The translations under genes and the position numbers were made by a program. Positions 1 to 55,780 of a DNA stretch of 55,780 nucleotides are shown one piece after another; position 1 is the first letter of the stretch; each line of letters opens with the position of its first letter. Source of the DNA: an uncultured Candidatus Saccharibacteria bacterium (GTDB lineage Bacteria; Patescibacteriota; Minisyncoccia; Phycocordibacterales; UBA12088); contig CAZWNC010000006.1 of the NCBI GenBank assembly GCA_964635195.1, positions 1-55,780 of the forward strand, read 5' to 3'. The notes beneath the pieces were generated by a model. The model searched no databases, had not been told where the DNA came from, and worked only from the letters and a program-made list of their open reading frames with translations.

Positions 1-518
1 CGCACCACCTCACCGTCAACACTTATTGCTGTCGGCTCATACTCCATGTCAGATACAGCTATACCAAGCACCTGACCGGACTGCGTCCCTTCAAAACGTT
101 GCCCTAAGCCAATAACCCTCGAACTCGCAACCAAATCTCCCGCACGCAATTCACCATTTATCGTACTGGCATTCACCTCAACCTCCCCATAACGCACCAC
201 GGGATATGCATTATCGATAGATTCATCGTAACCGTAAAGCACAGGGTTTAAGACTATCACACCGTACACGTGGGGATCATTGGAGATGCGTGTTAATTCA
301 TATTCTCTAAGTGTTGGATTGTATGATACGAGGTCTCCATCATGAACTTCCTCTCCTGCACGCAATGTAATCGGAGTCGCCAGTGTACCGACAGCAGCGC
401 TGCGCGCAGTAGACGAGGCTTGCACTTGCTGTGCTTGTCCGTAACATTGTGTGGGTGAATATAATAACACCACCAATGTGGCACATAGAATCACGCGGTA
501 CCTCGAACGAACTATCAT
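1..518 (-). CDS. hypothetical secreted protein (3' end runs off the window)
   Basis: The minus-strand frame is open from the ATG at 518 to the window edge. It is absent from the ORF track because no stop lies in the window. The N-terminus MIVRSRYRVILCATLVVLLYSPTQCYGQAQ looks like a signal peptide. No family recognised. Confidence 0.45.
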   Translation of the reverse strand, partial: MIVRSRYRVILCATLVVLLYSPTQCYGQAQQVQASSTARSAAVGTLATPITLRAGEEVHDGDLVSYNPTLREYELTRISNDPHVYGVIVLNPVLYGYDESIDNAYPVVRYGEVEVNASTINGELRAGDLVASSRVIGLGQRFEGTQSGQVLGIAVSDMEYEPTAISVDGEVV

Positions 519-609
519 GCGTACAGTATACCAGGCACAGCGAATATCACAGGGCATTGGGACTGTGTATTGTGGATAGGTGAGACTACTTTGTAGTGAC
601 TGAAAAAAA

Positions 610-1530
610 TCAGATTAGGAGGTACACGAGAAATCCTATGAGTAAAAAAGAAACAATAAGTAGTATGCCTATACCTTTTCGAGATGCACCCGCGTAAGCA
701 CGTGGATGCATCTCAAACTCTCGACTCTCTTCAAGTGCACGTTTTGGTGTTGATTTTCTTTGCGGAGTATTCTTAAGCAAGATACCATCTGAAACCATTG
801 CACTAGCGGATGAACGTACACGAGGTGCATTTTGAGACGATTGTTTACGCAATAAAAACGAATCATCTTCTCGCTCACCTCGAAGACCTGCACTCATTCC
901 AGAATCAAGTCGCGAAGAACCCTTCATTTCGCTCTGCAGAGGCTTCCTGTGTGCAAGATGCACGGTGTGAGACCCTTCACCATGGTCCAACCCCTCGTAT
1001 CCATAGGGAGTCATTTGTTCGAACTGGACTCTCGCTCGAAGCAATTCATTTTTCGCATGTGTTACATTGTGTCGAAGCGTCTGAGCTGGTACCTCGGACG
1101 AATAGGAAATGGACTTATTGAAAGAAGGAGCAGAATACCTGGTGACCAAATCATCCTGCGAATCATTCTCTGTTGCAGAACTATCTGACGCCGCACCAGA
1201 TACGAGATTTTGAACCTGCACATCGTCTGTACTGAAAGAATCTATATTCTTAATAGTTTTATTTATAGAATTTAAATTCTCGTCCAAAGTAATATGCGGT
1301 GGGTCGTTTCGTTTTTTGGGCTTTGTTAACTCGTAGTGCACACTGAGCTTATGTGCACGAATAGAATCTTCCGTAATGTACCAACCCCTCCCGACCAGTT
1401 TGGCATCGAGCTTACCCGCCCTGGCAAGCTGACCAACGTAATCCTTTGTGTATCCGACAAGCTTTGCCGCACGAGCTGAGGGCAAGTATTGTTTTCCACC
1501 TATCTCTACTACGTCTTCTTGTGCCATCAC
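610..1530 (-). CDS. excisionase/MerR-like HTH DNA-binding protein with C-terminal transmembrane anchor
   Basis: The N-terminus VEIGGKQYLPSARAAKLVGYTKDYVGQLARAGKLDAKLVGRGWYI fits the short HTH_17/excisionase-type motif. A long S/E/R-rich low-complexity linker follows. The terminal segment GIGILLIVSFLLIGFLVYLLI is a hydrophobic helix. Confidence 0.6.
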   Translation of the reverse strand: MMAQEDVVEIGGKQYLPSARAAKLVGYTKDYVGQLARAGKLDAKLVGRGWYITEDSIRAHKLSVHYELTKPKKRNDPPHITLDENLNSINKTIKNIDSFSTDDVQVQNLVSGAASDSSATENDSQDDLVTRYSAPSFNKSISYSSEVPAQTLRHNVTHAKNELLRARVQFEQMTPYGYEGLDHGEGSHTVHLAHRKPLQSEMKGSSRLDSGMSAGLRGEREDDSFLLRKQSSQNAPRVRSSASAMVSDGILLKNTPQRKSTPKRALEESREFEMHPRAYAGASRKGIGILLIVSFLLIGFLVYLLI

Positions 1531-1774
1531 GTTACAGTATACTGCAGTCTACTCACACTCGACATCTGTACAATCGGTCAATGTCTGTGGATAACTCGTA
1601 CAGAAAAGAATTTAGCTCTTGCAACGGTACGACGAGGCAGTCACGTCTGAACGATACCTATGTTGACTACTCAATCGTGACTGACGGCCTTTGTTTGCCA
1701 GTAAAGACGAGAGATTGACTTATGTTGTTTGTGTCTCTGCTCAGAGTCTCAGACATATTTGGGGTACCATCCTT

Positions 1775-3205
1775 CTACCTTCTTGATTCGAGTACGTTTT
1801 TCAGCTTCTTGCGAAGAAGCTCCGGATTCACTGATCCCCGGGTGATGCGCATACCGTGTCCCACAAGAAACTCAAAGGCCTGTTCCTTACCCGCAAGATA
1901 CTCCTCTGTAACTGTCTGTTGGTCAGACAGAATTGTCTCAACGATTTTATCAACCTGAGCATCATCAGAAACCTGCACCACATGGAGTCTCTCGGCAATG
2001 ACTGCGGGATCATCACTGTTTTTCACCCACTCTTCCAGTACAATCTTTGCACCACGAGAGGATAGTGTCCCACTTGCAATCATGTTAATCAGCTTTGCAA
2101 ACATTGCACGGTCTAGCTGTAGAAGTGCTGCCCCGCCTTCTTGCACACCTGAGAAATGGCTCCATAGATCGGTCGTGATGTAATTTATACAGAGTAGACG
2201 AGACTTCTCATCTTCAAGCAGTTGATGAACTTCTTCATAGAATGTACGTATCTCATCATTTGAAACGAGTAACTCGACCACATGCTCAGGGAGTCCCATG
2301 GAAACATACTTTGCCCTAACATCCCAAGGAAGTGCTGTATGTAATTCCTCACGTAAATTAGTTTGCATGAGCGAGATATCGCTCATTTTGAACTTCGGTA
2401 TGTCCGGATCAGGATAGTAGCGGTAGTCGTGCGAATCCTCCTTAAGTCGCTGTGCGACTGTTTTTTGTTTACTTTCGTCCCAACCACGAGTTTCCTGCCT
2501 CACCTGTGCGCCAGACTGAATCACTTCCCGCTGTCGACGAATCTCGTACTCAATCGCACTTCCGAGCGCTCGGAATGAATTAAGATTTTTTACTTCGACT
2601 TTTGTTCCAAAGACCTCAGCACCCTCTGTAGCCAGCGATATATTTGCCTCGACTCGCATTTCACCCTTTTCAAGATTTGCGTTACTAACGTTAAGATATC
2701 TGAGACAAAGTCTGAAATCTCGTGCAAACGAGATAGCTGTTTCTGAAGAATGTATGACGGGCTCTGTTACAAGCTCGAGCAGGGGGACTCCTGCTCGATT
2801 GAAATCGATGAGACTTGCGTCTGTCGTGTGTGCAGATCGTGCAGTGTCCTCTTCAAGGTGAATACGTGTGATACTGACTCCACCTAGCACTCCCCCGGAA
2901 ACAAGTGGGTGCTTGTATTGACTGATCTGATATCCTTTGGGTATATCAGGGTAGAAGTAATTTTTTCGGTCAAATTCCGTGTAATCCGCAAGTGTGCCCC
3001 CCAACGCCTTCCCTACACGCAACACCTGTTCGATTGCGTAGGCATTGACAGTAGGGAGCGTGCCGGGGTGTCCCATACATACAGGGCAGATGTATGAGTT
3101 TTGACTGCCTGCATGAGGGTCATTCGTGCAACCGCAAAACATTTTGCTTTTTGTTCGTAATTCCGCATGAATTTCTAGTCCTATAGTAGGTACGAGGTTG
3201 TTCAT
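1775..3205 (-). CDS. gatB: Asp-tRNA(Asn)/Glu-tRNA(Gln) amidotransferase subunit B
   Basis: 476 aa. It has the typical GatB N-terminus PTIGLEIHAEL...MFCGC...CPVCMGHPGTLP, a full-length body and a C-terminal YqeY-like tail. Confidence 0.95.
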   Translation of the reverse strand: MNNLVPTIGLEIHAELRTKSKMFCGCTNDPHAGSQNSYICPVCMGHPGTLPTVNAYAIEQVLRVGKALGGTLADYTEFDRKNYFYPDIPKGYQISQYKHPLVSGGVLGGVSITRIHLEEDTARSAHTTDASLIDFNRAGVPLLELVTEPVIHSSETAISFARDFRLCLRYLNVSNANLEKGEMRVEANISLATEGAEVFGTKVEVKNLNSFRALGSAIEYEIRRQREVIQSGAQVRQETRGWDESKQKTVAQRLKEDSHDYRYYPDPDIPKFKMSDISLMQTNLREELHTALPWDVRAKYVSMGLPEHVVELLVSNDEIRTFYEEVHQLLEDEKSRLLCINYITTDLWSHFSGVQEGGAALLQLDRAMFAKLINMIASGTLSSRGAKIVLEEWVKNSDDPAVIAERLHVVQVSDDAQVDKIVETILSDQQTVTEEYLAGKEQAFEFLVGHGMRITRGSVNPELLRKKLKNVLESRR

Positions 3206-3808
3206 AGGGGGGGGTGGGTGGTTAGGTTTTTGCTTACAATTTACACCATACCGTAGTATGGGCTTACGAGCAACTTTTTTTCCTCATCTCAGCCTGTGTG
3301 ACGATGCAAGTATAGCTAGATAATCCAAATCTATATCAAAAAATGTACTAGATAGAGACTGACCCCCGACCACGTGTACTGCCGGTACCCTTTTTAGTAA
3401 CGAGCACAGCTCCAGCAACAATATCGCACGGTCGTAGTATCTCGTAATGGACAGGGATGCCGTATCCTTGCGTGCAGATAGCTTGGGAGTTTTAAAATAC
3501 ACACTCAGTAATTCAGTCGAGACACGGTACGTTTCGTACCCCCCCCCCCTCAATAACCCAACGCACATCTATCTGTTGGCAGAGATTGCTGTTTGGTGCG
3601 AGTTAGCGGAATTTCAGAGTCTCGGCCGTGTACTTGTTGAGGGGTGTAGAGGTTGTAGAGTCTCGAGAGGATGCCTGCCTTTACTTTCAATACATGAACA
3701 GTCAGTCTGTGTACTTGCCAGCGGTGAATTGTGGCCATTCAAACTATATCTCGCAAAGAGAAGTAACCTGCAAACTCTTTACTCTCGACGCTGACAGACA
3801 TCTCGACA

Positions 3809-4798
3809 CTACCGCGTGTCGATACTAGTGAGGGTATCTAAAAATATCTTTGGTAGTCGAGCAATAGTCTCCGGTTCAAGTATTGAAATAGAGGTGACGA
3901 CTTTTTTTCCAGTGACTTTCTCAAAGTCTGAAACCGCCTTTTCAAGTTCGTCACGAGAAATTGTGTCTGTTTTTGTAAATACTACCAATTCCGGTTTTAT
4001 TGCAATTTCTCCATGTTCATACTCGGCAATTTCTCTTCTAACAACGAGATAATCGTCAACCGGAGTGCCTCGTTCGAGCGAGATACAATGAGCTACAACT
4101 CTTGTCCTTGAAATATGGCGGAGAAACTTCTGTCCCAAGCCCTTACCTTCATGCGCACCGTCAATAAGGCCCGGAATATCCGCAATCACAAAGCCGCCAC
4201 AAACTCCAAGATTTGGAGAAAGCGTAGTAAACGGGTATGGAGCAACCTTTGCTCTTGCATTACTCAGCTCATTCAGCAGGCTGCTTTTACCCGCATTTGG
4301 CAGACCGATAAGCCCTATGTCAGCAATAAGTCTCAGTTCAACATGAAATACCCCCTGCTCTCCGATCTCCCCTTTTGTGCACTCGTAGGGCGCACGATTT
4401 TGTGCACTCTTGAAACTTTCGTTACCCTTACCACCTCGACCACCTCGCAGGAGATTCAGTATCGCTCCGTCCTCCAGCAGCTCCCACGATTTACCTGTCT
4501 CCGTATTTGTGATGATTGACCCAAGAGGTAGGTCGATCACAAGATCGGCACCGTCAGCTCCAGTGCAAGAATTTGAGCCTCCATCCTCACCTTGTTCTGC
4601 GCCATATGATCGTATGTGACAAATTCTGCTCAGTTTAAATACATCTCGGATCGCACGAACACAAAAATCACCTCCGCGCCCACCATTTCCGCCCGCAGGT
4701 CCCCCGTTTGGAAGAAATTTCTCCCTTCTCCACCGCACAACACCATCACCACCCTTCCCTGCGTGTGCTGTAAAATTATAAGTATCAACTAAAGCCAT
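3809..4798 (-). CDS. obg: GTPase Obg/CgtA
   Basis: Glycine-rich Obg fold (GKGGDGVV, GGPAGGNGGRGGD). G1 motif GLPNAGKSS and G3 motif DIPGLI are present. Confidence 0.95.
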   Translation of the reverse strand: MALVDTYNFTAHAGKGGDGVVRWRREKFLPNGGPAGGNGGRGGDFCVRAIRDVFKLSRICHIRSYGAEQGEDGGSNSCTGADGADLVIDLPLGSIITNTETGKSWELLEDGAILNLLRGGRGGKGNESFKSAQNRAPYECTKGEIGEQGVFHVELRLIADIGLIGLPNAGKSSLLNELSNARAKVAPYPFTTLSPNLGVCGGFVIADIPGLIDGAHEGKGLGQKFLRHISRTRVVAHCISLERGTPVDDYLVVRREIAEYEHGEIAIKPELVVFTKTDTISRDELEKAVSDFEKVTGKKVVTSISILEPETIARLPKIFLDTLTSIDTR

Positions 4799-4802
4799 AG
4801 TG

Positions 4803-5132
4803 TTATTTTTTTCCTACCAACCAACTTGCAACCGAGACAACGAGGGAACCGAAGAGTGCTGGAATGAAGCCGGCAACCACAAATCCTTCAACGAACGTGC
4901 CCACAAACCAAAAAAGTCCCGCGTTTAAAACAAAAACAAAGAGTCCCATGGTTATGATGGTAATCGGCAGCGTAAGAACCATGAGCACCGGACGAACCAA
5001 AAGGTTAAGAAGACCCAGAAGTATGGCAACCACACATGCGGTATAAAAACTATCCACACTTATTCCCGGCACTATATAACTCGCCACAAAAAGAGCAAGT
5101 ACGACCGCAAGGAGATGTGTCACTAGTCGCAT
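4803..5132 (-). CDS. phage holin family 4 / DUF360 (YvlD-like) membrane protein
   Basis: Multi-TM protein. The segment LNLLVRPVLMVLTLPITIITMGLFVFVLNAGLFW is typical of PF04020. The likely start is MRLVTH at 5132, not the ORF-track start at 5210. Confidence 0.65.
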   Translation of the reverse strand: MRLVTHLLAVVLALFVASYIVPGISVDSFYTACVVAILLGLLNLLVRPVLMVLTLPITIITMGLFVFVLNAGLFWFVGTFVEGFVVAGFIPALFGSLVVSVASWLVGKK

Positions 5133-5493
5133 AGTATCTTCTCTGTTACAAACATCCGCACTGCGGACACCAATAATATTACACAAATGACAATATATTG
5201 ACGTAATCAAATGTTCGTTGCTCTATACTACTATTATTACGTCAAGATAGCAAGCGTTGTGATTGTCTCAACCGCCATCTTGAGCTGATTGTATCACCAA
5301 GAAGAACTGGATGCGAGGCATACGTAGATGCGTGGACAGAGTGTCCCGTGTAGTAAAATCGTTTACTTGATGCCGGACGCTCCTCTCTCTCCTCCTTCGG
5401 TACATACATTACATACTTCAGTCAGGCGCTGACTCACCCGGTCTACCAGCGTATTACAAATCCCACCGCCCTTTTCTCACATGCATCTTTTGC

Positions 5494-5535
5494 AAAAAAT
5501 TCCGCTCGCCGTAACAATGGTAGGCGAGCGGAATT
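5494..5535 (-). terminator. rho-independent terminator downstream of lysS
   Basis: Perfect 13-bp stem AATTCCGCTCGCC / GGCGAGCGGAATT (5498-5510 / 5523-5535). On the minus strand it is followed by TTTTTT (5494-5499). Confidence 0.7.
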
Positions 5536-5603
5536 GTTAGTTCAAAGGCAGCGTATGGAAGCGAAAGTATTCAAGGATTGTAGACTAACCTAAGTAGAAA
5601 CGG

Positions 5604-7112
5604 TCAGCAGGAACTGGGCCTTAAGAGTGGGAAGAGGACTACGTCGCGGAGATTCGGTTGTCGAGTAAGTAGCGCGACCATACGGTCTATTCCCATACCC
5701 CAACCAGAGGCAGGTGGCATACCGTGCTCAAGTGCAACAACAAAATCTGCATCTTTTGACATAGCATCGGCATCACCATGCGCACGCGCCCTCATCTGCT
5801 CGACGAAACGCTGCTCTTGCAGCAAGGGATCAGCAAGCTCGCTGTAAGCGTTTACTATTTCCCACCCATTTACTACCAACTGAAAACGATCAACAACAAG
5901 AGGATTATTGTCATTCGGACGCGCAAGAGGTGACAGATCAACCGGGTGCTCTGTAATAAATGTCGGATGTATGAGCTTAGGACGAGAAACTTTTTTATAC
6001 AAAGCATCTATAAGATTACCCCGACCAAGTCGTTCAGTTGACTCGAGCGTGATGCATGTTTGAGCAATAGCAGAACGAAGAGAATCAGCGGTCTCGTGTG
6101 TAGCGATATCGATTCCACAATCTTCAATAAGAAGGTCTCGAAATGTAACAACACGGTATGGGGGTTTGAAGTCAACTTCGATTTCGTTGTCATCACGACT
6201 CAAGGTCGACACTTTTGTTGAACCAAGTAACTTCGAAATAATGAAAGAGAGCATTTCCTCAGTAAAGCGCATGTTGTCGACATAATCCCAATACGCAGCA
6301 TAGTGTTCCAGCATGGTAAACTCCTGCAAATGACTGGAATCCATACCCTCGTTCCGAAAGACCTTACCTATTTCAAAAACTCGTTCGAAGCCCCCAACAA
6401 GTGCTTGTTTCAGAAAAAGCTCCGGGGCAATGCGTAGGTGTACATCAAGGTCAAGGGCGTTGTAATGCGTTTTAAATGGCTGTGCAAGTGCCCCGGAGGC
6501 TCCTACAGCAAGAATCGGTGTCTCAAGCTCAATGAAATCTCGTGAAGAGTAAAACTCACGAAGTGTCTGTATAAACTTGCTTCTGAAGAGAAACCGTTCC
6601 CTGGTTTCTTCATTGGTAATGAGGTCAAGATACCGCTTCCGATATTTAATCTCGACATCTTTTAATCCATGCCATTTCTCAGGCAACGGACGTAGTGCCT
6701 TACTGAGCATGGTCACTTCGCGGGCTAACAGAGACACCTCGCCTTTTTTGGTCACAAAACGAGTCCCAGACACTCCCACCATATCTCCCACTGAAAGTGT
6801 TTCAACCAACTGCCGAAATACATCTTCAGGAAGACCTTCCTCGCCGACACGAATGACAACCTGAATTGTACCGGAAAAGTCCTGGAGGTCGGTAAACACC
6901 ATCTTGCCCATATCACGAAAGCGCGTGAGTCTGCCGGCGGTCATGACCTCCGTTTCGTCAGGAGCCTCCCGAGCTTCTGATATAGCATGCGTGCGTCGGT
7001 ACATACTCGCGTAACCCTGCACACCCCGAGCACGTAAGAGCTCCAGTTTCTTCAATCTGTCAGACCGTTCTTCATGCGTTGTATGTTGTTGGTTTTTTTC
7101 TTCCATGCGCAA
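5604..7112 (-). CDS. lysS: lysine--tRNA ligase, class II
   Basis: 502 aa. N-terminal OB anticodon-binding domain, class II motifs (FRNEGMD, GWGMGIDRMVALL). Ends with TGA. Confidence 0.95.
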   Translation of the reverse strand: MRMEEKNQQHTTHEERSDRLKKLELLRARGVQGYASMYRRTHAISEAREAPDETEVMTAGRLTRFRDMGKMVFTDLQDFSGTIQVVIRVGEEGLPEDVFRQLVETLSVGDMVGVSGTRFVTKKGEVSLLAREVTMLSKALRPLPEKWHGLKDVEIKYRKRYLDLITNEETRERFLFRSKFIQTLREFYSSRDFIELETPILAVGASGALAQPFKTHYNALDLDVHLRIAPELFLKQALVGGFERVFEIGKVFRNEGMDSSHLQEFTMLEHYAAYWDYVDNMRFTEEMLSFIISKLLGSTKVSTLSRDDNEIEVDFKPPYRVVTFRDLLIEDCGIDIATHETADSLRSAIAQTCITLESTERLGRGNLIDALYKKVSRPKLIHPTFITEHPVDLSPLARPNDNNPLVVDRFQLVVNGWEIVNAYSELADPLLQEQRFVEQMRARAHGDADAMSKDADFVVALEHGMPPASGWGMGIDRMVALLTRQPNLRDVVLFPLLRPSSC

Positions 7113-7280
7113 GTGAATACTTAAATAAATGCTGCCATACTAGGCCTTAAATGAACCGAATAAGCATAACCAATGTATACCATACAATACCATACAAAAA
7201 CCACCGTGACTTGGTTTGTCCTAAGTAACTACTAAAACCATTCCGGACTACGTGGCGGTTGAAAATTGGCACGCGACCTT

Positions 7281-7928
7281 CTATTGCTCTCCGCACTTAC
7301 TCTCGCACACAAATGCGTTATCCGGATCATTAGGAAAATCGTTTTCGCATTTCTGAACACAGGATTTACATCTAGAAAACTTTGGATTTTCAATTTGCTG
7401 ACACGCACCATTCACTTGGCCACACTGTGCATACTGTCGGCACGTATCACCCAACTGATACATCATCGTGCATACCTCGGCTGGTTTTCCACAGACTATA
7501 TCTAAACCATGACAGTTTTCTATCCCGCAACTATCTGATACCGGTGGTTCGGAAATCGAAGGTGTTGCTGGATCCGCTTGAGCGGGAGGAACAAGACCAG
7601 TACAACGCCAGTTAATCTCGACACTTTGTGTCTCTTCGCTCACGACACATGCTGGATTACATCCCTCTCGCGTCGCATTAAGGTTTGCATCAAACCACCA
7701 CGTTTTAGAATTCGGATTATATGTACCGCCACCTGAAAGCGCATCCCCTCCCTTAATACAAGATGCCTCAGCCAGAATCCGAGCTTCTTTTTCCGTAAGC
7801 ACATTGGAGGTATCCGGCTTTTCGCCGACCTCAATTTTATGGCTGTTCCAAATAAAAAAACCTCCTGAGACAAGGATAAGTGTAGCAATGACCGCTATGA
7901 CACTACTGTGTAAATTTTGATTATTCAT
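7281..7928 (-). CDS. cysteine-rich secreted/membrane-anchored hypothetical protein
   Basis: N-terminal signal-anchor VIAVIATLILVSGGFFIW. The C-terminal ~90 aa carries about 16 Cys in CxxxC/CxxC-like spacing. No family recognised. Confidence 0.5.
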   Translation of the reverse strand: MNNQNLHSSVIAVIATLILVSGGFFIWNSHKIEVGEKPDTSNVLTEKEARILAEASCIKGGDALSGGGTYNPNSKTWWFDANLNATREGCNPACVVSEETQSVEINWRCTGLVPPAQADPATPSISEPPVSDSCGIENCHGLDIVCGKPAEVCTMMYQLGDTCRQYAQCGQVNGACQQIENPKFSRCKSCVQKCENDFPNDPDNAFVCESKCGEQ

Positions 7929-7940
7929 ACGTGTATTATA

Positions 7941-8540
7941 TTAAAAGTTTATTTTTTGAGTAAATGCTCGCTGCTTCATTATGATATTAGTAACACTCTT
8001 TGGAACAATTTCCAACTCGTTCAGTCCAAGTTCATGAATCAGTAGATTTCTAATTTTAGCCTTGCTGGTTTCTTCCTTGCCCGGTATACACATAATTTCA
8101 ACTTCGATAGCACCACCAAAGTCAGTGATTTCTTCCACCAAAATTTTCATGCCATCAAATTCATATGTGTGACGGTGCTTCTCTAACTCAAAGAAAGGCT
8201 TGAATTCAGTTGTCGCCAAAATGAGTGCTGCCTCGCGAAAATTTTCAATCTTAACCTCATGTTCCTCCCACGCATTATGGTCACCCTCAGTTGTGATAGT
8301 TTTAGTATTAAGACTCACAACCTCGTTATCACCCGTACGGGCTACACGCAAACGAAGACTGTATGAACCTACTGCATCCATCTCAACATCCGCTACCGTA
8401 GCCGCTTTTTTATCACAAAAATAAACGTCTTTCAGGTAAGAAGATTTTTTATACTCAGCGCCTTTTTGCTTCAGTTTTTCTTGAAATCTCTTAGGGTCTG
8501 CGATCAACGCCCGAAATTCCACTTCTATATATTTTCCCAT
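7941..8540 (-). CDS. CYTH-domain protein (class IV adenylate cyclase / triphosphatase family)
   Basis: 199 aa. N-terminal IEVEFRA (ExExK-type strand), later EHEV and IEVEI acidic strands, and a size typical of CyaB/CYTH proteins. Confidence 0.65.
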   Translation of the reverse strand: MGKYIEVEFRALIADPKRFQEKLKQKGAEYKKSSYLKDVYFCDKKAATVADVEMDAVGSYSLRLRVARTGDNEVVSLNTKTITTEGDHNAWEEHEVKIENFREAALILATTEFKPFFELEKHRHTYEFDGMKILVEEITDFGGAIEVEIMCIPGKEETSKAKIRNLLIHELGLNELEIVPKSVTNIIMKQRAFTQKINF

Positions 8541-8611
8541 ACACCGTTATTCTATCACTAAATGTTACTTTAATGATATGAAACGATATGATATTTCGTA
8601 CCAGCTCTACT

Positions 8612-8699
8612 TGGCGGAGGGTATGAGATTCGAACTCATGAGAGGTTTCCCCCTACTCGCTTTCCAAGCGAGCGCACTCGACCACTATGCGAACCCTCC
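8612..8699 (-). tRNA. tRNA-Ser (anticodon GGA), CCA encoded
   Basis: The reverse complement GGAGGGT..GCA/TGC D-stem..CTCGC-TTGGAAA-GCGAG..long variable arm..ATGAG-TTCGAAT-CTCAT..ACCCTCC-G-CCA folds as a class II cloverleaf. Anticodon is GGA. Confidence 0.9.
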
Positions 8700-8956
8700 T
8701 TACTTCACTTGCTCAAGCCTTCCAGTACTCATGTAAGTACTGCTTGAAATGCTATGGAAGTATACCACAAGAGAATGGCGGCGTCAGTTTTTTTTTACAT
8801 CCACAGGACTTATGCATTTGGATGAAGTTCGCGAAGCCAAGGAGCAATACCGGCAAGCAATATCGAGATATATTGTGAGCCGGTTTGCGACGCGGGCGAC
8901 AAAGAAATTCGCCACATGCGTAAGTCCTATCCACAATAGTATGCATGTACCACTTT

Positions 8957-9000
8957 AAAAAATACTAGTACTAGTTATGTAACCAGTACTAGTATTTTTT
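8957..9000. terminator. bidirectional terminator hairpin downstream of nrdJ
   Basis: Perfect 16-bp inverted repeat AAAAAATACTAGTACT / AGTACTAGTATTTTTT. A/T runs lie on both sides. Confidence 0.7.
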
Positions 9001-9071
9001 AAATTACATCCTCGAAGACCCGTACTTCTCATCGAGCCGAGCATGAGTCGGTCATTGCGAACAGCCCGATT

Positions 9072-11501
9072 CTAGTTGATTTCGCACACACCTCCCGCAC
9101 ACGCCAACTCCTTCGCCTGTTCTGTCTCATCACGGAGTTCGTAGGCCACTATCTTGCTGTAGTCGATGTTCTTAAACTTCTCGGCAAGCTTGTCATAGGT
9201 TTCCTTGTCTATCGCCTCATACGGTGCCAAGCGGTAGCTGTGGTTACTGCGGGGCAAGAACGAGAGACCGCCGATGATGTCCCAATGCTCGTAGAGCCAG
9301 TTTGCGACACCCACCCATTCGTCGTCACCGATACTAACGGTAACGGAAGGGTTGTGTTCGGTGTAGTTCTCTTTCACCACCTTCCAATACTCAAGCTGTT
9401 CGATGGCGGAAAGATCGTCGTTGTACACGCTCGACTTGGGAGAATGTACCGGAAATTCAAGCACAAACGTGTTCGCATTTTCTTCGGTTTGCCCGACTTC
9501 CGGAAAGTGCGGCACACCCTGATCCTTGAGCATTTTAAAGAGTGAATCGGTCGCACTGATGCGGATACGACGAATGTAGTACTCACTGTGACGCGGATGC
9601 ATGCCTGAGGAGCAGTTAACGGTTTGGGAGACGGTGCCCGAAGGCTTCACTGCCGTCACAGCACTCGATGCAGGTATACCGAAACGCTTTGCATACTTTT
9701 TGTTTGTGGCTATGGCTTCATCTCGAACAGCTCGAAGCACTTCCGGCTTACGCGCTTCCGGAGAATCCCACTGACCTGAAACGGAGACTCCCAAGAGTCG
9801 CTCACTCTGACAGTTGTCGGTCCAGTCCTTGGACAAGTAGTTAAATGCCGTCAGTGAGCTTTGATAGGTGCCGAGAATGGCCGCAATACGCGCCTTATTC
9901 TTGAGTGTTTCCATGGTGTCGTCTCTGCGGGCTATCACTTCGGTCAAGTTGCAAAACTGCTTACTCTGCAGAATAATCTCCCCGCACGGATTAACACCGA
10001 CCGGTGCGACGATCCTGTCATGCTCCACGATGCCCTGCTTCTCCCACAGGTCGATACGACGCTTGGGCAGCTGCTTCATAAGGCCACCGCGATTGAAGAT
10101 ACCCCGCTCACCACTGCGTCCTTTCATGAGCGCCATCCATTCTTCCATGAATTCTTCACTCGAGGGTTTTACCTCATACACAGCGCTATTGTTCGCGAGC
10201 ATGCGCTGTGGCTCGGTGTTATAGAACGCACCATCCTTTGCGTGACGGATCAAATCGTCATCAAGATCGGACAATGAGATCATGGCACTTCGTCGCACAC
10301 CACCTGAGACGATGGCTTCGCCTATCTTGCAGAGTATGTCGTGTGCGTCGATGTTGCGCAAACGTCTGTTTTGTCGTGCGAGTATCTTGGCTCGCGCGAA
10401 ATCGAGGAGTGAACGGAGTGGATCCGGACCGGAAGCCTTGCCCCCCATAGTCTTCAAGCGTGCTCCTGCGGGTCGTATCTGATCGTAGTCAAACTGCACA
10501 TCCTTACCGTCGTACCACGTCTTCATACCGTACACGAGTGCACTTGCCCACCCCTCCTTGGAGTCTTCAACGACGTGTGTTTTAAGCAGGATACCCGTCT
10601 GTGATTTGATTTGCGGAAGTTGTTCGATGTTCTTGCTTTCTGCAGCAAAACCCACCCCACAACCGGACGCGGAAAGGTACAGCACTTCACCAAAGTCCTC
10701 TATTGAGGTCGGTGCGATGAATGAACAGTTGTACGCAACCGCATTGCAACGGCGCGCGGGTGCTCCCGCAAACTGCATCAAACGCATTGACGGCATGGCC
10801 TCTTGCTTCAGTATGGCCTCACGCACTTCGGCATACTCCTCGTCGGTAAGTTTGTCTGCAAGATTCTCACGCATGAAGCCTATGTAACGATCGACTGTTT
10901 CGATCCATGTTTCGCGCCTACCCTCAGTTTCAATCCATCGCGCATAGGTACGCAGGTACACAAACTCACCCATTGGATTACCTGCAAAGTACTTCGAGCT
11001 TTCCTCTGCAAGCTTTCGTATACGTTCCGGTACTGCAAGTGCCGTCTTGCGAAAACGCGCACGTTCCTCGCGATACAATATATAGTGCTTGGCAGTCTTC
11101 ACGTACTCTGAGAGAATGAGCTGACGTTCGACTTCGTCCTGAACTCCTTCAACGGTCGGTAGGAAGTTCTTGTACTTCTTTGCGATACGAACGACATCCG
11201 CCACCACTTTGTGCGCGACCATTTCCGCCTCCTCGGCCGAACCTTCCCCGGTTTGTTCCATCGCAAGGCCAATCGCCCGAACGATCTTGTCGAAATCGAA
11301 CGGCACAATGGCACCATCGCGCTTCTGTATTTGTGGTACAAACTTGCTGTAGTACGTACCCTTGTGCACATCAGTGTCCGTTTTTAGAGGCGCATGCCCA
11401 TCTTCTACTACTTCGAAAATACGTTCTAATGTCACCGAAACCTCTGTGGAGCTTGTGGTTTCGCTTCCATCTGATTGAGTACGTGAAGATTTGCTTGCCA
11501 T
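9072..11501 (-). CDS. nrdJ: ribonucleoside-triphosphate/diphosphate reductase, class II (adenosylcobalamin-dependent)
   Basis: 809 aa. N-terminal ATP-cone (IQKRDGAIVPFDFDKIVRAI), catalytic NPCGEI...FCNLTEV motif, and a C-terminal CAGGVCEIN redox tail typical of NrdJ. Confidence 0.9.
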   Translation of the reverse strand: MASKSSRTQSDGSETTSSTEVSVTLERIFEVVEDGHAPLKTDTDVHKGTYYSKFVPQIQKRDGAIVPFDFDKIVRAIGLAMEQTGEGSAEEAEMVAHKVVADVVRIAKKYKNFLPTVEGVQDEVERQLILSEYVKTAKHYILYREERARFRKTALAVPERIRKLAEESSKYFAGNPMGEFVYLRTYARWIETEGRRETWIETVDRYIGFMRENLADKLTDEEYAEVREAILKQEAMPSMRLMQFAGAPARRCNAVAYNCSFIAPTSIEDFGEVLYLSASGCGVGFAAESKNIEQLPQIKSQTGILLKTHVVEDSKEGWASALVYGMKTWYDGKDVQFDYDQIRPAGARLKTMGGKASGPDPLRSLLDFARAKILARQNRRLRNIDAHDILCKIGEAIVSGGVRRSAMISLSDLDDDLIRHAKDGAFYNTEPQRMLANNSAVYEVKPSSEEFMEEWMALMKGRSGERGIFNRGGLMKQLPKRRIDLWEKQGIVEHDRIVAPVGVNPCGEIILQSKQFCNLTEVIARRDDTMETLKNKARIAAILGTYQSSLTAFNYLSKDWTDNCQSERLLGVSVSGQWDSPEARKPEVLRAVRDEAIATNKKYAKRFGIPASSAVTAVKPSGTVSQTVNCSSGMHPRHSEYYIRRIRISATDSLFKMLKDQGVPHFPEVGQTEENANTFVLEFPVHSPKSSVYNDDLSAIEQLEYWKVVKENYTEHNPSVTVSIGDDEWVGVANWLYEHWDIIGGLSFLPRSNHSYRLAPYEAIDKETYDKLAEKFKNIDYSKIVAYELRDETEQAKELACAGGVCEIN

Positions 11502-11699
11502 AAGTATATTTGCGCTAGGTCGTTATTGCTTAGTAAGAAAGCTCCACGGGGGCGTGAAAGTCATGTTTGCATTGTAACGCAGGAAAACGGATGCATGCCC
11601 TGTGCATAACTTTTAGAAAACAAAACAGCCTCAAGGTCACTATTTTGTAACTAAAGGTGACCGTTTTTGGCCGCCTCTCGAGAGAAACGTCACCGCATA

Positions 11700-11732
11700 C
11701 CAAAAATCAGCACTCGACGCACGGTGAGTGCT
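11700..11732 (-). terminator. terminator after the hydrogenase-like operon
   Basis: 7-bp stem AGCACTC / GAGTGCT (11709-11732). On the minus strand it is followed by GATTTTTGG. It lies 30 nt after the stop at 11762. Confidence 0.5.
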
Positions 11733-11761
11733 CCATGCGCAAGCCGGCCGGCTCACACGCG

Positions 11762-13333
11762 CTACAGATCGTTGCCTGAATACGAAAGATTGAAACTCTT
11801 GTTGACGAGCGGAAAGTCGGGTACCACTTCATCCACCACTGTCTCAGGAAACGCCTGCCAGTTCATGAAGGAGGGGTCACGCACCTTCACGCGGGAAATA
11901 GCACTACTCGCATCAGTACACACTACGTACACAATTTCACCCCGCCAACCCTCAACGACCGACACCGCAATCGCTGTTTTCTTGAAATGAATGACCGGGT
12001 CACGCTTGATCGCTTTCGTGTCGGATAGACGCTTCACCGCCTGCTCTATGAGCGATAGTGCACTGTATACTTCACCAACGCGGACAAAGAAGCGGGCGTA
12101 AACATCCCCGGCGTCTTTGGTGACTACCTCCTGTGTGAGCTTACCATATGCGGCATACGGAAAATCGGCACGAGTATCACGCGCCACACCCACCGCACGC
12201 GCCGGAACCCCCACCACGCCGTACTCCCACACATGCTCGCGCGTAAGATCGCCCGTCGTTGCCAAACGATCATAGAGTGAGACATTTTCCTCCGCAATTG
12301 CGATAACTTCTTCAAAATCCTTTCGTAGTGCGATCAGGTCCTCAACAAGTGCCATGCGCTCGTTTCGTGGAATATCTTTTTCGACACCACCCACGACGTT
12401 CACTCCACGTAAAAAACGGCTACCAGTCAGACGCTCATTCCATTGCATGACCCGCTCACGTAACCGCGACCCGTTTGCACCACCAAAGGTAAACGCAGTG
12501 TCAAGCATCATGAAACCGATATCGGAAAAATGGTTCGCGAGGCGCTCAAGCTCAGCAAAGATCACGCGTGTCAGATGCGCATGTTCGGACACCTTCACAT
12601 GTCCAAGTTGTTCAAGTGCGATACAGAACGCAAGTGAGTGCGAAAAAGAACTATCACCGGACACGCGCTCGGAAAGTGCGACTTTTTTGTCGAGTGGAAG
12701 TGTCTCAAAAAGCTTCTCGATCCCTTTATGCTTCCACCCAAGCATCGGATCAAGCTTTTTGATACGCTCGCCCAACACACTGAAGCGAAAATGCCCCGGC
12801 TCGATGATGCCCGCATGCACAGGTCCGACCGGTATCTCATACACTCCCTCTCCTGCAATCGTATGGAAATGGTATTCGGTCAGTGGATCAGGCGCATTCG
12901 TCGGTGCATGGAGCACTGCGTCCTTGCGCAAAGGATACTCCCCTTTCCGGAAACTCACCTGCCCCATCGTGGGGCGCAGGTCAGGATGCCTCTCGGGTGT
13001 AAGACCGAACAGGGTTGCTATCTCACGTTCGTAAAACGAGCACTGCATGCGTACTGTCGCAAGTGAAGGAAAAGAGTCAATGGTGTCAAAATATGGAATC
13101 AGTACCTTTTTTGAGGGAAGGTGTCCAAAAACGTACATGATGCGAAAGGTCTTGAGATCAGACCTTCGGTCGCTCGCGACGATCGTATGGAGCACCACAT
13201 CCTCACTTTGCAAAAGTGTAGTCAAGGTCGGCATATGATTTTCGCGAGTAAGCGCGAACAACGTGCATACACCGTCAACCTCTTCGCGTGTATTAACAGG
13301 AATGAATATTTTGTGTGATGTGACACTTTGCAT
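11762..13333 (-). CDS. HycE/HyfG-like large subunit (NuoC-NuoD fusion) lacking all four NiFe-ligand cysteines
   Basis: The N-terminal 30-kDa/NuoC-like part has FYEREIATLFGL..HPDLR. The NuoD/HycE-like part has VGPVHAGIIEPGHFRFSVLGE and GWKHKGIEK. The L1 motif RxCGxCxxxH reads RVSGDSSFSH. The C-terminal DPCxxCxxR reads NLSYSGNDL followed by the stop. Confidence 0.85.
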   Translation of the reverse strand: MQSVTSHKIFIPVNTREEVDGVCTLFALTRENHMPTLTTLLQSEDVVLHTIVASDRRSDLKTFRIMYVFGHLPSKKVLIPYFDTIDSFPSLATVRMQCSFYEREIATLFGLTPERHPDLRPTMGQVSFRKGEYPLRKDAVLHAPTNAPDPLTEYHFHTIAGEGVYEIPVGPVHAGIIEPGHFRFSVLGERIKKLDPMLGWKHKGIEKLFETLPLDKKVALSERVSGDSSFSHSLAFCIALEQLGHVKVSEHAHLTRVIFAELERLANHFSDIGFMMLDTAFTFGGANGSRLRERVMQWNERLTGSRFLRGVNVVGGVEKDIPRNERMALVEDLIALRKDFEEVIAIAEENVSLYDRLATTGDLTREHVWEYGVVGVPARAVGVARDTRADFPYAAYGKLTQEVVTKDAGDVYARFFVRVGEVYSALSLIEQAVKRLSDTKAIKRDPVIHFKKTAIAVSVVEGWRGEIVYVVCTDASSAISRVKVRDPSFMNWQAFPETVVDEVVPDFPLVNKSFNLSYSGNDL

Positions 13334-13346
13334 ACTTGCTTATTTA

Positions 13347-14810
13347 TTATTCCGAAACATATACCGATGCGGCATTTGTAACAACTTCGGCAAGTGGTGC
13401 AGGTATGTAAAAACCGAGAATGACTGCCGCAATGAGAAGCATGCCGATCGGAAGGACAGTCAGTATGCCACGCTCTCCCACGACAATCGCTTGCCCGTCG
13501 GGAGTATGCGTAGGAGGTGTCCCGAACAGCATCTTGGTGCCATGAATCAAAAAGCCGACAAAAACGAGCACAAAAGCTGCTATGAGTACTGCTATTAGTA
13601 GCGGGTGTGCCCCAACACCACTTGATATGATGCCGAGCTTCGACATAAAGGTGCCAAAGGGAGGCATGCCCACAATGGCGATAACTCCCAGGAAAAAGAG
13701 TGGGCCGGTCCATGGCAACACCGTGAGAACGCCTCGCACGTTGCCAATCTTACCCGAACCGTAGGCAAGAAACAGATTACCAGAGGTAAGAAACAGTGCG
13801 GATTTTACAAGCGCGTGATACACCATATGAAGCATCGCGTACACCACAGCCACACCACCAAGGCCGAACCCGACCGCAAGTATTCCCATATTCTCGATAC
13901 TTGAGTACGCAAGCATACGCTTGTACCTGTTTTGAGTAAGCAGCATGAAGCCCATCACTATGATTGACAACACCCCGAAGCCGAGCAGTATGTTGCTACT
14001 CCACCACGGACCAACCACTTCATCCACTACCACCTTGTAGCGCGCAATTGCCAAAAATGCGGTATTCAGAAGAACGCCCGAGAGGAGTGCACTAATGGGT
14101 GCAGGTGCCTTACCATGTGCATCGGGAAGCCATGTGTGCATGGGTACCAAACCTGCCTTGGTACCGTAACCGATAAGAATGAAAATGAAAGCGACCTTCA
14201 TTGCTAGCGGGTCGAGTGTCGGTGCCGCCGTGAGGAGGTCACCCCATGACAACAGACCGGTGTGTGATCCGACCAATGACAGCATAGTGAGCGTACCGAA
14301 AAAACCGATGAGCAACCCGACACTGTTCACGACGAGATACTTCCAACCGGCTTCAAGAGAGCTTTTCTTTTTGTAGAAACTCACGAGGAATACGGTCGAA
14401 AGAGTGGTTGCCTCAATCGCCGCCCACATAACAATCGGATGTTGCGCCATGACCGAGAGGAGCATGGCGAACATAAACAGATGAAAGAGTACCCAAAATT
14501 GCACAGTACGCCCGGCACTCACAATCTCCTTCTGACGTTCTGCGCGTAAGTAGCCGACGGAATACACCGCGGCCGCAAGTCCCACAAACGTGATAATAAG
14601 TACGAGTATCGTGCCAAACGCATCCAACGCAAGAAAAGTAGGCGATCCTCCCCCATGAACGCCAGTGAGCAATGCGTGCACCGCAACAGCAAGTTCAAGT
14701 ATGGCCGCAAGCACGCCGACACCTTCAATCCACCCCAACCTTCGCGAGGTACACGCAAACGATACGAGTGCTGCAAGAAGTGGTATGAGTATAAGGTAAG
14801 TGAGGGTCAT
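13347..14810 (-). CDS. HyfF/NuoN/NuoM-like antiporter-type membrane subunit (PF00361)
   Basis: 487 aa with about 14 TM helices. Typical motifs are GLVPMHTWLPDAHGKAPAPISALLSGVLLNTA and RMLAYSSIENMG. Confidence 0.85.
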   Translation of the reverse strand: MTLTYLILIPLLAALVSFACTSRRLGWIEGVGVLAAILELAVAVHALLTGVHGGGSPTFLALDAFGTILVLIITFVGLAAAVYSVGYLRAERQKEIVSAGRTVQFWVLFHLFMFAMLLSVMAQHPIVMWAAIEATTLSTVFLVSFYKKKSSLEAGWKYLVVNSVGLLIGFFGTLTMLSLVGSHTGLLSWGDLLTAAPTLDPLAMKVAFIFILIGYGTKAGLVPMHTWLPDAHGKAPAPISALLSGVLLNTAFLAIARYKVVVDEVVGPWWSSNILLGFGVLSIIVMGFMLLTQNRYKRMLAYSSIENMGILAVGFGLGGVAVVYAMLHMVYHALVKSALFLTSGNLFLAYGSGKIGNVRGVLTVLPWTGPLFFLGVIAIVGMPPFGTFMSKLGIISSGVGAHPLLIAVLIAAFVLVFVGFLIHGTKMLFGTPPTHTPDGQAIVVGERGILTVLPIGMLLIAAVILGFYIPAPLAEVVTNAASVYVSE

Positions 14811-15499
14811 ATGTGTGTTTCCGGTTCATCACGCTCGGACAGGTGGGTCATCTTTGAAATATCGAGACTCCCGAATCGTTCATGCACCATAGTCATGAAG
14901 AACACGGAAATAAGCACCAGTACAATCGTCTCAAGAGTCACCGCAAGCTCAAGCGCAAGCGTCTGGTGAAAACCCGCAAGCGCAGCGACGAAGACAACCC
15001 AATTCTCCAGCGCCAAGAGTGCGATGACTTGTGAAAAGGCTTCTTTGCGATTTACCGCAAGGAAGAGTGTCGCGAGGATTCCCGCAAGGTGAAGCGGTGC
15101 GTACGCGAGCACCGGTGACACGGTTGAAAAGAGTGCGCCCGGCATCGTCATACGGACGACCGAAAACGAGAGTACCGCAATACCTGCAAGCACGACCAAT
15201 GTCCAGGGTGTGTCGAGGTACGTGTCCGAAGCAAAACGCGCTCCCAGGCGACGCATGACGCGTCGATACAACACGGGCACAAGCAACGCTTTAGTGAGTA
15301 TCGTCACACCTGCAACAACAAAAAGGAACGGGCTCGATTCCTCAATTGCGGCGATCACGAAGAAGCAGGCGACGAGTAAGGATTGCAGCACGTAGAGCGT
15401 AATCAAAAGCGACGTCTTGCGTGTGGCATGCATAAGTACCATGAGCAGGAACATCCCCGCATCCAACGTACCGCTTATAAACATGAGAGTAGGTAGCAT
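14807..15499 (-). CDS. HyfE-like (NuoK-related) membrane subunit
   Basis: 230-aa polytopic membrane protein occupying the HyfE position between the NuoH-like and NuoN-like genes. Its stop overlaps the next start by 4 nt. Confidence 0.6.
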   Translation of the reverse strand: MLPTLMFISGTLDAGMFLLMVLMHATRKTSLLITLYVLQSLLVACFFVIAAIEESSPFLFVVAGVTILTKALLVPVLYRRVMRRLGARFASDTYLDTPWTLVVLAGIAVLSFSVVRMTMPGALFSTVSPVLAYAPLHLAGILATLFLAVNRKEAFSQVIALLALENWVVFVAALAGFHQTLALELAVTLETIVLVLISVFFMTMVHERFGSLDISKMTHLSERDEPETHI

Positions 15500-15508
15500 G
15501 GTGTTGAG

Positions 15509-16447
15509 TTATACCGTGGCAAGTGCGAATGCAACTGCGCCGATGATGAGTGCCGCAAAGAGAAGACGCGGGATACGGAAAATGCGCAACTTTGCAAGCG
15601 TTGATTCGATTGTCGCTATCACAAACGCAACGAGTGCACACTTCACTAAAAAGATACTCATCGCAGCACCTACCGTCACCACGTCATTCGATATGGAAAA
15701 ATCGAGCACGCCCCATGGTACAAACACTGATGTCAAAATCGCCGTAAAGACCATGAGCTTCAGTGCACTCGCCCACTCCATAAGTGCGAGCCGCTTGCCC
15801 GAATACTCCAAGAGCATAGCTTCATGCACCATGGTAAGTTCGAGGTGAGTGGAAGGGTTGTCGACCGGTATGCGCGCATTCTCCGCAAGAAGTGCGATGA
15901 AAAAACCCACCCCCGCGACGACGACCGGAAGCAGATGCACAAACGACATGCCGTGAATATGCGCTGCGATATCGCCCAGGTTTGTTGATTCCGCAAGCAG
16001 CGCAAGTGGCAAGAGTGCGAAAAGAAGTACTCCTTCGGCAACCGCCGCAAAGGTCATTTCTCGACTCGAACCAAAACCACCAAATGAACTTCCCGCGTCC
16101 ATACCTGCAAGGGCGAGAAAAAACGTACCTAAGGCAAGGGTGTAAATGAACACAAAAAGGTTACCGAGCACTCCCGTATTGCCGAGAGCTACGAGCGGTA
16201 CGCCCGCAGCCACAGTGAGTGTTGCTCCAAATACGAGGTAGGGTGCGGCACGAAACACCCATGATGCATCCTCCGGCACAATCTCATCCTTCGTAAACAA
16301 TTTACGTAAATCTCGATATGGCTGAAAAACACTCGCACCTCGCCTGCCCTGGTAGGACGCTTTTATTTTTCGAATACTGCCCACCAGAAGCGGCGCAAGA
16401 GCTGCAAGTACCATCGATTGAATGCTGTACAGAAGAATGAAAGCCAT
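15509..16447 (-). CDS. HycD/HyfC/NuoH-like membrane subunit
   Basis: It aligns by eye along its length with E. coli HycD. Matching segments are LAPLLVGSIRKIKASYQGRRGASVFQPYRDLRKL, DAGSSFGGFGSSREM and LLEYSG. Confidence 0.85.
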   Translation of the reverse strand: MAFILLYSIQSMVLAALAPLLVGSIRKIKASYQGRRGASVFQPYRDLRKLFTKDEIVPEDASWVFRAAPYLVFGATLTVAAGVPLVALGNTGVLGNLFVFIYTLALGTFFLALAGMDAGSSFGGFGSSREMTFAAVAEGVLLFALLPLALLAESTNLGDIAAHIHGMSFVHLLPVVVAGVGFFIALLAENARIPVDNPSTHLELTMVHEAMLLEYSGKRLALMEWASALKLMVFTAILTSVFVPWGVLDFSISNDVVTVGAAMSIFLVKCALVAFVIATIESTLAKLRIFRIPRLLFAALIIGAVAFALATV

Positions 16448-16453
16448 GATGTG

Positions 16454-18514
16454 TTATAGGGCGATAAGTAACAATGCGCAGAGTGTCACAAACATGTAGA
16501 GGAGGTACGTGTTCACGTTACCACTTTGCAACATGCGTGTGCCCCGTGCCGCAAAAGCCGCGACTCGCTCGAGTGGCCTATAGCAATACTTCTGCCACAC
16601 ATCAACGAGATGTACTTCAAAACGAACTCGTATCGCTTCACCTGACACGGATTCAGTGGAAACGTGCTCTTTGGTGGGGGCGAGTGCGCGAAAGATCACC
16701 ATAAGCGTACGCGCAAAAGCGGTTGCAGTGATTTCCGCACGCTCAACCGGTCCTGCAAAAGCAGATGACTCAGCCGGAGCACCACAGGCCCACACTCGCC
16801 CCGAAGTTTCGCGTCGCTCCCCCGACCACACGCGCACCAGTGCGTATGTGACACCCACAGCGACCACAAGCATGACATACATCATTGGAAACGCGATTGC
16901 GTACGAGCTCTGTGAAGAAGGATCGTTCCCTACCGCAAAGAGGGTTTGTGGCAACGCGTCATGGAAACCGAGACCGTGTAAGACACTGGAGATATACACA
17001 ACAACCGATGAAGCAAATACCCCTAAAAACAAGGTGAGGAGGGCGAGTAAGCTCATACCCAAGGTCATTGAAAGAGGCTCACGAATCTTGCATGTGGACG
17101 CATCCGGTAACGGAGCACGCGGTCGAGCAAGAAACGTGGTGCCAACCGCCTTCACAAAACACGCCGCAGCAAGTCCTGAGGTGAGTGCGAGAAAACCGAT
17201 AGCTCCGACAAAAAGCGCCTTCATGTAAAGCGTACTCTCTGCAACACCCGCAAGAAGGGTCTGGAACGTCAGCCACTCACTTGCAAACCCATTGAGCGGT
17301 GGCAAACCGGAAATGGCAAGCGAGCCAACAAGAAAGAGGAATGCCGTTGCGGGAAGAATACGGATCAGGCCGCCATACCGCTCCATGTTGCGCGTGTGAG
17401 TGGTTTGCACAACCGAACCGGCTCCGAGAAACAGCAGCCCTTTGAAGATCGCATGATTCAAGGTGTGGAAAAGTGCAGCCGTCAAGGCAACACCGGCAAA
17501 TGCATACTCTCCATATCCGACAAAAATGCCGGCACTTCCGATTCCCAACAAAATGATGCCAATATTTTCAACACTATGGTATGCCAGTAATCGCTTGAGA
17601 TCGTGTTCGGAAAGGGCGTACAGAACGCCGAGAAGCGCCGACAACGCACCGAGTACAAGGATAATGACACCCCACCAAATAGTCGTCGGAAACCCAAGAA
17701 GGTCAAAAAAGAAACGAATGATCATAAAGATTGCAATCTTCAGCATGACACCGGAGAGAAGTGCGGACACGTGACTCGGCGCTGCGGGATGCGCCTCGGG
17801 AAGCCAGATGTGCAAGGGTACGATACCCGCCTTGATACCAAGACCGATAAGGGCGGCTGCGAGCGCACCATGTCGCACAAGTGGTGACCATGCCTCCATC
17901 TGACGTATCGTATCGAAGTCAAACGAGCCCGCCGCATGCCCCACCACCATGAGCGCAAACATAAGAAATGCGGTACCGACATGCGTCATGAGAAGGTACA
18001 GGAAACCCGCACGCACGTTCGAGGCCTCATGATGCTCATGCACAATAAGGAAATACGAGGCAAGCGACATAGCCTCCCACGCGATTAAAAAGAAAATTCC
18101 ATTGTTTGCCACCACGACGGTATACAGACTCGCGATGAACGCCGTGTAGAAAAAACCGAATACACCCGGACGAATAGCACGTTCGCGTGACACGTACCCG
18201 TACCCGTAGAGCGACGCCGCTACAACAGCTAGCGATATGACGAGTATGAACCACGCCGACAAACCATCAACATGGAATGCATACGTAAGAAACGAAAACG
18301 GGGACGAGTATGATGCGGAAAGAATCGCATGCGACGAGAGTACGGCGAGTGAGAAAACAGTTCCAATCAACCCGGCGAAGAGTGCCGCGCCGTGTGATAC
18401 CACGTTCGCAACACGATGCGCCTTGAGCGGGATTGCAAAAAGTGACACAAGTGCTCCGACACCCAAGAGTGCGAGTATGCTGTAGAAATGCAGGATGAGC
18501 GGTGTGGCAAACAT
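16454..18514 (-). CDS. HyfB/HycC/NuoL-like antiporter-type membrane subunit (PF00361)
   Basis: 686 aa. Motifs: WEAMSLASYFLI, GIVPLHIWLPEAHPAAPSHVSALLSGVMLK, LLAYHSVENIG. Confidence 0.85.
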   Translation of the reverse strand: MFATPLILHFYSILALLGVGALVSLFAIPLKAHRVANVVSHGAALFAGLIGTVFSLAVLSSHAILSASYSSPFSFLTYAFHVDGLSAWFILVISLAVVAASLYGYGYVSRERAIRPGVFGFFYTAFIASLYTVVVANNGIFFLIAWEAMSLASYFLIVHEHHEASNVRAGFLYLLMTHVGTAFLMFALMVVGHAAGSFDFDTIRQMEAWSPLVRHGALAAALIGLGIKAGIVPLHIWLPEAHPAAPSHVSALLSGVMLKIAIFMIIRFFFDLLGFPTTIWWGVIILVLGALSALLGVLYALSEHDLKRLLAYHSVENIGIILLGIGSAGIFVGYGEYAFAGVALTAALFHTLNHAIFKGLLFLGAGSVVQTTHTRNMERYGGLIRILPATAFLFLVGSLAISGLPPLNGFASEWLTFQTLLAGVAESTLYMKALFVGAIGFLALTSGLAAACFVKAVGTTFLARPRAPLPDASTCKIREPLSMTLGMSLLALLTLFLGVFASSVVVYISSVLHGLGFHDALPQTLFAVGNDPSSQSSYAIAFPMMYVMLVVAVGVTYALVRVWSGERRETSGRVWACGAPAESSAFAGPVERAEITATAFARTLMVIFRALAPTKEHVSTESVSGEAIRVRFEVHLVDVWQKYCYRPLERVAAFAARGTRMLQSGNVNTYLLYMFVTLCALLLIAL

Positions 18515-18527
18515 AGGTGATTACAGA

Positions 18528-19070
18528 TTATGCACGAAGACGCTTAGCACCCTCTTGTTCGAGTATTGACAGCAATGCGGACACAATAGCATGCGGACTT
18601 GGAGGATCGCCCGGTATCTCATAATCGACCGGTATCACCTCACGCAGACTGTTATATATCGCATAGCTGTCTCGAAAAACACCACCGTGAATCGCCCCAT
18701 CACCGACAGCGACCACAATACGCGGGGTTGGCGTCGCTTCATAGGTGCGACGAACTGCCTCAGCCATATTGCGAGACACGGGGCCGGTAACCATGAGCAT
18801 GTCAGCGTGACGCGGTGACGCGACAAAATGCACACCAAAACGCTCCACATCATAGTAGCTATTTGTAAGAGCGTTCAACTCCTGTTCTTCAGCATTACTG
18901 GAACCTGCATCAACCTCACGGATTGCGAGCGAGCCGGAAAACACCTTTCGAATCTCCTCGGCGAGTCGTTGTCCCGTAACAGCGAGGTCACCATCCTCAG
19001 CCACTAAAAAATCCGATACGGGAATGACCGTACGCGGCGTCGTCACTATTTTTTTGAGCATTTGATACAT
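18528..19070 (-). CDS. HycG/HyfI/NuoB-like small subunit with no cysteine at all
   Basis: The core VASPRHADMLMVTGPVS..PRIVVAVG..GG is clearly NuoB/HycG family. The four [4Fe-4S] ligand positions read GSSNAEE (for GxCNxCE), VGDGA (for GxCA) and IPGDPP (for PGCPP). The 180-aa protein contains zero Cys. Confidence 0.85.
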   Translation of the reverse strand: MYQMLKKIVTTPRTVIPVSDFLVAEDGDLAVTGQRLAEEIRKVFSGSLAIREVDAGSSNAEEQELNALTNSYYDVERFGVHFVASPRHADMLMVTGPVSRNMAEAVRRTYEATPTPRIVVAVGDGAIHGGVFRDSYAIYNSLREVIPVDYEIPGDPPSPHAIVSALLSILEQEGAKRLRA

Positions 19071-19120
19071 GCGTCTTCGGTGAACAATACAAAATCAACC
19101 CGCTCCAACGAACGTTGCCT

Positions 19121-19148
19121 ATCATATGCCGAATACGTAAAGTGTCAA
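19121..19148 (-). promoter_or_regulatory. sigma70-like promoter of the hydrogenase-like operon
   Basis: The minus strand reads TTGACA (19148-19143), a 16-nt spacer, then TATGAT (19126-19121). It lies about 50 nt upstream of the ATG at 19070. Confidence 0.45.
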
Positions 19149-19237
19149 CGCTCGTTACACACAGTTGACTACCACACGTTCATGACGTATACCATGCATG
19201 GTTGTATCGTTCTTTCACAACACAGCAGGAGCTAGAA

Positions 19238-20281
19238 ATGCCACGGCACCCACACCCGCATATCGAAGAGATACTCGACCGAAACGCGGCACGCGTGATC
19301 GCACACTACGAAGAACGTCACATTCGAAGAGAATATTTCGCACAGCACCCCTTCCACTACATCTACGTAGGATGTATGGACGGTAGAACAAGTCACCTAC
19401 CCCAAACGTTTGGTATCCCTGTTGGGTGTGCTGAATTTTTTCAAACCGGTGGCGCTATGTTCGACATAGGATGGAAGTATTTCTCAAACCTCCTTACCGA
19501 ATCGATCCAATTCGGCCTTACCAAAAAGCGTACTGTGGTCATTTTGGTCTCAAGCCACTTTTCCGGACACTATCCCAATCATGGATGTCGCGCGTTCGAG
19601 AACGACCGCCGTGCGGCACGCACCTATGTACTCCGCCTCGCAAGAGATATCAGGTACGCAGTCGAACCATATGGCGGTGACGTGCACGTTCTGTCAATCG
19701 AGTTCGACACTGATGACGATTCGGTCATTCTGTATGGTGAAACCGGGCGTGTCGACACGTCACATTTCCTGTCGAGTGAATGCGGCCTGAAAGAAGTACT
19801 CTATGACAGTTTTCCTTCGTATGTGGACTCAGACATGGGCGAGGAGCTGCATACCCTCGTACACAACAACATTGAACACGTACACTCGGTACTTCGTAAC
19901 AGACGAGACCACACCGCTTGTTCTCATTGCGAAACGACACTCCTCGTGGGACGAGGTGCGGGAACGTGGCTCAACCCACATCGCAACGCGGGCATCATTC
20001 TGTTTCCCGAAGGAGAACACCTCGACGATTTTATCGTAACCGCTGGAAAAATACTCCAAAGTAATGCGAAGCGAGATAAAATCTTGCAGAAGCATGGTGC
20101 AGTCATTATGCCCTGCTCAGCATACGGTGATCGTCGAAATGAACGTTTTGCTATTGCTCGGGTGAAAGCGTACCAGCGAATAATCGAACGATTGTTTGCT
20201 CAGCATCTGCCAAACCTACGCTTCGCACTCTTCCCTGCAACAGTCGACCTCACCACATGGCAACTCACTGCATGTGACTAA
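19238..20281 (+). CDS. hypothetical protein with beta-carbonic-anhydrase-like motifs (tentative)
   Basis: Likely start is the ATG at 19238, preceded by AGGAG at 19227-19231; the ORF track starts at TTG 19202. Motifs are YVGCMDGR (CxDxR), GCAEFFQTGGA (resembles GDxFVxRNxGN) and VVILVSSHFSGHYPNHGC (His/Cys pair after a beta-strand). Confidence 0.3.
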   Translation: MPRHPHPHIEEILDRNAARVIAHYEERHIRREYFAQHPFHYIYVGCMDGRTSHLPQTFGIPVGCAEFFQTGGAMFDIGWKYFSNLLTESIQFGLTKKRTVVILVSSHFSGHYPNHGCRAFENDRRAARTYVLRLARDIRYAVEPYGGDVHVLSIEFDTDDDSVILYGETGRVDTSHFLSSECGLKEVLYDSFPSYVDSDMGEELHTLVHNNIEHVHSVLRNRRDHTACSHCETTLLVGRGAGTWLNPHRNAGIILFPEGEHLDDFIVTAGKILQSNAKRDKILQKHGAVIMPCSAYGDRRNERFAIARVKAYQRIIERLFAQHLPNLRFALFPATVDLTTWQLTACD

Positions 20282-20306
20282 TCGATTCTTGTTTTGTCCA
20301 TTTTTG

Positions 20307-20342
20307 TGCCCCGCCCCGCCCGTCCGCAGGTGGGGCATTTTG
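20307..20342 (+). terminator. terminator after the 19238-20281 gene
   Basis: Stem TGCCCCGCC / GGTGGGGCA with one G-U pair, followed by TTTTGT. Confidence 0.45.
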
Positions 20343-20491
20343 TATCTCTGATACCACAATCACCTGTTCGATTCACTCGTCGCCGTACAAGCAAAACGAA
20401 TCCAAGATTGCATACATACTGGAGATAGTATTGTCTAGATTTATTCAAAAACATACCCCGACGCTGAACATCGGGGTATAGTAAGGTGCTT

Positions 20492-21238
20492 CTACTCCTC
20501 ACAGTACTGTGCGGGGTTCACATAAATCCTAGTGTCTTTTGGTCTCATAGTGAAGAGGTTAAACCCCAAAGTGGATGCTGTGCGCAAAAAGAATCTTTGC
20601 ACTTCCGCTACACTGAGTTTCGTGAACGAAGTGAAGTCAGGCTCTGTTCCATACCCCTTTCGGGTAGCGCCGAGGATTTTCGCATATCGCGCGTACACGA
20701 CACGAAAATCTTGCAGAGGAATGTCACCAAAATGCTTTGCATGGAATTCCTCAAAAGAAAGCTTTCTGTCACTCCACTGCTCACGGCTGATCTGGAACGC
20801 AAGACCGCTCACCTGCGGGAAAAACCCACGATATTCCTTCAACTGCGGATAATATCCTGTCGCAAAGAACAGTCCCTCCTCAAAACCTTTTTCATGCGGC
20901 CTGGTATAAAGCACTTCCGAAAAGTGCATGTAGGTGATGAGTAGCAACGCATTCACCGGAGTTGCGGGGTTGTAAGTACTTGCGTCCATGGCTGAATATA
21001 CGACAATCTCTGCAGGTGTCAGATGACTCGCCGTACCATCGCGAAGGTGTGGCATGCGTGTTGGATACGTTCCGTCTTGCCAGCGCACCCACTGTTCGCA
21101 AGGGTCTGCACTTCGTAGTGGCACAAAAGGCCGATTGAGAACCTCAGCATTATCAGCGTACACACATGTCGCACCAAGCACAGTCAGAAGAGCAAAGGCA
21201 CTACTCTTGATATTCATATTGACCTCTCGCCATTTCAA
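20492..21238 (-). CDS. hypothetical secreted protein
   Basis: Signal peptide MNIKSSAFALLTVLGATCVYA; an alternative start is at 21217. No family recognised. Confidence 0.5.
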   Translation of the reverse strand: MKWREVNMNIKSSAFALLTVLGATCVYADNAEVLNRPFVPLRSADPCEQWVRWQDGTYPTRMPHLRDGTASHLTPAEIVVYSAMDASTYNPATPVNALLLITYMHFSEVLYTRPHEKGFEEGLFFATGYYPQLKEYRGFFPQVSGLAFQISREQWSDRKLSFEEFHAKHFGDIPLQDFRVVYARYAKILGATRKGYGTEPDFTSFTKLSVAEVQRFFLRTASTLGFNLFTMRPKDTRIYVNPAQYCEE

Positions 21239-21399
21239 AGAACACTCAAATGAGCGTCGCTAGTATACCAGAAATAATGACAAGGGGAAGTAATTACCAT
21301 CTTGTGAAGATTGTCTTGAAACAACCCGCACATCGGCCGAACACTTGCTATATATAAGATTGCATATGCCTTTGCACTCGCAGGTGGTAGAATGTTCTT

Positions 21400-21996
21400 A
21401 TGTCACGCCGGCACAACCACATATGGAAAATACTGATTTTGGATATGTTTATCATAGAGTTCGGTCCCGTAGGCATTTTTTTTCTCACATACCACTTCAC
21501 CGACTTCTTGCGTGCCGCTCTCGCATTAGGACTCTCGACACTCATCGCACTGACACTTTCACGCTTGGTAAACGGGCGCACTCCGTGGTTTGCTATATGC
21601 TCCGGCTCTATCACCATAACAACCTCGCTCGTCACCTACTTCTACAACATTCCATCATTGCTCATTATACGAGATTCGGTGTTCTACATTTTTTTTGCCA
21701 TAGTGCTTGGAGTCAGCATGGCACGAGGTATGCACGTGTTTAAAATATTCTTTGGTCATATCTTTGCCATCACCAACGAGGGTTGGCGTATCCTGGAAAC
21801 ACGCTGGCTTGCTTTTTTTGTTCTTGCCAGCGCATCAAATGAGTACGCACGCATATTCTTAAATCCTGATGCGTGGGTTGTATACAAACAATGTGTAGTC
21901 ATTGGTTTCATATTCTTCGGCACATACCAGTTTCGCGTAAGCATGAGATTCCGTCTCCCAGAAGCGGATAGCCTCGGACTTCGCACGTTGACATAA
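21400..21996 (+). CDS. intracellular septation protein A (YciB/IspZ)-like inner membrane protein
   Basis: 198 aa with 5 TM helices. The layout and the motifs GWRILETRWLAFFVL...AWVVYK resemble YciB (W..L...W..FF....W..FK). Confidence 0.5.
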   Translation: MSRRHNHIWKILILDMFIIEFGPVGIFFLTYHFTDFLRAALALGLSTLIALTLSRLVNGRTPWFAICSGSITITTSLVTYFYNIPSLLIIRDSVFYIFFAIVLGVSMARGMHVFKIFFGHIFAITNEGWRILETRWLAFFVLASASNEYARIFLNPDAWVVYKQCVVIGFIFFGTYQFRVSMRFRLPEADSLGLRTLT

Positions 21997-22093
21997 TAGT
22001 GACCTGACGCATGACGCGTCTCAAGAGCACGCATACTCACGTACGTGCGGTAGCTTGGAGAACATCCTGTTAATCTCTAGACGATGTTCCTGC

Positions 22094-22870
22094 TTATTTA
22101 AGAATCTTCCTGGGTCTCATGGGAATAAACATGCTGGTTCTTCTTTTATATGCTTCAAAGTCCGGGTGTTCAACGAGTTTTCTTTCAAGCATGGGAACAC
22201 CCGAAATTTTCAGTATTAAGAACGTGATAGTGAGTGGGCTAACTATTGTGAGCCATCCTTCGGGAACCGATGTGGCTATAAGCCACAAACCCCACCATTG
22301 CGACACTTCGCCAAAATAATTAGGATGGCGAGTATATGCCCACAAACCACTCTGCATCAACCTACCTTTGTTTGTGGGGTCTTGTATAAATTTTGCCAAT
22401 TGCCAATCCCCTACGGCTTCAAAGTAAAACCCAAAGAGCCACGTTCCTATTCCAACGAAATCGAGCCAGCTGAATACAGGTACTACGCTCTTATTAACCG
22501 CAATAACCGGCAGGACGATAAGAAAAAGCAGTATGCCTTGCAAAAGAAAGACCTGGGCGTACGAACGAAGGTAAAACCATCTTCCCCATTCCTTTCGCCA
22601 GGAAAGGTAACGATAATCTTCTAACCTCCCTTTATTCCGTTTGTGGATATGCCAAGCGAGACGGAGACCCCACACACTCACCAACACACAAACAAGCAAG
22701 CCACGGACTCCCTGCTCTTCCGATAGAAAAAATGCCATCCAAGCAATGAGCACAAAGCCCAACCCCCACGCCACATCAGCAACATCATTTCTCTTTTTCA
22801 GTACAGAGAGAACGAACCATACATTCATGTACATAAACAGCAGTACGGCAAGTGAAATATAGTACGTCAT
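22094..22870 (-). CDS. DUF1295 / steroid 5-alpha-reductase-like membrane protein
   Basis: The C-terminal GLWAYTRHPNYFGEVSQWWGLWLI is the hallmark of DUF1295/ICMT-like proteins. Polytopic. Confidence 0.75.
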   Translation of the reverse strand: MTYYISLAVLLFMYMNVWFVLSVLKKRNDVADVAWGLGFVLIAWMAFFLSEEQGVRGLLVCVLVSVWGLRLAWHIHKRNKGRLEDYRYLSWRKEWGRWFYLRSYAQVFLLQGILLFLIVLPVIAVNKSVVPVFSWLDFVGIGTWLFGFYFEAVGDWQLAKFIQDPTNKGRLMQSGLWAYTRHPNYFGEVSQWWGLWLIATSVPEGWLTIVSPLTITFLILKISGVPMLERKLVEHPDFEAYKRRTSMFIPMRPRKILK

Positions 22871-23024
22871 ACTGACCTGATTTTGTAATCTGAGACAAAG
22901 CTCAAACTAACATTCCGACTGCACATACTCAACATCATGACTAACGAACAGACCTCACTGAAGTAACTCTCAAAGAAACTCCTACCGGTACTATTTGTCA
23001 ACCTGAACGCAGAGGGCGACCTGA

Positions 23025-23729
23025 TTACATCCTTCCCCGTTCTTGTGACGAATTTATGATACTTGAAAACGTTGCTTCAGAAATGTACTGCGGTGTATAT
23101 GTGATAGTGCGACGTTCTAGTTGGTCATGAAAGGCACGCAGGTGGTTACGAGAACCTTTCTGTAAGTTGCGATATACAGTGAGAATTTGCTCATTTTTTG
23201 TTTCTTGCATAAGGCGTTCGAGATCGAAAATATCCAAATCTTCAACGGTTGCACCAACTGCTAGCGCCTTATCAAGCGACTCATACCCCTGCGCAACAAG
23301 GTTGTTATACAGTTCTTGCAGATTGGCATCTTGAAATTCTCCCCTTATGTCAACACCTACAGGGTCTTGGATCCCATAGAGAGCCAGAAGCTTTTGTACT
23401 GCGTTTGTATGAGTCTGCTCACTGCGTGCGATGTTTGAAAAAAGAGGGACGCCCCATTTGGTTCCCAAGGCCTCATAGACATCACGAGCAAGTTTTTCTT
23501 CTTCTCGCATACGTAGCAAACCAATCACTTCGTTACTAGAAAGAGTCACGTCACTCGTTGTTGCAACAGTGAGGGAGTTATTCAAGAAGTCTGCAGGATC
23601 GATTGTGTATTCTTTCGAATCGTCTTTTTTCTCAGCACCATCATCAATGACCGGTGCGGATGTGCTTGTCGTAAACCAGTAAACTCCACCGGACATTACA
23701 AAAACCACAACAAGGAGGAACCATTTCAT
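23025..23729 (-). CDS. DUF2202 ferritin-like domain protein, membrane-anchored
   Basis: N-terminal TM helix. MREEEKLARDVYEALGTKWGVPLFSNIARSEQTHTNAV and a second half GSRNHLRAF are typical of DUF2202. Confidence 0.75.
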   Translation of the reverse strand: MKWFLLVVVFVMSGGVYWFTTSTSAPVIDDGAEKKDDSKEYTIDPADFLNNSLTVATTSDVTLSSNEVIGLLRMREEEKLARDVYEALGTKWGVPLFSNIARSEQTHTNAVQKLLALYGIQDPVGVDIRGEFQDANLQELYNNLVAQGYESLDKALAVGATVEDLDIFDLERLMQETKNEQILTVYRNLQKGSRNHLRAFHDQLERRTITYTPQYISEATFSSIINSSQERGRM

Positions 23730-24041
23730 AGCACAAGTATAGCATAGTTTTGTACCCCGAGATGTTCACTGACCGGAATACAGGCAAGCATGTATTCCGA
23801 TACAAAAGTGAGGGGTACTTCTTTCATGACACACGCCCTTCTCTACGAGATTTAACCATAACGGACGTGTGTCGCACGATAAACTCTTCCAGCGATACAA
23901 AGAGTGCACAGTATGGATGCGTGAGTGGTTGTTTTATACGTGAAATATCACTGGTCGTGGAACATGTTGTACAGCCGACAGACGTGCACTGAGACAGTGA
24001 GCTGCTGGCTGCGGGTTCATGAGTTCCGGCACACCTGCACG

Positions 24042-25169
24042 TTAACTATGACCCTCATACCCAACATCTCCCAGATCTTTTTTTGCCTTTTTTAGAAATT
24101 TCCCGAACAGACGATCTTTCTCCTTTTTCTGCACACCGTTCAGTTCGGCGTATGACGCCTCCTTTTTTAGGCTTACGTAATTATCATATTTTTCCTTACT
24201 GAGGGCACCTCCTGTGACCGCCTGCACCACAGCGCACCCCGGTTCATGGGTGTGTGAGCAGTCGGAGTAGGTACACCTGTCCGCAAGTCCCGTAATGTCT
24301 TCAAAAAAGGTATCAACACCCTCACTCACGTCGGCCATGCCAACTTCACGAACACCAGGATTATCAATAACGATACCGCCATGTTCCAAAAAGTACATAT
24401 GTCGTGCGGTAGTAACGTGTTTTCCTCTACCCGAGTGCTGACCGATTGAGCCCGTTTTTGTAACAACCTCGCCGAGCAAAGCATTAATCAGCGACGATTT
24501 TCCCACACCGGAGGAGCCCAGGAAACAGTACGTTTTACCTTTCTGAAGATACCCAGCAAGCGCGTCGAGACCATCTGCACGTAAAGTACTTGTAGTCAGT
24601 ATATCGATGCCGGGAAACCTCGCTTCCAACTCAGACAATCTCTCACGCAAATCCTCCACAGAAAGGAGATCCACCTTGTTTAATATGATTGCCGGGAGTA
24701 CTCCACTGTTGTGCGCGATCGCAAAGTAACGTTCGAAACGATTGAGATTATAGTCACGATCCATCGACTCAATCACAAAAGCGACGTCGATATTTGCAGC
24801 GATGACTTGTATCGTATCTTTTTCTCCCTTTCTGTTTTTTTCCCCGTACTTTCTTTTCAACACCGTCGCTCTCGGCAGTATGCCCTGTATCATCGCACGA
24901 CCTCCTTCGAGTTCACGTATCGCCACCCAATCCCCGACCGCTGGGTATGCTTCACGAGAAGTTGCCTCAAATACATGCTTGCCCGTCACGCGTGCCACAT
25001 ACTCACCTTGCTCATTTTTCACTCGATACGCCCCTCTACTTTCGGATATAACGCGAGCAACAGGGTAAGCAGTCAGACCACTTTCCGCCCTTCCCGCTTC
25101 GAAAAAAGCTGTGTATCCGAGGTCCTGGTTTGTTATACGTGTCATGGTTTTTGTTGAAAATTCTTTCAC
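24042..25169 (-). CDS. rsgA: ribosome small-subunit-dependent GTPase A
   Basis: Circularly permuted GTPase with ILNKVDLL (G4) before GSSGVGKSSLINAL (G1). C-terminal zinc knuckle CTYSDCSHTHEPGCAV. Confidence 0.9.
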   Translation of the reverse strand: MKEFSTKTMTRITNQDLGYTAFFEAGRAESGLTAYPVARVISESRGAYRVKNEQGEYVARVTGKHVFEATSREAYPAVGDWVAIRELEGGRAMIQGILPRATVLKRKYGEKNRKGEKDTIQVIAANIDVAFVIESMDRDYNLNRFERYFAIAHNSGVLPAIILNKVDLLSVEDLRERLSELEARFPGIDILTTSTLRADGLDALAGYLQKGKTYCFLGSSGVGKSSLINALLGEVVTKTGSIGQHSGRGKHVTTARHMYFLEHGGIVIDNPGVREVGMADVSEGVDTFFEDITGLADRCTYSDCSHTHEPGCAVVQAVTGGALSKEKYDNYVSLKKEASYAELNGVQKKEKDRLFGKFLKKAKKDLGDVGYEGHS

Positions 25170-25293
25170 ACGTCACTCACATACAACCCACTGAAAGAAA
25201 GATGCGAACGGATCTCCGCGACTGACAATGTTACATAAAAATAAGATTTTCGCGGCAAGCATGCACTGGGGATTATTCCGACACAGTACACCA

Positions 25294-25677
25294 TCATTCG
25301 GGTCTGCGAAACTCAATCAGATGAAAATGGCAATGGTGTGGAATCGATTTCTGCCGTGGCAAGTGATCAAGGAGTGAGTCGTACATGTCGCCAAGCACAC
25401 CACTCTTGAGGGCCAACAGTTCCTCTCGCTCCTCCTGGGTAAGCCCTCGCTCGTCGGTATGACGCTTAATAACAAGCATATCGCTCTTGGCAAAGAAACG
25501 ATCGTACGGAAAAAGATTCGGCATACGTCGCCAATATGTATACTCCGCAAGAGATTCCGGGTCGGCACACAAACGGCAACCAGTCGCGCCGCTTGGTTGT
25601 CGCGCAGCCTCTTCATACCTGCGAGCTGTTTCTTCTGTACGCAGAAGCAAACGACGCCAGTGTTCGTGTTGTTGCAT
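25294..25677 (-). CDS. HIT (histidine triad) family protein
   Basis: C-terminal HHCHFHLI histidine-triad motif. The preferred start is MQQHEHW at 25677. The ORF-track N-terminal extension to 25836 has no recognisable content. Confidence 0.55.
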   Translation of the reverse strand: MQQHEHWRRLLLRTEETARRYEEAARQPSGATGCRLCADPESLAEYTYWRRMPNLFPYDRFFAKSDMLVIKRHTDERGLTQEEREELLALKSGVLGDMYDSLLDHLPRQKSIPHHCHFHLIEFRRPE

Positions 25678-25927
25678 ACCGCACAGTATACACGATACCA
25701 CTTCCACAACGTGCGGAAATAGAAAAAAACTACCTCCCTGCACCGTTCGTGGCTTTGCCTGCCAATCCTGATACTCGACGTTTTGTACGAACATCACACG
25801 TCTCAAAACAAGACCTGGTCTTCGCCATAAGACCAAACACCTCGCGTGTTGCGCAGGACGTTAAAAAGAAGCACCGACCCCGAGGGGGTTGGTGCTTTGC
25901 TTCACCCACACACGTACATCTGCTTAC

Positions 25928-27307
25928 CTACCGTGTGCCGTAGTACCGACAAAAACTGTCCATGACGCCTTCGGGAGTAAGAACGTGTGTACAGCATGTG
26001 GCAATACGTGCGACATCCCACGTTCTCACGTCCATGAACGGCTTGATAAAGACCATTTTGACGTCTCTACGACTCAGTCCGAGTCGTTCGAGGTAGTCCC
26101 TGAGACTGAACGTATCGCAACCGCACGAACTGAGCGAGTCATCGGTATCAAAGTTTACACGGTTCACAATGAGTGGCGTAAACACATTGACGTCGAGAAT
26201 GTTCGAGATCGGTTGCCACCTACCACCGATACGCACCAAGAAGCCAACCATGCCACAATTCGGGTCACTGCACGGTAACGGTATCCACGATCCGAGATTC
26301 AATATACCGCCACGAGCAATACTGTGAATGACATCAGCAACATTAATCGGCACCTCAAGACGTTTCTGTGGCTCGTTTCGACCGGACATAAACTCCGGTT
26401 GGTATACGACCCAACGAACATTATCGTCACTGAGAGCGTATGCGAGCGCACTACCGCAGCCAAACTTCGTATCGTGCGACACAGTCATCACCAATGCAAC
26501 CGGAATCTGCGCCAGCTGGCATGCATGCATGGCACGTTCACGGATGGAGCGAAAATCTCCACCACGAAGTGCCACCTGACCACTCTTTTGCGTACCGTCA
26601 AACTGCAGGTACACAGCGAACCTTCCTCGTGGAACGATTGCCTGCAATCTCTCCATAAAGAGCGGGTCTGCCAACTTGATGCCGTTGGTGGTAAGCAAGA
26701 CGTCCGACACTCGCCCTTCTCGCGCAAGCCATTCGATAATCCGAAAAAGCTCGGGGTGAAGAGTTGGCTCTCCGCCTGAAAGTTGCAAGATGTCGATTCT
26801 GTCCTGTCGGTCGAGCACTGTACGCACCTGTTCGACAAAGGCATCGAAAGGCAGAAGACCCAACTCCGCATCGTTTGAAGCCTTCGGACTGTCAGCATAG
26901 CAGGTGGGGCACGAAAGATTGCAACCGCGCACAATTTCCACCACAAGAGTGCACGTATGCAACTGACTCGCCGTTTTCGCATTCTCGCCGAGTACAGCCG
27001 TGCCACAACCTTCGGTTCCGCACGCACAAGCGGTATCCTGTTCCGTCACGTAATAAAATCGTGCATCGCTTGCAATGCGTGAGCTCGTCACCCCGCAAGT
27101 GGGACAGTACTTGCGCAGGTACACACGAGGCGGAATGTCATTCGAACGCCAGGCCTCGGCATGCACTTCTTGCCCGCACTCATTACAGCGGGATCGTTTG
27201 TTTCCTACAAGCAACGATCCGTTGCCACAAAAGTGATTCGTGCCGAGAGTGTTTGTACAGCAGTTCTTCAGGAGAGTGGGGACCGTTTCTATTTCATAAT
27301 TGCTCAC
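25928..27307 (-). CDS. radical SAM protein with N-terminal rubredoxin/zinc-ribbon-like CxxC pairs and extra Cys clusters (COG1964 / Tes-GDGT-MAS-like, tentative)
   Basis: CNLSCPTC is a canonical CxxxCxxC motif, followed by LSGGEPTL. Upstream are CNEC...(22 aa)...CPTC and CACGTEGC. The C-terminal part has PCSDPNCG, SSCGC, IKPFMDVRTWDVARIATCCTHVLTPEG..FCRYY. Confidence 0.7.
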   Translation of the reverse strand: MSNYEIETVPTLLKNCCTNTLGTNHFCGNGSLLVGNKRSRCNECGQEVHAEAWRSNDIPPRVYLRKYCPTCGVTSSRIASDARFYYVTEQDTACACGTEGCGTAVLGENAKTASQLHTCTLVVEIVRGCNLSCPTCYADSPKASNDAELGLLPFDAFVEQVRTVLDRQDRIDILQLSGGEPTLHPELFRIIEWLAREGRVSDVLLTTNGIKLADPLFMERLQAIVPRGRFAVYLQFDGTQKSGQVALRGGDFRSIRERAMHACQLAQIPVALVMTVSHDTKFGCGSALAYALSDDNVRWVVYQPEFMSGRNEPQKRLEVPINVADVIHSIARGGILNLGSWIPLPCSDPNCGMVGFLVRIGGRWQPISNILDVNVFTPLIVNRVNFDTDDSLSSCGCDTFSLRDYLERLGLSRRDVKMVFIKPFMDVRTWDVARIATCCTHVLTPEGVMDSFCRYYGTR

Positions 27308-27391
27308 GATATGTCTCCAATGTCAGGTTGATTGTCCGTGGCGCATACTAGCACAGTTGAGCACCGTACGCACGTTGTCGCGTAAAGCGCC

Positions 27392-28129
27392 TCACGCTGA
27401 TTTCCGACGAGTGGCAAAGTATATTTTTATTATGTCCCTTGAGTACCAAAGAACGAATAGTATGCACACAATCTGGACACTGTTCATGTGCAACCAGAGA
27501 GGAGTCGTCTCTTTTAAGAACTCAATGCCGAAACGGAGTGAGAAATAACTTGCGATAAACATACGGAAAGATACGCCTGGGGTATCGAGTGCAAAAAGTA
27601 GCGAAGCGGGTCGAAACTTCTTTGCGTACCCATATCCGATAAGAAATAACGACAGAAACGCAATCTCATAAAGTGAGTTCGGATGACGAAGCATACCGTC
27701 ACCTTGTTCAAGACACCAAAAGTAGTCACACGGTCCACCAACCGTGTGGTCCTCAACACCCATCACAAAACAACCGATTCTTCCGATAATGATGGCGACT
27801 GCTAGCGGTACGAGTGTCCTATCACCCGTCCATACCGAGATGCCAAGTATCTTTTTTACTACCTCGACACCTACGATACCGCCCGCAACACCACCGATTA
27901 TGGTCTTACCGGCGACATAGTACACAAGGTCGGTAGCTTGCAAAAAAAGCACTGGGTCTTCGAGAGCAGCGATTAAGCGACTGCCCACGAGCGCACCCAC
28001 GAGCGCACCAACCAAAAGGTAGAGTCGCTGCTCTTCTTTGAGCGAATCGTGCTCGCGAGAACGCAAGTATAAACGCACACCGACGAACATCGCTACCAGT
28101 TCCGCAAAATAATGGAACAGGAAGTTCAT
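27392..28129 (-). CDS. prolipoprotein diacylglyceryl transferase (Lgt) family membrane protein
   Basis: GKTIIGGVAGGIVG, IGRIGCFVMG (GRxGNF-like) and RHPNSLYEI (HPxxLYE) match PF01790. At 245 aa it is shorter than typical Lgt. Confidence 0.65.
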   Translation of the reverse strand: MNFLFHYFAELVAMFVGVRLYLRSREHDSLKEEQRLYLLVGALVGALVGSRLIAALEDPVLFLQATDLVYYVAGKTIIGGVAGGIVGVEVVKKILGISVWTGDRTLVPLAVAIIIGRIGCFVMGVEDHTVGGPCDYFWCLEQGDGMLRHPNSLYEIAFLSLFLIGYGYAKKFRPASLLFALDTPGVSFRMFIASYFSLRFGIEFLKETTPLWLHMNSVQIVCILFVLWYSRDIIKIYFATRRKSA

Positions 28130-28144
28130 TTCAATTTCAAGTGT

Positions 28145-28540
28145 CTAGAAACCAAATATTAGAAATAACCCGTACACTCCCCAAAAAAATCCCCACCCTC
28201 CGAGAGCGAGCGCAAGTATCCACGCAAGTGTGGTCTTCCACCACGCATCGAACGCCTTACGCGCAAGCATACTACTGCGAAGCGCGAGGAAACCTGCAAA
28301 AATGTAGATAATCGCAGGGATGATCATGAAGAAGTTCTGGGAAAACCCCTCGAAACCTGATGAAACAAGAACCGTCCAACAAGAACCGAAACCGATCACG
28401 TTGAGTACCAGCGAATAGTTGAGGAGTCGCAAGACGGGTGATTTGGTGTTTTCTTTGCTATATGGGATGTAAGGCGATCCTCCTGTACCCGTACTGTTTG
28501 CAGGCCTAAATTCGGGTGGAGTATTTTTATCAGAAAACAT
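28145..28540 (-). CDS. small 3-4 TM membrane protein, paralog A
   Basis: 131 aa, MFSDKNTPPEFRPANSTGTGGSPYIPYSKENTK... It is a paralog of 30592-30987. Confidence 0.6.
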   Translation of the reverse strand: MFSDKNTPPEFRPANSTGTGGSPYIPYSKENTKSPVLRLLNYSLVLNVIGFGSCWTVLVSSGFEGFSQNFFMIIPAIIYIFAGFLALRSSMLARKAFDAWWKTTLAWILALALGGWGFFWGVYGLFLIFGF

Positions 28541-28572
28541 ATAGTATGTTCATTTGCAAGAGTAATGGGGTA

Positions 28573-28601
28573 AGTATAGAGGCACTTCGACAGTCTTGTA
28601 A
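28573..28601 (-). promoter_or_regulatory. sigma70-like promoter of paralog A
   Basis: The minus strand reads TTACAA (28601-28596), a 17-nt spacer, then TATACT (28578-28573). It lies about 35 nt upstream of the ATG. Confidence 0.4.
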
Positions 28602-28771
28602 AGTATTTTGTTTTTCTAATACATTGAATAGTGCCGCTCGAGTACGTGCGTAATCCGTTTACACAAAATATTTACAGACTCAGGAGATCAGGTGTTGCGG
28701 TTGGAGGTTTAAGAAAGTTGTCCCTATAATTTCTTGGCATCCAGCACAAAGAGCATTAGTGGTCCATTGCT

Positions 28772-29998
28772 TTACTGAGAGGTAGCACACCTTATGTCAC
28801 TAGGATACGCATCTAAGGTAACTATTTCCTCATGTAGATTATCGATACAAAGGTACGTTCCGTTCCCAACGTGTGATGTGACAGCATATCTTTTAACATC
28901 TGAACTACATATAACTTTATTTTGAGACTCTTTTTCCATACTACTCATCATACCGGAAAGTTGCCTATCGTCGCATAAATCACTATAATTTATTTCCGAG
29001 CCTTCTGAGGCTAGCGTTGGGCGGAATTTCCAAAAAAACTGAGTATTTGGAATTGAAGTAAGGTACTTTTTTAAAAGATTTTCTATTGTGATGAAAGTAA
29101 TTTCTTCCTGAGTCAGGCTTCTTGATTTATCTGATATCTTAATATTTTTTACAAAATTATCTGTAATTGATACTGCCTGATCGACATTGTCTTCAGTGTT
29201 TTTAGTAAAAATTAAGGAGGTCACTTCTAGAAAAACATCTTCTTCATCATACTTAAGTGGAATAGTATAATATACAGATATTACTTGTTGTTGTTTTACA
29301 ATGAATCTTTCTGCTTTATAACCACCTATACTCACTTTCTCTTCTGTATAGGCTGGTCGGTTAGGCATATCCGCATATCGAGGATTCGTTGCAAAGATTT
29401 TCATATCTTGAAGACCATTCATATCACTAAAATCTTCTTTTGAGAGTGGAGCGACTGAAACCAAAAATTTTTCAATATTCGGATATTTTTCTTCCAAATT
29501 TTTATATTTAAATGTCACGAGGTCATGCGCCTCCCCGCCTGGATACTGAGCTATATTATCTGGATCATTAACATCATATAATTCTAAATCCCATTCAGTG
29601 TTTAGATATGGCAAAGTATAGAGACCCGAAGGGTGTGTATACGTAGCAAAATCGGCATTATTTTCAATTAATGCGCTATCGTTTGTTACTGTGGTTGAAA
29701 AGTATAATACAACAGCAATAATAAAAATTCCGAGTATACCAAATACAAGTTTTTTGTAGGGATGTAAAGGTTTCCGTGCCGTGTAATTTGTGGCGATATC
29801 CGGCACCAATTCATCTTCTCTTACTTGAGTTTTTTTACTGAAGCTTTTTTCTTCTCCGAAAATGGCATTGTATGCACTTGTTATTTCCTCTTCGCTCCAT
29901 CCGCTCTCTCTCATTTGTGGAATAATTTTTTCTAAAGAATTTATTTGCTCTTTGTTGGAATTTATAAGATTAACCAGTTCTTTTGGGGGGATGTCCAT
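28772..29998 (-). CDS. hypothetical single-pass membrane protein, low-GC (likely acquired)
   Basis: Likely start is MDIPPKE at 29998. One TM helix (LVFGILGIFIIAVVLYF) and a large extracytoplasmic domain. Sampled lines are about 25-45% GC against about 50% in flanking genes. Confidence 0.55.
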   Translation of the reverse strand: MDIPPKELVNLINSNKEQINSLEKIIPQMRESGWSEEEITSAYNAIFGEEKSFSKKTQVREDELVPDIATNYTARKPLHPYKKLVFGILGIFIIAVVLYFSTTVTNDSALIENNADFATYTHPSGLYTLPYLNTEWDLELYDVNDPDNIAQYPGGEAHDLVTFKYKNLEEKYPNIEKFLVSVAPLSKEDFSDMNGLQDMKIFATNPRYADMPNRPAYTEEKVSIGGYKAERFIVKQQQVISVYYTIPLKYDEEDVFLEVTSLIFTKNTEDNVDQAVSITDNFVKNIKISDKSRSLTQEEITFITIENLLKKYLTSIPNTQFFWKFRPTLASEGSEINYSDLCDDRQLSGMMSSMEKESQNKVICSSDVKRYAVTSHVGNGTYLCIDNLHEEIVTLDAYPSDIRCATSQ

Positions 29999-30205
29999 AT
30001 ATTCACATACTAACATAGATTATATTGCGGATTAAGGTGATCAGATATATATCAGACAGTTAGCGTGGACAAACTCCCGCGCATACGGTGAAGAAGTTGT
30101 CCATACAACGGACCATTCATACTGATCGCATTTACGTTCGTTTGCTTAGAGCTCAAAGAGATATTCCTCACTCATGTATTGGACTCCTTGTCACTGTTGT
30201 GTGCT

Positions 30206-30517
30206 TTAGGGGTGGTGATTGTGAGCACCTCGTTCAGACATACATACAGAAACTCGCCTCAAGTGAGTTTGAGAGTCGCCCCAGCTCAACACTTTACGTA
30301 AGTACAAATCGAGGATGACCGTGAGATAGCTGAAGCCGTATTGAAGTCGAATGCAGATGAAGTCCATACTCCATGGTTTGCGTACCATGCAACAACGCAA
30401 GAGGTAGGGGTATACGACATGCTCCATATGGGAAACGGGGTCACCATTTTGTCCTTCAGCAACATGAGGAGTCACTACTCTTCTTTGTGCGTATCGTGCT
30501 CGCGAGAACACAAGCAT
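30206..30517 (-). mobile_element. truncated IS3-family-like transposase fragment (start of rve/DDE integrase core)
   Basis: KPWSMDFICIRLQYGFSYLTVILDLYLRKVLSW matches the W..D.TYI....G..YL..V.DL.SR.V.GW block around the first catalytic Asp of IS3-type OrfB. The frame ends about 20 codons later and no remainder lies downstream. Confidence 0.5.
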
Positions 30518-30576
30518 AAACGCACGCCGACGAACATCGCTACCAGTTCCGCAAAATAATGGAACGGGAAGTTCAT
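30475..30576 (-). pseudogene. 5' fragment of the lgt-like gene (33 codons then stop)
   Basis: MNFPFHYFAELVAMFVGVRLCLCSREHDTHKEE-stop. At DNA level it is near-identical to the first ~30 codons of 27392-28129. Confidence 0.8.
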
Positions 30577-30591
30577 TTCAATTTCAAGTGT

Positions 30592-30987
30592 CTAGAAACC
30601 AAACAATATAAGTAACCCTTGCACTCCCCAAAAAAATCCCCACCCTCCGAGAGTGAGTGCAAGAATCTGTGCAAGGACGACCTTCCACCGCACATCGAAC
30701 GCTTTATGCGCAAGTAAAATACTTCGAAACGAGAGCAATCCAGCAAATAAATAGCTCACAATAGGAATAACAATCAGAGAACTTGTGAAACTCTTCCTGA
30801 AACCCAACGTAAGATAAACCCATGTGCAAGAACCGAAACCGATCAGATTGATCACCAAAGAATAACTTAGGAGTCGCAAGACGGATGATTTGGTGTTTTC
30901 TTTGGTATACGGGTTGTAAGGCGATCCTCCTGTACCCGTACTGTTTGCAGGCCTGAATTCGGGTGGAGTATTTTTATCAGAAAACAT
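30592..30987 (-). CDS. small membrane protein, paralog B
   Basis: Start MFSDKN at 30987. The N-terminal ~40 aa and C-terminal ~20 aa are almost identical to paralog A; the central TM region is diverged. Confidence 0.6.
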   Translation of the reverse strand: MFSDKNTPPEFRPANSTGTGGSPYNPYTKENTKSSVLRLLSYSLVINLIGFGSCTWVYLTLGFRKSFTSSLIVIPIVSYLFAGLLSFRSILLAHKAFDVRWKVVLAQILALTLGGWGFFWGVQGLLILFGF

Positions 30988-31009
30988 AATATGCAAGAGT
31001 AATGGGGTA

Positions 31010-31038
31010 AGTATAGAGGCACTTCGACAGTCTTGTAA
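31010..31038 (-). promoter_or_regulatory. sigma70-like promoter of paralog B (duplicate of 28573-28601)
   Basis: It has the same TTACAA-17-TATACT element, located inside repeat copy 2. Confidence 0.4.
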
Positions 31039-31182
31039 AGTATCTCGTTTAAGTCACACATCGGATAGTACCTAGGGTCTGCAGATACTCCGTTTATAAA
31101 AACATGTTACAAATTCACCACAAATCGTGTGACTCGCGCAAAGTGTTGTGAATTACATTTTACTTACTACTGTTTTTTCACC

Positions 31183-31482
31183 TCAGTAAAGTAAGTCACC
31201 ATAGCTTGTGGTCAGTGTGCCCAAAAACATTGGTACGACAAATGCAAGTGCAATAAGCGGTAGGACGAACATGACGACCGACACGATCATTGTCATGAGA
31301 AAATATTTACGTGTTTTTTCGACTGAGGTGTATATCGCATTCAACTTACTATCGAGCGCTTCGAGCGCATGTTTTGTTTCTTGATCCATATGGACAAGCA
31401 TACCATGCATACCCCATCCAACAATTTCAAAAAAGTTCACAACAGCTGGCGCACGTGCGTGTTGACTTGGAAATGGGGACAC
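31183..31482 (-). CDS. small membrane protein (hypothetical)
   Basis: C-terminal TM helix MTMIVSVVMFVLPLIALAFVVPMFLG. The real start is probably MDQETKH at 31389. Confidence 0.4.
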   Translation of the reverse strand: MSPFPSQHARAPAVVNFFEIVGWGMHGMLVHMDQETKHALEALDSKLNAIYTSVEKTRKYFLMTMIVSVVMFVLPLIALAFVVPMFLGTLTTSYGDLLY

Positions 31483-31634
31483 TTCTCAGCACAGCATTGC
31501 TGGCACGCGTGGGCAGGAAATGGCGCGTGTATGTATTGTTGCTTGCCGAAAGGCCCGCGCACGGATCTGCGAGATATAACTATTTTGAAAAATCGTGCCA
31601 CTTACAAGGTGGCGAGTATCCAAAAAATACTAGT

Positions 31635-31664
31635 GGGAATTATAGTATTGATACTATAATTCCC
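31635..31664 (-). terminator. strong hairpin downstream of the tRNA-Gln locus
   Basis: GGGAATTATAGTA / TACTATAATTCCC gives a stem of about 13 bp. On the minus strand a T-run follows 8 nt later. Confidence 0.4.
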
Positions 31665-31757
31665 GGGGAGCAACCAAAAAAGAACCCTGGTTCCTTTTTA
31701 CTCCCGATCGCATACGAGCTTGAGTCCTAGCCAACATCATCGTCACCATATTCCTAG

Positions 31758-31811
31758 CTGCCGGACTAGGACTCGAACCTAGATAGACGGAACCAAAACC
31801 CGTAGTCCTAC
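31758..31811 (-). pseudogene. tRNA-Gln(UUG) 3' portion (positions ~18-73) of an interrupted second copy
   Basis: 53 of 54 nt are identical to the corresponding part of the intact tRNA at 31863-31933. The one change is a C-to-T in the anticodon stem, giving a G-U pair. Confidence 0.8.
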
Positions 31812-31862
31812 AGATAAGCGAGCGAGTGTCGCGGACAAACGGTTATTTCCTTGCGTGCTGTG

Positions 31863-31933
31863 CTGCCGGACTAGGACTCGAACCTAGATAGACGGGACCA
31901 AAACCCGTAGTCCTACCATTAGACGATCCGGCA
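31863..31933 (-). tRNA. tRNA-Gln (anticodon UUG), no encoded CCA
   Basis: The reverse complement TGCCGGA-TC-GTCT-AATGGTA-GGAC-T-ACGGG-TTTTGGT-CCCGT-CTAT-CTAGG-TTCGAGT-CCTAG-TCCGGCA-G folds as a cloverleaf. The U1-A72 pair and G73 are typical of bacterial tRNA-Gln. Confidence 0.85.
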
Positions 31934-31998
31934 GCACAACGCGTAAAGAGAAGAGCAAATGTTTGTCCATGACCGAGCGAGTGATATCTGTATCGAGA

Positions 31999-32018
31999 TA
32001 CCATCAGACGATCCGGCA
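31999..32018 (-). pseudogene. tRNA-Gln 5' portion (positions 1-20) of the interrupted copy
   Basis: TGCCGGATCGTCTGATGGTA is 19/20 identical to the 5' end of the intact tRNA. The sequence then diverges. Confidence 0.75.
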
Positions 32019-32275
32019 TTGTACAAACGATCTACAATACATCACTCACGTTCCCTGTCCCTCTGACGGGACTGCGTTACCTACACCTGCCGTAGTCCTT
32101 AACCTCGGAACGGCTCGGCGATAGATAGCGACCCACCCCATCTGAACGTGTTAAAACACCTACGACAACACTAGGGTACCATACTATGCCATAATTTCCA
32201 GACTTGCAGGGGTTACGGCACTGTGTGTAACTTTTAGACCCACGCATGTGCGTGTTGATTAGAGGTTGACTTCAG

Positions 32276-33145
32276 TCAACACGCTTGTTGCATGTCGAGG
32301 AATTGCTCCCATGAAATGGTTGCACCGGAAGCGCAAGGGTGTCCTCCACCACCAAGCAGTGTGGCCACAGCAAGCGCATTGGGGACTTGATGCGCACGAG
32401 AGCGAATGCTGCACTTCACACTATTACCTCGAACGGTATAGAGAATAACAGCAGAATCAAAACGTTCCGAAAGGATGTTGCCACAGATCGATTCGTGCGT
32501 CGTGATGTTCACCGCAGGTATCGTGTGGGCACCCACCCTTAGCAAACGCGGGGGGATGCGCAAAAAGTTTTCGACCTCGGTGTCGACGTAAGCACTGATC
32601 ACTTGCCCCTTCTCCACCACCTCTTCGAGAGGCTTTTCGAAGAGAGCTCCCATAGCTACGGGATCGTTACGAAATATGGAGAGATACTGTGTCACATGTT
32701 TTGTCTCGGGAAAAGCATGCGTCCACAGATCACCATCCTCGACGTGTCGAACGAGCATCGGCATGTCTTCGTCCGGAAAAAGCGTACTCCAGGTGAGTGA
32801 GGCACCTGAGTGGGAGGGGTCACACACACGCGTCAACTTTGGAAACTGCTCTTCAAGCTGTGCAATCTCGCCACACGCCTGCTCGTGATGGTCGATGACG
32901 GTAACGGTACACCCAAGTGCGAGACATTCGTGCAACCCCAGTATGCAGTCGACAATATACACATGGGTCGATGCCGAAACATGCGTGCGCACCTCTTCAA
33001 AATCCTTCTCCGTGTATGCGTGACTGAGAGGAAAGGTGCGCGCGTGCGGAAAGGCACGCAGAAGGACAGCTGCAGCTGTGGTGCCATCGACGCAGTCCTT
33101 GTGGTAAATACAGCAAATATCATCCATACGTTTATCCAAGACCAA
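32276..33145 (-). CDS. DHH/DHHA1 family phosphoesterase (NrnA-like)
   Basis: DCVDG, IVDC, VIDHHE (DHH motif) and C-terminal GGGGHPCASGA (DHHA1 GGGH motif). Confidence 0.8.
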   Translation of the reverse strand: MVLDKRMDDICCIYHKDCVDGTTAAAVLLRAFPHARTFPLSHAYTEKDFEEVRTHVSASTHVYIVDCILGLHECLALGCTVTVIDHHEQACGEIAQLEEQFPKLTRVCDPSHSGASLTWSTLFPDEDMPMLVRHVEDGDLWTHAFPETKHVTQYLSIFRNDPVAMGALFEKPLEEVVEKGQVISAYVDTEVENFLRIPPRLLRVGAHTIPAVNITTHESICGNILSERFDSAVILYTVRGNSVKCSIRSRAHQVPNALAVATLLGGGGHPCASGATISWEQFLDMQQAC

Positions 33146-33806
33146 ACCTGCTCCGCACCCCTTCCGGTTGTGTCACCCCTTCCTTGACTGACCATGTTCC
33201 ATCCAGCGTATCACCACCCACCCCTTCAGGCACCCACGTGGCGGTAATGTATGAACAGTTTGGTATCAGCAGGTTCTTCCAGAGGGCTCGACGGTACTGT
33301 GCGACCGTGTCCAAACCATCTCGCTTCATTCGCTCTTGCATGGTGGCGATAAAACCACGATGTGTCACAACCAGAATGTGCTCCTCAGGGCGATCGGCAA
33401 GGTACTCGAGCGCACGACGTGCACGCGTGTGAAATTCCTCTAAGTTCTCCTCATCACTATGTCGCCATTCAGGTTCATCGGCATGTATGTATATTTGCGA
33501 CATAGTCCAGAGCGAACGAGGATGCAACCAATTTTCACCCCACAACGAACGAGGACGTCGAAGCTCCGTAAACAGGTCGCACGTTTCGACCGACACGTTG
33601 GTGCGTTCGGATATCGCTTCCGCAGTTTGCTGTGTCCGCAGGTATGGGCTTGCTATCAGCACCTCAAGGGGTATGTCTTTAAAATGCTCCCCTACCACCC
33701 GGGCCTGTGTCATACCACGTTCCGATAGCGGTGTTTCCGGATACTGATGAATGAAAGCCCTGTTTCCGGGAGTCTCACCATGCCGTAGAAAATAGATGGT
33801 CTTCAT
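33132..33806 (-). CDS. histidine phosphatase (phosphoglycerate mutase-like) family protein, paralog 3
   Basis: Start MKTIYFLRHGETPGN at 33806. RHG motif and VVTHRGF second His. Confidence 0.8.
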   Translation of the reverse strand: MKTIYFLRHGETPGNRAFIHQYPETPLSERGMTQARVVGEHFKDIPLEVLIASPYLRTQQTAEAISERTNVSVETCDLFTELRRPRSLWGENWLHPRSLWTMSQIYIHADEPEWRHSDEENLEEFHTRARRALEYLADRPEEHILVVTHRGFIATMQERMKRDGLDTVAQYRRALWKNLLIPNCSYITATWVPEGVGGDTLDGTWSVKEGVTQPEGVRSRFGLG

Positions 33807-33813
33807 ACATTGA

Positions 33814-34467
33814 TTATTCTCCCAAGTGGGCAATATCCATCCATGTGCGCAGCTTCCAATTGCCCTCCCACTCATATCTGACGTTGGTATGCACTTCGTA
33901 AATCGTCACCCCAGTATTTGAACTCGCGAGAGCAGCCTGCACCGTAAGTGACATATCTGGCGTGAGCGCATCACCAAACATGACATAGGAATGGAAGAAC
34001 TTAAGAAAATTGCCATGTGTTACGGCAGCAATACGTTGCTCTTCCCTTGAGTTGAGATACTCCTTCACTGTTCGAGCTCGAGCAAGCAGGTCTTCAAAAT
34101 TTTCTTCGTCAGAAATACGGTAATCGCGAACACCCGCTCGCCAGCTCCTCAGGTACGCTTCATGGGCCTGCACTCGTTCACTGTCATCTCGAGAGCGTCC
34201 GACAAAAGTAGCTGGTAATGATTTCTCATGAAGGTGCGGATATACTATATGCTCTCTTTGCGTTGCTGCTGCGATAGCCTCTGCGGTATCGTACGCTCTC
34301 GGGTAGTCGCTCGAGAGAACGATGTCGATCGGGATGTGTACAAAGCGACGCGCGACAGCGTGTGCTTGCTCCTTACCTTTTTCAGTGAGTGGTGCGTCTT
34401 TGCCGTACAGGATCCCCTCTGCATTCGACGTACTCTCCCCATGTCGCACAAAGTAAATTCTCTTCAT
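33814..34467 (-). CDS. histidine phosphatase family protein, paralog 2
   Basis: MKRIYFVRHGESTSN and AVTHGNF. Confidence 0.8.
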   Translation of the reverse strand: MKRIYFVRHGESTSNAEGILYGKDAPLTEKGKEQAHAVARRFVHIPIDIVLSSDYPRAYDTAEAIAAATQREHIVYPHLHEKSLPATFVGRSRDDSERVQAHEAYLRSWRAGVRDYRISDEENFEDLLARARTVKEYLNSREEQRIAAVTHGNFLKFFHSYVMFGDALTPDMSLTVQAALASSNTGVTIYEVHTNVRYEWEGNWKLRTWMDIAHLGE

Positions 34468-34479
34468 ACCCGAGTCATT

Positions 34480-35166
34480 TTACACGAGCAATTCTGCTGA
34501 TTCTTCTTTATCCACGGTAAGCAAGTGTGCATGATCATTCCAACACAGCAGTCGCCACTTGTTTCGTTCTTTCTCATTGGGGCAATACTTGCATATTGTC
34601 ACACCGGTATTCACTGATGCAAAGAAACGCGCCATACGGTGTGTGGAGGTCGGATCAGGCACACCTTCCGCAAGCATAGCGGCAATGATAACGCGCATAA
34701 AACCGGCATGTGTAACAACGGCAATGTGATGCTCTGCACGTTCCACAAGGTGACGGAGAACATGGAGCGCGCGTTCGTGTAGATCAAAATACGTGTCCTC
34801 ATCAGCGTACCGAAACATCGGGTCATCGTAATGGGCCCGTAAAGCAGTCAGGTAGGACTGGCCTGATGGGTCGGCATGCGGTGTGCCAAGAAGTTCGGAA
34901 GGTGCTAAGTACTCACGAAACATATCATGGGATTCAAGGGGGAGATTGGTTGCTTCACGAATGTACTCGGCCGTCTTCGCGGCGCGACGCATTGGACTTG
35001 TCAGTATCACCTCCACCGGCGTGTTTTTCATACGCTCGGCAACACTACTCGCCTGTCTATGTCCCAACTCGGTAAGGTCAGAATCAGGACCTTGAAAGAT
35101 CTTGGAAAGATTATCGACACTCTCACCGTGTCGAATGAAATACACAAATGTCTCTTCAGTCTTCAT
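34480..35166 (-). CDS. histidine phosphatase family protein, paralog 1
   Basis: Likely start MKTEETFVYFIRHGESVDN at 35166. VVTHAGF is present. Confidence 0.75.
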   Translation of the reverse strand: MKTEETFVYFIRHGESVDNLSKIFQGPDSDLTELGHRQASSVAERMKNTPVEVILTSPMRRAAKTAEYIREATNLPLESHDMFREYLAPSELLGTPHADPSGQSYLTALRAHYDDPMFRYADEDTYFDLHERALHVLRHLVERAEHHIAVVTHAGFMRVIIAAMLAEGVPDPTSTHRMARFFASVNTGVTICKYCPNEKERNKWRLLCWNDHAHLLTVDKEESAELLV

Positions 35167-35204
35167 AGGAGCGTGGTGTTGACAAGTACGGAATGATGAC
35201 ACAA

Positions 35205-36266
35205 TCACTCCTCACTCTTTGCGAGATGTTCAATAAGCGCGAGCTCCAGTGGAAGTGCGGGAAGGTACGTCGTACCCACTTCAAGCGAAGCGCTGAGTAG
35301 GCGCGTGAGTAGGCGCGAGTTCAAGATGTCTTTTGCGTCTTGTGCGTACCGTTCGATACTCACCCATTCTTCCGGAGTGAACTCCGCCTGCAAGGTAGTC
35401 GCGAAAGTGGGTGCGGTACGCACGAGTAACGCCGCACGCACGATGCGTAACACAAGCGCAAGCGTCGTCTTCACATTACCACCCTCAACTAAAGCGTGTA
35501 AGCGTGTCAGCGCCATGTCCAAATTGCGCGTAGCGACCGCGTCCAGCATCTCCAAGAGTGCAGCACTCCGGGGAGCGCCGGTCACTCGTTCGACATCAGC
35601 GTGGGTGATGTTCTTTTCACTATTACTGGCAATAACCTTCTGCAAGATACCATGTGCATCACGAAAGGCACCGTCAGCCAAGAGAGCAATGAGTTCCGCT
35701 CCCGCCCGGTCGATTTCACACCCCTCTCGCTTTGCGGTTGTAAGGATGAGGTCGGTGAGCAACGCGGAAGTCGGACGTCTCAGTGTAAATATCTGACATC
35801 GCGAAAGGATGGTCTCAGGTATCTTATCCACCTCAGTGGTTGCAAGGATGAAGACCACATGCCGTGGTGGCTCTTCAAGAGTCTTAAGGAGAGCATTCCA
35901 TGCATCTTTGGTGAGCATGTGCACCTCGTCGATAATGTATACTTTAAATCGCGAAGAAAAAGGCACAACATGCGTTTCTTCACGCAACGCTCGAATATCA
36001 TCAATGCCACGATTTGAGGCGGCGTCAATTTCTACCAGATCGTGTTCAACAGTGCCTATCTCGCGCGCAAAAATCCGAGCAAGCGTGGTCTTACCGATAC
36101 CACGACTGCCGACAAACAGGTACGCATGCCCGATATTGTCATTTCGGATTGCACTTTGTAGCGACTGCACGATCTGATCCTGCCCACGAACTTCCTCAAA
36201 AGTGTGCGGGCGGTATTTACGATAGAGCGCATGTTCCGACATTAGTGTGTAGTATATCACACTCAA
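35205..36266 (-). CDS. dnaX: DNA polymerase III subunit gamma/tau (short form)
   Basis: YRKYRPHTFEEVRGQDQIV, Walker A GSRGIGKTT, DEVHML, SRCQIF. At only 353 aa it has no tau C-terminal domains. Confidence 0.85.
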   Translation of the reverse strand: MSVIYYTLMSEHALYRKYRPHTFEEVRGQDQIVQSLQSAIRNDNIGHAYLFVGSRGIGKTTLARIFAREIGTVEHDLVEIDAASNRGIDDIRALREETHVVPFSSRFKVYIIDEVHMLTKDAWNALLKTLEEPPRHVVFILATTEVDKIPETILSRCQIFTLRRPTSALLTDLILTTAKREGCEIDRAGAELIALLADGAFRDAHGILQKVIASNSEKNITHADVERVTGAPRSAALLEMLDAVATRNLDMALTRLHALVEGGNVKTTLALVLRIVRAALLVRTAPTFATTLQAEFTPEEWVSIERYAQDAKDILNSRLLTRLLSASLEVGTTYLPALPLELALIEHLAKSEE

Positions 36267-36310
36267 AGAGGGCGTGAGAAAAGGTTAGTGTGGTGTTTCG
36301 CACACCTCTT

Positions 36311-37288
36311 TCACTGCCCCTCGAGTACCGCAGCAACTGCAGTCGCCCCGTCACAGCACATGAGGCGATCCCGCAGTGCGGCGGCACCCTCAAAACCGTG
36401 CACGTACGCCTTAAAGTGCTTTTTCATGACCGAGAACGACTTGTGAGAACATACCTCTTCAAACGCCTTGCAGTGTTCCACAAGCACGCGCATACGTTCA
36501 GCATGCGTGGGAGTTCGTTCGGAAAAAAGCCACGGGTTGCCAAAAATTCCCCGCCCTATCATGACACCGTCCGCACCGGTCTCCTGTGCGCGTACTCGAG
36601 CATCTGCAACAGTGGCTACGTCACCATTACCGATGATGGCCGTTTGTGAATTACCACCTGAAAACTGTAATTTGTTACGTAATTCAACCGCATGCCGAAC
36701 ATGCTCCCAGCGCGCAGGGACGTCACTCATCTCCTTTCGCGTGCGTGCGTGCAAGGTGATGGCGGCCGGCTCCTCTTTGAGAAGTTCGGGGAGCCACGTG
36801 TCAAGCTCAACCGAATTGTACCCAACCCGCGTCTTTACTGACACCGGTATCTTTCCTCCAACACCCCGCTTGGCGGCACGTATTAATTCGCGCGCACGTG
36901 CCGGGTCTTTCATGAGTGCGGCACCGGCACACTGCTTTTCGATACTTTTGTCGGGACAGCCCATGTTAATATCGACACCGTCAAAACCAAGTTCAGCCAC
37001 CAGGTGCGCACCATACTCGAGCATGTCAGGTTTTGATGAGAAGAGTTGTGCAATGATAGGACGCTCTTCCTCTGTATAAGTCAAATCCAGCATCAACTGG
37101 TTCTCTGCATCCGGCATGTGGGCGCGCTCACGGGTATGGTACAAACCGTCCGCAGAGACAAACTCGGTCCACAGCACATCAGGTTTACCATACCGTGCAA
37201 TGATGCGCCGAAAAGCGGCATCAGTGACATCCGCCATGGGTGCGAGCACAAAAAACGGGCGCTTGAGCGAATGCCAGAGTTCGGACAT
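36311..37288 (-). CDS. dus: tRNA-dihydrouridine synthase
   Basis: FFVLAPMADVTDAAFRR, DINMGCP and the TIM-barrel Dus pattern. Likely start MSELWH at 37288. Confidence 0.85.
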   Translation of the reverse strand: MSELWHSLKRPFFVLAPMADVTDAAFRRIIARYGKPDVLWTEFVSADGLYHTRERAHMPDAENQLMLDLTYTEEERPIIAQLFSSKPDMLEYGAHLVAELGFDGVDINMGCPDKSIEKQCAGAALMKDPARARELIRAAKRGVGGKIPVSVKTRVGYNSVELDTWLPELLKEEPAAITLHARTRKEMSDVPARWEHVRHAVELRNKLQFSGGNSQTAIIGNGDVATVADARVRAQETGADGVMIGRGIFGNPWLFSERTPTHAERMRVLVEHCKAFEEVCSHKSFSVMKKHFKAYVHGFEGAAALRDRLMCCDGATAVAAVLEGQ

Positions 37289-37360
37289 ACACGCTATCCT
37301 ACGGGCATGGTGCAAAAAAAGCAACCATATTCGTGACCACTAACATTACTATGCGAAACC

Positions 37361-39844
37361 CTATCGTGTGGAGTTACCCGCGGTAGCCCCATAGGTCATA
37401 GTATCGCCAGTGTGAAGGGTGTCACGCAGTATGCTGTCTGCGACAACCTGTTCGACCTCTTCTTGAATGGCGCGTGTCAGCGCTCTACCGCCAAACTGAG
37501 GATCATACCCCTTTTCAGCAACCCGCGCTATGAGTGCATCGGTGACTTCGAGTGCGATATTCTTCTCTTGGAGCAATCGTCCGGCAAGTCGTGTGAGGTG
37601 AATACGTGCTATTTCTTGCATATGCTCTTTACCGAGAGGGTGGAACACGACAATATCATCAAAGCGATTCAGGAGCTCAGGGCGATACAATCCCTGTTTA
37701 ATGAGGTGGTCAACCAATTCCCGCTTTTTCGAGACGATGTCGACACCATCTCGCGACCATTCCCAGATCATATCTGCTCCCGCATTTGATGTCGCAATAA
37801 TGATAAGGTTACGTGCGTTCACATCTTCCCCGCTCGCGTCAGTAAATTTTCCTTCATCAAGCACTTGGAGGAGGAGATCGTGCACGACATGAGCAGATTT
37901 CTCAAGCTCGTCAAGTAAAAGCACGCCGTACTGGTGATCACGTATCATAGTGGTCAAACGGCCCGGCACACCTGTCTCAAATGAACCGATGAGCTCCTCC
38001 AGAGCATCACCTCCCTGGAACTCTGACATATCGAGGCGATTCATCTCACGCTCATGTCCGAAGAGCGTTTGCGCAAGTGCTTTTGCCATTTCGGTCTTAC
38101 CCACACCTGTCGGTCCCAAGAAAAGGAAACTACCCATCGGTTTGTTCGGATTGGTGATACCTGTTCGAGCGCGTCTCAATGCGCGCGAAACCGCGTTCAC
38201 TGCAACGTCTTGGCCGACGACTCTCGAATGAAGCACTGTTTCAAGTGAGAGTAACTTTTCACTCTCTTCTTTCGAAGGCGTACCAACGGGAACGTTAGTT
38301 TTCTGCTCCACCAACTGCTCCACCAAATCGGCACGAACGTGCATCTTGCCATAGCGGAGCGCGTACGGAATGATTTCCTCGAGCAGATCGAATGCTTTGT
38401 CCGGCATGGTTCCACCCGGAAAGTATCTGTCCGCCAATCGCATGATAGCGTTCAGTGCCGGTATGGTACACACGACACCTGACGTCAACTCACGTGCGTA
38501 CGCTCGTTGCTCCATGAGCGACCGCAGAGCAACGTCGTCAACCGTATGTGTTTGCACAACGTCACAGGCTCGCATGATGCGTGTGTCACGGGAAAGTATT
38601 TGATGGAAGGCATGCTTTTCCGTTCCTATAATGATCTGAATCGTATCGGCTTCAAAGTACGGCGTCAGTAAGTCTACAAGATCTACCTGAAACGCAGCCG
38701 CACTCGCAATGGCGACGGAGAGGTTCTCGAAATACAACATGATGTTACCTGCCGAAACAGCCTGGTTAAGGGTTGCGTAAAACGCTGTTTCAAATGCGGC
38801 CTTGTCGCTGTTCGCCGTCACAATACTCTCAACATCAACCAAAAACATACGCTTGCCTTCAAGTGGCGGTAAGATGCGACCGGAACGAATCTTGCGGTAC
38901 AAGAGAAGTGCACTCTCGCGAGCGGAAGATGGATCGCTGGCGACAATAATCACATTCGATTGCCGAGCGCGAGCAAGAGTCGCCTCCATAGATTCCACCT
39001 CATCATCTTCATTTCGCACGCGAAACGCAGTGGCATGCCAAAGTGGGTCTTGTATCAAATCGTGCCCGTATCGTTCAAGCAAGTATGTTTCGCCGTAACT
39101 CCACGTTTTACCCAAACCTGCCATGCGTCCGAGATTGTCCCGAGACCACCATCGCTCTTTTGCGCGTTGCGTCTGCTCTATGTCTGTAACCCATTGTGCT
39201 GCATGAAGCAACACCTCTTTGGTGATACCCTCCTTGGAAAGCAACTCTCTGAAGCCATCGTCTTGTTTGAGTATGCTTTGCGCATACGTCGCCAGAGTCA
39301 CTCCTCCGTCACGATCCAAAATGAAATTGTCTGCAGCAAGTGTTGAATGACGGTGTTGTATGTATTCTTCAAACGCTTCTCCGGTCACACCTGCTCGATA
39401 GAGGATCTGCTGTCCAAGTTCCGATTCCAAAAAACCGCCGGTAATGTCGTGATCCTGGGTATCTGCAACAATCGTCGCAACTTCCCAGCTCGCACCCGTA
39501 CCTGATTCAGTGGCATATTCACCAATCACGGTTGCAAGGCCATGGTAGTAGTATGATCGATGCATTGCCTCAAGAGCAGACATGGTAAACGCGGCAGAAA
39601 ATACTATAAAGAAGACGCCGAGCAATCTATCGTCGAGCGTACCCACTATTGAAAGAAAGGGGAGTGTCTCTAATAGCGCATGCTGTAGCGCGAAACCAAG
39701 GAGTGTCAGTACAAAAGTGACAATGGTCACCAACGACAGTACATGACGCATCCGTGCACGTGTTTCGTACGGCATCCACGCTCGCAGCGCAAGTGCCGGC
39801 GCGTAGAGTGTTTCGAGTAGCTTTTGTAAATCGCGGTAATGCAT
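37361..39844 (-). CDS. membrane-anchored ClpA/ClpB-like AAA+ ATPase with degenerate D1 and intact D2
   Basis: Likely start MHYRDL at 39844. Two to three N-terminal TM helices, a Clp_N-like segment and YGHDL (as in ClpB YGRDLT). The D1 Walker A position reads ASDPSSAR instead of GEPGVGKT. D2 has GPTGVGKTE, LLLDELEKS and the C-terminal ClpB_D2-small domain. Confidence 0.75.
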   Translation of the reverse strand: MHYRDLQKLLETLYAPALALRAWMPYETRARMRHVLSLVTIVTFVLTLLGFALQHALLETLPFLSIVGTLDDRLLGVFFIVFSAAFTMSALEAMHRSYYYHGLATVIGEYATESGTGASWEVATIVADTQDHDITGGFLESELGQQILYRAGVTGEAFEEYIQHRHSTLAADNFILDRDGGVTLATYAQSILKQDDGFRELLSKEGITKEVLLHAAQWVTDIEQTQRAKERWWSRDNLGRMAGLGKTWSYGETYLLERYGHDLIQDPLWHATAFRVRNEDDEVESMEATLARARQSNVIIVASDPSSARESALLLYRKIRSGRILPPLEGKRMFLVDVESIVTANSDKAAFETAFYATLNQAVSAGNIMLYFENLSVAIASAAAFQVDLVDLLTPYFEADTIQIIIGTEKHAFHQILSRDTRIMRACDVVQTHTVDDVALRSLMEQRAYARELTSGVVCTIPALNAIMRLADRYFPGGTMPDKAFDLLEEIIPYALRYGKMHVRADLVEQLVEQKTNVPVGTPSKEESEKLLSLETVLHSRVVGQDVAVNAVSRALRRARTGITNPNKPMGSFLFLGPTGVGKTEMAKALAQTLFGHEREMNRLDMSEFQGGDALEELIGSFETGVPGRLTTMIRDHQYGVLLLDELEKSAHVVHDLLLQVLDEGKFTDASGEDVNARNLIIIATSNAGADMIWEWSRDGVDIVSKKRELVDHLIKQGLYRPELLNRFDDIVVFHPLGKEHMQEIARIHLTRLAGRLLQEKNIALEVTDALIARVAEKGYDPQFGGRALTRAIQEEVEQVVADSILRDTLHTGDTMTYGATAGNSTR

Positions 39845-39881
39845 GGATTGTATGACGTAGTCAAAGTCAAAAACTAAAAAA

Positions 39882-40274
39882 TCAAGCAAAAAGCATGAGC
39901 ATCGTGCCTGTGGTGACGAGTACCGCGAGCATGAGTGGAGCAAGAAGCCAGACCACAAAGAAGAGCCCACCAAAAATACTTGCACACACTATGCAGGCTA
40001 CACCCGCTGCAATGAGAAGGCTTCGAAGCAAGAAGCCGACAATCCGCATGAGTGTGTTTACCAAAATTTCCTCGGAAATGGCGCCCACGTCCAGCGCACC
40101 ATGGTGCGAAGTTCTGTCCGTAAGACGGTGGAATGGGACAAACAAGGAGTGCACCATGAGTTCCAGCGAGAAAAAATTATATAGAAACCAAATAAAATTC
40201 TGGAAAATTCCCCAATATCCCGCAACCGCAACGGAGTAGTGCCACCGTAAGTACTCAAAAGCTAATGTCCCCAT
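39882..40274 (-). CDS. hypothetical 4-TM membrane protein
   Basis: Likely start MGTLAFEYLRWHY at 40274. It sits 38 nt upstream of the Clp-like gene on the same strand. Confidence 0.5.
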   Translation of the reverse strand: MGTLAFEYLRWHYSVAVAGYWGIFQNFIWFLYNFFSLELMVHSLFVPFHRLTDRTSHHGALDVGAISEEILVNTLMRIVGFLLRSLLIAAGVACIVCASIFGGLFFVVWLLAPLMLAVLVTTGTMLMLFA

Positions 40275-40346
40275 AGTGCTACCAGTGTACCATACAAGCT
40301 CCCACACAAGACGCCTCGACTGTTGAGAAAATCATGCACGGCCAAA

Positions 40347-41339
40347 TTACTCCACATCGTCTTCTTGTAAATCTGATATCGATTCCCCAACTTCTGTACG
40401 CTCAGTACCACCATCGACCACCATCGACCTCACCTCTTCCACCTCCCTCACACCATCAGAAGAAGATGCGGTAGACACATCCTCCGCTTCCAAAACGGGA
40501 TCGACATACTTTACATACACCCGCGTCTCAAAACGCATGTCAATATACTCGAGCGCACGCGATGTATCAAAGGCTTCAGACGAAAGAGTGGCGATCAGTC
40601 GCTCTGACATCGTTGTTACCGGAAGTGCGCGCGGAACAATAACGCGTGCCGGCTGCGCCAAATACAGCTCCATATCACGCTCGTCAACAAGCAAGAGTGC
40701 AACAATATTCGTGCCTTTTGAACGCAGCACGTCATGCAGTGCTCGCAGCTCAGTAAACTCCTGTTCCGCAAGAAGATATTGACCGATTGGACTCGCCTTC
40801 TCAAGTGAACCATAATAACGATCAAACGTTTCAATCTCCCCCTCTCGTTCGGCATAAATAAAGCCTGTATGATCTATGAAGTAGCAACGACCTTGTGCAA
40901 TTGAACTCGTTCCCTGCTCGAAAATTGGTGGCACAACGTCGCCACACCACAACGCCTCGGGATGTCGCTCGCGCACCGTAAGCGACAATCCTCGCAGCCC
41001 TTGTCTTTCAAGTGATACTTCCTCAATGCGGGGAAACGTATCACGAAGAGATTGCGTGAGCGTGTCGATATGCAGCGCAAACGTGGAATCTTTTGGTATA
41101 AAACCGATAGTATCACCCTGCATTCGCTCCCGTACATTTTGAACCACATCTTCTTCACTCAAATATTCGACTCCATGGACGGTAATGTCTCGCACTCGAA
41201 AAAAGTCAGCGCGCAAGGTGCTGACAAGTACTGCGCAGAGACATGCGAAAAGGACGACATACACACCAGCGCGTACCAGCGCGCGCGTGCGCGCCTTCTT
41301 ACGCGCCTCCTGCGTTCGAAATTTTCGTGGTGCAATCAT
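40347..41339 (-). CDS. FtsQ-type POTRA domain cell-division protein
   Basis: N-terminal basic tail plus TM helix. A POTRA start FRVRDITVHGVEYLSEEDV is followed by an FtsQ-like beta domain and an acidic C-terminal tail. Confidence 0.65.
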   Translation of the reverse strand: MIAPRKFRTQEARKKARTRALVRAGVYVVLFACLCAVLVSTLRADFFRVRDITVHGVEYLSEEDVVQNVRERMQGDTIGFIPKDSTFALHIDTLTQSLRDTFPRIEEVSLERQGLRGLSLTVRERHPEALWCGDVVPPIFEQGTSSIAQGRCYFIDHTGFIYAEREGEIETFDRYYGSLEKASPIGQYLLAEQEFTELRALHDVLRSKGTNIVALLLVDERDMELYLAQPARVIVPRALPVTTMSERLIATLSSEAFDTSRALEYIDMRFETRVYVKYVDPVLEAEDVSTASSSDGVREVEEVRSMVVDGGTERTEVGESISDLQEDDVE

Positions 41340-42604
41340 GTATGCACTTCAATCCGTTCTTTTCCCATGTACGGACGAAGCGGTTCGGGTATACGTATAG
41401 ACCCGTCTTCCTCTTGGTGATTTTCGATGAGTGGTACAAGCACTCGAGGCGTTGCGATTGCGGTATTGTTGAGTGAATGCACAAAGCGCAATTTTCCATC
41501 GGTATCTTTGTATCGAATATTGAGCCGTCTGGTCTGAAAATCATGAAAATAAGATGCACTGTGTGTTTCTCGAAACGTGCCCTCACTCGGAACCCACGCC
41601 TCAATATCATATTTTTTCACCTGCCCGAGACCCAGGTCCCCCCCGCAGTTCACCACCACGTGGTACGGAATACGGAGTGCCCGCATCAATTCTTCCGCAT
41701 TTTGAGTGAGCTCTTCATGATGATCGACGGATGTCTGGTGACTCGCCTCGCACAGCACAACCTGTTCGACTTTGTAAAATTCATGTACTCGAATAAGTCC
41801 TCGAGTGTCTTTCCCATGACTTCCGGCTTCACGCCGAAAACAGGGTGAGAATGCGGCAAACTTCATAGGCAACTGCGAGCGTTCAAGAACTTCGTCGGCA
41901 AAGTAACTCATGGTTGCAACCTCTGCAGTCCCGGCGAGAAATTCACCATCTTGGGTCTTGTAGAGGTCCTCCTCACTTTGCGGCAAATATCCGGTGCCGA
42001 TGAACGGTTCGCGTCGCACCAAGGAAGGCGCAATGAGCGGTGAAAACCCCTTCTTGTGTAGTGTATCAAGGGCGTACTGCCACAAAGCAAATGAAAGACG
42101 TGCTCCATCATTTTTTAGGTAGTACCCCCGAAAACCAGCAGTCTTGGTACCACGTTCAAGTTCCACCATATCAAGTGCGAGCATGAGGTCTATGTGATTT
42201 TTCGGCTTGAACGTGAACTCGGGTGGAGTGCCCCACGTGCGTACCTCCAGGTTCGCGGAATCATCATCACCGTCGGGCACAGACATATCAGGCACATTTG
42301 GGACTTGCACCATCAGGAGTTGCCACTCTTTCAGTACATCCTTGAGTTCACTCTCAGCTTTTTGCAAACCATCCTTCACGGTACGCACTTCGTCAATGAG
42401 TCGCATGCGTTCTTCCGGAGACGCGCATGCAATCTTATTACTCGCCTCATTCTGAACAGCACGCGCCGCATCATAGGATTGTTGCAGTTCCTTTCGTTTA
42501 TCGTCAACCACCAGCAATCGATCGAGATCAACCACAACATGCTTTTTTTGTGCGGCATGCTTGACGATGTCGATATTTTCTCGGATGAATTTGATGTCTA
42601 ACAT
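41336..42604 (-). CDS. serS: serine--tRNA ligase
   Basis: MLDIKFIRENIDIV coiled-coil arm and class II core (FRRE, GLIRVHEF, NTAIATPR). Confidence 0.95.
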   Translation of the reverse strand: MLDIKFIRENIDIVKHAAQKKHVVVDLDRLLVVDDKRKELQQSYDAARAVQNEASNKIACASPEERMRLIDEVRTVKDGLQKAESELKDVLKEWQLLMVQVPNVPDMSVPDGDDDSANLEVRTWGTPPEFTFKPKNHIDLMLALDMVELERGTKTAGFRGYYLKNDGARLSFALWQYALDTLHKKGFSPLIAPSLVRREPFIGTGYLPQSEEDLYKTQDGEFLAGTAEVATMSYFADEVLERSQLPMKFAAFSPCFRREAGSHGKDTRGLIRVHEFYKVEQVVLCEASHQTSVDHHEELTQNAEELMRALRIPYHVVVNCGGDLGLGQVKKYDIEAWVPSEGTFRETHSASYFHDFQTRRLNIRYKDTDGKLRFVHSLNNTAIATPRVLVPLIENHQEEDGSIRIPEPLRPYMGKERIEVHT

Positions 42605-43233
42605 AGGGGTGTGTCAAGTGACGGGTGTTAGCGCTGTCTGCACACTGCATACGATGCGGCCCCATCACCGTAAACGATACCTGTACGTATACTAAAAATA
42701 TACCACAAACATGATACTTTTTGTAGTTCTAGTTCTGCCTCGATAGGTTCAAAAAATAATTGGGGCGCGTTGTGAAACAGAACGTTAAAGTGCCACAAAG
42801 GCATGTCCATATGCAGCACAGAAGGCGTATTTCCATTTTAGCTACGAGAGCACTTCTTGTTCTCTACCTCACCGCGTGTGAACGGGTCGTAAGAGAAAAA
42901 GTCTTCTTGTTCGCAGATTCAAAAAAATAAGTGGTCTACAACGAGAGTACTTCTTTTTTACTCACACGCTCATGCGAAAACAATGTCGACCAATTCCTTG
43001 CACTGGTAAGACACCCTGTCCAATCCAACTACGTCTGGTACTATGACAGACACACCAGAATGTTTTCGCTCCCCGTCAGTACTCTTTTCACCTCCGCTCT
43101 CGCTTCGTACGCGCCCTGCTCACAGAGACGACGAGTGTGGTTTTGAGGGGGCATCATAGCCCTTGCAGAATATAAAAATAATGGTACTATTTTGTACGGA
43201 ATAATCTGTACGCACTTACAATCGGAGTAGAAC

Positions 43234-43701
43234 ATGAACATAGGCGAATTCGTCACTATTCCCAACTTCTCACGCACTCGGCGCGAAGTGGCAATGTGCC
43301 AAGGTGTGGTCATATCGTTCCTTTACGGGACGCATTTCGTAGGACGAGAGAGCAAGGTCGCCCCTCCCGGAAAATATCTTTGCCGCAACGCAGCCTTGGT
43401 ATGGTCAATCTCACCCTATCCGTTACTGGTTATTGACCTTCCGGTAGATCCAACAACAATGTTTTTTGGGGGTAAACTACCAGCGACCGCGTTTCGCGAA
43501 GATGACGTTGTCACTACTGACACTTCGCTTCACGGCATTAAGGATGAAGCGACTGTTGAGAGTATTGACTACTCTCACTTGACCTACCACAGAGACGACG
43601 GGAGTCCCTGGCCGATATATAAAGTCCGCTTCAGAGATGGCAGCTGGGCATACGCCGCAGAGGATTCGCTACGCCTGAAAGGGCGTGGCCAACACTGGTA
43701 G
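43234..43701 (+). CDS. hypothetical protein
   Basis: 155-aa ORF with plausible composition. No family recognised. Confidence 0.35.
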   Translation: MNIGEFVTIPNFSRTRREVAMCQGVVISFLYGTHFVGRESKVAPPGKYLCRNAALVWSISPYPLLVIDLPVDPTTMFFGGKLPATAFREDDVVTTDTSLHGIKDEATVESIDYSHLTYHRDDGSPWPIYKVRFRDGSWAYAAEDSLRLKGRGQHW

Positions 43702-43809
43702 GCAAGCTGCCGAAACACACGCCGAGGAATACAATCCTCGGCGTATTTGTGCCTTTAAAATTTCATCACATGTCCAACAAAAAAACGTCTTGTTTCTTCC
43801 GACAAGGGG

Positions 43810-44682
43810 ATGCCTTGCGATATACTCAACTATATGCACCCCATCACCAGATTACCCATTCCCGCCCTACTCCGTGAAATACCCGACGCACCGAAAAAAC
43901 TCTACATTCGAGGGACGTATCCTGACACAACATACACGTTCCTTTCAGTCGTCGGTTCACGCACGTACACACCATACGGTAAGCGTGTGTGTGAACTCCT
44001 TGTTGCTGGCTTGCGTGGGTATCCAATCGTAATCGTTTCCGGTCTTGCGCTCGGTATCGATGGTGTTGCACATCACGCAGCGCTCGCTGCCGGCCTCCGC
44101 ACCATCGCGGTTCCGGGTTCCGGACTTGACGATTCCGTCTTGTATCCCGCAACACACAGAGGACTTGCACAAAACATTCTCGAGCATGGTGGCGCACTTA
44201 TTTCTGAGTTCGAACCTACCTGGCGTCCACGACCCGAGAGTTTTCCGCAAAGAAACCGTATTATGGCGGGCTTGTCTCATGCAGTTTTGGTGATTGAAGC
44301 GGAAGAACGAAGTGGCACACTCATTACGAGCCGTCTCGCAACAGAGTATAATCGTGATGTGTTCGCCGTACCCGGGCCCATCGAAAGCGCAACTAGCAAG
44401 GGCCCACACATGCTGATCAGAAAAGGCGCCTTACTGATCACGCGCAGCGAAGACATACTTGAAGCGCTTGGCGTCGAACCACGCACGGAAGGACAGCAGC
44501 AACTACAGTTCGATTTGTCCCCGGAAGAACGGGACATCACAGCACTACTCACCACACCCCTACCCCGCGACGAACTGATTCGACTCAGTGGGAAAAGCAC
44601 CACGGAAGCGAACATGCTACTCTCCTCACTTGAACTCAAGGGGGTGATAGATGAACGTATGGGTCGAGTTTGTCTCATGTAG
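43810..44682 (+). CDS. dprA: DNA-processing protein DprA (Smf)
   Basis: VSGLALGIDGVAHHAAL, TIAVPGSGLD, GALISEF, FPQRNRIMAGL and a C-terminal winged-helix domain. Confidence 0.9.
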   Translation: MPCDILNYMHPITRLPIPALLREIPDAPKKLYIRGTYPDTTYTFLSVVGSRTYTPYGKRVCELLVAGLRGYPIVIVSGLALGIDGVAHHAALAAGLRTIAVPGSGLDDSVLYPATHRGLAQNILEHGGALISEFEPTWRPRPESFPQRNRIMAGLSHAVLVIEAEERSGTLITSRLATEYNRDVFAVPGPIESATSKGPHMLIRKGALLITRSEDILEALGVEPRTEGQQQLQFDLSPEERDITALLTTPLPRDELIRLSGKSTTEANMLLSSLELKGVIDERMGRVCLM

Positions 44683-44690
44683 ACGAACAC

Positions 44691-44720
44691 ACAACACGCC
44701 GCAATCCTGCGGCGTGTTGT
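44691..44720. terminator. hairpin between convergent dprA and rpoC
   Basis: Perfect 13-bp stem ACAACACGCCGCA / TGCGGCGTGTTGT with a 4-nt loop. There is no clear U-tract on either strand. Confidence 0.5.
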
Positions 44721-44741
44721 CCAACATGCTCTACGTCAGTG

Positions 44742-47700
44742 TTAGGCGGTAATGACAATACCTGTACTGCTCTCCGTATCTTCAGCGTCATGCCTACTGT
44801 AGGATGCACGAAGTTGAGCCTGAAGATCCTGAATTGCTTGATATTTTTTACTACCCTTATAGCCAGTACCTGCGGGAATGAGTCGACCAATGATGACGTT
44901 CTCTTTGAGACCGCGCAACGGATCAATCGTACCACGCACCGCATTGTTGATGAGAACGCGTGTCGTATTTTGGAAGCTTGAGGCCGAGAGCCAGCTCTTG
45001 CGAGTAAGCGAAACCTCCATGATACCCAGCAAGTGCGTCTCACCGACCGCTTCTTCGCCTCCTGTTTCGCGCATACGCACATTTTCACCGTTGAGCTCCC
45101 ATTCCTCCACCACCTCACCAACCGTGAGGGTTGTGTCGCCAGCAGAACGAACTTTTCGGCGAGAAAACATTTGTCGAATGATGACTTCCATGTGCTTACG
45201 ACTGATCGCAACACCCTGAAGCTCGTAAATCTTGCTCGTTTCAGCGATAATATATTCCTGCGTCTTCTCCCTGCCTGCAAGCTTGTAAAGCTCAGCCAAA
45301 TCTGCGGAACCATCGGAAAGGAAATCTCCCTTCTGTACCCTTTCCCCCTCTTTCACAAGACAGACGCGAGGGTAGTATATTGAATGTTCGACAGTGGAAC
45401 CCTTCTTGGTCGACCCTTCATCAGGAATGATCGATACAACCTTCTCATTTCCCACATCTTTCACTTCAGACACCATACCGGCGACTTCTGAAATGATCGC
45501 GGGACTCTTGGGTATACGCCGCTCGAACACCTCCTCCACGCGAGGAAGACCCTGCACCACGTCGGCACCTCCGGCGGCACCATGCTGGTGCTTCATGTTC
45601 ATGGTGAGCTGTGTACCGGGTTCGCCAATCGCCTGCGCGGCGACGGTTCCAACCGCTTCTCCGAGATCAACCGGCTCCCATGTCGTCACATCTGCGCCGT
45701 AGCACTTTTGACAGATACCGCTACCCAACGTACAGGTGAGAGGTGAACGAACTTTGACGGTCTCAATGTCGGACGCCTCAAGTGCACGTGCGAGAGCTTT
45801 GGTGATGTACTCACCACTCTTTGCATATACCACGTCTTTGCTATCACGCGCGTCTTCGGCAATAAACCTTCCTTGGATATTCTCTGAGAAATTTGCATCA
45901 AGACCAAACGCATTTTTTCTACCAAGTACAATCGATCCTGCCGTACCGCAATCTTCAGCTCGAATAATAGCGTCTTGCGCCACGTCGAAGAGTTTGCGCG
46001 TCAGGTATCCGGCACGAGCGGTGTTGAGTGCAGTATCGGCAAGACCCGAACGTGAACCGTGCGTAGTGGTAAAGTACTCAATCGGAGTCAATCCTTCTTT
46101 GTAATTGGCGATAATCGGAAATTCAATTGTCTCACGAGCGGTATTCTGAATGAGACCCTTCATACCCGCCATCTGCGTCAACTGACCCAAGGAACCGCGA
46201 GCACCGGAAATAACCAGGTCATGCACCGAACCTCTCGGGTCGATGGTTGCGGGTATTGCAGCTTCGATATCGCTCTTGGCCTTGTGCCATATCTCAATAA
46301 TAAAGCGCTTACGATCTGTACGGGATAGCAAACCCTCGGCATACTGACTTCGAACGAGCGACACCTGCTTCTTTGCCTCTTCGATGATTGCAGGCTTAAC
46401 GGCAGGCGTCTGAATTTCGTTCAGTGACCAGGTGACACCCGAGCGAGTTGCGTAGGTGAAACCGAAATTCTTAATCTTGTCCACAATAGCGGGAATATGC
46501 TCCAACGAATAGTGGTCAATGAGGTCGTTAATCAACCGAACGAGGCGCGACTTCTTCATCTCTTCGTTCAAGTACGGATACTCCCTTGGGAGAACGGAAT
46601 TGAAAAGCAATCGACCGACTGTGGTTTCGAATATCTTATCATTGAACTGTGCATACTTTGGACTGTCGGTACCCAATACTTTTATCTTTGCCCGGAAGTC
46701 AACCACGCCGTAATCATAGGCGCTAATTGCTTCGTTCGGACTCGTGAACCATTTTCCTTCACCGAGACAGCCGTCAATCTCCTTGGTCATCCAGTAGCAA
46801 CCGAGCACGATGTCTTGTGCCATAGCGACAACCGGTGCTCCGTTACCGGGCTTAAGAATATTTCGGTTTGCACTCATGTATGAGCGCGCTTCAAGCTGAG
46901 CCTCCTCGGAAAGCGGAACGTGTACGGCCATCTGGTCACCATCGAAGTCGGCATTGAATGCGGGGCAAACCAATGGGTGAATACGAATCGCGTTCCCTTC
47001 AATGAGAAGCGGGCGAAACGCCTGAATACCAAGTCGGTGCAAAGTCGGTGCGCGGTTAAGTAGGACATACTTGTCTTTGATGACCTCTTCCAGGATAGCC
47101 CACACTTCGGGCATCGCTTCTTCAACAAGTCGTCCCGCCCCACGAATGTTGAAAGCGAGTTCTCGTTCAAGAAGTTTCGCAATCACAAACGGGCGGAAGA
47201 GTTCAAGCGCCATATGCTTTGGCAAACCGCACTGATCGAGATTGAGCTCCGGACCGACCACAATAACCGAACGTCCGGAGTAATCGACACGCTTACCAAG
47301 CAAGTTCTGACGGAAATATCCCTGCTTGCCCTTAATGTAGTCGGAAAGCGACTTCAACGGTCGTCGCTGTGCCATACTCATTGCACCACTTTGCGAACCA
47401 TGTCGAATGGAATTGTCTATGAGCGCATCAACCGCCTCCTGCAATATGCGTTTCTCGTTACGCAGAATCACCTCCGGCGCATGAATATCCATGAGTTTTT
47501 TGAGGCGATTATTTCGGTTGATGACGCGGCGATATAGGTCATTGGCGTCTGAGCTCGCGTGACGACCTCCTTCGAGTGCAACCATAGGGCGTAGTGCCGG
47601 AGGTGACACGGGTAGTACAGTAAGGAACATCCACTCGGGACGAAGCATTGCGCGATCAAGCTGACGAACCAAACCAAGTCGTTTGTTGATCTTTATCTTT

Positions 47701-48464
47701 TCTCCCGCCGATGCTTTGTCACGTTCTTCCGTCAGTTGTGCAGCGAGCTTCTTAAGATCCATCTGCTTGAAAAGTTCGTAGATAGCCTCAGCACCGATAG
47801 AAGCTTCAAACACGGTACCATACCGAATGGAGTATCGATGGTACGTCTGTTCATCAATAATCTGCCCCACATGCATACCAACCACCTCATTCTTTACTTC
47901 CTGCAGCTTGTCTTTCAGTCGAGTCTGCTCTTCCTCAGTCGATGCGCTCTTGGATTTTGCCTTGAACTCTGCATCAATATCGGCGAGCACACGAGCACTC
48001 TCTTTCGCATCAACCTTCACGATAATGTAACTTGCAAAATACACTACCTTCTCAATGTCAGCACCGGAAACACCCATGAGTGTAGCGATACGTGACGGAA
48101 TACCTCGCAAAAACCAGATGTGCGCTACTGGACCTGCAAGTTCAATATGCCCGCTTCGCTCACGACGCACAATACTGCGCGTTACTTCAACACCACACCG
48201 GTCACATACGATGCCTTTGTACCTGATGCCTTTGTACTTACCGCAAAAACATTCGAAATCGCGGGTCGGACCGAAAATACGCTCGTCAAAAAGACCGTTC
48301 TTTTCGGCACGCTGCGTACGATAGTTGATTGTTTCCGGCTTCGTCACTTCGCCACACGAGCACTCACGGATACGCTCCGGACTCGCGATCGCCAGACGTA
48401 CAGCACTGAAATTGTCTGTTTGTGTTGATTTGGTTTCTCGCATAATGGGTACGCCCGGAGGCAT
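44742..48464 (-). CDS. rpoC: DNA-directed RNA polymerase subunit beta'
   Basis: 1240 aa. Zinc-binding CFCGKY..C..CGVEV and the catalytic NADFDGDQM. Confidence 0.97.
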   Translation of the reverse strand: MPPGVPIMRETKSTQTDNFSAVRLAIASPERIRECSCGEVTKPETINYRTQRAEKNGLFDERIFGPTRDFECFCGKYKGIRYKGIVCDRCGVEVTRSIVRRERSGHIELAGPVAHIWFLRGIPSRIATLMGVSGADIEKVVYFASYIIVKVDAKESARVLADIDAEFKAKSKSASTEEEQTRLKDKLQEVKNEVVGMHVGQIIDEQTYHRYSIRYGTVFEASIGAEAIYELFKQMDLKKLAAQLTEERDKASAGEKIKINKRLGLVRQLDRAMLRPEWMFLTVLPVSPPALRPMVALEGGRHASSDANDLYRRVINRNNRLKKLMDIHAPEVILRNEKRILQEAVDALIDNSIRHGSQSGAMSMAQRRPLKSLSDYIKGKQGYFRQNLLGKRVDYSGRSVIVVGPELNLDQCGLPKHMALELFRPFVIAKLLERELAFNIRGAGRLVEEAMPEVWAILEEVIKDKYVLLNRAPTLHRLGIQAFRPLLIEGNAIRIHPLVCPAFNADFDGDQMAVHVPLSEEAQLEARSYMSANRNILKPGNGAPVVAMAQDIVLGCYWMTKEIDGCLGEGKWFTSPNEAISAYDYGVVDFRAKIKVLGTDSPKYAQFNDKIFETTVGRLLFNSVLPREYPYLNEEMKKSRLVRLINDLIDHYSLEHIPAIVDKIKNFGFTYATRSGVTWSLNEIQTPAVKPAIIEEAKKQVSLVRSQYAEGLLSRTDRKRFIIEIWHKAKSDIEAAIPATIDPRGSVHDLVISGARGSLGQLTQMAGMKGLIQNTARETIEFPIIANYKEGLTPIEYFTTTHGSRSGLADTALNTARAGYLTRKLFDVAQDAIIRAEDCGTAGSIVLGRKNAFGLDANFSENIQGRFIAEDARDSKDVVYAKSGEYITKALARALEASDIETVKVRSPLTCTLGSGICQKCYGADVTTWEPVDLGEAVGTVAAQAIGEPGTQLTMNMKHQHGAAGGADVVQGLPRVEEVFERRIPKSPAIISEVAGMVSEVKDVGNEKVVSIIPDEGSTKKGSTVEHSIYYPRVCLVKEGERVQKGDFLSDGSADLAELYKLAGREKTQEYIIAETSKIYELQGVAISRKHMEVIIRQMFSRRKVRSAGDTTLTVGEVVEEWELNGENVRMRETGGEEAVGETHLLGIMEVSLTRKSWLSASSFQNTTRVLINNAVRGTIDPLRGLKENVIIGRLIPAGTGYKGSKKYQAIQDLQAQLRASYSRHDAEDTESSTGIVITA

Positions 48465-51400
48465 TAGTTGGTAGGTCTGTTGTTGATATCTTGTTCGGAA
48501 AGCAATCGCACATCGAGTGCAAGTGCGCGCATATGATGCAAGAGGACGTTGAACGCGGCGGGTGTGTTCGTATGTTCCACTCGATTGCCGCGTACGATAG
48601 CGTCAAAGGCGCTCGATCGTCCCTGAATGTCATCCGACTTGATCGTGAGCATTTCACGCAAGGTGTATGCGGCACCGTAACCAAGCAAAGCCCACACCTC
48701 CATTTCTCCAAAACGCTGACCGCCATTCTGCGCTTTACCGCCAAGAGGTTGCTGCGTAATGAGTGAGTACGGACCGATTGAGCGCATGTGAATCTTATCT
48801 TCAACCATGTGATGTAACTTCATGATGTACATGTACCCGATTGCAATCTTCTGGTCGAAACGCTCACCGGTTCGACCATCTCGCAGCATCACCTTTCCAT
48901 CTTCAGAGAAACCTGCAGCGACAAGCTCTTCACGGATTTCCTCTTCATTTGCACCCGCAAACGGTGGGCAAATGGCCTGATAACCAAGTGTGTGTGCGGA
49001 AAGTCCAAGATGGAGTTCAAGAATCTGACCCAGGTTCATTCGGCTAGGCACACCGAGCGGAGTCAGGATCACGTCAATCGGTGTTCCGTCCTCCATGTAG
49101 GGCATGTCTTCCTCAGGCAAAATGCGAGAAATAACACCCTTGTTACCATGACGACCGGCAAGCTTGTCTCCAACCGAAACATTACGAACCTGAGCGACCG
49201 TCACATGAACTTTCTTAAGAACACCGGACTGCAACATGTCACCGTTCTCACGGCTAAAGATGCGCACGGATACGACTCGTCCGCGCTTACCACCTTCGAG
49301 GCGCAAGCTAGTGTCCTTTACGTCTTTCGCTTTCTCACCAAAAATCGAACGGAGTAAACGCTCTTCGGGTGTCAGCTGGCTCTCACCCTTTGGTGTAACC
49401 TTGCCAACAAGAATGTCACCGGTGTGTACCTCCGCACCGATACGAACAACTCCCTCTTCGTCGAGATTTTTAAGCTTGTTTTCACCAACGTTCGGAATAT
49501 CATGCGTGGTGACTTCCGGCCCGAGCTTGGTATCACGAACAACACATTCAAATTCCTCCATGTGTATGGAACTGAACTTTGCATTTTTAACCAGCCGTTC
49601 GGAGATGATAATCGCATCTTCATAGTTGGCACCACTCCAGGGCATAAACGCGGAAAGTACATTTTGACCCAATGCAAGCTGGCCTTGGACGGTCGAGCTG
49701 GTGTCGGCAAGTAGCTCACCCTTTTTCACCTTATCTCCCTTATTGACAACAGGTCGCTGATAGAAACACGACATGTCGTTCGTTCTGCTGAAACTGACGA
49801 GTGGGTATCGTACCGGTTTACCTTCCTTCGGAGAAATGACAATGTGTGAGGCATCAATTGCTGTCACTTCTCCCGCCTCTCGCGCCAACACCAGCCGACC
49901 GGTGTCGATTGCCGCCTTACTCTCAATACCGGTACCAACGAGTGGTACCTCCGGAGCAACACATGGCGTTGCTTGTTTCTGCATGTTGCTACCCATGAGT
50001 GCGCGGTTGGCATCGTCATGTTCCAAGAATGGAATCATGCTGGTTGCAACCGAGAACGGCTGCGTCGTAGCGACGTCCATGTATTCCACATCATCGCGCG
50101 AGACCAAGCGCGGTTCACCATAACGACGCACCTCAATCTGGTCTTCAAGAATGCGCCCCTTATCATCAAGTACCGTGGCCGCATGCGCAATCGATGCGCT
50201 TTCCTCCTCGAGCGCGTTCAAGTAAATGATCTCACTGGTGACGACACCCTTTACCACCTTAACGTACGGAGTTTGAATGAAGCCGAAACGATCGATCATG
50301 CTGTAATTTGCAAGCTGCAAAATGAGACCGATGTTCGGACCCTCAGGAGTATGAATCGGACATACGCGACCGTAATGTGACGGGTGCACGTCGCGCACTT
50401 CAAAGCCGGCACGTTCACGGGTCAGACCACCCGGCCCCAACGCTGATACGCGACGCAAGTGCTCCAGCTCCGTGAGCATATTCTGCTGCTGCATAAATTG
50501 TGACAACTGGTTTGTGGTGAAGAATTCTTTGATAGCAGCCTGAAGCGGACGCGGATTCACGATCGTGACCGGCGAGCTCGTTTCAGGCTCGATGGTACTC
50601 ATACGATCCTGAATGTTACGCTTCATGCGTGATACACCGACACGCACTTTTTGTTGCATCATTTCACCGACAAAACGCACGCGACGAAACCCTAGGTGAT
50701 CGATGTCGTCCGCAACTGCTTTTGAGTCATGATTCAGGGCTATGATGTGAGAAACAATCAAAACGAGATCATCGATTGTGACTGTACGCACCGCCATTTC
50801 CTTTTCTCCCATCGGTCGCTTAAAACGAGCGTTGAAACGGTGCCGTCCCACCTCGGAGAGATCGTATCGTTCCGTCCCGAATACTGAGCGAACAAAGTCA
50901 CGAGCTGTTTCAGGAGTCGCAATGTCACCGTCACGCATGCGTCGATACATTTCGACAAAAGCATCCGTCGAACTCTTCGCCGGATCTTTCTCAAGTGTAG
51001 TTTTCATCCACTGCTCCGCATGCTCGTTCGAAGCAAAGCGAGCAAGTATGTCTGCATTGTTTTCAGCACCCAATATACGCAAGTATGAGGTGACCGGGAT
51101 TTTACGTTTGCGATCAACACGTACATAAATCGCACCGTCCGCTTCCGAGTCAATTTCGATCCAAACACCTCTGCCTGGAATAATCTTTGCACCAAAATAC
51201 GTATTACCCTTGATGACCTGTGAGGTGAAAAAGATGCCGGAACTTCGCGCAAGCTGTGGCACCACCACACGTTCGACTCCGTTTATAATGAACGTGCCAT
51301 GATTCGTCATCATCGGAAAATCCGCAAGGAATATCTCTTGCGTGTTTTCAGTGCTCAATGTTTTATTCTTAAGTCGTATATGCGCCTTAAGCGGAACCTC

Positions 51401-51655
51401 ATACGTACGCATGTTCTCTTTTGCATAGTATTCATCGAACTGAGGCTCTCCGAGAGTAAATGATTCGAAGAAGAGGTCGAATTTCTTTTCGCCATAGTCA
51501 CGTATGGGAGAAAATTCTTTAAAAACTTCACTGATTCCTTCTTTTATCAACCAGTCAAAGCTGGTGAGCTGGGGCTCTACCAGATTTGGAATCTTAGTGC
51601 TTGGCGCGCGATACCGTTTGAACGTCTTTTGCTTGAGAGCGGTTGTGTGTGACAT
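48464..51655 (-). CDS. rpoB: DNA-directed RNA polymerase subunit beta
   Basis: 1063 aa with conserved RpoB blocks (GRHGNKGVIS, FGEMEVWAL). Its stop overlaps the rpoC ATG (TAATG). Confidence 0.97.
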   Translation of the reverse strand: MSHTTALKQKTFKRYRAPSTKIPNLVEPQLTSFDWLIKEGISEVFKEFSPIRDYGEKKFDLFFESFTLGEPQFDEYYAKENMRTYEVPLKAHIRLKNKTLSTENTQEIFLADFPMMTNHGTFIINGVERVVVPQLARSSGIFFTSQVIKGNTYFGAKIIPGRGVWIEIDSEADGAIYVRVDRKRKIPVTSYLRILGAENNADILARFASNEHAEQWMKTTLEKDPAKSSTDAFVEMYRRMRDGDIATPETARDFVRSVFGTERYDLSEVGRHRFNARFKRPMGEKEMAVRTVTIDDLVLIVSHIIALNHDSKAVADDIDHLGFRRVRFVGEMMQQKVRVGVSRMKRNIQDRMSTIEPETSSPVTIVNPRPLQAAIKEFFTTNQLSQFMQQQNMLTELEHLRRVSALGPGGLTRERAGFEVRDVHPSHYGRVCPIHTPEGPNIGLILQLANYSMIDRFGFIQTPYVKVVKGVVTSEIIYLNALEEESASIAHAATVLDDKGRILEDQIEVRRYGEPRLVSRDDVEYMDVATTQPFSVATSMIPFLEHDDANRALMGSNMQKQATPCVAPEVPLVGTGIESKAAIDTGRLVLAREAGEVTAIDASHIVISPKEGKPVRYPLVSFSRTNDMSCFYQRPVVNKGDKVKKGELLADTSSTVQGQLALGQNVLSAFMPWSGANYEDAIIISERLVKNAKFSSIHMEEFECVVRDTKLGPEVTTHDIPNVGENKLKNLDEEGVVRIGAEVHTGDILVGKVTPKGESQLTPEERLLRSIFGEKAKDVKDTSLRLEGGKRGRVVSVRIFSRENGDMLQSGVLKKVHVTVAQVRNVSVGDKLAGRHGNKGVISRILPEEDMPYMEDGTPIDVILTPLGVPSRMNLGQILELHLGLSAHTLGYQAICPPFAGANEEEIREELVAAGFSEDGKVMLRDGRTGERFDQKIAIGYMYIMKLHHMVEDKIHMRSIGPYSLITQQPLGGKAQNGGQRFGEMEVWALLGYGAAYTLREMLTIKSDDIQGRSSAFDAIVRGNRVEHTNTPAAFNVLLHHMRALALDVRLLSEQDINNRPTN

Positions 51656-51705
51656 ACGTGAGCGAACGTTTATGAATAAAGACGCTTATAACCACCACAG
51701 TACGC

Positions 51706-51728
51706 AAAAAGCCCTCGAATAGAGAGGG
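51706..51728 (-). terminator. weak hairpin plus U-run in the rpoB leader (possible attenuator or trmD terminator)
   Basis: The minus strand reads CCCTC-tctattc-GAGGG followed by CTTTTTG. The stem is only 5 bp. Confidence 0.25.
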
Positions 51729-51846
51729 GTGCTGCTATGCGCGATTGTAATGGTGCATTGACACTACGAGTGTGTTTAATAGAGCTGGTAATACACGATC
51801 GACTCTCTATACAGCCAAAACTCACTCACCAGAGATACATACTCTA

Positions 51847-51874
51847 ATTATAGTCAATAGAGGGCAAATGTCAA
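51847..51874 (-). promoter_or_regulatory. near-consensus sigma70 promoter upstream of rpoB
   Basis: The minus strand reads TTGACA (51874-51869), a 16-nt spacer, then TATAAT (51852-51847). It lies about 190 nt upstream of the rpoB ATG. Confidence 0.55.
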
Positions 51875-51930
51875 GTGCGGTCAACCCCTCATACCCAAAA
51901 ACTGTGGATAAGTGGTCTTCGTGTTTCGCA

Positions 51931-52602
51931 TCACTCCAATTTCCACTTTTCAATCTCCTTATGATTTCCACTCAAAAGGATGGCGGGCACCTTATATTCC
52001 TTTCCTTTCCATTTCAACACTTCAGGCCTGGTGTAGACGTTTCCAGACGCCACACGCCGCTCTTCCACAGATTCTTCATGCCCAAGCACTCCCGGCAAAC
52101 GACGCGTGACACAATCGAGCACAACCATGGCAGGCAACTCACCTCCGGTGAGTGTATACGGACCAACCGAGAGCGACTCGGCATCCAGTATCTCTTTCAC
52201 CCGGGCATCCACCCCCTCATACCTACCACAGATCATGACAATATGTTTGACTGTTTGTGCCATTTCTTCTGCATGCTCCGTATTGAACTGCACCCCTCCC
52301 GGCTCAAAGAAAAGAACACGCACCTTGCTGCGGTCTTTTCGACCAATCGCCTTTTGTGCGGCCTTCAAGACACTCTCCGCTTCAAGTACCATACCCGGTC
52401 CGCCACCATACGGCCTGCGGTCCACTCGCGAAAGTGTGTACGGACTTTTGTTGGCATTCTTTTTACCTGGTTTCGGGGTAAAATCGCGCGGGTTGTAAAA
52501 CGACACCACAATCTGCTTGCGTTCGATTGCGCGTTTCATAATGGACTCACCGAGGTACGAGTCAAATGCCGCAGGAAAGAGAGTAATGATATGAAAGTGC
52601 AT
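51931..52602 (-). CDS. trmD: tRNA (guanine37-N1)-methyltransferase
   Basis: MHFHIITLFPAAFDSYL and CGRYEGVDARV..SVGPYTLTGGELPA (SPOUT knot). Confidence 0.93.
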   Translation of the reverse strand: MHFHIITLFPAAFDSYLGESIMKRAIERKQIVVSFYNPRDFTPKPGKKNANKSPYTLSRVDRRPYGGGPGMVLEAESVLKAAQKAIGRKDRSKVRVLFFEPGGVQFNTEHAEEMAQTVKHIVMICGRYEGVDARVKEILDAESLSVGPYTLTGGELPAMVVLDCVTRRLPGVLGHEESVEERRVASGNVYTRPEVLKWKGKEYKVPAILLSGNHKEIEKWKLE

Positions 52603-52624
52603 AGTACGCGAGATAGTGTAACAC

Positions 52625-53074
52625 CTACTTCAATTTATCGTGGTACTTTTTCAGAAAAAATGGGAATTGAGAATGAAGTGGCGATGGAAATGTGTCAAGT
52701 GTAAACCAATCTACAGCATCAAACTTATGCGGCTCAGCGTTGTATACCATCGAGCGATTAACCAACACCTTAAAGTCAAGCGCTATCCAATGCGTTCTTT
52801 TTTCAGCGTACTCGCGATGCACGTCGCGATACCCTAAAAACTCAAACGAAATGACTTCTGTACCGTACTCTTCGCGTATTTCTTTATGAAGAGTTTCTTC
52901 CACCGTATCGTACTGCTCAAGCGCACCGCCGCCCGAATCCCATCGGCCCTGTTCGTCACGACAGTTCATACCACGTTTGCTCAACAGTATGTTTCCATGA
53001 CCATCGTGACACAAAAACCCTATAGCTACACCGATACAATCAATGCCATTTTGCACATTCGTCCTCTCCATCAT
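52625..53074 (-). CDS. NUDIX hydrolase
   Basis: Nudix box GGGALEQYDTVEETLHKEIREEYG (Gx5Ex7REUxEExGU). Confidence 0.8.
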   Translation of the reverse strand: MMERTNVQNGIDCIGVAIGFLCHDGHGNILLSKRGMNCRDEQGRWDSGGGALEQYDTVEETLHKEIREEYGTEVISFEFLGYRDVHREYAEKRTHWIALDFKVLVNRSMVYNAEPHKFDAVDWFTLDTFPSPLHSQFPFFLKKYHDKLK

Positions 53075-53168
53075 AATTTCACTGTACCATGCTCCATTAC
53101 ACCATGCCAGCTATATGCCAAACAGCACCCTTGTGGGGTGCTGTTTTTTTAGAATAGCAATAACAGTA

Positions 53169-53513
53169 TTATATCTTGAGATCCGCCATCGCTTCGTCAA
53201 GCGAACGAGCGACTTCACTCGTCGCTGAGCCCTCTACTTCCACTTGCTGCTGCGAGCGAAGGCCACCAACCGGTTCATTTATCTTCAGATTTACCCGCGA
53301 GTTGTTCTTCATACCAACAACGCGCAAGAGTGTGCGTATCGCCTTTGCGGTGTTACCGCTGCGTCCGATAATTTTCCCCATGTCTTCCGCATGCACGTCG
53401 AGTGTGAGGAGAACGCCCATCTCATCGACTGTACGCTCCACCTTGACCGCTTCAGGATGGTCTACCAAGCCTTTAACCACGAACTCCAGAAATTCCTTGT
53501 CTTCCTGCTGCAT
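53169..53513 (-). CDS. KH-domain RNA-binding protein (YlqC/UPF0109)
   Basis: LVDHPEAVKV...DMGKIIGRSGNTAKAIRTLL is typical of YlqC. It sits next to rpsP, its conserved position. Confidence 0.8.
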   Translation of the reverse strand: MQQEDKEFLEFVVKGLVDHPEAVKVERTVDEMGVLLTLDVHAEDMGKIIGRSGNTAKAIRTLLRVVGMKNNSRVNLKINEPVGGLRSQQQVEVEGSATSEVARSLDEAMADLKI

Positions 53514-53614
53514 ACACGTTTGTATTATTACTGTATAAGGCCGTCAGGTGTACTACTGACAAGCACCATTGTACCTGCTTATCCCTCGACTGTAAATCGC
53601 ACGTTGCGTACAGC

Positions 53615-53911
53615 CTATTTCGCAGCAGACTCCTTGGTCGATACGGGAGATTTTTTGGGAAGCACCTTGTCGCTCTTTATAATACCATTCGTGACAAACA
53701 AGTTGTGCACAGTATCGGAAGGCTGTGCTCCTTTTCCAATCCACTCAATCGCGCGCTCAGCATCAATAGTCACCGTGTTGGTGTGTGGATTGTATGCACC
53801 CAAATGAGCAACATATCGAGCACTGGTGGTCGAGCGAGTATGCTCGCTTACCACAACGCGAAATTCCGCATGATTGCGCCTTCCGACGCGTTGAAGTCGT
53901 ATCTTTAACAT
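53615..53911 (-). CDS. rpsP: 30S ribosomal protein S16
   Basis: MLKIRLQRVGRRNHAEFRVVV from the ATG at 53911. The ORF-track extension to 53953 would overlap the upstream gene. Confidence 0.9.
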   Translation of the reverse strand: MLKIRLQRVGRRNHAEFRVVVSEHTRSTTSARYVAHLGAYNPHTNTVTIDAERAIEWIGKGAQPSDTVHNLFVTNGIIKSDKVLPKKSPVSTKESAAK

Positions 53912-53942
53912 AGTGGTGAGTACTCTACCAGAGTGCCGGACT

Positions 53943-55229
53943 CTAGTCAACAAGAATAGTGGGACTTGTGGTGGACAGGTGTTCAGCGGCTACAGGCGTC
54001 GGTTCCGGAAGTACACCGGTCTGTAAGAACCTCAGCGCCGCATCGAGCTGCGGGTCGCGCTCTTGTTCGACATCTTCCGCCGTACGTTCAATGACCACAT
54101 CCGGCGTAAGCCCACCCGCTGAAATCGATATACCGTCAGGTGTCAACCATCGTGCTATGGTAACCTTGAGGGACGTTTCCGGGGTGATTTCTAAGAGTTC
54201 TTGCACAGAACCTTTCCCGAAAGTTCTTGTTCCGATGAGGGTAGCTCGATTGTGTGCACTCAATGCACCCGCCAAGATCTCAGATGCTGATGCTGACCCG
54301 CCGTCGACTAGTACCACAACGGGTACATCATCCCGAATGATGCCGTACCCCTTGGAACGATGCACCCGCTCATTACCACCACCATCAGACTCGGTCACCA
54401 CGACCGCACCCATCGGTAGGAAGTAGCTCGCAATCTCAACCGCCGAATCGAGGTATCCCCCCGGATTGCCCCGCAAGTCAAGTACGAGTCCAGCATACTC
54501 TTTCTGCAAAAAACGCTTGAGTGCGGTGCGCATCTCCGACTCTGCCGTACCTCCGAAGTTAAAGAGTGCAACTGATAGGATATGTCCCTCATGCTCCTGC
54601 GTTTCGAGTGTGGGAATCTCGATTATCTCGCGAACAACGGGTATCTCCAAAAATTCACTTTCGCCTTCTCGAGCAATCTTGAACACCACCTCTCTACCAA
54701 CCTCACCACGTATCCGCTCGATCGCCTCATCGACTGACATCGTCTGTGTCGATATGCCATCAATCGCTGCAATGATATCTCCCGATCGCAAACCGGCACG
54801 CTCGCCAGGTGTGCCGCGCAGTGGCGCAATGACTGTGAGCGCTCCGTCGCGCATACCTATCTCGATACCGACACCGCCAAAACTGCCACTGATCTCCTCC
54901 TCGAACTGGCGACTCGCTCGAGGGGGCATGAAAGCGGTGTATGGATCGCCATATGATGCCGCAAGACCTTCTATCATTCCCCACACGCGATCTTGTTCGG
55001 TAAGTTGCTCACTGGTTGTGGCCGTTGCGACAAAACGCTCTTCGAGCAGTCGCCACGCCTTCCACACCGGATCAAGATCAACGTACTGGGGAACCTGCTC
55101 GGATCCACTCAGGAGTAGTGTCGCTTGAGACATGCGTCCGCCGAACAACGCACCGAGAAAAAACGCTGTAAAAATTCCCAAAGCGATTCCCGCGATACGC
55201 GCGCTTCCTTTCAGTAACATACGCGGCAT
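53943..55229 (-). CDS. S41 family C-terminal processing peptidase with PDZ domain
   Basis: N-terminal TM helix, PDZ (GERAGLRSGDIIAAIDG), LDLRGNPGGYLD, and catalytic SASASEILAGAL...GTRTFGKGSVQ. Confidence 0.88.
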   Translation of the reverse strand: MPRMLLKGSARIAGIALGIFTAFFLGALFGGRMSQATLLLSGSEQVPQYVDLDPVWKAWRLLEERFVATATTSEQLTEQDRVWGMIEGLAASYGDPYTAFMPPRASRQFEEEISGSFGGVGIEIGMRDGALTVIAPLRGTPGERAGLRSGDIIAAIDGISTQTMSVDEAIERIRGEVGREVVFKIAREGESEFLEIPVVREIIEIPTLETQEHEGHILSVALFNFGGTAESEMRTALKRFLQKEYAGLVLDLRGNPGGYLDSAVEIASYFLPMGAVVVTESDGGGNERVHRSKGYGIIRDDVPVVVLVDGGSASASEILAGALSAHNRATLIGTRTFGKGSVQELLEITPETSLKVTIARWLTPDGISISAGGLTPDVVIERTAEDVEQERDPQLDAALRFLQTGVLPEPTPVAAEHLSTTSPTILVD

Positions 55230-55343
55230 AATACCATGCGGAAGGGTTTCTGTGCCACACGAGAGTTATGCGCGCATCCGCTATCCACCACAGATGCCGC
55301 AGACGGGTTCGCTACTCACGCACCTATTGGTATACTGCATACA

Positions 55344-55780
55344 ATGGTCTACCGACACGCACACGGGAACATCGTATGGATTGATGCGGTCACACCAACA
55401 CAGGAAGAGGTGCGTGCACTCATGGAAGAATTCGACCTCGACCCACTCGTGGCCGATGAACTGCTGGCACCTTCGGTTCGCTCTCGCGTTGATACCCGAA
55501 ACGAATACTTTTATTTGGTGTTGCAGATTCCGGCATTCCGGCATTTACATGATCTCGACGGTGTTTCGCTCGAGCTTGATTTCGTTATCGGGAAGAACTG
55601 GATCATTACAACACGATACGACTCCATTAACCCGTTGCATGATTTTTCAAGACTGTTCGAGGTTGATACCATTCTCGGTCGAAACAACATGGGGGCACAT
55701 GCCGGGTATGTGTTTTACTACATGCTCACCGAGATATATCGCATGCTCCTCGACGAACTCACCCACATTGGCGTTCGACT
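55344..55780 (+). CDS. corA: CorA-family magnesium/cobalt transporter, N-terminal part (runs off window)
   Basis: The frame is open from the ATG at 55344 to the window end. MVYRHAHGNIVWIDAVTPTQEEVRALMEEFDLDPLVADELL...YFYLVLQIP...DFVIGKNWIITTRYD matches the CorA cytoplasmic domain pattern. The GMN motif lies beyond the window. Confidence 0.6.
   Translation, partial: MVYRHAHGNIVWIDAVTPTQEEVRALMEEFDLDPLVADELLAPSVRSRVDTRNEYFYLVLQIPAFRHLHDLDGVSLELDFVIGKNWIITTRYDSINPLHDFSRLFEVDTILGRNNMGAHAGYVFYYMLTEIYRMLLDELTHIGVR

Follow-up and report, generated by a model that had tools for sequence, protein, structure and literature searches.

An Ehr-type complex without metal-binding cysteines in Patescibacteria: conservation, gene neighborhoods, and possible function

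What does a hydrogenase-like complex do once every cysteine that would bind its metals is gone? The question is raised by six genes on the minus strand, at positions 11762-19070 of a 55,780-nt stretch of DNA from an uncultured Saccharibacteria bacterium (hereafter the window). These genes encode, in order, NuoB-like, HyfB-like, NuoH-like, HyfE-like, and HyfF-like proteins and a NuoC-NuoD fusion (Table 1).

An intact operon without metal ligands

The gene order and coordinates proposed by a sequence-only reading of this locus agree with the minus-strand open reading frames and their Pfam and family-model matches. The six genes are intact and close-set (successive gaps of 13, 6, 9, -4, and 13 nt), as had been described, and the upstream TTGACA-16-TATGAT promoter is present in a 167-nt divergent intergenic region common to the operon and a carbonic anhydrase gene. 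The terminator said to lie downstream is weaker than claimed, and the region has no excess of terminator-like sites over shuffled sequence.

Table 1. Features of the Ehr operon and its surroundings in the window.
Feature	Length	Position	Strand	Evidence
EhrS, NuoB/HycG-like	180 aa	18528-19070	-	PF01058 6.7e-25; HycG 1.9e-25
EhrA, HyfB/HycC/NuoL-like, antiporter-type	686 aa	16454-18514	-	PF00361; NF005086 643 bits (HyfB model); 7z0s_C (HycC) 1.2e-65
EhrB, HyfC/HycD/NuoH-like	312 aa	15509-16447	-	PF00146 4.5e-45; 7z0s_D (HycD) 1.4e-47
EhrC, HyfE-like small membrane subunit	230 aa	14807-15499	-	NF008556 4.8e-15, below the model's cut-off
EhrD, HyfF/MbhH/NuoN-like, antiporter-type	487 aa	13347-14810	-	NF005044 413 bits (HyfF model); 6cfw_H 1.2e-34
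EhrL, NuoC-NuoD fusion, HycE-like	523 aa	11762-13333	-	PF00329 and PF00346; 7z0s_E (HycE) 8.3e-59
CsoSCA-type beta-carbonic anhydrase homolog	347 aa	19238-20281	+	PF20686 3.9e-8; divergent from the operon
Promoter, sigma-70-like TTGACA-16-TATGAT		19121-19148	-	Consensus match only (11/12)
Weak terminator-like hairpin	7 bp, 3 GC pairs	11542-11559	-	About 200 nt past the EhrL stop

The small subunit, EhrS, contains no cysteine, and its four [4Fe-4S] ligand columns are occupied by S, E, G, and D when it is aligned to MbhJ (6cfw_J) and HycG (7z0s_G). Alignment of EhrL to HycE (7z0s_E) puts S, S, S, and G in the four NiFe columns, and the protein terminates in NLSYSGNDL, close to the maturation cleavage position of HycE. 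These alignments bear out the earlier description of a B/CD module that has neither NiFe nor proximal-cluster ligands. The AF2 model of EhrL resembles HycE (TM 0.80), with low confidence in the pocket segments 153-204 and 500-523. The reported lack of ferredoxin, hyp, and maturation protease genes likewise holds across the window: the CxxCxxCxxxC ferredoxin motif is absent from every ORF of at least 50 aa, and a Pfam scan of ORFs of at least 150 aa reveals no hyp, HycF, or HycI family. Ferredoxin, NuoE/F/G, FdhA, and flavoprotein genes are missing from the window and do not recur in the gene neighborhoods of operons of the same clade. A radical SAM gene at 25928-27307 indicates that the organism still makes FeS proteins.

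The membrane subunits retain residues that, in alignments, correspond to the charged residues canonical for the antiporter-like subunits of complex I, Mbh, and Mrp. Among 20 FeS-less sequences (the window and 19 further loci), EhrA E147, K228, H235, K259, and K358, EhrD E133, K218, H225, and K336, and EhrB E189, D196, E203, and E209 are invariant, and EhrB E214 is Glu in 19 and Asp in one. EhrC has no Pfam match and no sequence relative in the PDB.

Loss of all cofactor ligands is what a dead gene set would show, but a relic in decay, or an artifact of assembly or sequencing, is scarcely credible here. The operon also occurs in a sister strain assembled independently (L171; Logan SRR11088468); its proteins are 96.5-98.3% identical in amino-acid sequence and share the Cys-less motifs, on which ground the artifact was rejected, and all six frames are whole in both assemblies. 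Decay is refuted by the tree described below and by dN/dS, which is 0.02-0.21 for every operon gene relative to this strain; the peripheral subunits are conserved across the clade to the same degree as the membrane subunits, the Cys-less state persists down to 37% identity, and the GC content of the operon equals that of its flanks. The view that this is not pseudogene decay is thus upheld, and the operon is, as judged from its substitution pattern, kept under strong selection despite the loss of every metal-binding cysteine.

A clade within the Ehr family

Comparison with its relatives shows that the operon encodes a Patescibacteria/CPR-type Ehr (energy-converting hydrogenase-related) complex, EhrS-A-B-C-D-L, which descends from Hyf-type group 4 [NiFe]-hydrogenases; the NiFe site is lost as in all Ehr, and loss of the remaining [4Fe-4S] cluster is unique to the Patescibacteria Ehr clade. 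Relatives number in the thousands, and those with a named source among the best 120 are assigned to Patescibacteria/CPR or, by JGI, to Ni,Fe-hydrogenase III. A neighbor-joining tree built from large subunits groups the 21 FeS-less loci without exception in a single clade; it has 27 tips, and no tip has a small subunit with cysteine in all four ligand columns (CCCC). Outside the clade this set is kept by 114 small subunits, from other Ehr and six true hydrogenases, with one small subunit reading PCCC, two truncated ORFs, and the anomalous locus L165 as the exceptions. A monophyletic FeS-less clade of the kind that the sequence-only reading proposed to seek by phylogeny exists, and what that reading took for an unusual case is the normal state of a lineage spread across Patescibacteria. 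EhrS is 53-65% identical across the clade; its ligand columns read SEGD, TCDD, DCDD, DCDN, TEGD, or similar, and this variability speaks against a new, conserved metal site.

Ehr systems elsewhere (Geobacter sulfurreducens GSU0739-45, comammox Nitrospira, ammonia-oxidizing archaea, and Actinobacteria) comprise the same six subunit types. Their large subunits also lack the CxxC NiFe motifs and end in NKSFNLSY(S/T)GNDL, and they have no separate ferredoxin subunit, an absence that is general for Ehr operons and not special to the window. However, they keep the four small-subunit cluster cysteines, of which the window's clade retains no full set. E. coli formate hydrogenlyase/Hyf (group 4a, PDB 7Z0S) provides the best structure and sequence match for EhrL, EhrA, EhrB, and EhrS, but it possesses a NiFe site, a proximal cluster, the HycF and HycB ferredoxins, FdhF, and hyp and HycI genes, none of which the window operon has.

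Gene neighborhoods

The typical neighbors of non-CPR Ehr operons are ArsR regulators and GAF histidine kinases, those of the CPR clade ATP synthase genes. In six of the 17 clade loci with enough flanking sequence, among them the deepest branches of the clade (L148 and L160), the operon is immediately preceded by the F1-ATPase genes atpG-atpD-atpC in the same orientation. The atpC-ehrS gap is 31-257 nt in the four of the six that were measured (L094, L160, L148, and L047). The window itself lacks this adjacency, as do at least nine of the 17 loci. Patescibacteria are thought to run their ATPase in reverse, keeping a PMF (PMC10633639).

The second neighbor, which like the ATPase linkage escaped the sequence-only reading, is the divergent CsoSCA-type carbonic anhydrase, whose start we place at M13 of an ORF opening at 19202. 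Its AF2 model (pLDDT 82) matches CsoSCA structures in Foldseek (9g4t, 2fgy, and 8thm; E values of 1e-13 to 3e-15), and C58, D60, R62, H119, and C129 do not vary among 160 family members. By these residues the protein keeps both its zinc site (Cys-His-Cys) and its Asp/Arg dyad intact, and it is predicted to be cytoplasmic. The same divergent neighbor occurs in L171, L085, and L086; at that position L083 carries instead a mini beta-CA-like gene, unrelated to it, with CSDPR and HEECG motifs. Two non-CPR Ehr operons (L098 and L103) run on into SulP and a CsoSCA-like gene. Of 11 SulP matches, eight are no farther than 1.5 kb from an operon end (p = 2.8e-5), an enrichment seen in about six independent lineages. 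At L168, a member of the same carbonic anhydrase family is situated between a SulP gene and a cluster of DabA and antiporter-like genes, and at L087, L169, and L170 members have no adjoining Ehr or antiporter-like gene. The family was not found in the other clade loci or in most of the approximately 165 Ehr loci. Adjacency to the carbonic anhydrase is limited to a narrow sub-lineage and may in part be due to common ancestry of the gene order; divergent transcription implies co-regulation at most and shows no physical complex. The carbonic anhydrase neighbor and the ATP synthase linkage are the only positive clues to function.

What the complex may do

Since the operon remains under strong selection without any metal-binding cysteine, ions are most likely moved without redox chemistry. 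Because there are no NiFe or cluster ligands, no Fe-S partner nearby, and no decay, the complex cannot be a hydrogenase, as had been stated, and an electron-transfer role is very unlikely (8/8 ligand columns non-Cys). We tentatively favor a redox-independent, gradient-driven, Mrp-like cation/proton exchanger, perhaps with coupling to CO2/HCO3- chemistry. The homology of EhrA and EhrD to MrpA and MrpD (1e-22 to 1e-39; 7QRU, 6Z16, and 7D3U) extends to the Glu of TM5 and the Lys of TM7 and TM12, which they retain in common with Mrp and the Mrp-like module of Mbh (6CFW), and Mrp works without redox input, the mode that we propose for this clade. The antiporter-type EhrA and EhrD, the NuoH-like EhrB, and EhrC would form the ion path, and the EhrS/EhrL cap would close and gate the NuoH-side channel, and hence be kept, while carrying no electrons. 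In fermentative cells such a complex may work with the F-type ATPase in balancing or interconverting H+ and Na+ gradients and in adjusting cytoplasmic pH; in the window's lineage, co-regulation with the cytoplasmic carbonic anhydrase would tie proton flux to CO2/HCO3- interconversion. However, a peripheral arm and NuoH-, NuoB-, and NuoCD-like subunits are lacking from canonical Mrp antiporters, whose extra small subunits (MrpB, E, F, and G) were not identified in the operon. Reviews report no measured activity for any Ehr complex.

A vectorial carbonic anhydrase or inorganic-carbon pump is a less probable, on balance unlikely, function, in which the membrane arm would energize, or be energized by, CO2 hydration at the neighboring enzyme or in the former NiFe pocket; ion flow through EhrA/EhrD would remove the hydration proton and trap CO2 as bicarbonate, and the reverse would serve pH homeostasis. 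The model is DabA/DabB and cyanobacterial NDH-1MS with CupA/CupS, in both of which, as here, the genes pair a zinc protein of beta-CA fold with complex-I-type antiporter-like subunits (10.1101/476713; 10.64898/2026.03.13.711513; PMC6981117). It would account for an intact zinc enzyme adjoining the operon in four related assemblies, a nonhomologous substitute in L083, the order EhrL-EhrS-SulP-CsoSCA-like in distant operons, the SulP enrichment, and the arrangement at L168. Yet the window enzyme is CsoSCA-type (PF20686), not DabA (PF10070) or CupA; it is divergently transcribed, has neither a transmembrane helix nor an obvious docking element, and is paired genetically with a full six-subunit Ehr instead of a single DabB or a redox-active NDH-1. 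The rarity of the family among Ehr loci, its members away from Ehr or antiporter-like genes, and the fact that Patescibacteria are not autotrophs also count against a pump.

The former NiFe pocket is harder to reconcile with simple gating by EhrL. Residues H173, E178, H181, S225, D227, S517, Y518, G520, and D522 are equally invariant in the clade and in FeS-containing Ehr, and the C-terminal NKSFNLSY(S/T)GNDL is invariant in more than 580 loci from many phyla, which suggests a role more specific than capping. New non-redox chemistry in the pocket, such as a hydrolysis or decarboxylation whose proton release or consumption drives ion pumping, would fit this invariance and the fact that EhrS and EhrL are conserved best among the six subunits, and it would make Ehr complexes an unrecognized type of chemically driven pump. 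We consider it improbable since H173, E178, and H181 are hydrogenase heritage (HycE has the same H...EPGH motif), the gene neighborhood yields no substrate candidate, and the pocket segments are those modeled with low confidence. The same invariance, together with the frequent Asp and Glu at replaced EhrS ligand positions, could be taken to mean that the complex is still a redox enzyme, receiving electrons through a non-cysteine-bound cofactor in EhrS/EhrL from a formate dehydrogenase or flavoprotein encoded elsewhere; FDH-Ehr complexes have been hypothesized for Margulisbacteria and Saganbacteria (PMC6349859), and formate raises Ehr subunits in Geobacter (PMC7894505). This too has little to recommend it given the loss of all eight canonical ligands, the differing EhrS substitutes, the missing partner genes, and the general lack of quinones and respiratory chains in CPR bacteria (PMC10633639).

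The window operon belongs to the CPR "Ehr" clade of Jaffe et al. (2020, PMC7304191), passages of which describe this clade as monophyletic within Ehr, with a large subunit devoid of metal-binding cysteines, and infer no interaction with H2. The account in those passages covers the large subunit only; neither they nor the literature searched mention loss of the small-subunit cluster, retention of ion-path residues, or linkage to ATPase, carbonic anhydrase, or SulP genes. That CPR Ehr have lost their NiFe cysteines was already published in 2020; what appears new is the clade-specific FeS loss, the kept ion-translocating machinery (invariant charged residues, low dN/dS), and the gene-neighbor pointers to ion and inorganic-carbon handling. 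The cofactor-free Ehr type, previously described only in part, is typical of the whole clade.

Composition and ligand loss of the operon

The operon encodes a complete and selected six-subunit complex of the energy-converting hydrogenase-related (Ehr) type that lacks any canonical redox-cofactor ligand, a state typical of the whole clade of Patescibacteria (CPR) to which it belongs. Ehr denotes the energy-converting or Ech-hydrogenase-related complexes, composed of EhrA-D, L, and S (PMC6349859, PMC7894505), and we name the subunits after PMC7894505. Family assignment with Pfam and NCBIfam recovers the full set of NuoL-like, NuoH-like, HyfE-like, second antiporter-like, large, and small subunits in six open reading frames separated by intergenic gaps of 13, 6, 9, -4, and 13 nt; the same six-gene composition is present in most of the approximately 165 related loci long enough for the operon. 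The HyfE match of EhrC is weak, and this subunit has neither a Pfam domain nor a PDB relative. No Rfam or tRNA match was obtained between the genes of the operon, and a Shine-Dalgarno sequence comparable to the AGGAG of the neighboring carbonic anhydrase (CA) gene is absent before all six ehr genes.

Alignment of EhrL with HycE (7z0s_E, 8.3e-59) pairs LSDRVCGICGFAHS with LSERVSGDSSFSHS and, at the C-terminus, SLDPCYSCTD with SFNLSYSGND, which is followed by a leucine and the stop codon. The four NiFe columns in this alignment read S, S, S, and G, and EhrL has neither the L1 (RxCGxCxxxH) nor the L2 (DPCxxCxxR/H) cysteines of hydrogenases. In EhrS, which contains no cysteine at all, the four proximal [4Fe-4S] columns read S, E, G, and D in alignments to MbhJ (6cfw_J) and HycG (7z0s_G). 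The CxxCxxCxxxC motif of a 2x[4Fe-4S] ferredoxin-like subunit (HycF/HyfH/EchF/MbhN) does not occur in window ORFs of at least 50 aa, nor is a fused ferredoxin motif found in any of 22 small subunits of the FeS-less type, that is, those that have lost the cluster cysteines. Among the Pfam-scanned ORFs of at least 150 aa in the 55.8-kb window, we identified no homologs of hyp, HycF, or HycI and no C-terminal endopeptidase. In contrast to group 4 [NiFe]-hydrogenases (Hyf/Hyc/Ech/Mbh), the operon is without NiFe cysteines, proximal cluster cysteines, and a ferredoxin-like subunit. The sequence-only reading had called the module redox-dead, a conclusion that is well supported, and its observations are correct overall, both in the family assignments and, by alignment to solved structures, in the ligand columns. 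The TTGACA-16-TATGAT promoter that it proposed is a real match, whereas the downstream terminator amounts to a weak hairpin.

Coordinates of the operon and of features in the window and in related loci (L-numbers)
Feature	Locus	Coordinates	Strand	Length	Family match
Six-gene ehr operon	window	11762-19070	minus
EhrS, NuoB/HycG-like small subunit	window		minus	180 aa	PF01058
EhrA, HyfB-like	window		minus		PF00361; hydrogenase-4 subunit B model (NCBIfam), 643 bits
EhrB, NuoH/HyfC-like	window		minus		PF00146
EhrC, HyfE-like	window		minus		NCBIfam model, 4.8e-15, below cut-off
EhrD, HyfF-like	window		minus		NCBIfam model, 413 bits
EhrL, NuoC-NuoD fusion	window	11762-13333	minus	523 aa	PF00329 + PF00346
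Promoter match	window	19148-19121	minus
CsoSCA-type CA homolog	window	19238-20281	divergent from operon	347 aa	CsoSCA catalytic domain PF20686, 3.9e-8
Radical SAM gene	window	25928-27307
Region with GC dip at 28-30 kb	window	28001-32276
ORF in low-GC region	window	28772-30016		414 aa	no Pfam match
Interval with no ORF of at least 150 aa	window	30016-32276
tRNA-Gln	window	31862-31933
Three histidine-phosphatase genes	window	33132-35208	minus	247, 217, 242 aa	PF00300
Small protein directly upstream of EhrS	L083	3618-4112	operon strand	164 aa	Pro_CA_2, 4.6e-6, just under cut-off
PEP/C3-type neighbor	L083	11723-11917
Ehr, SulP, and CsoSCA-like array	L098	12745-15816			SulP PF00916
Ehr, SulP, and CsoSCA-like array	L103	12364-15462			SulP PF00916
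CsoSCA-like gene, SulP+STAS, and DabA cluster	L168	8170-20586			DabA PF10070
Large subunit with NiFe cysteines	L165	4985-6421
Small subunit of FeS-less appearance	L165	6434-6943

The remaining gene content of the window (GatB, Obg, tRNA synthetases, RsgA, Lgt, DprA, RpoB/C, and a B12-type ribonucleotide reductase) is consistent with a CPR bacterium whose genome is reduced. Two further features were observed: the three histidine-phosphatase (phosphoglycerate-mutase-like) genes are consecutive, paralogous, and partly overlapping, and GC content falls to 0.39 at 28-30 kb, around the 414-aa ORF, while the adjoining interval from 30016 to 32276 holds the tRNA-Gln gene but no ORF of at least 150 aa.

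Placement within Ehr and the FeS-less clade

Scanning the large-subunit alignment against genome and metagenome collections yielded more than 580 relatives from each, of which 160 loci were kept. The closest EhrL relatives are 50-75% identical, carry JGI labels of Ni,Fe-hydrogenase III subunits, and have as named sources Candidatus Pacebacteria, Paceibacterota, Wildermuth-, Vogel-, Kerfeld-, and Azambacteria, and the "Patescibacteria group." Relatives outside CPR belong to Nitrospirota, Rokubacteria, Acidobacteria, Actinomycetes (Streptomyces, Mycobacterium persicum), Thaumarchaeota, Methylococcales, Firmicutes, and others. The related large subunits, with few exceptions, lack the NiFe cysteines and read SSSG, STSG, or SESG in the four columns; seven loci are true hydrogenases with CCCC. 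The genome-scan relatives, the window included, share the C-terminal sequence NKSFNLSY(S/T)GNDL, which is the pattern used by the scan itself. In a neighbor-joining distance tree rooted on HycE and computed without support values, EhrL branches inside Ehr and apart from the true hydrogenases, in agreement with Jaffe et al. (2020; PMC7304191).

Outside the window's clade, 114 small subunits, from non-clade Ehr and six true hydrogenases, keep all four cluster cysteines, whereas every member of the clade has lost CCCC and reads SEGD, TCDD, DCDD, DCDN, TEGD, DCGD, or similar. The 21 FeS-less loci fall in a single clade of 27 tips, none of which has a CCCC small subunit, the remaining six tips being truncated contigs; by this distribution, a single loss of the cluster took place at the root of the clade. 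The window operon shares with Ehr a ligand-free large subunit, the six-gene set, and its tree position, but lacks the small-subunit [4Fe-4S] ligands that are typical of Ehr, although outside its published definition; given the contrast between its clade and all others, we call it an Ehr variant. The sequence-only reading had judged such complete loss to be unusual, which the wider sample contradicts: the cofactor-free state is standard in a large clade, and the NiFe half of the observation was published in 2020.

The FeS-less clade spans Parcubacteria, Microgenomates, and Saccharibacteria labels together with a few MAGs bearing non-CPR labels; the Saccharibacteria label is carried by L007. Four FeS-less-type loci (L003, L004, L006, and L008) are found in MAGs labeled Bdellovibrionales, Thermoleophilia, Fibrobacteria, and Endomicrobiales, with operon GC equal to flank GC; either these bins contain foreign contigs or the clade is not exclusive to CPR. 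A separate locus that branches outside the clade, L165 (OBEQ011768763.1), has a large subunit that keeps the four NiFe cysteines (NKSFNLCYACVDR) and a small subunit of FeS-less appearance (AGSCNAEE, GDGACNG, and PGDPP; columns C, E, G, and D), and may represent an intermediate state or a separate loss. Recent horizontal transfer of the window operon was considered and rejected because its GC content equals that of its flanks, here and in related loci.

Retained residues and gene neighborhoods

The charged residues that define the ion paths of complex I, Mbh, and Mrp do not vary among the 20 clade sequences aligned (the window and 19 loci). These are E147 (TM5), K228 and H235 (TM7), K259 (TM8), and K358 (TM12) of EhrA; E133, K218, H225, and K336 of EhrD; and E189, D196, E203, and E209 of EhrB, in which position 214 is glutamate in 19 sequences and aspartate in one. 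The peripheral subunits are conserved at least as well as the membrane subunits, with clade identities of 53-65% for EhrS and 47-54% for EhrL versus 43-55% for EhrA, EhrB, and EhrD. An AF2 model of EhrL matches HycE with a TM score of 0.80 but is of low confidence in the pocket segments 153-204 and 500-523 (pLDDT below 50, isolated subunit), which are the most conserved stretches of the protein (GPVHAGIIEPGHFRF and the C-terminal NKSFNLSYSGNDL). Such low confidence is expected of elements that become ordered only at the interface with EhrS and EhrB.

Within the FeS-less clade the commonest neighbors are F1-ATPase genes. Of the 17 clade loci with enough flank, six (L001, L038, L047, L094, L148, and L160), the deepest branches among them, have atpG-atpD-atpC immediately before EhrS on the same strand, and ATPase genes are nearby in L002 and L096. 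Where the spacing was measured (L094, L160, L148, and L047), 31-257 nt separate atpC from ehrS. We did not identify ATPase genes in the window. Non-CPR Ehr operons have other flanking genes, namely ArsR regulators in 12 loci and GAF histidine kinases in 19. SulP permeases occur beside Ehr operons in about six independent lineages, and eight of 11 SulP matches lie at most 1.5 kb from an operon end (p = 2.8e-5 versus a uniform spread). Most Ehr loci have neither a CA nor a SulP neighbor.

In the window, the operon is paired with a divergent gene whose longest ORF opens at TTG 19202; its homologs all begin at ATG 19238 (MPRHPHP...), with AGGAG ahead of this start codon. The protein has no sequence match in the PDB even at E = 10, and fold comparison was needed: Foldseek searches with an AF2 model (pLDDT 82) match the carboxysomal CsoSCA structures 9g4t, 2fgy, and 8thm (E 2.0e-13 to 3.1e-15, TMq 0.65-0.68). 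The zinc site Cys-x-Asp-x-Arg...His...Cys (C58, D60, R62, H119, and C129) is invariant in 160 homologs, so that the Cys-His-Cys ligands and Asp/Arg dyad of CsoSCA are present, as is its two-domain fold in the model. The protein is shorter than the CsoSCA structures (457-471 aa), lacks their N-terminal domain, and is not accompanied by carboxysome or RuBisCO genes in the window.

The divergent pairing recurs in L171, an independent assembly (Logan SRR11088468) of a sister strain, and in L085 and L086 (CA 65% and 52% identical). The pairing is absent from L083, a locus whose EhrL is 69% identical to that of the window. The small L083 protein upstream of EhrS contains CSDPR and HEECG motifs; we rejected it as an ortholog of the window CA because no pairwise similarity is detectable. 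Searching the first 80 Ehr loci with the window CA by tblastn gave no match, and an HMM of the CsoSCA-like family found among Ehr loci only the distant, FeS-containing, non-CPR L098 and L103, where EhrA-B-C-D-L-S is followed by a SulP permease, a CsoSCA-like gene on the same strand, and two-component regulators. The CA adjacency is thus real but a minority feature, and the family is not dedicated to Ehr, given that its distant members L087, L169, and L170 have no Ehr or antiporter gene nearby.

Other neighbors were noted in passing. In L168 (GCA_041690635.1, a 414-kb contig), a CsoSCA-like member lies between a SulP+STAS transporter and an opposite-strand cluster of DabA and four Proton_antipo_M genes, a dense inorganic-carbon-uptake neighborhood. 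Enolase, pyruvate phosphate dikinase, glycerate kinase, or a PEP-utilizer fragment adjoins the CA/Ehr region in relatives, downstream of the CA gene in L084 and L085 and at the tabulated position in L083; these neighbors, which may link CA and Ehr in the relatives to PEP and C3 metabolism, were not seen in the window.

Proposed function without a redox driver

We infer that the Ehr complex of the clade moves ions with no redox input. The simplest mechanism of this kind, which we favor tentatively, would be Mrp-like cation/proton exchange through EhrA, EhrD, EhrB, and EhrC, with EhrS and EhrL kept as a cap that gates the channel on the NuoH side. EhrA and EhrD resemble MrpA and MrpD in their TM5 glutamate and TM7 and TM12 lysines; however, Mrp has the small subunits MrpB, C, E, F, and G and no peripheral arm, unlike the window complex, which is predicted to work like Mrp at most and is not a member of that family. 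Such exchange would serve ion-gradient management in fermentative cells and would fit the ATPase linkage; in Patescibacteria this enzyme is likely to operate in the reverse direction (PMC10633639). The CA and SulP linkage points to a possible tie between the proton or sodium flux and CO2/HCO3- handling. The tie could be indirect, through bicarbonate symport on a Na+ gradient or through pH buffering, or direct, through vectorial carbonic anhydrase action as in DAB (10.1101/476713; 10.64898/2026.03.13.711513) or NDH-1MS (PMC6981117). The direct form would be the more novel, and we consider such a CO2-hydration machine unlikely. DAB and NDH-1MS hold a CA-like protein (DabA, PF10070, or a CupA-type subunit) in complex with an antiporter-like subunit, CupA docking on NdhF3, whereas the pairing of Ehr with its CsoSCA-type neighbor is known from gene adjacency, and DabA occurs among the loci only in the unrelated L168.

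Hidden redox chemistry is improbable in our estimate. The radical SAM gene in the window indicates that the organism still builds FeS clusters; in contrast to respiratory complex I (Nuo/Ndh), with its N2 cluster, NuoI, and NuoE/F/G, the NuoB-like subunit of the operon lacks the N2 ligands and none of these electron-input genes is found in the window. We give a similarly small chance to new, non-redox chemistry in the former NiFe pocket, where H173, E178, H181, S225, D227, S517, Y518, G520, and D522 of EhrL are conserved without exception in FeS-less and FeS-containing Ehr alike. The EhrS residues that replace the cluster cysteines are often acidic but differ among clade members, which argues against a conserved new metal site at that position. 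Decay is highly improbable: L171 has the same arrangement of ribonucleotide reductase, operon, and CA at 96.5-98.3% amino-acid identity, dN/dS between it and the window is 0.02-0.21 for all seven genes, and the same Cys-less motifs are present in this second assembly; on this comparison we rejected a pseudogene or artefact.

Ehr complexes were reportedly defined by Marreiros and colleagues in 2013. Jaffe et al. (2020; PMC7304191) describe the CPR sequences as a monophyletic group within Ehr that lacks the metal-binding cysteines of the large subunit and "likely cannot interact with H2," and reviews from 2023 still give the function of Ehr as unknown. The literature searched contains no prior statement on FeS loss in CPR EhrS, on CPR Ehr function, or on Ehr-ATPase or Ehr-SulP/CA linkage. 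As far as this search shows, the disappearance of the last FeS cluster throughout the clade versus its retention in all other Ehr, the complete retention of ion-path and pocket residues in the alignments, and the ATPase, CsoSCA-like CA, and SulP neighborhoods appear to be new.

A broader reading is that Ehr complexes are gradient-coupled CO2/HCO3-/H+ machines rather than orphan redox enzymes, as the cofactor-free Patescibacteria clade would show most plainly; we regard this as quite unlikely. If true, it would make Ehr the third independent pairing of a complex I-type antiporter module with beta-carbonic anhydrase chemistry, after NDH-1MS/CupA and DAB, and the single FeS cluster that other Ehr retain would be dispensable or have a structural or regulatory role. 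Apart from this reading, the SulP and CA linkage bears on inorganic carbon handling, and the ATP synthase linkage on membrane potential and pH in fermentative, respiration-less Patescibacteria. The FeS-less clade is a natural experiment in which the last redox cofactor was discarded while the ion-path residues and the whole peripheral arm stayed under purifying selection, which argues that the core job of Ehr is possible without electron transfer. With six subunits and no metal-centre maturation, the complex is a simple test system suited to heterologous expression and cryo-EM. The clade is thus a good experimental entry to the long-standing question of Ehr function and an extant case in which a coupling module of the complex I type works, or at any rate persists, with no redox driver.

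What the first reader, a model, noticed from the sequence alone, without database searches (positions are those of the whole stretch)
31758..32018. tRNA-Gln(UUG) nested inside the D-loop of a second, interrupted tRNA-Gln(UUG) copy
**Seen in the sequence (read on the minus strand)**
- The first element is a 20-nt piece (32018-31999) that is 19/20 identical to tRNA-Gln positions 1-20.
- Next come 65 nt of unrelated sequence.
- An intact 71-nt tRNA-Gln follows (31933-31863).
- Another 51 nt of unrelated sequence follows.
- The last element is a 54-nt piece (31811-31758) that is 53/54 identical to positions ~18-73.
- The two pieces overlap by GTA. Joined, they would make a complete second tRNA-Gln with two benign substitutions: A14G, and C-to-U in the anticodon stem giving a G-U pair.
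- The interruption is therefore a 187-bp insert (31812-31998) flanked by a 3-bp duplication.
- The insert arms can pair: AGATA/TATCT at the outer ends and GGACAAAC/GTTTGTCC further in. A shared 10-mer CGAGCGAGTG lies in direct orientation in both arms.

**Possible explanations (inference)**
- A small tRNA-carrying, MITE-like element has inserted into a sister tRNA gene.
- It is a scar of nested integration/excision at a tRNA att site; a decaying island with an integrase fragment lies 0.7 kb away.
- It is an unusual D-loop intervening sequence whose closing helix brings the halves together, so that processing of the inner tRNA would leave a split tRNA.

I do not know of a described bacterial case of a tRNA nested in its own paralog's D-loop.
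Basis: seen in the sequence. Interest (0 to 1): 0.6.

Follow-up and report, generated by a model that had tools for sequence, protein, structure and literature searches.

The report
Replacement tRNA-Gln cassette splitting old gene
In this ultra-small Saccharibacteria genome the original glutamine tRNA gene has been cut in two by a 187-base, gene-less insert bounded by inverted repeats that carries a complete working copy of the same tRNA, so the outer halves are most likely dead remnants, not a new kind of split tRNA.

Summary
On the minus strand lie tRNA-Gln positions 1-20 (19/20), a 65-nt arm, an intact tRNA-Gln(UUG), a 51-nt arm, then positions 18-71 (53/54). Contigs from four public runs in three studies support every junction, so it is not a misassembly.

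A same-genus genome has the uninterrupted gene in the same context, so this is an insertion into the ancestral gene. The two arms are imperfect inverted repeats (40 pairs, 0 of 500 shuffles as stable). The right arm and its junction are homologous to arms in the tRNA-Gln(CUG) gene of another genus, where an empty site also exists, and to a relic at this genome's own CUG locus.

The inner gene is the only tRNA-Gln(UUG) that ARAGORN calls. The outer halves decay in relatives, and I found no splicing endonuclease or RtcB ligase.

My reading: a tiny replacement-tRNA cassette, in logic a protein-less miniature of phage "tRNA-dependent lysogeny". How it moves is unknown. It is single-copy, with no recombinase nearby, so it is not a classical MITE.

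Partial tRNA self-copies lie beside 10 of this genome's 40 tRNA genes. Earlier unchecked notes of this scan describe similar nested cassettes in other CPR genomes, at the anticodon and T loops. My two literature searches found no published description.

The parts
31999..32018 (-). Outer 5' piece: tRNA-Gln positions 1-20, 19/20 identical to the inner gene (G at position 14). It keeps the ancestral upstream context.
   Evidence: The upstream genes are syntenic with G007. Strain X3 has A14 here.
31934..31998 (-). Left arm, 65 nt. Contains TACAGATA (31985-31992), CACTCGCTCG (31974-31983) and GGACAAAC (31961-31968). It is an imperfect inverted repeat of the right arm.
   Evidence: No other copy in the genome.
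31863..31933 (-). Inner, intact tRNA-Gln(UUG). It is the only tRNA-Gln(UUG) gene ARAGORN calls in the assembly and is identical (72/72) to the uninterrupted gene of G007.
31812..31862 (-). Right arm, 51 nt. Contains GTTTGTCC (31833-31840), CACTCGCTCG (31819-31828) and, running on into the 3' piece, TATCTGTA (31809-31816). It is homologous to the arms behind tRNA-Gln(CUG) in G016 and G024.
   Evidence: z 10.2 and 6.0, 0 of 500 shuffles each.
31758..31811 (-). Outer 3' piece: tRNA-Gln positions 18-71, 53/54 identical to the inner gene. It is followed by the ancestral downstream flank.
   Evidence: The flank is homologous to the flank behind the intact gene of G007 and of G016:C49.
31718..31734 (-). 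Eroded antisense copy of the tRNA-Gln T arm. In relatives the corresponding copy matches the adjacent working tRNA-Gln(UUG) over 18-23 nt.

Best explanation
**What it is.** The resident tRNA-Gln(UUG) gene of this Candidatus Saccharibacteria genome was split in its D loop, at the TA of GGTA|GG. The insert is a 187-bp segment with no protein gene: a complete tRNA-Gln flanked by two arms of about 50-65 nt that are imperfect inverted repeats of each other.

**Shown.**
- The layout is real.
- An uninterrupted allele exists in a same-genus genome.
- The right arm is homologous to arms inside the paralogous tRNA-Gln(CUG) gene of another genus, where an empty site also exists.
- The two arms are related to each other.

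**Inferred.**
- The inner gene is the working one. RNase P and 3' processing would release it from any transcript.
- The outer halves are inactive remnants.
- The insert is kept because it now holds the only tRNA-Gln(UUG). This is the logic of 'tRNA-dependent lysogeny', shrunk to a cassette without genes.
- The inner and outer copies stay alike through gene conversion. This would also explain why a UUG-type tRNA body sits between arms of the CUG-locus type.
- The cassette entered by one recombination event with only 2-3 shared bases (TA or GTA). Either a recombinase supplied in trans did this on a site made by the joined ends (right end + GTA + left end give a perfect 10-2-10 palindrome), or it was recombination after DNA uptake using the conserved tRNA halves as homology. 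Which of the two cannot be decided here.
For: **The layout is real.**
- Layout and identities.
- Junctions covered by contigs of 4 runs from 3 studies, including a diverged strain.

**It is an insertion.**
- Empty site at the UUG gene: G007 has an identical, uninterrupted tRNA with the same upstream genes and a homologous downstream flank.
- Second filled/empty pair at the CUG gene: G016 and G024 are filled. G020 is simple, with the same downstream flank as behind G016's outer 3' piece (z 25).
- The CUG locus of G016 and G024 is orthologous to our C1 locus, not to this one.

**The arms form one unit and have relatives.**
- Right-arm homology: z 10.2 (G016) and 6.0 (G024), 0 of 500 shuffles each. 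Their arm also matches the flank behind our own tRNA-Gln(CUG): z 6.3-6.5.
- The two arms are related: 0 of 4000 shuffles show both repeat classes. The duplex is -37.4 kcal/mol against -19.3 +/- 3.8, 0 of 500, with 40 pairs, 37 of them Watson-Crick.

**The inner gene works and the outer halves do not.**
- The inner gene is the only tRNA-Gln(UUG) among the 40 tRNA genes ARAGORN finds.
- Outer copies erode or track the inner. The 5' pieces in G010 and G005:C37 are diverged, and in G024 no longer significant. The 3' pieces are 51/51 (G024) and 55/56 (G016) identical to the inner copy, although by eye the G024 and G016 sequences printed differ at roughly ten positions.
- The downstream antisense partner that follows working tRNA-Gln(UUG) genes in relatives is eroded here.
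- No EndA or RtcB was found.

**Published analogue.** In PMC10865867 (abstract and passages read), the attP and attB sites share a short core, the host tRNA is not rebuilt, and the element carries the same isotype.
Against: - No mobility was seen directly. There is one copy in this genome, no joint or circle in the laid contigs, and no copy in the phage, plasmid or viral collections.
- The right-junction motif was found in only 2 other genomes of the genome collection, and in none of the 6 metagenome hits.
- No recombinase lies next to the locus.
- Left-arm homology to other genomes is weak or absent: z 2.8 for G024 (9 of 500 shuffles), not significant for G010, G005:C37, G014 and G005:C3.
- Arm pairing is not significant in G024 (208 of 500).
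- The inner tRNA is native in sequence, which a foreign cassette does not predict without an extra gene-conversion step.
- 5' pieces ending at positions 20-24 occur with unrelated spacers at other loci. The D loop may therefore simply be a breakpoint hot spot.
- Expression was not tested.
Confidence: 0.6

Rival explanations
1. Debris of local duplication. The locus once held a tandem array of tRNA-Gln copies. Two deletions with end points in the D loop removed most of the first and third copies. Nothing was inserted or mobile.
For: - Tandem dead copies of a tRNA do exist in this genome: tRNA-Leu(tag) on C41.
- Partial self-copies lie within 600 nt of 10 of the 40 tRNA genes.
- 5' pieces ending at positions 20-24 recur with unrelated spacers.
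- The two arms share a 10-mer, so they could overlap as one former spacer.
Against: - It needs three copies and two deletions whose ends happen to be complementary, overlapping by GTA.
- The same right junction (TCTG|TAGGAC) is seen at a non-orthologous gene in another genus.
- The arms are inverted repeats of each other over 40 pairs, which a simple spacer does not predict.
- The flanks of the outer halves, not of the inner gene, match the native context.
Confidence: 0.15
2. Two independent attachment-site scars. One larger integrative element replaced the 5' part of the gene and another replaced the 3' part. Both were later eroded to 65- and 51-nt stubs in this shrinking genome.
For: - tRNA fragments left by integrated elements are well known (PMC9897764, passages read).
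- Large serine recombinase genes lie 140 nt and 2.1 kb from tRNA-Gln(CUG) in G010 and G016.
- This genome has a probable 11-kb island at tRNA-Glu: a copy of tRNA positions 30-62 lies 11 kb downstream of the gene, with a large serine recombinase gene in between.
- Only the right arm has clear homologues elsewhere.
Against: - The arms are statistically related to each other, which two unrelated elements do not predict.
- No recombinase remnant was found in the window by tblastn (best E 0.026, at 41 kb).
- The right arm has nearly the same length in three genomes (51-53 nt), so any erosion would have to predate the spread.
- The D loop is not a usual integrase sublocation (Williams 2002, recalled; cited in the reference list of PMC9897764).
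Confidence: 0.15
3. Functional intervening sequence. The whole region is one precursor RNA. The arm helix brings the outer halves together, processing releases the inner tRNA, and a two-piece or religated second tRNA-Gln results.
For: - The joined halves are called tRNA-Gln by ARAGORN.
- The 276-nt RNA folds into a nested rod (-101 kcal/mol, z -3.7).
- In this strain and in X3 the outer halves are still nearly intact.
Against: - The fold score is inflated by the duplicated tRNA parts.
- 37 of the 40 arm pairs are Watson-Crick, so there is no RNA-strand signature.
- The listed strain differences in the left arm (5 of 65) are as frequent as in the adjacent intergenic DNA (19 of 257). That list is incomplete.
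- The outer halves are eroded or truncated in G024, G010 and G005:C37.
- G14 replaces a near-invariant A.
- No EndA or RtcB was found in a 94.7% complete genome.
- No group I intron or any other Rfam family matched.
Confidence: 0.04
4. Assembly artefact created by collapsing or chaining tRNA repeats.
For: Short-read assemblers break at tRNA repeats. Other tRNA loci in this assembly contain runs of N.
Against: Independent contigs from 4 runs in 3 studies cross each arm junction with unique sequence on both sides. One contig (X4) spans the right arm, the inner gene and the left arm. The same architecture occurs in G016, G024 and G005:C37.
Confidence: 0.01

Closest known systems
tRNA-dependent lysogeny of actinobacteriophages (Guerrero-Bustamante & Hatfull 2024, PMC10865867; abstract and passages read)
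   Same: The insertion goes into an essential tRNA gene with only a very short shared core, so the tRNA is not rebuilt. [quoted passage not shown]
   Different: Those elements are whole prophages with a tyrosine integrase and arm-type sites, and they insert near the anticodon or 3' half. This one is 187 bp, has no gene, sits in the D loop, and has a tRNA identical to the native type.
Partial tRNA genes (attL/attR repeats) left by integrative elements (PMC9897764, passages read; Reiter 1989 and Williams 2002 seen only in its reference list)
   Same: A complete tRNA gene lies beside partial copies of itself. tRNA genes act as recombination hot spots. Such fragments are frequent in this genome.
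   Different: Classical scars repeat 30-45 bp from the anticodon or T loop to the 3' end and flank kilobases with an integrase. Here the two outer pieces are complementary halves sharing 3 bp, and they enclose only the tRNA and its short inverted-repeat arms.
MITEs (miniature inverted-repeat transposable elements)
   Same: Small size, inverted-repeat arms, a 2-3 bp duplication (TA or GTA), no protein gene.
   Different: Single copy per genome. No matching autonomous transposon was found in the IS630-like copies of relatives that I examined. It also carries a functional tRNA.
Archaeal and algal disrupted tRNA genes: non-canonical introns, split and permuted tRNAs (PMC3218864 and PMC3978253, seen as search listings and abstracts only)
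   Same: The tRNA coding sequence is interrupted away from position 37/38, and a helix could bring the halves together.
   Different: Those depend on the bulge-helix-bulge motif, the EndA endonuclease and a ligase. This is a bacterium in which neither was found, and its outer halves decay in relatives.
RtT-type repeats behind E. coli tyrT (Rfam RF00391; recalled, lead from earlier scan note e1-1555321)
   Same: Short non-coding units behind a tRNA gene, each ending in a copy of the tRNA's 3' end. This resembles the other scars in this genome.
   Different: No Rfam hit other than tRNA in 30500-33500 at E up to 1. RtT units do not enclose a whole tRNA or split the gene.

Membership tests
tRNA (Rfam RF00005), inner copy | Covariance-model score above the gathering score, and a cloverleaf with an anticodon | tested here: met
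   58.1 bits against a gathering score of 29, model positions 1-71. ARAGORN calls tRNA-Gln(ttg).
MITE | Terminal inverted repeats | tested here: met
   The arms pair over 40 positions, 0 of 500 shuffles as stable. The outermost exact match is 8 bp (TACAGATA / TATCTGTA) and is offset by 6 nt at the left end.
MITE | Many copies in the genome | tested here: not met
   blastn-short of both arms against the 1.1-Mb assembly returned only the locus itself. Other hits were 17 nt or shorter, with E of 0.13 or worse.
MITE | A related autonomous transposon with matching ends | tested here: not met
   DDE_3 (IS630-like) copies matched in 7 of 61 genomes, counting G000. Of the 3 copies scanned for inverted repeats, 2 (G007, G017) have terminal repeats, and these are unrelated to the arms. 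Arm BLAST against all 8 loci gave matches of at most 11 nt.
Integrase attachment-site scar at a tRNA gene | A common core of tens of bp running from the anticodon or T loop to the 3' end, repeated at both ends of the element | tested here: not met
   The outer halves share only GTA, and the break lies in the D loop.
Integrase attachment-site scar at a tRNA gene | An integrase or recombinase gene inside or beside the element | tested here: not met
   No recombinase domain in the neighbouring ORFs except a weak rve fragment about 1.2 kb away. No serine-recombinase remnant nearby: the best tblastn match in the window (E 0.026) lies at about 41 kb, roughly 9 kb from the locus.
tRNA-dependent lysogeny type integration | A short common core, so that the host tRNA is not reconstructed | tested here: met
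   3 bp are shared. Neither junction rebuilds a tRNA.
tRNA-dependent lysogeny type integration | [quoted passage not shown] | tested here: met
   The inner tRNA-Gln(UUG) is the only one called in the assembly.
tRNA-dependent lysogeny type integration | The element is a prophage with its own tyrosine integrase | tested here: not met
   The insert is 187 bp, made up of a 65-nt arm, the 71-nt tRNA and a 51-nt arm, too short to encode an integrase. The only frames listed over it (58 and 53 aa) run through the tRNA or out into the flank. The genome has one Phage_integrase hit, on another contig.
Archaeal-type tRNA intron or split tRNA | Splicing endonuclease (EndA) and RNA ligase (RtcB) present | tested here: not met
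   PF01974 and PF01139 gave no match in G000 (94.7% complete). The control genomes matched.
Archaeal-type tRNA intron or split tRNA | A bulge-helix-bulge motif at both boundaries | not tested
   No dedicated search was run. The minimum-free-energy fold was not analysed for this motif.
Group I intron in a tRNA gene | A match to a group I intron covariance model | tested here: not met
   The Rfam scan of 30500-33500 at E up to 1 returned only tRNA.

The most novel reading that the evidence does not exclude
Saccharibacteria and other CPR bacteria may harbour an undescribed class of protein-less 'replacement tRNA cassettes'.

These would be inverted-repeat-bounded units of 130-200 bp that invade a loop position of the resident tRNA gene, here the D loop. 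They carry the only working copy, so the host cannot lose them. They would spread between strains and between paralogous genes by borrowing host recombination or a recombinase supplied in trans. The highly conserved tRNA halves would serve as ready-made homology arms after natural DNA uptake.
Probability: 0.25. Interest if true: 0.75.

Novelty: new variant of a known kind. Interest (0 to 1): 0.5.

Why it matters
**Annotation.** If the reading holds, essential tRNA genes in ultra-small bacteria can be overwritten by tiny self-preserving cassettes that encode no protein. tRNA counts and 'pseudo-tRNA' calls in CPR genomes would need to take this into account.

**Evolution.** It would explain the unusual density of tRNA fragments in these genomes. 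It also suggests a minimal form of genetic addiction, in which the insert destroys the resident gene and supplies the replacement.

**Concerted evolution.** The locus gives a clean natural example of concerted evolution between repeats of only about 55 nt.

**What it is not.** It does not support a bacterial split tRNA.

Tried and rejected
**Searches for a transposon, recombinase or site link**
- IS630/Tc1 link (TA target, CAG...CTG ends). DDE_3 copies matched in 7 of 61 genomes, counting G000. Of 3 copies scanned, 2 have terminal repeats, and these are unrelated to the arms.
- dif-like or other copy of the joined-end palindrome in the genome: none with fewer than 3 mismatches apart from the locus itself.
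- Serine-recombinase remnant near the locus: none.
- A small GIY-YIG ORF lies about 115 nt behind tRNA-Gln(UUG) in G009. I could not tie it to this locus.

**Searches for other copies**
- Phage, plasmid and viral collections: only the tRNA part matches.
- Metagenome scan for the right junction: 6 hits, none in a tRNA context.
- Right arm against 401 genomes of the order: only three 17-20-nt matches at E 0.003-0.009. That sample held just 6 other genomes of the family and did not include G016 or G024.

**Homologies that did not hold**
- I thought I saw left-arm homology with G010, G005:C37, G014 and G005:C3. It is not significant (38 to 472 of 500 shuffles score as high).
- A degenerate 5' piece in G024 is not significant (115 of 1000).
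- The native UUG flanks as the source of the arms: not significant.

**Expression and signals**
- Sigma-70-type promoter scan: 0 sites.
- No RNA holder was listed among the public runs, so expression could not be examined.
- No joint skipping the insert and no back-joint was seen in the laid contigs. Contigs drop rare forms, so this says little.

**Literature**
- Two searches for nested tRNA genes in bacteria or Patescibacteria found no description.
- Williams 2002 is not held in the library.
- Supplementary tables of PMC9897764 and PMC10865867 were not seen. They may list further att sublocations.
Full report
**1.

Read on the minus strand, the locus consists of five pieces.
- tRNA-Gln positions 1-20 at 32018-31999, 19/20 identical to the inner gene.
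- A 65-nt arm at 31998-31934.
- A complete tRNA-Gln(UUG) at 31933-31863.
- A 51-nt arm at 31862-31812.
- tRNA-Gln positions 18-71 at 31811-31758, 53/54 identical.

ARAGORN calls only the inner gene. Rfam's tRNA model gives it 58.1 bits against a gathering score of 29. BLAST of the inner gene against the locus returns the two outer pieces at the stated coordinates. When a script removes the 187-bp insert, ARAGORN calls the joined halves tRNA-Gln(ttg).

**2. It is not an assembly artefact**

The 1-kb region is held by 20 listed public runs from 13 studies, most with only small shares. I laid Logan contigs of four runs from three studies on it.
- X1 and X2 have error-free contigs crossing from the outer 3' piece through the right arm into the inner gene (31761-31891 and 31757-31890).
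- They also have contigs from the inner gene through the left arm and the 5' piece into the upstream flank (31897-32400 and 31886-32072).
- X4 has a single contig spanning 31793-32004.
- X3 carries a diverged strain (34 other letters and 12 gaps over 540 bases) with the same layout.

Contigs break only inside the duplicated tRNA part, as expected for short-read graphs. In X3 the 5' piece has A at position 14, so the G14 of this window is a recent change.

**3. Organism and gene set**

The genome is 1.10 Mb in 52 contigs, 50% G+C, with a tmRNA and 40 tRNA genes. Record titles of related loci name Candidatus Saccharibacteria. The inner gene is the only tRNA-Gln(UUG) that ARAGORN calls. A tRNA-Gln(CUG) lies on contig C1.

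**4. It is an insertion into the ancestral gene**

G007 is in the same genus. It has a tRNA-Gln(UUG) identical to the inner gene (72/72) that is not interrupted.
- It lies behind the same DHH and histidine-phosphatase genes (1298 nt aligned at 65%; Pfam).
- It is followed by a flank homologous to the one behind our outer 3' piece.
- G016:C49 shares that downstream flank too.

So the outer halves sit in the native context, and the 187 bp between them is extra.

**5. The same architecture exists at the paralogous gene in other genera**

G024 and G016 (another genus of the same family) have a full tRNA-Gln(CUG), a 53-nt arm, and a 3' piece that starts at the same position (…TCTG|TAGGAC).
- Taken alone, their arm is homologous to ours: z 10.2 and 6.0, 0 of 500 shuffles each.
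- tblastx shows that their locus is orthologous to our C1 tRNA-Gln(CUG) locus, not to this one.
- The flank behind our own CUG gene is homologous to their arm (z 6.3-6.5, 0 of 500). It looks like an eroded relic of the same structure.
- G020 has a simple CUG gene whose downstream flank matches the flank behind G016's outer 3' piece (z 25). This is a second filled/empty pair.
- G005:C37 (our genus) has a 5' piece, an arm, the tRNA, a short arm and a 3' piece. G010:C28 has the 5' piece and an arm only.

Across the 25 other genomes of the family, arm-spanning BLAST matches occur only in G024 and G016.

The right-junction motif occurs in 8 stretches of the 185,579-species genome collection.
- Only the two Saccharibacteria stretches have a tRNA context.
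- None of the 6 metagenome hits has one.
- There are 0 viral hits.

**6. The arms form one unit**

The left and right arms share a direct 10-mer and two inverted 8-mers.
- A direct 10-mer appeared in 7 of 4000 shuffles.
- Two or more inverted 8-mers appeared in 2 of 4000.
- Both together appeared in 0 of 4000.

The arms pair over 40 positions (37 Watson-Crick, 3 G-T) at -37.4 kcal/mol, against -19.3 +/- 3.8 for shuffles, with 0 of 500 as stable. The insert is therefore a tRNA between imperfect inverted repeats.

Read directly from the sequence, the right end plus GTA plus the left end would form a perfect 10-2-10 palindrome. That hints at a site that once existed as a joined form, either a circle or a contiguous sequence.

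In G024 arm pairing is not significant (208 of 500). In G005:C37 the arm parts nearest the tRNA pair significantly (2 of 500).

**7. The outer halves look dead, and the copies evolve in concert**

- The 5' pieces of G010 and G005:C37 are diverged. A 5' piece in G024 is no longer statistically detectable.
- G024's 3' piece lacks the last bases of the acceptor strand.
- The 3' pieces are 51/51 (G024), 55/56 (G016) and 53/54 (ours) identical to the inner copy of the same genome.
- By eye, the G024 and G016 sequences printed differ from each other at roughly ten positions.

This pattern points to gene conversion between repeats about 55 nt long, with free decay of the 20-nt 5' piece.

Our inner gene has the UUG-type body, identical to G007. 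Its right arm is of the type found at CUG loci. One conversion from the outer 3' piece would explain that. By eye, all six differences between our UUG and CUG genes lie in the anticodon arm (sequences).

An antisense copy of the tRNA's 3' end follows working tRNA-Gln(UUG) genes in G007, G016, G012 and G003 and co-varies with them (18-23 nt with 1-2 differences). Behind our outer piece it is eroded. This fits a loss of function of the outer gene, though it is a single case.

**8. Against an RNA-level function of the interruption**

- No EndA or RtcB was found in the 94.7% complete genome, while control genomes matched.
- No intron or other Rfam family matched.
- The arm pairs are almost all Watson-Crick.
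- Between this strain and X3, the listed differences are 5 of 65 in the left arm and 19 of 257 in the upstream intergenic DNA. The table was truncated, so these are lower bounds.
- The fold z-scores (-3.7 as RNA, -4.8 as DNA) are inflated by the duplicated tRNA parts.

**9. Mechanism: what I could and could not show**

- The arms have no other copy in the genome.
- The neighbouring ORFs hold no recombinase. There is only a weak rve fragment at 30206-30517 and duplicated small membrane-protein genes.
- No serine-recombinase remnant lies near the locus.
- Elsewhere the genome has one tyrosine recombinase, two large serine recombinases next to tRNA genes, and a DDE_3 fragment.
- Of the 3 IS630-like copies of relatives that I scanned, 2 have terminal repeats, and these are unrelated to the arms.
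- The joined-end palindrome has no dif-like twin in the genome.

The event needed only 2-3 shared bases. I therefore commit to a single insertion of an inverted-repeat-bounded replacement cassette and leave the enzyme open. It could be a recombinase supplied in trans. It could also be homology-driven replacement after DNA uptake, using the conserved tRNA halves.

**10. Context**

- Partial self-copies lie within 600 nt of 10 of the 40 tRNA genes of this genome. Examples are 5' pieces before tRNA-Val(cac) and tRNA-Thr(tgt), and tandem dead copies behind tRNA-Leu(tag).
- Large serine recombinase genes lie near tRNA-Gln(CUG) in G010 and G016.
- A small GIY-YIG ORF lies behind tRNA-Gln(UUG) in G009.

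These observations keep alive the rival readings: duplication debris, or two eroded attachment-site scars.

**11. Comparison with what is known**

- Fragments of tRNA genes beside integrated elements are textbook (PMC9897764, passages read).
- The closest published logic is tRNA-dependent lysogeny (PMC10865867; abstract and passages read). There the attP and attB sites share only 8-10 bp, the host tRNA is destroyed, and the phage brings the same isotype. Our case has the same logic without phage, integrase or any gene, and it sits at the D loop.
- Two full-text searches found no description of a tRNA gene nested in its own paralogue in bacteria or Patescibacteria.
- Earlier unchecked notes of this scan report similar nested replacement cassettes in other CPR genomes, at the anticodon loop and T loop. 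I treat them as leads only.

**12. Verdict**

This is a real, heritable, unusual gene-in-gene arrangement. It is best read as a replacement-tRNA cassette inside a dead resident gene, and it is a new variant of a known kind. Interest is moderate (0.5). It would be higher if mobility of such protein-less cassettes were demonstrated.

Noticed in passing
G000 contigs C1:57742, C5:43182-43203, C5:46817-47348, C8:8905, C13:1992-2024, C13:8798-8821, C23:7202-7261, C26:267, C41:304-423: Besides tRNA-Gln, nine other of the 40 tRNA genes have partial self-copies within 600 nt. Examples are 5' pieces 1-33 before tRNA-Val(cac) and 1-24 before tRNA-Thr(tgt), and tandem dead copies behind tRNA-Leu(tag) with an insert in the D loop. 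tRNA loci are recombination hot spots across this genome.
   Followed up: partly
window 31718-31734; L005 (G007), L029 (G016:C49), L032 (G012), L018 (G003); G000 C23:7240-7261 and C5:46817-46835: An antisense copy of the tRNA's own T loop and acceptor 3' strand lies 20-50 nt behind several tRNA genes (Gln-UUG in relatives; Arg-CCG and Val-UAC here). In the Gln and Arg copies it is followed by a GGGGTCGGGGAA...CCCCG hairpin; behind tRNA-Val(UAC) only the GGGGGTCG motif recurs, further downstream. It co-varies with the tRNA across genera, so it is either a conserved long hairpin or a copy-the-target element.
   Followed up: partly
G000 C13:19576-30963: A copy of tRNA-Glu(UUC) positions 30-62 (33 nt, 100% identical) lies 11 kb downstream of the gene. 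A 568-aa large serine recombinase frame starts right at the tRNA. This is probably an 11-kb island. A second large serine recombinase (C5:56566-58197) overlaps the 3' end of tRNA-Arg(UCU).
   Followed up: no
L015 (G009:C5) 1696-1957: An ORF of about 89 aa with a GIY-YIG domain lies roughly 115 nt downstream of tRNA-Gln(UUG) in a same-genus genome. Small GIY-YIG ORFs (80-136 aa) are frequent in the family, with several per genome.
   Followed up: partly
window 28145-28540 and 30592-30996: Two paralogous small membrane-protein genes (131 and 134 aa, N-termini nearly identical) flank a region with a 414-aa ORF of no known family and an rve transposase fragment. This looks like a decayed insertion downstream of the tRNA locus.
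   Followed up: no
G000 C5:46952-47300 and C13:2025-2152: A unit of about 55 nt (CACAAGGGTACTTCC...GGTCGCAC) is repeated in tandem behind tRNA-Val(UAC). One copy lies between the 5' piece and the intact tRNA-Val(CAC).
   Followed up: no
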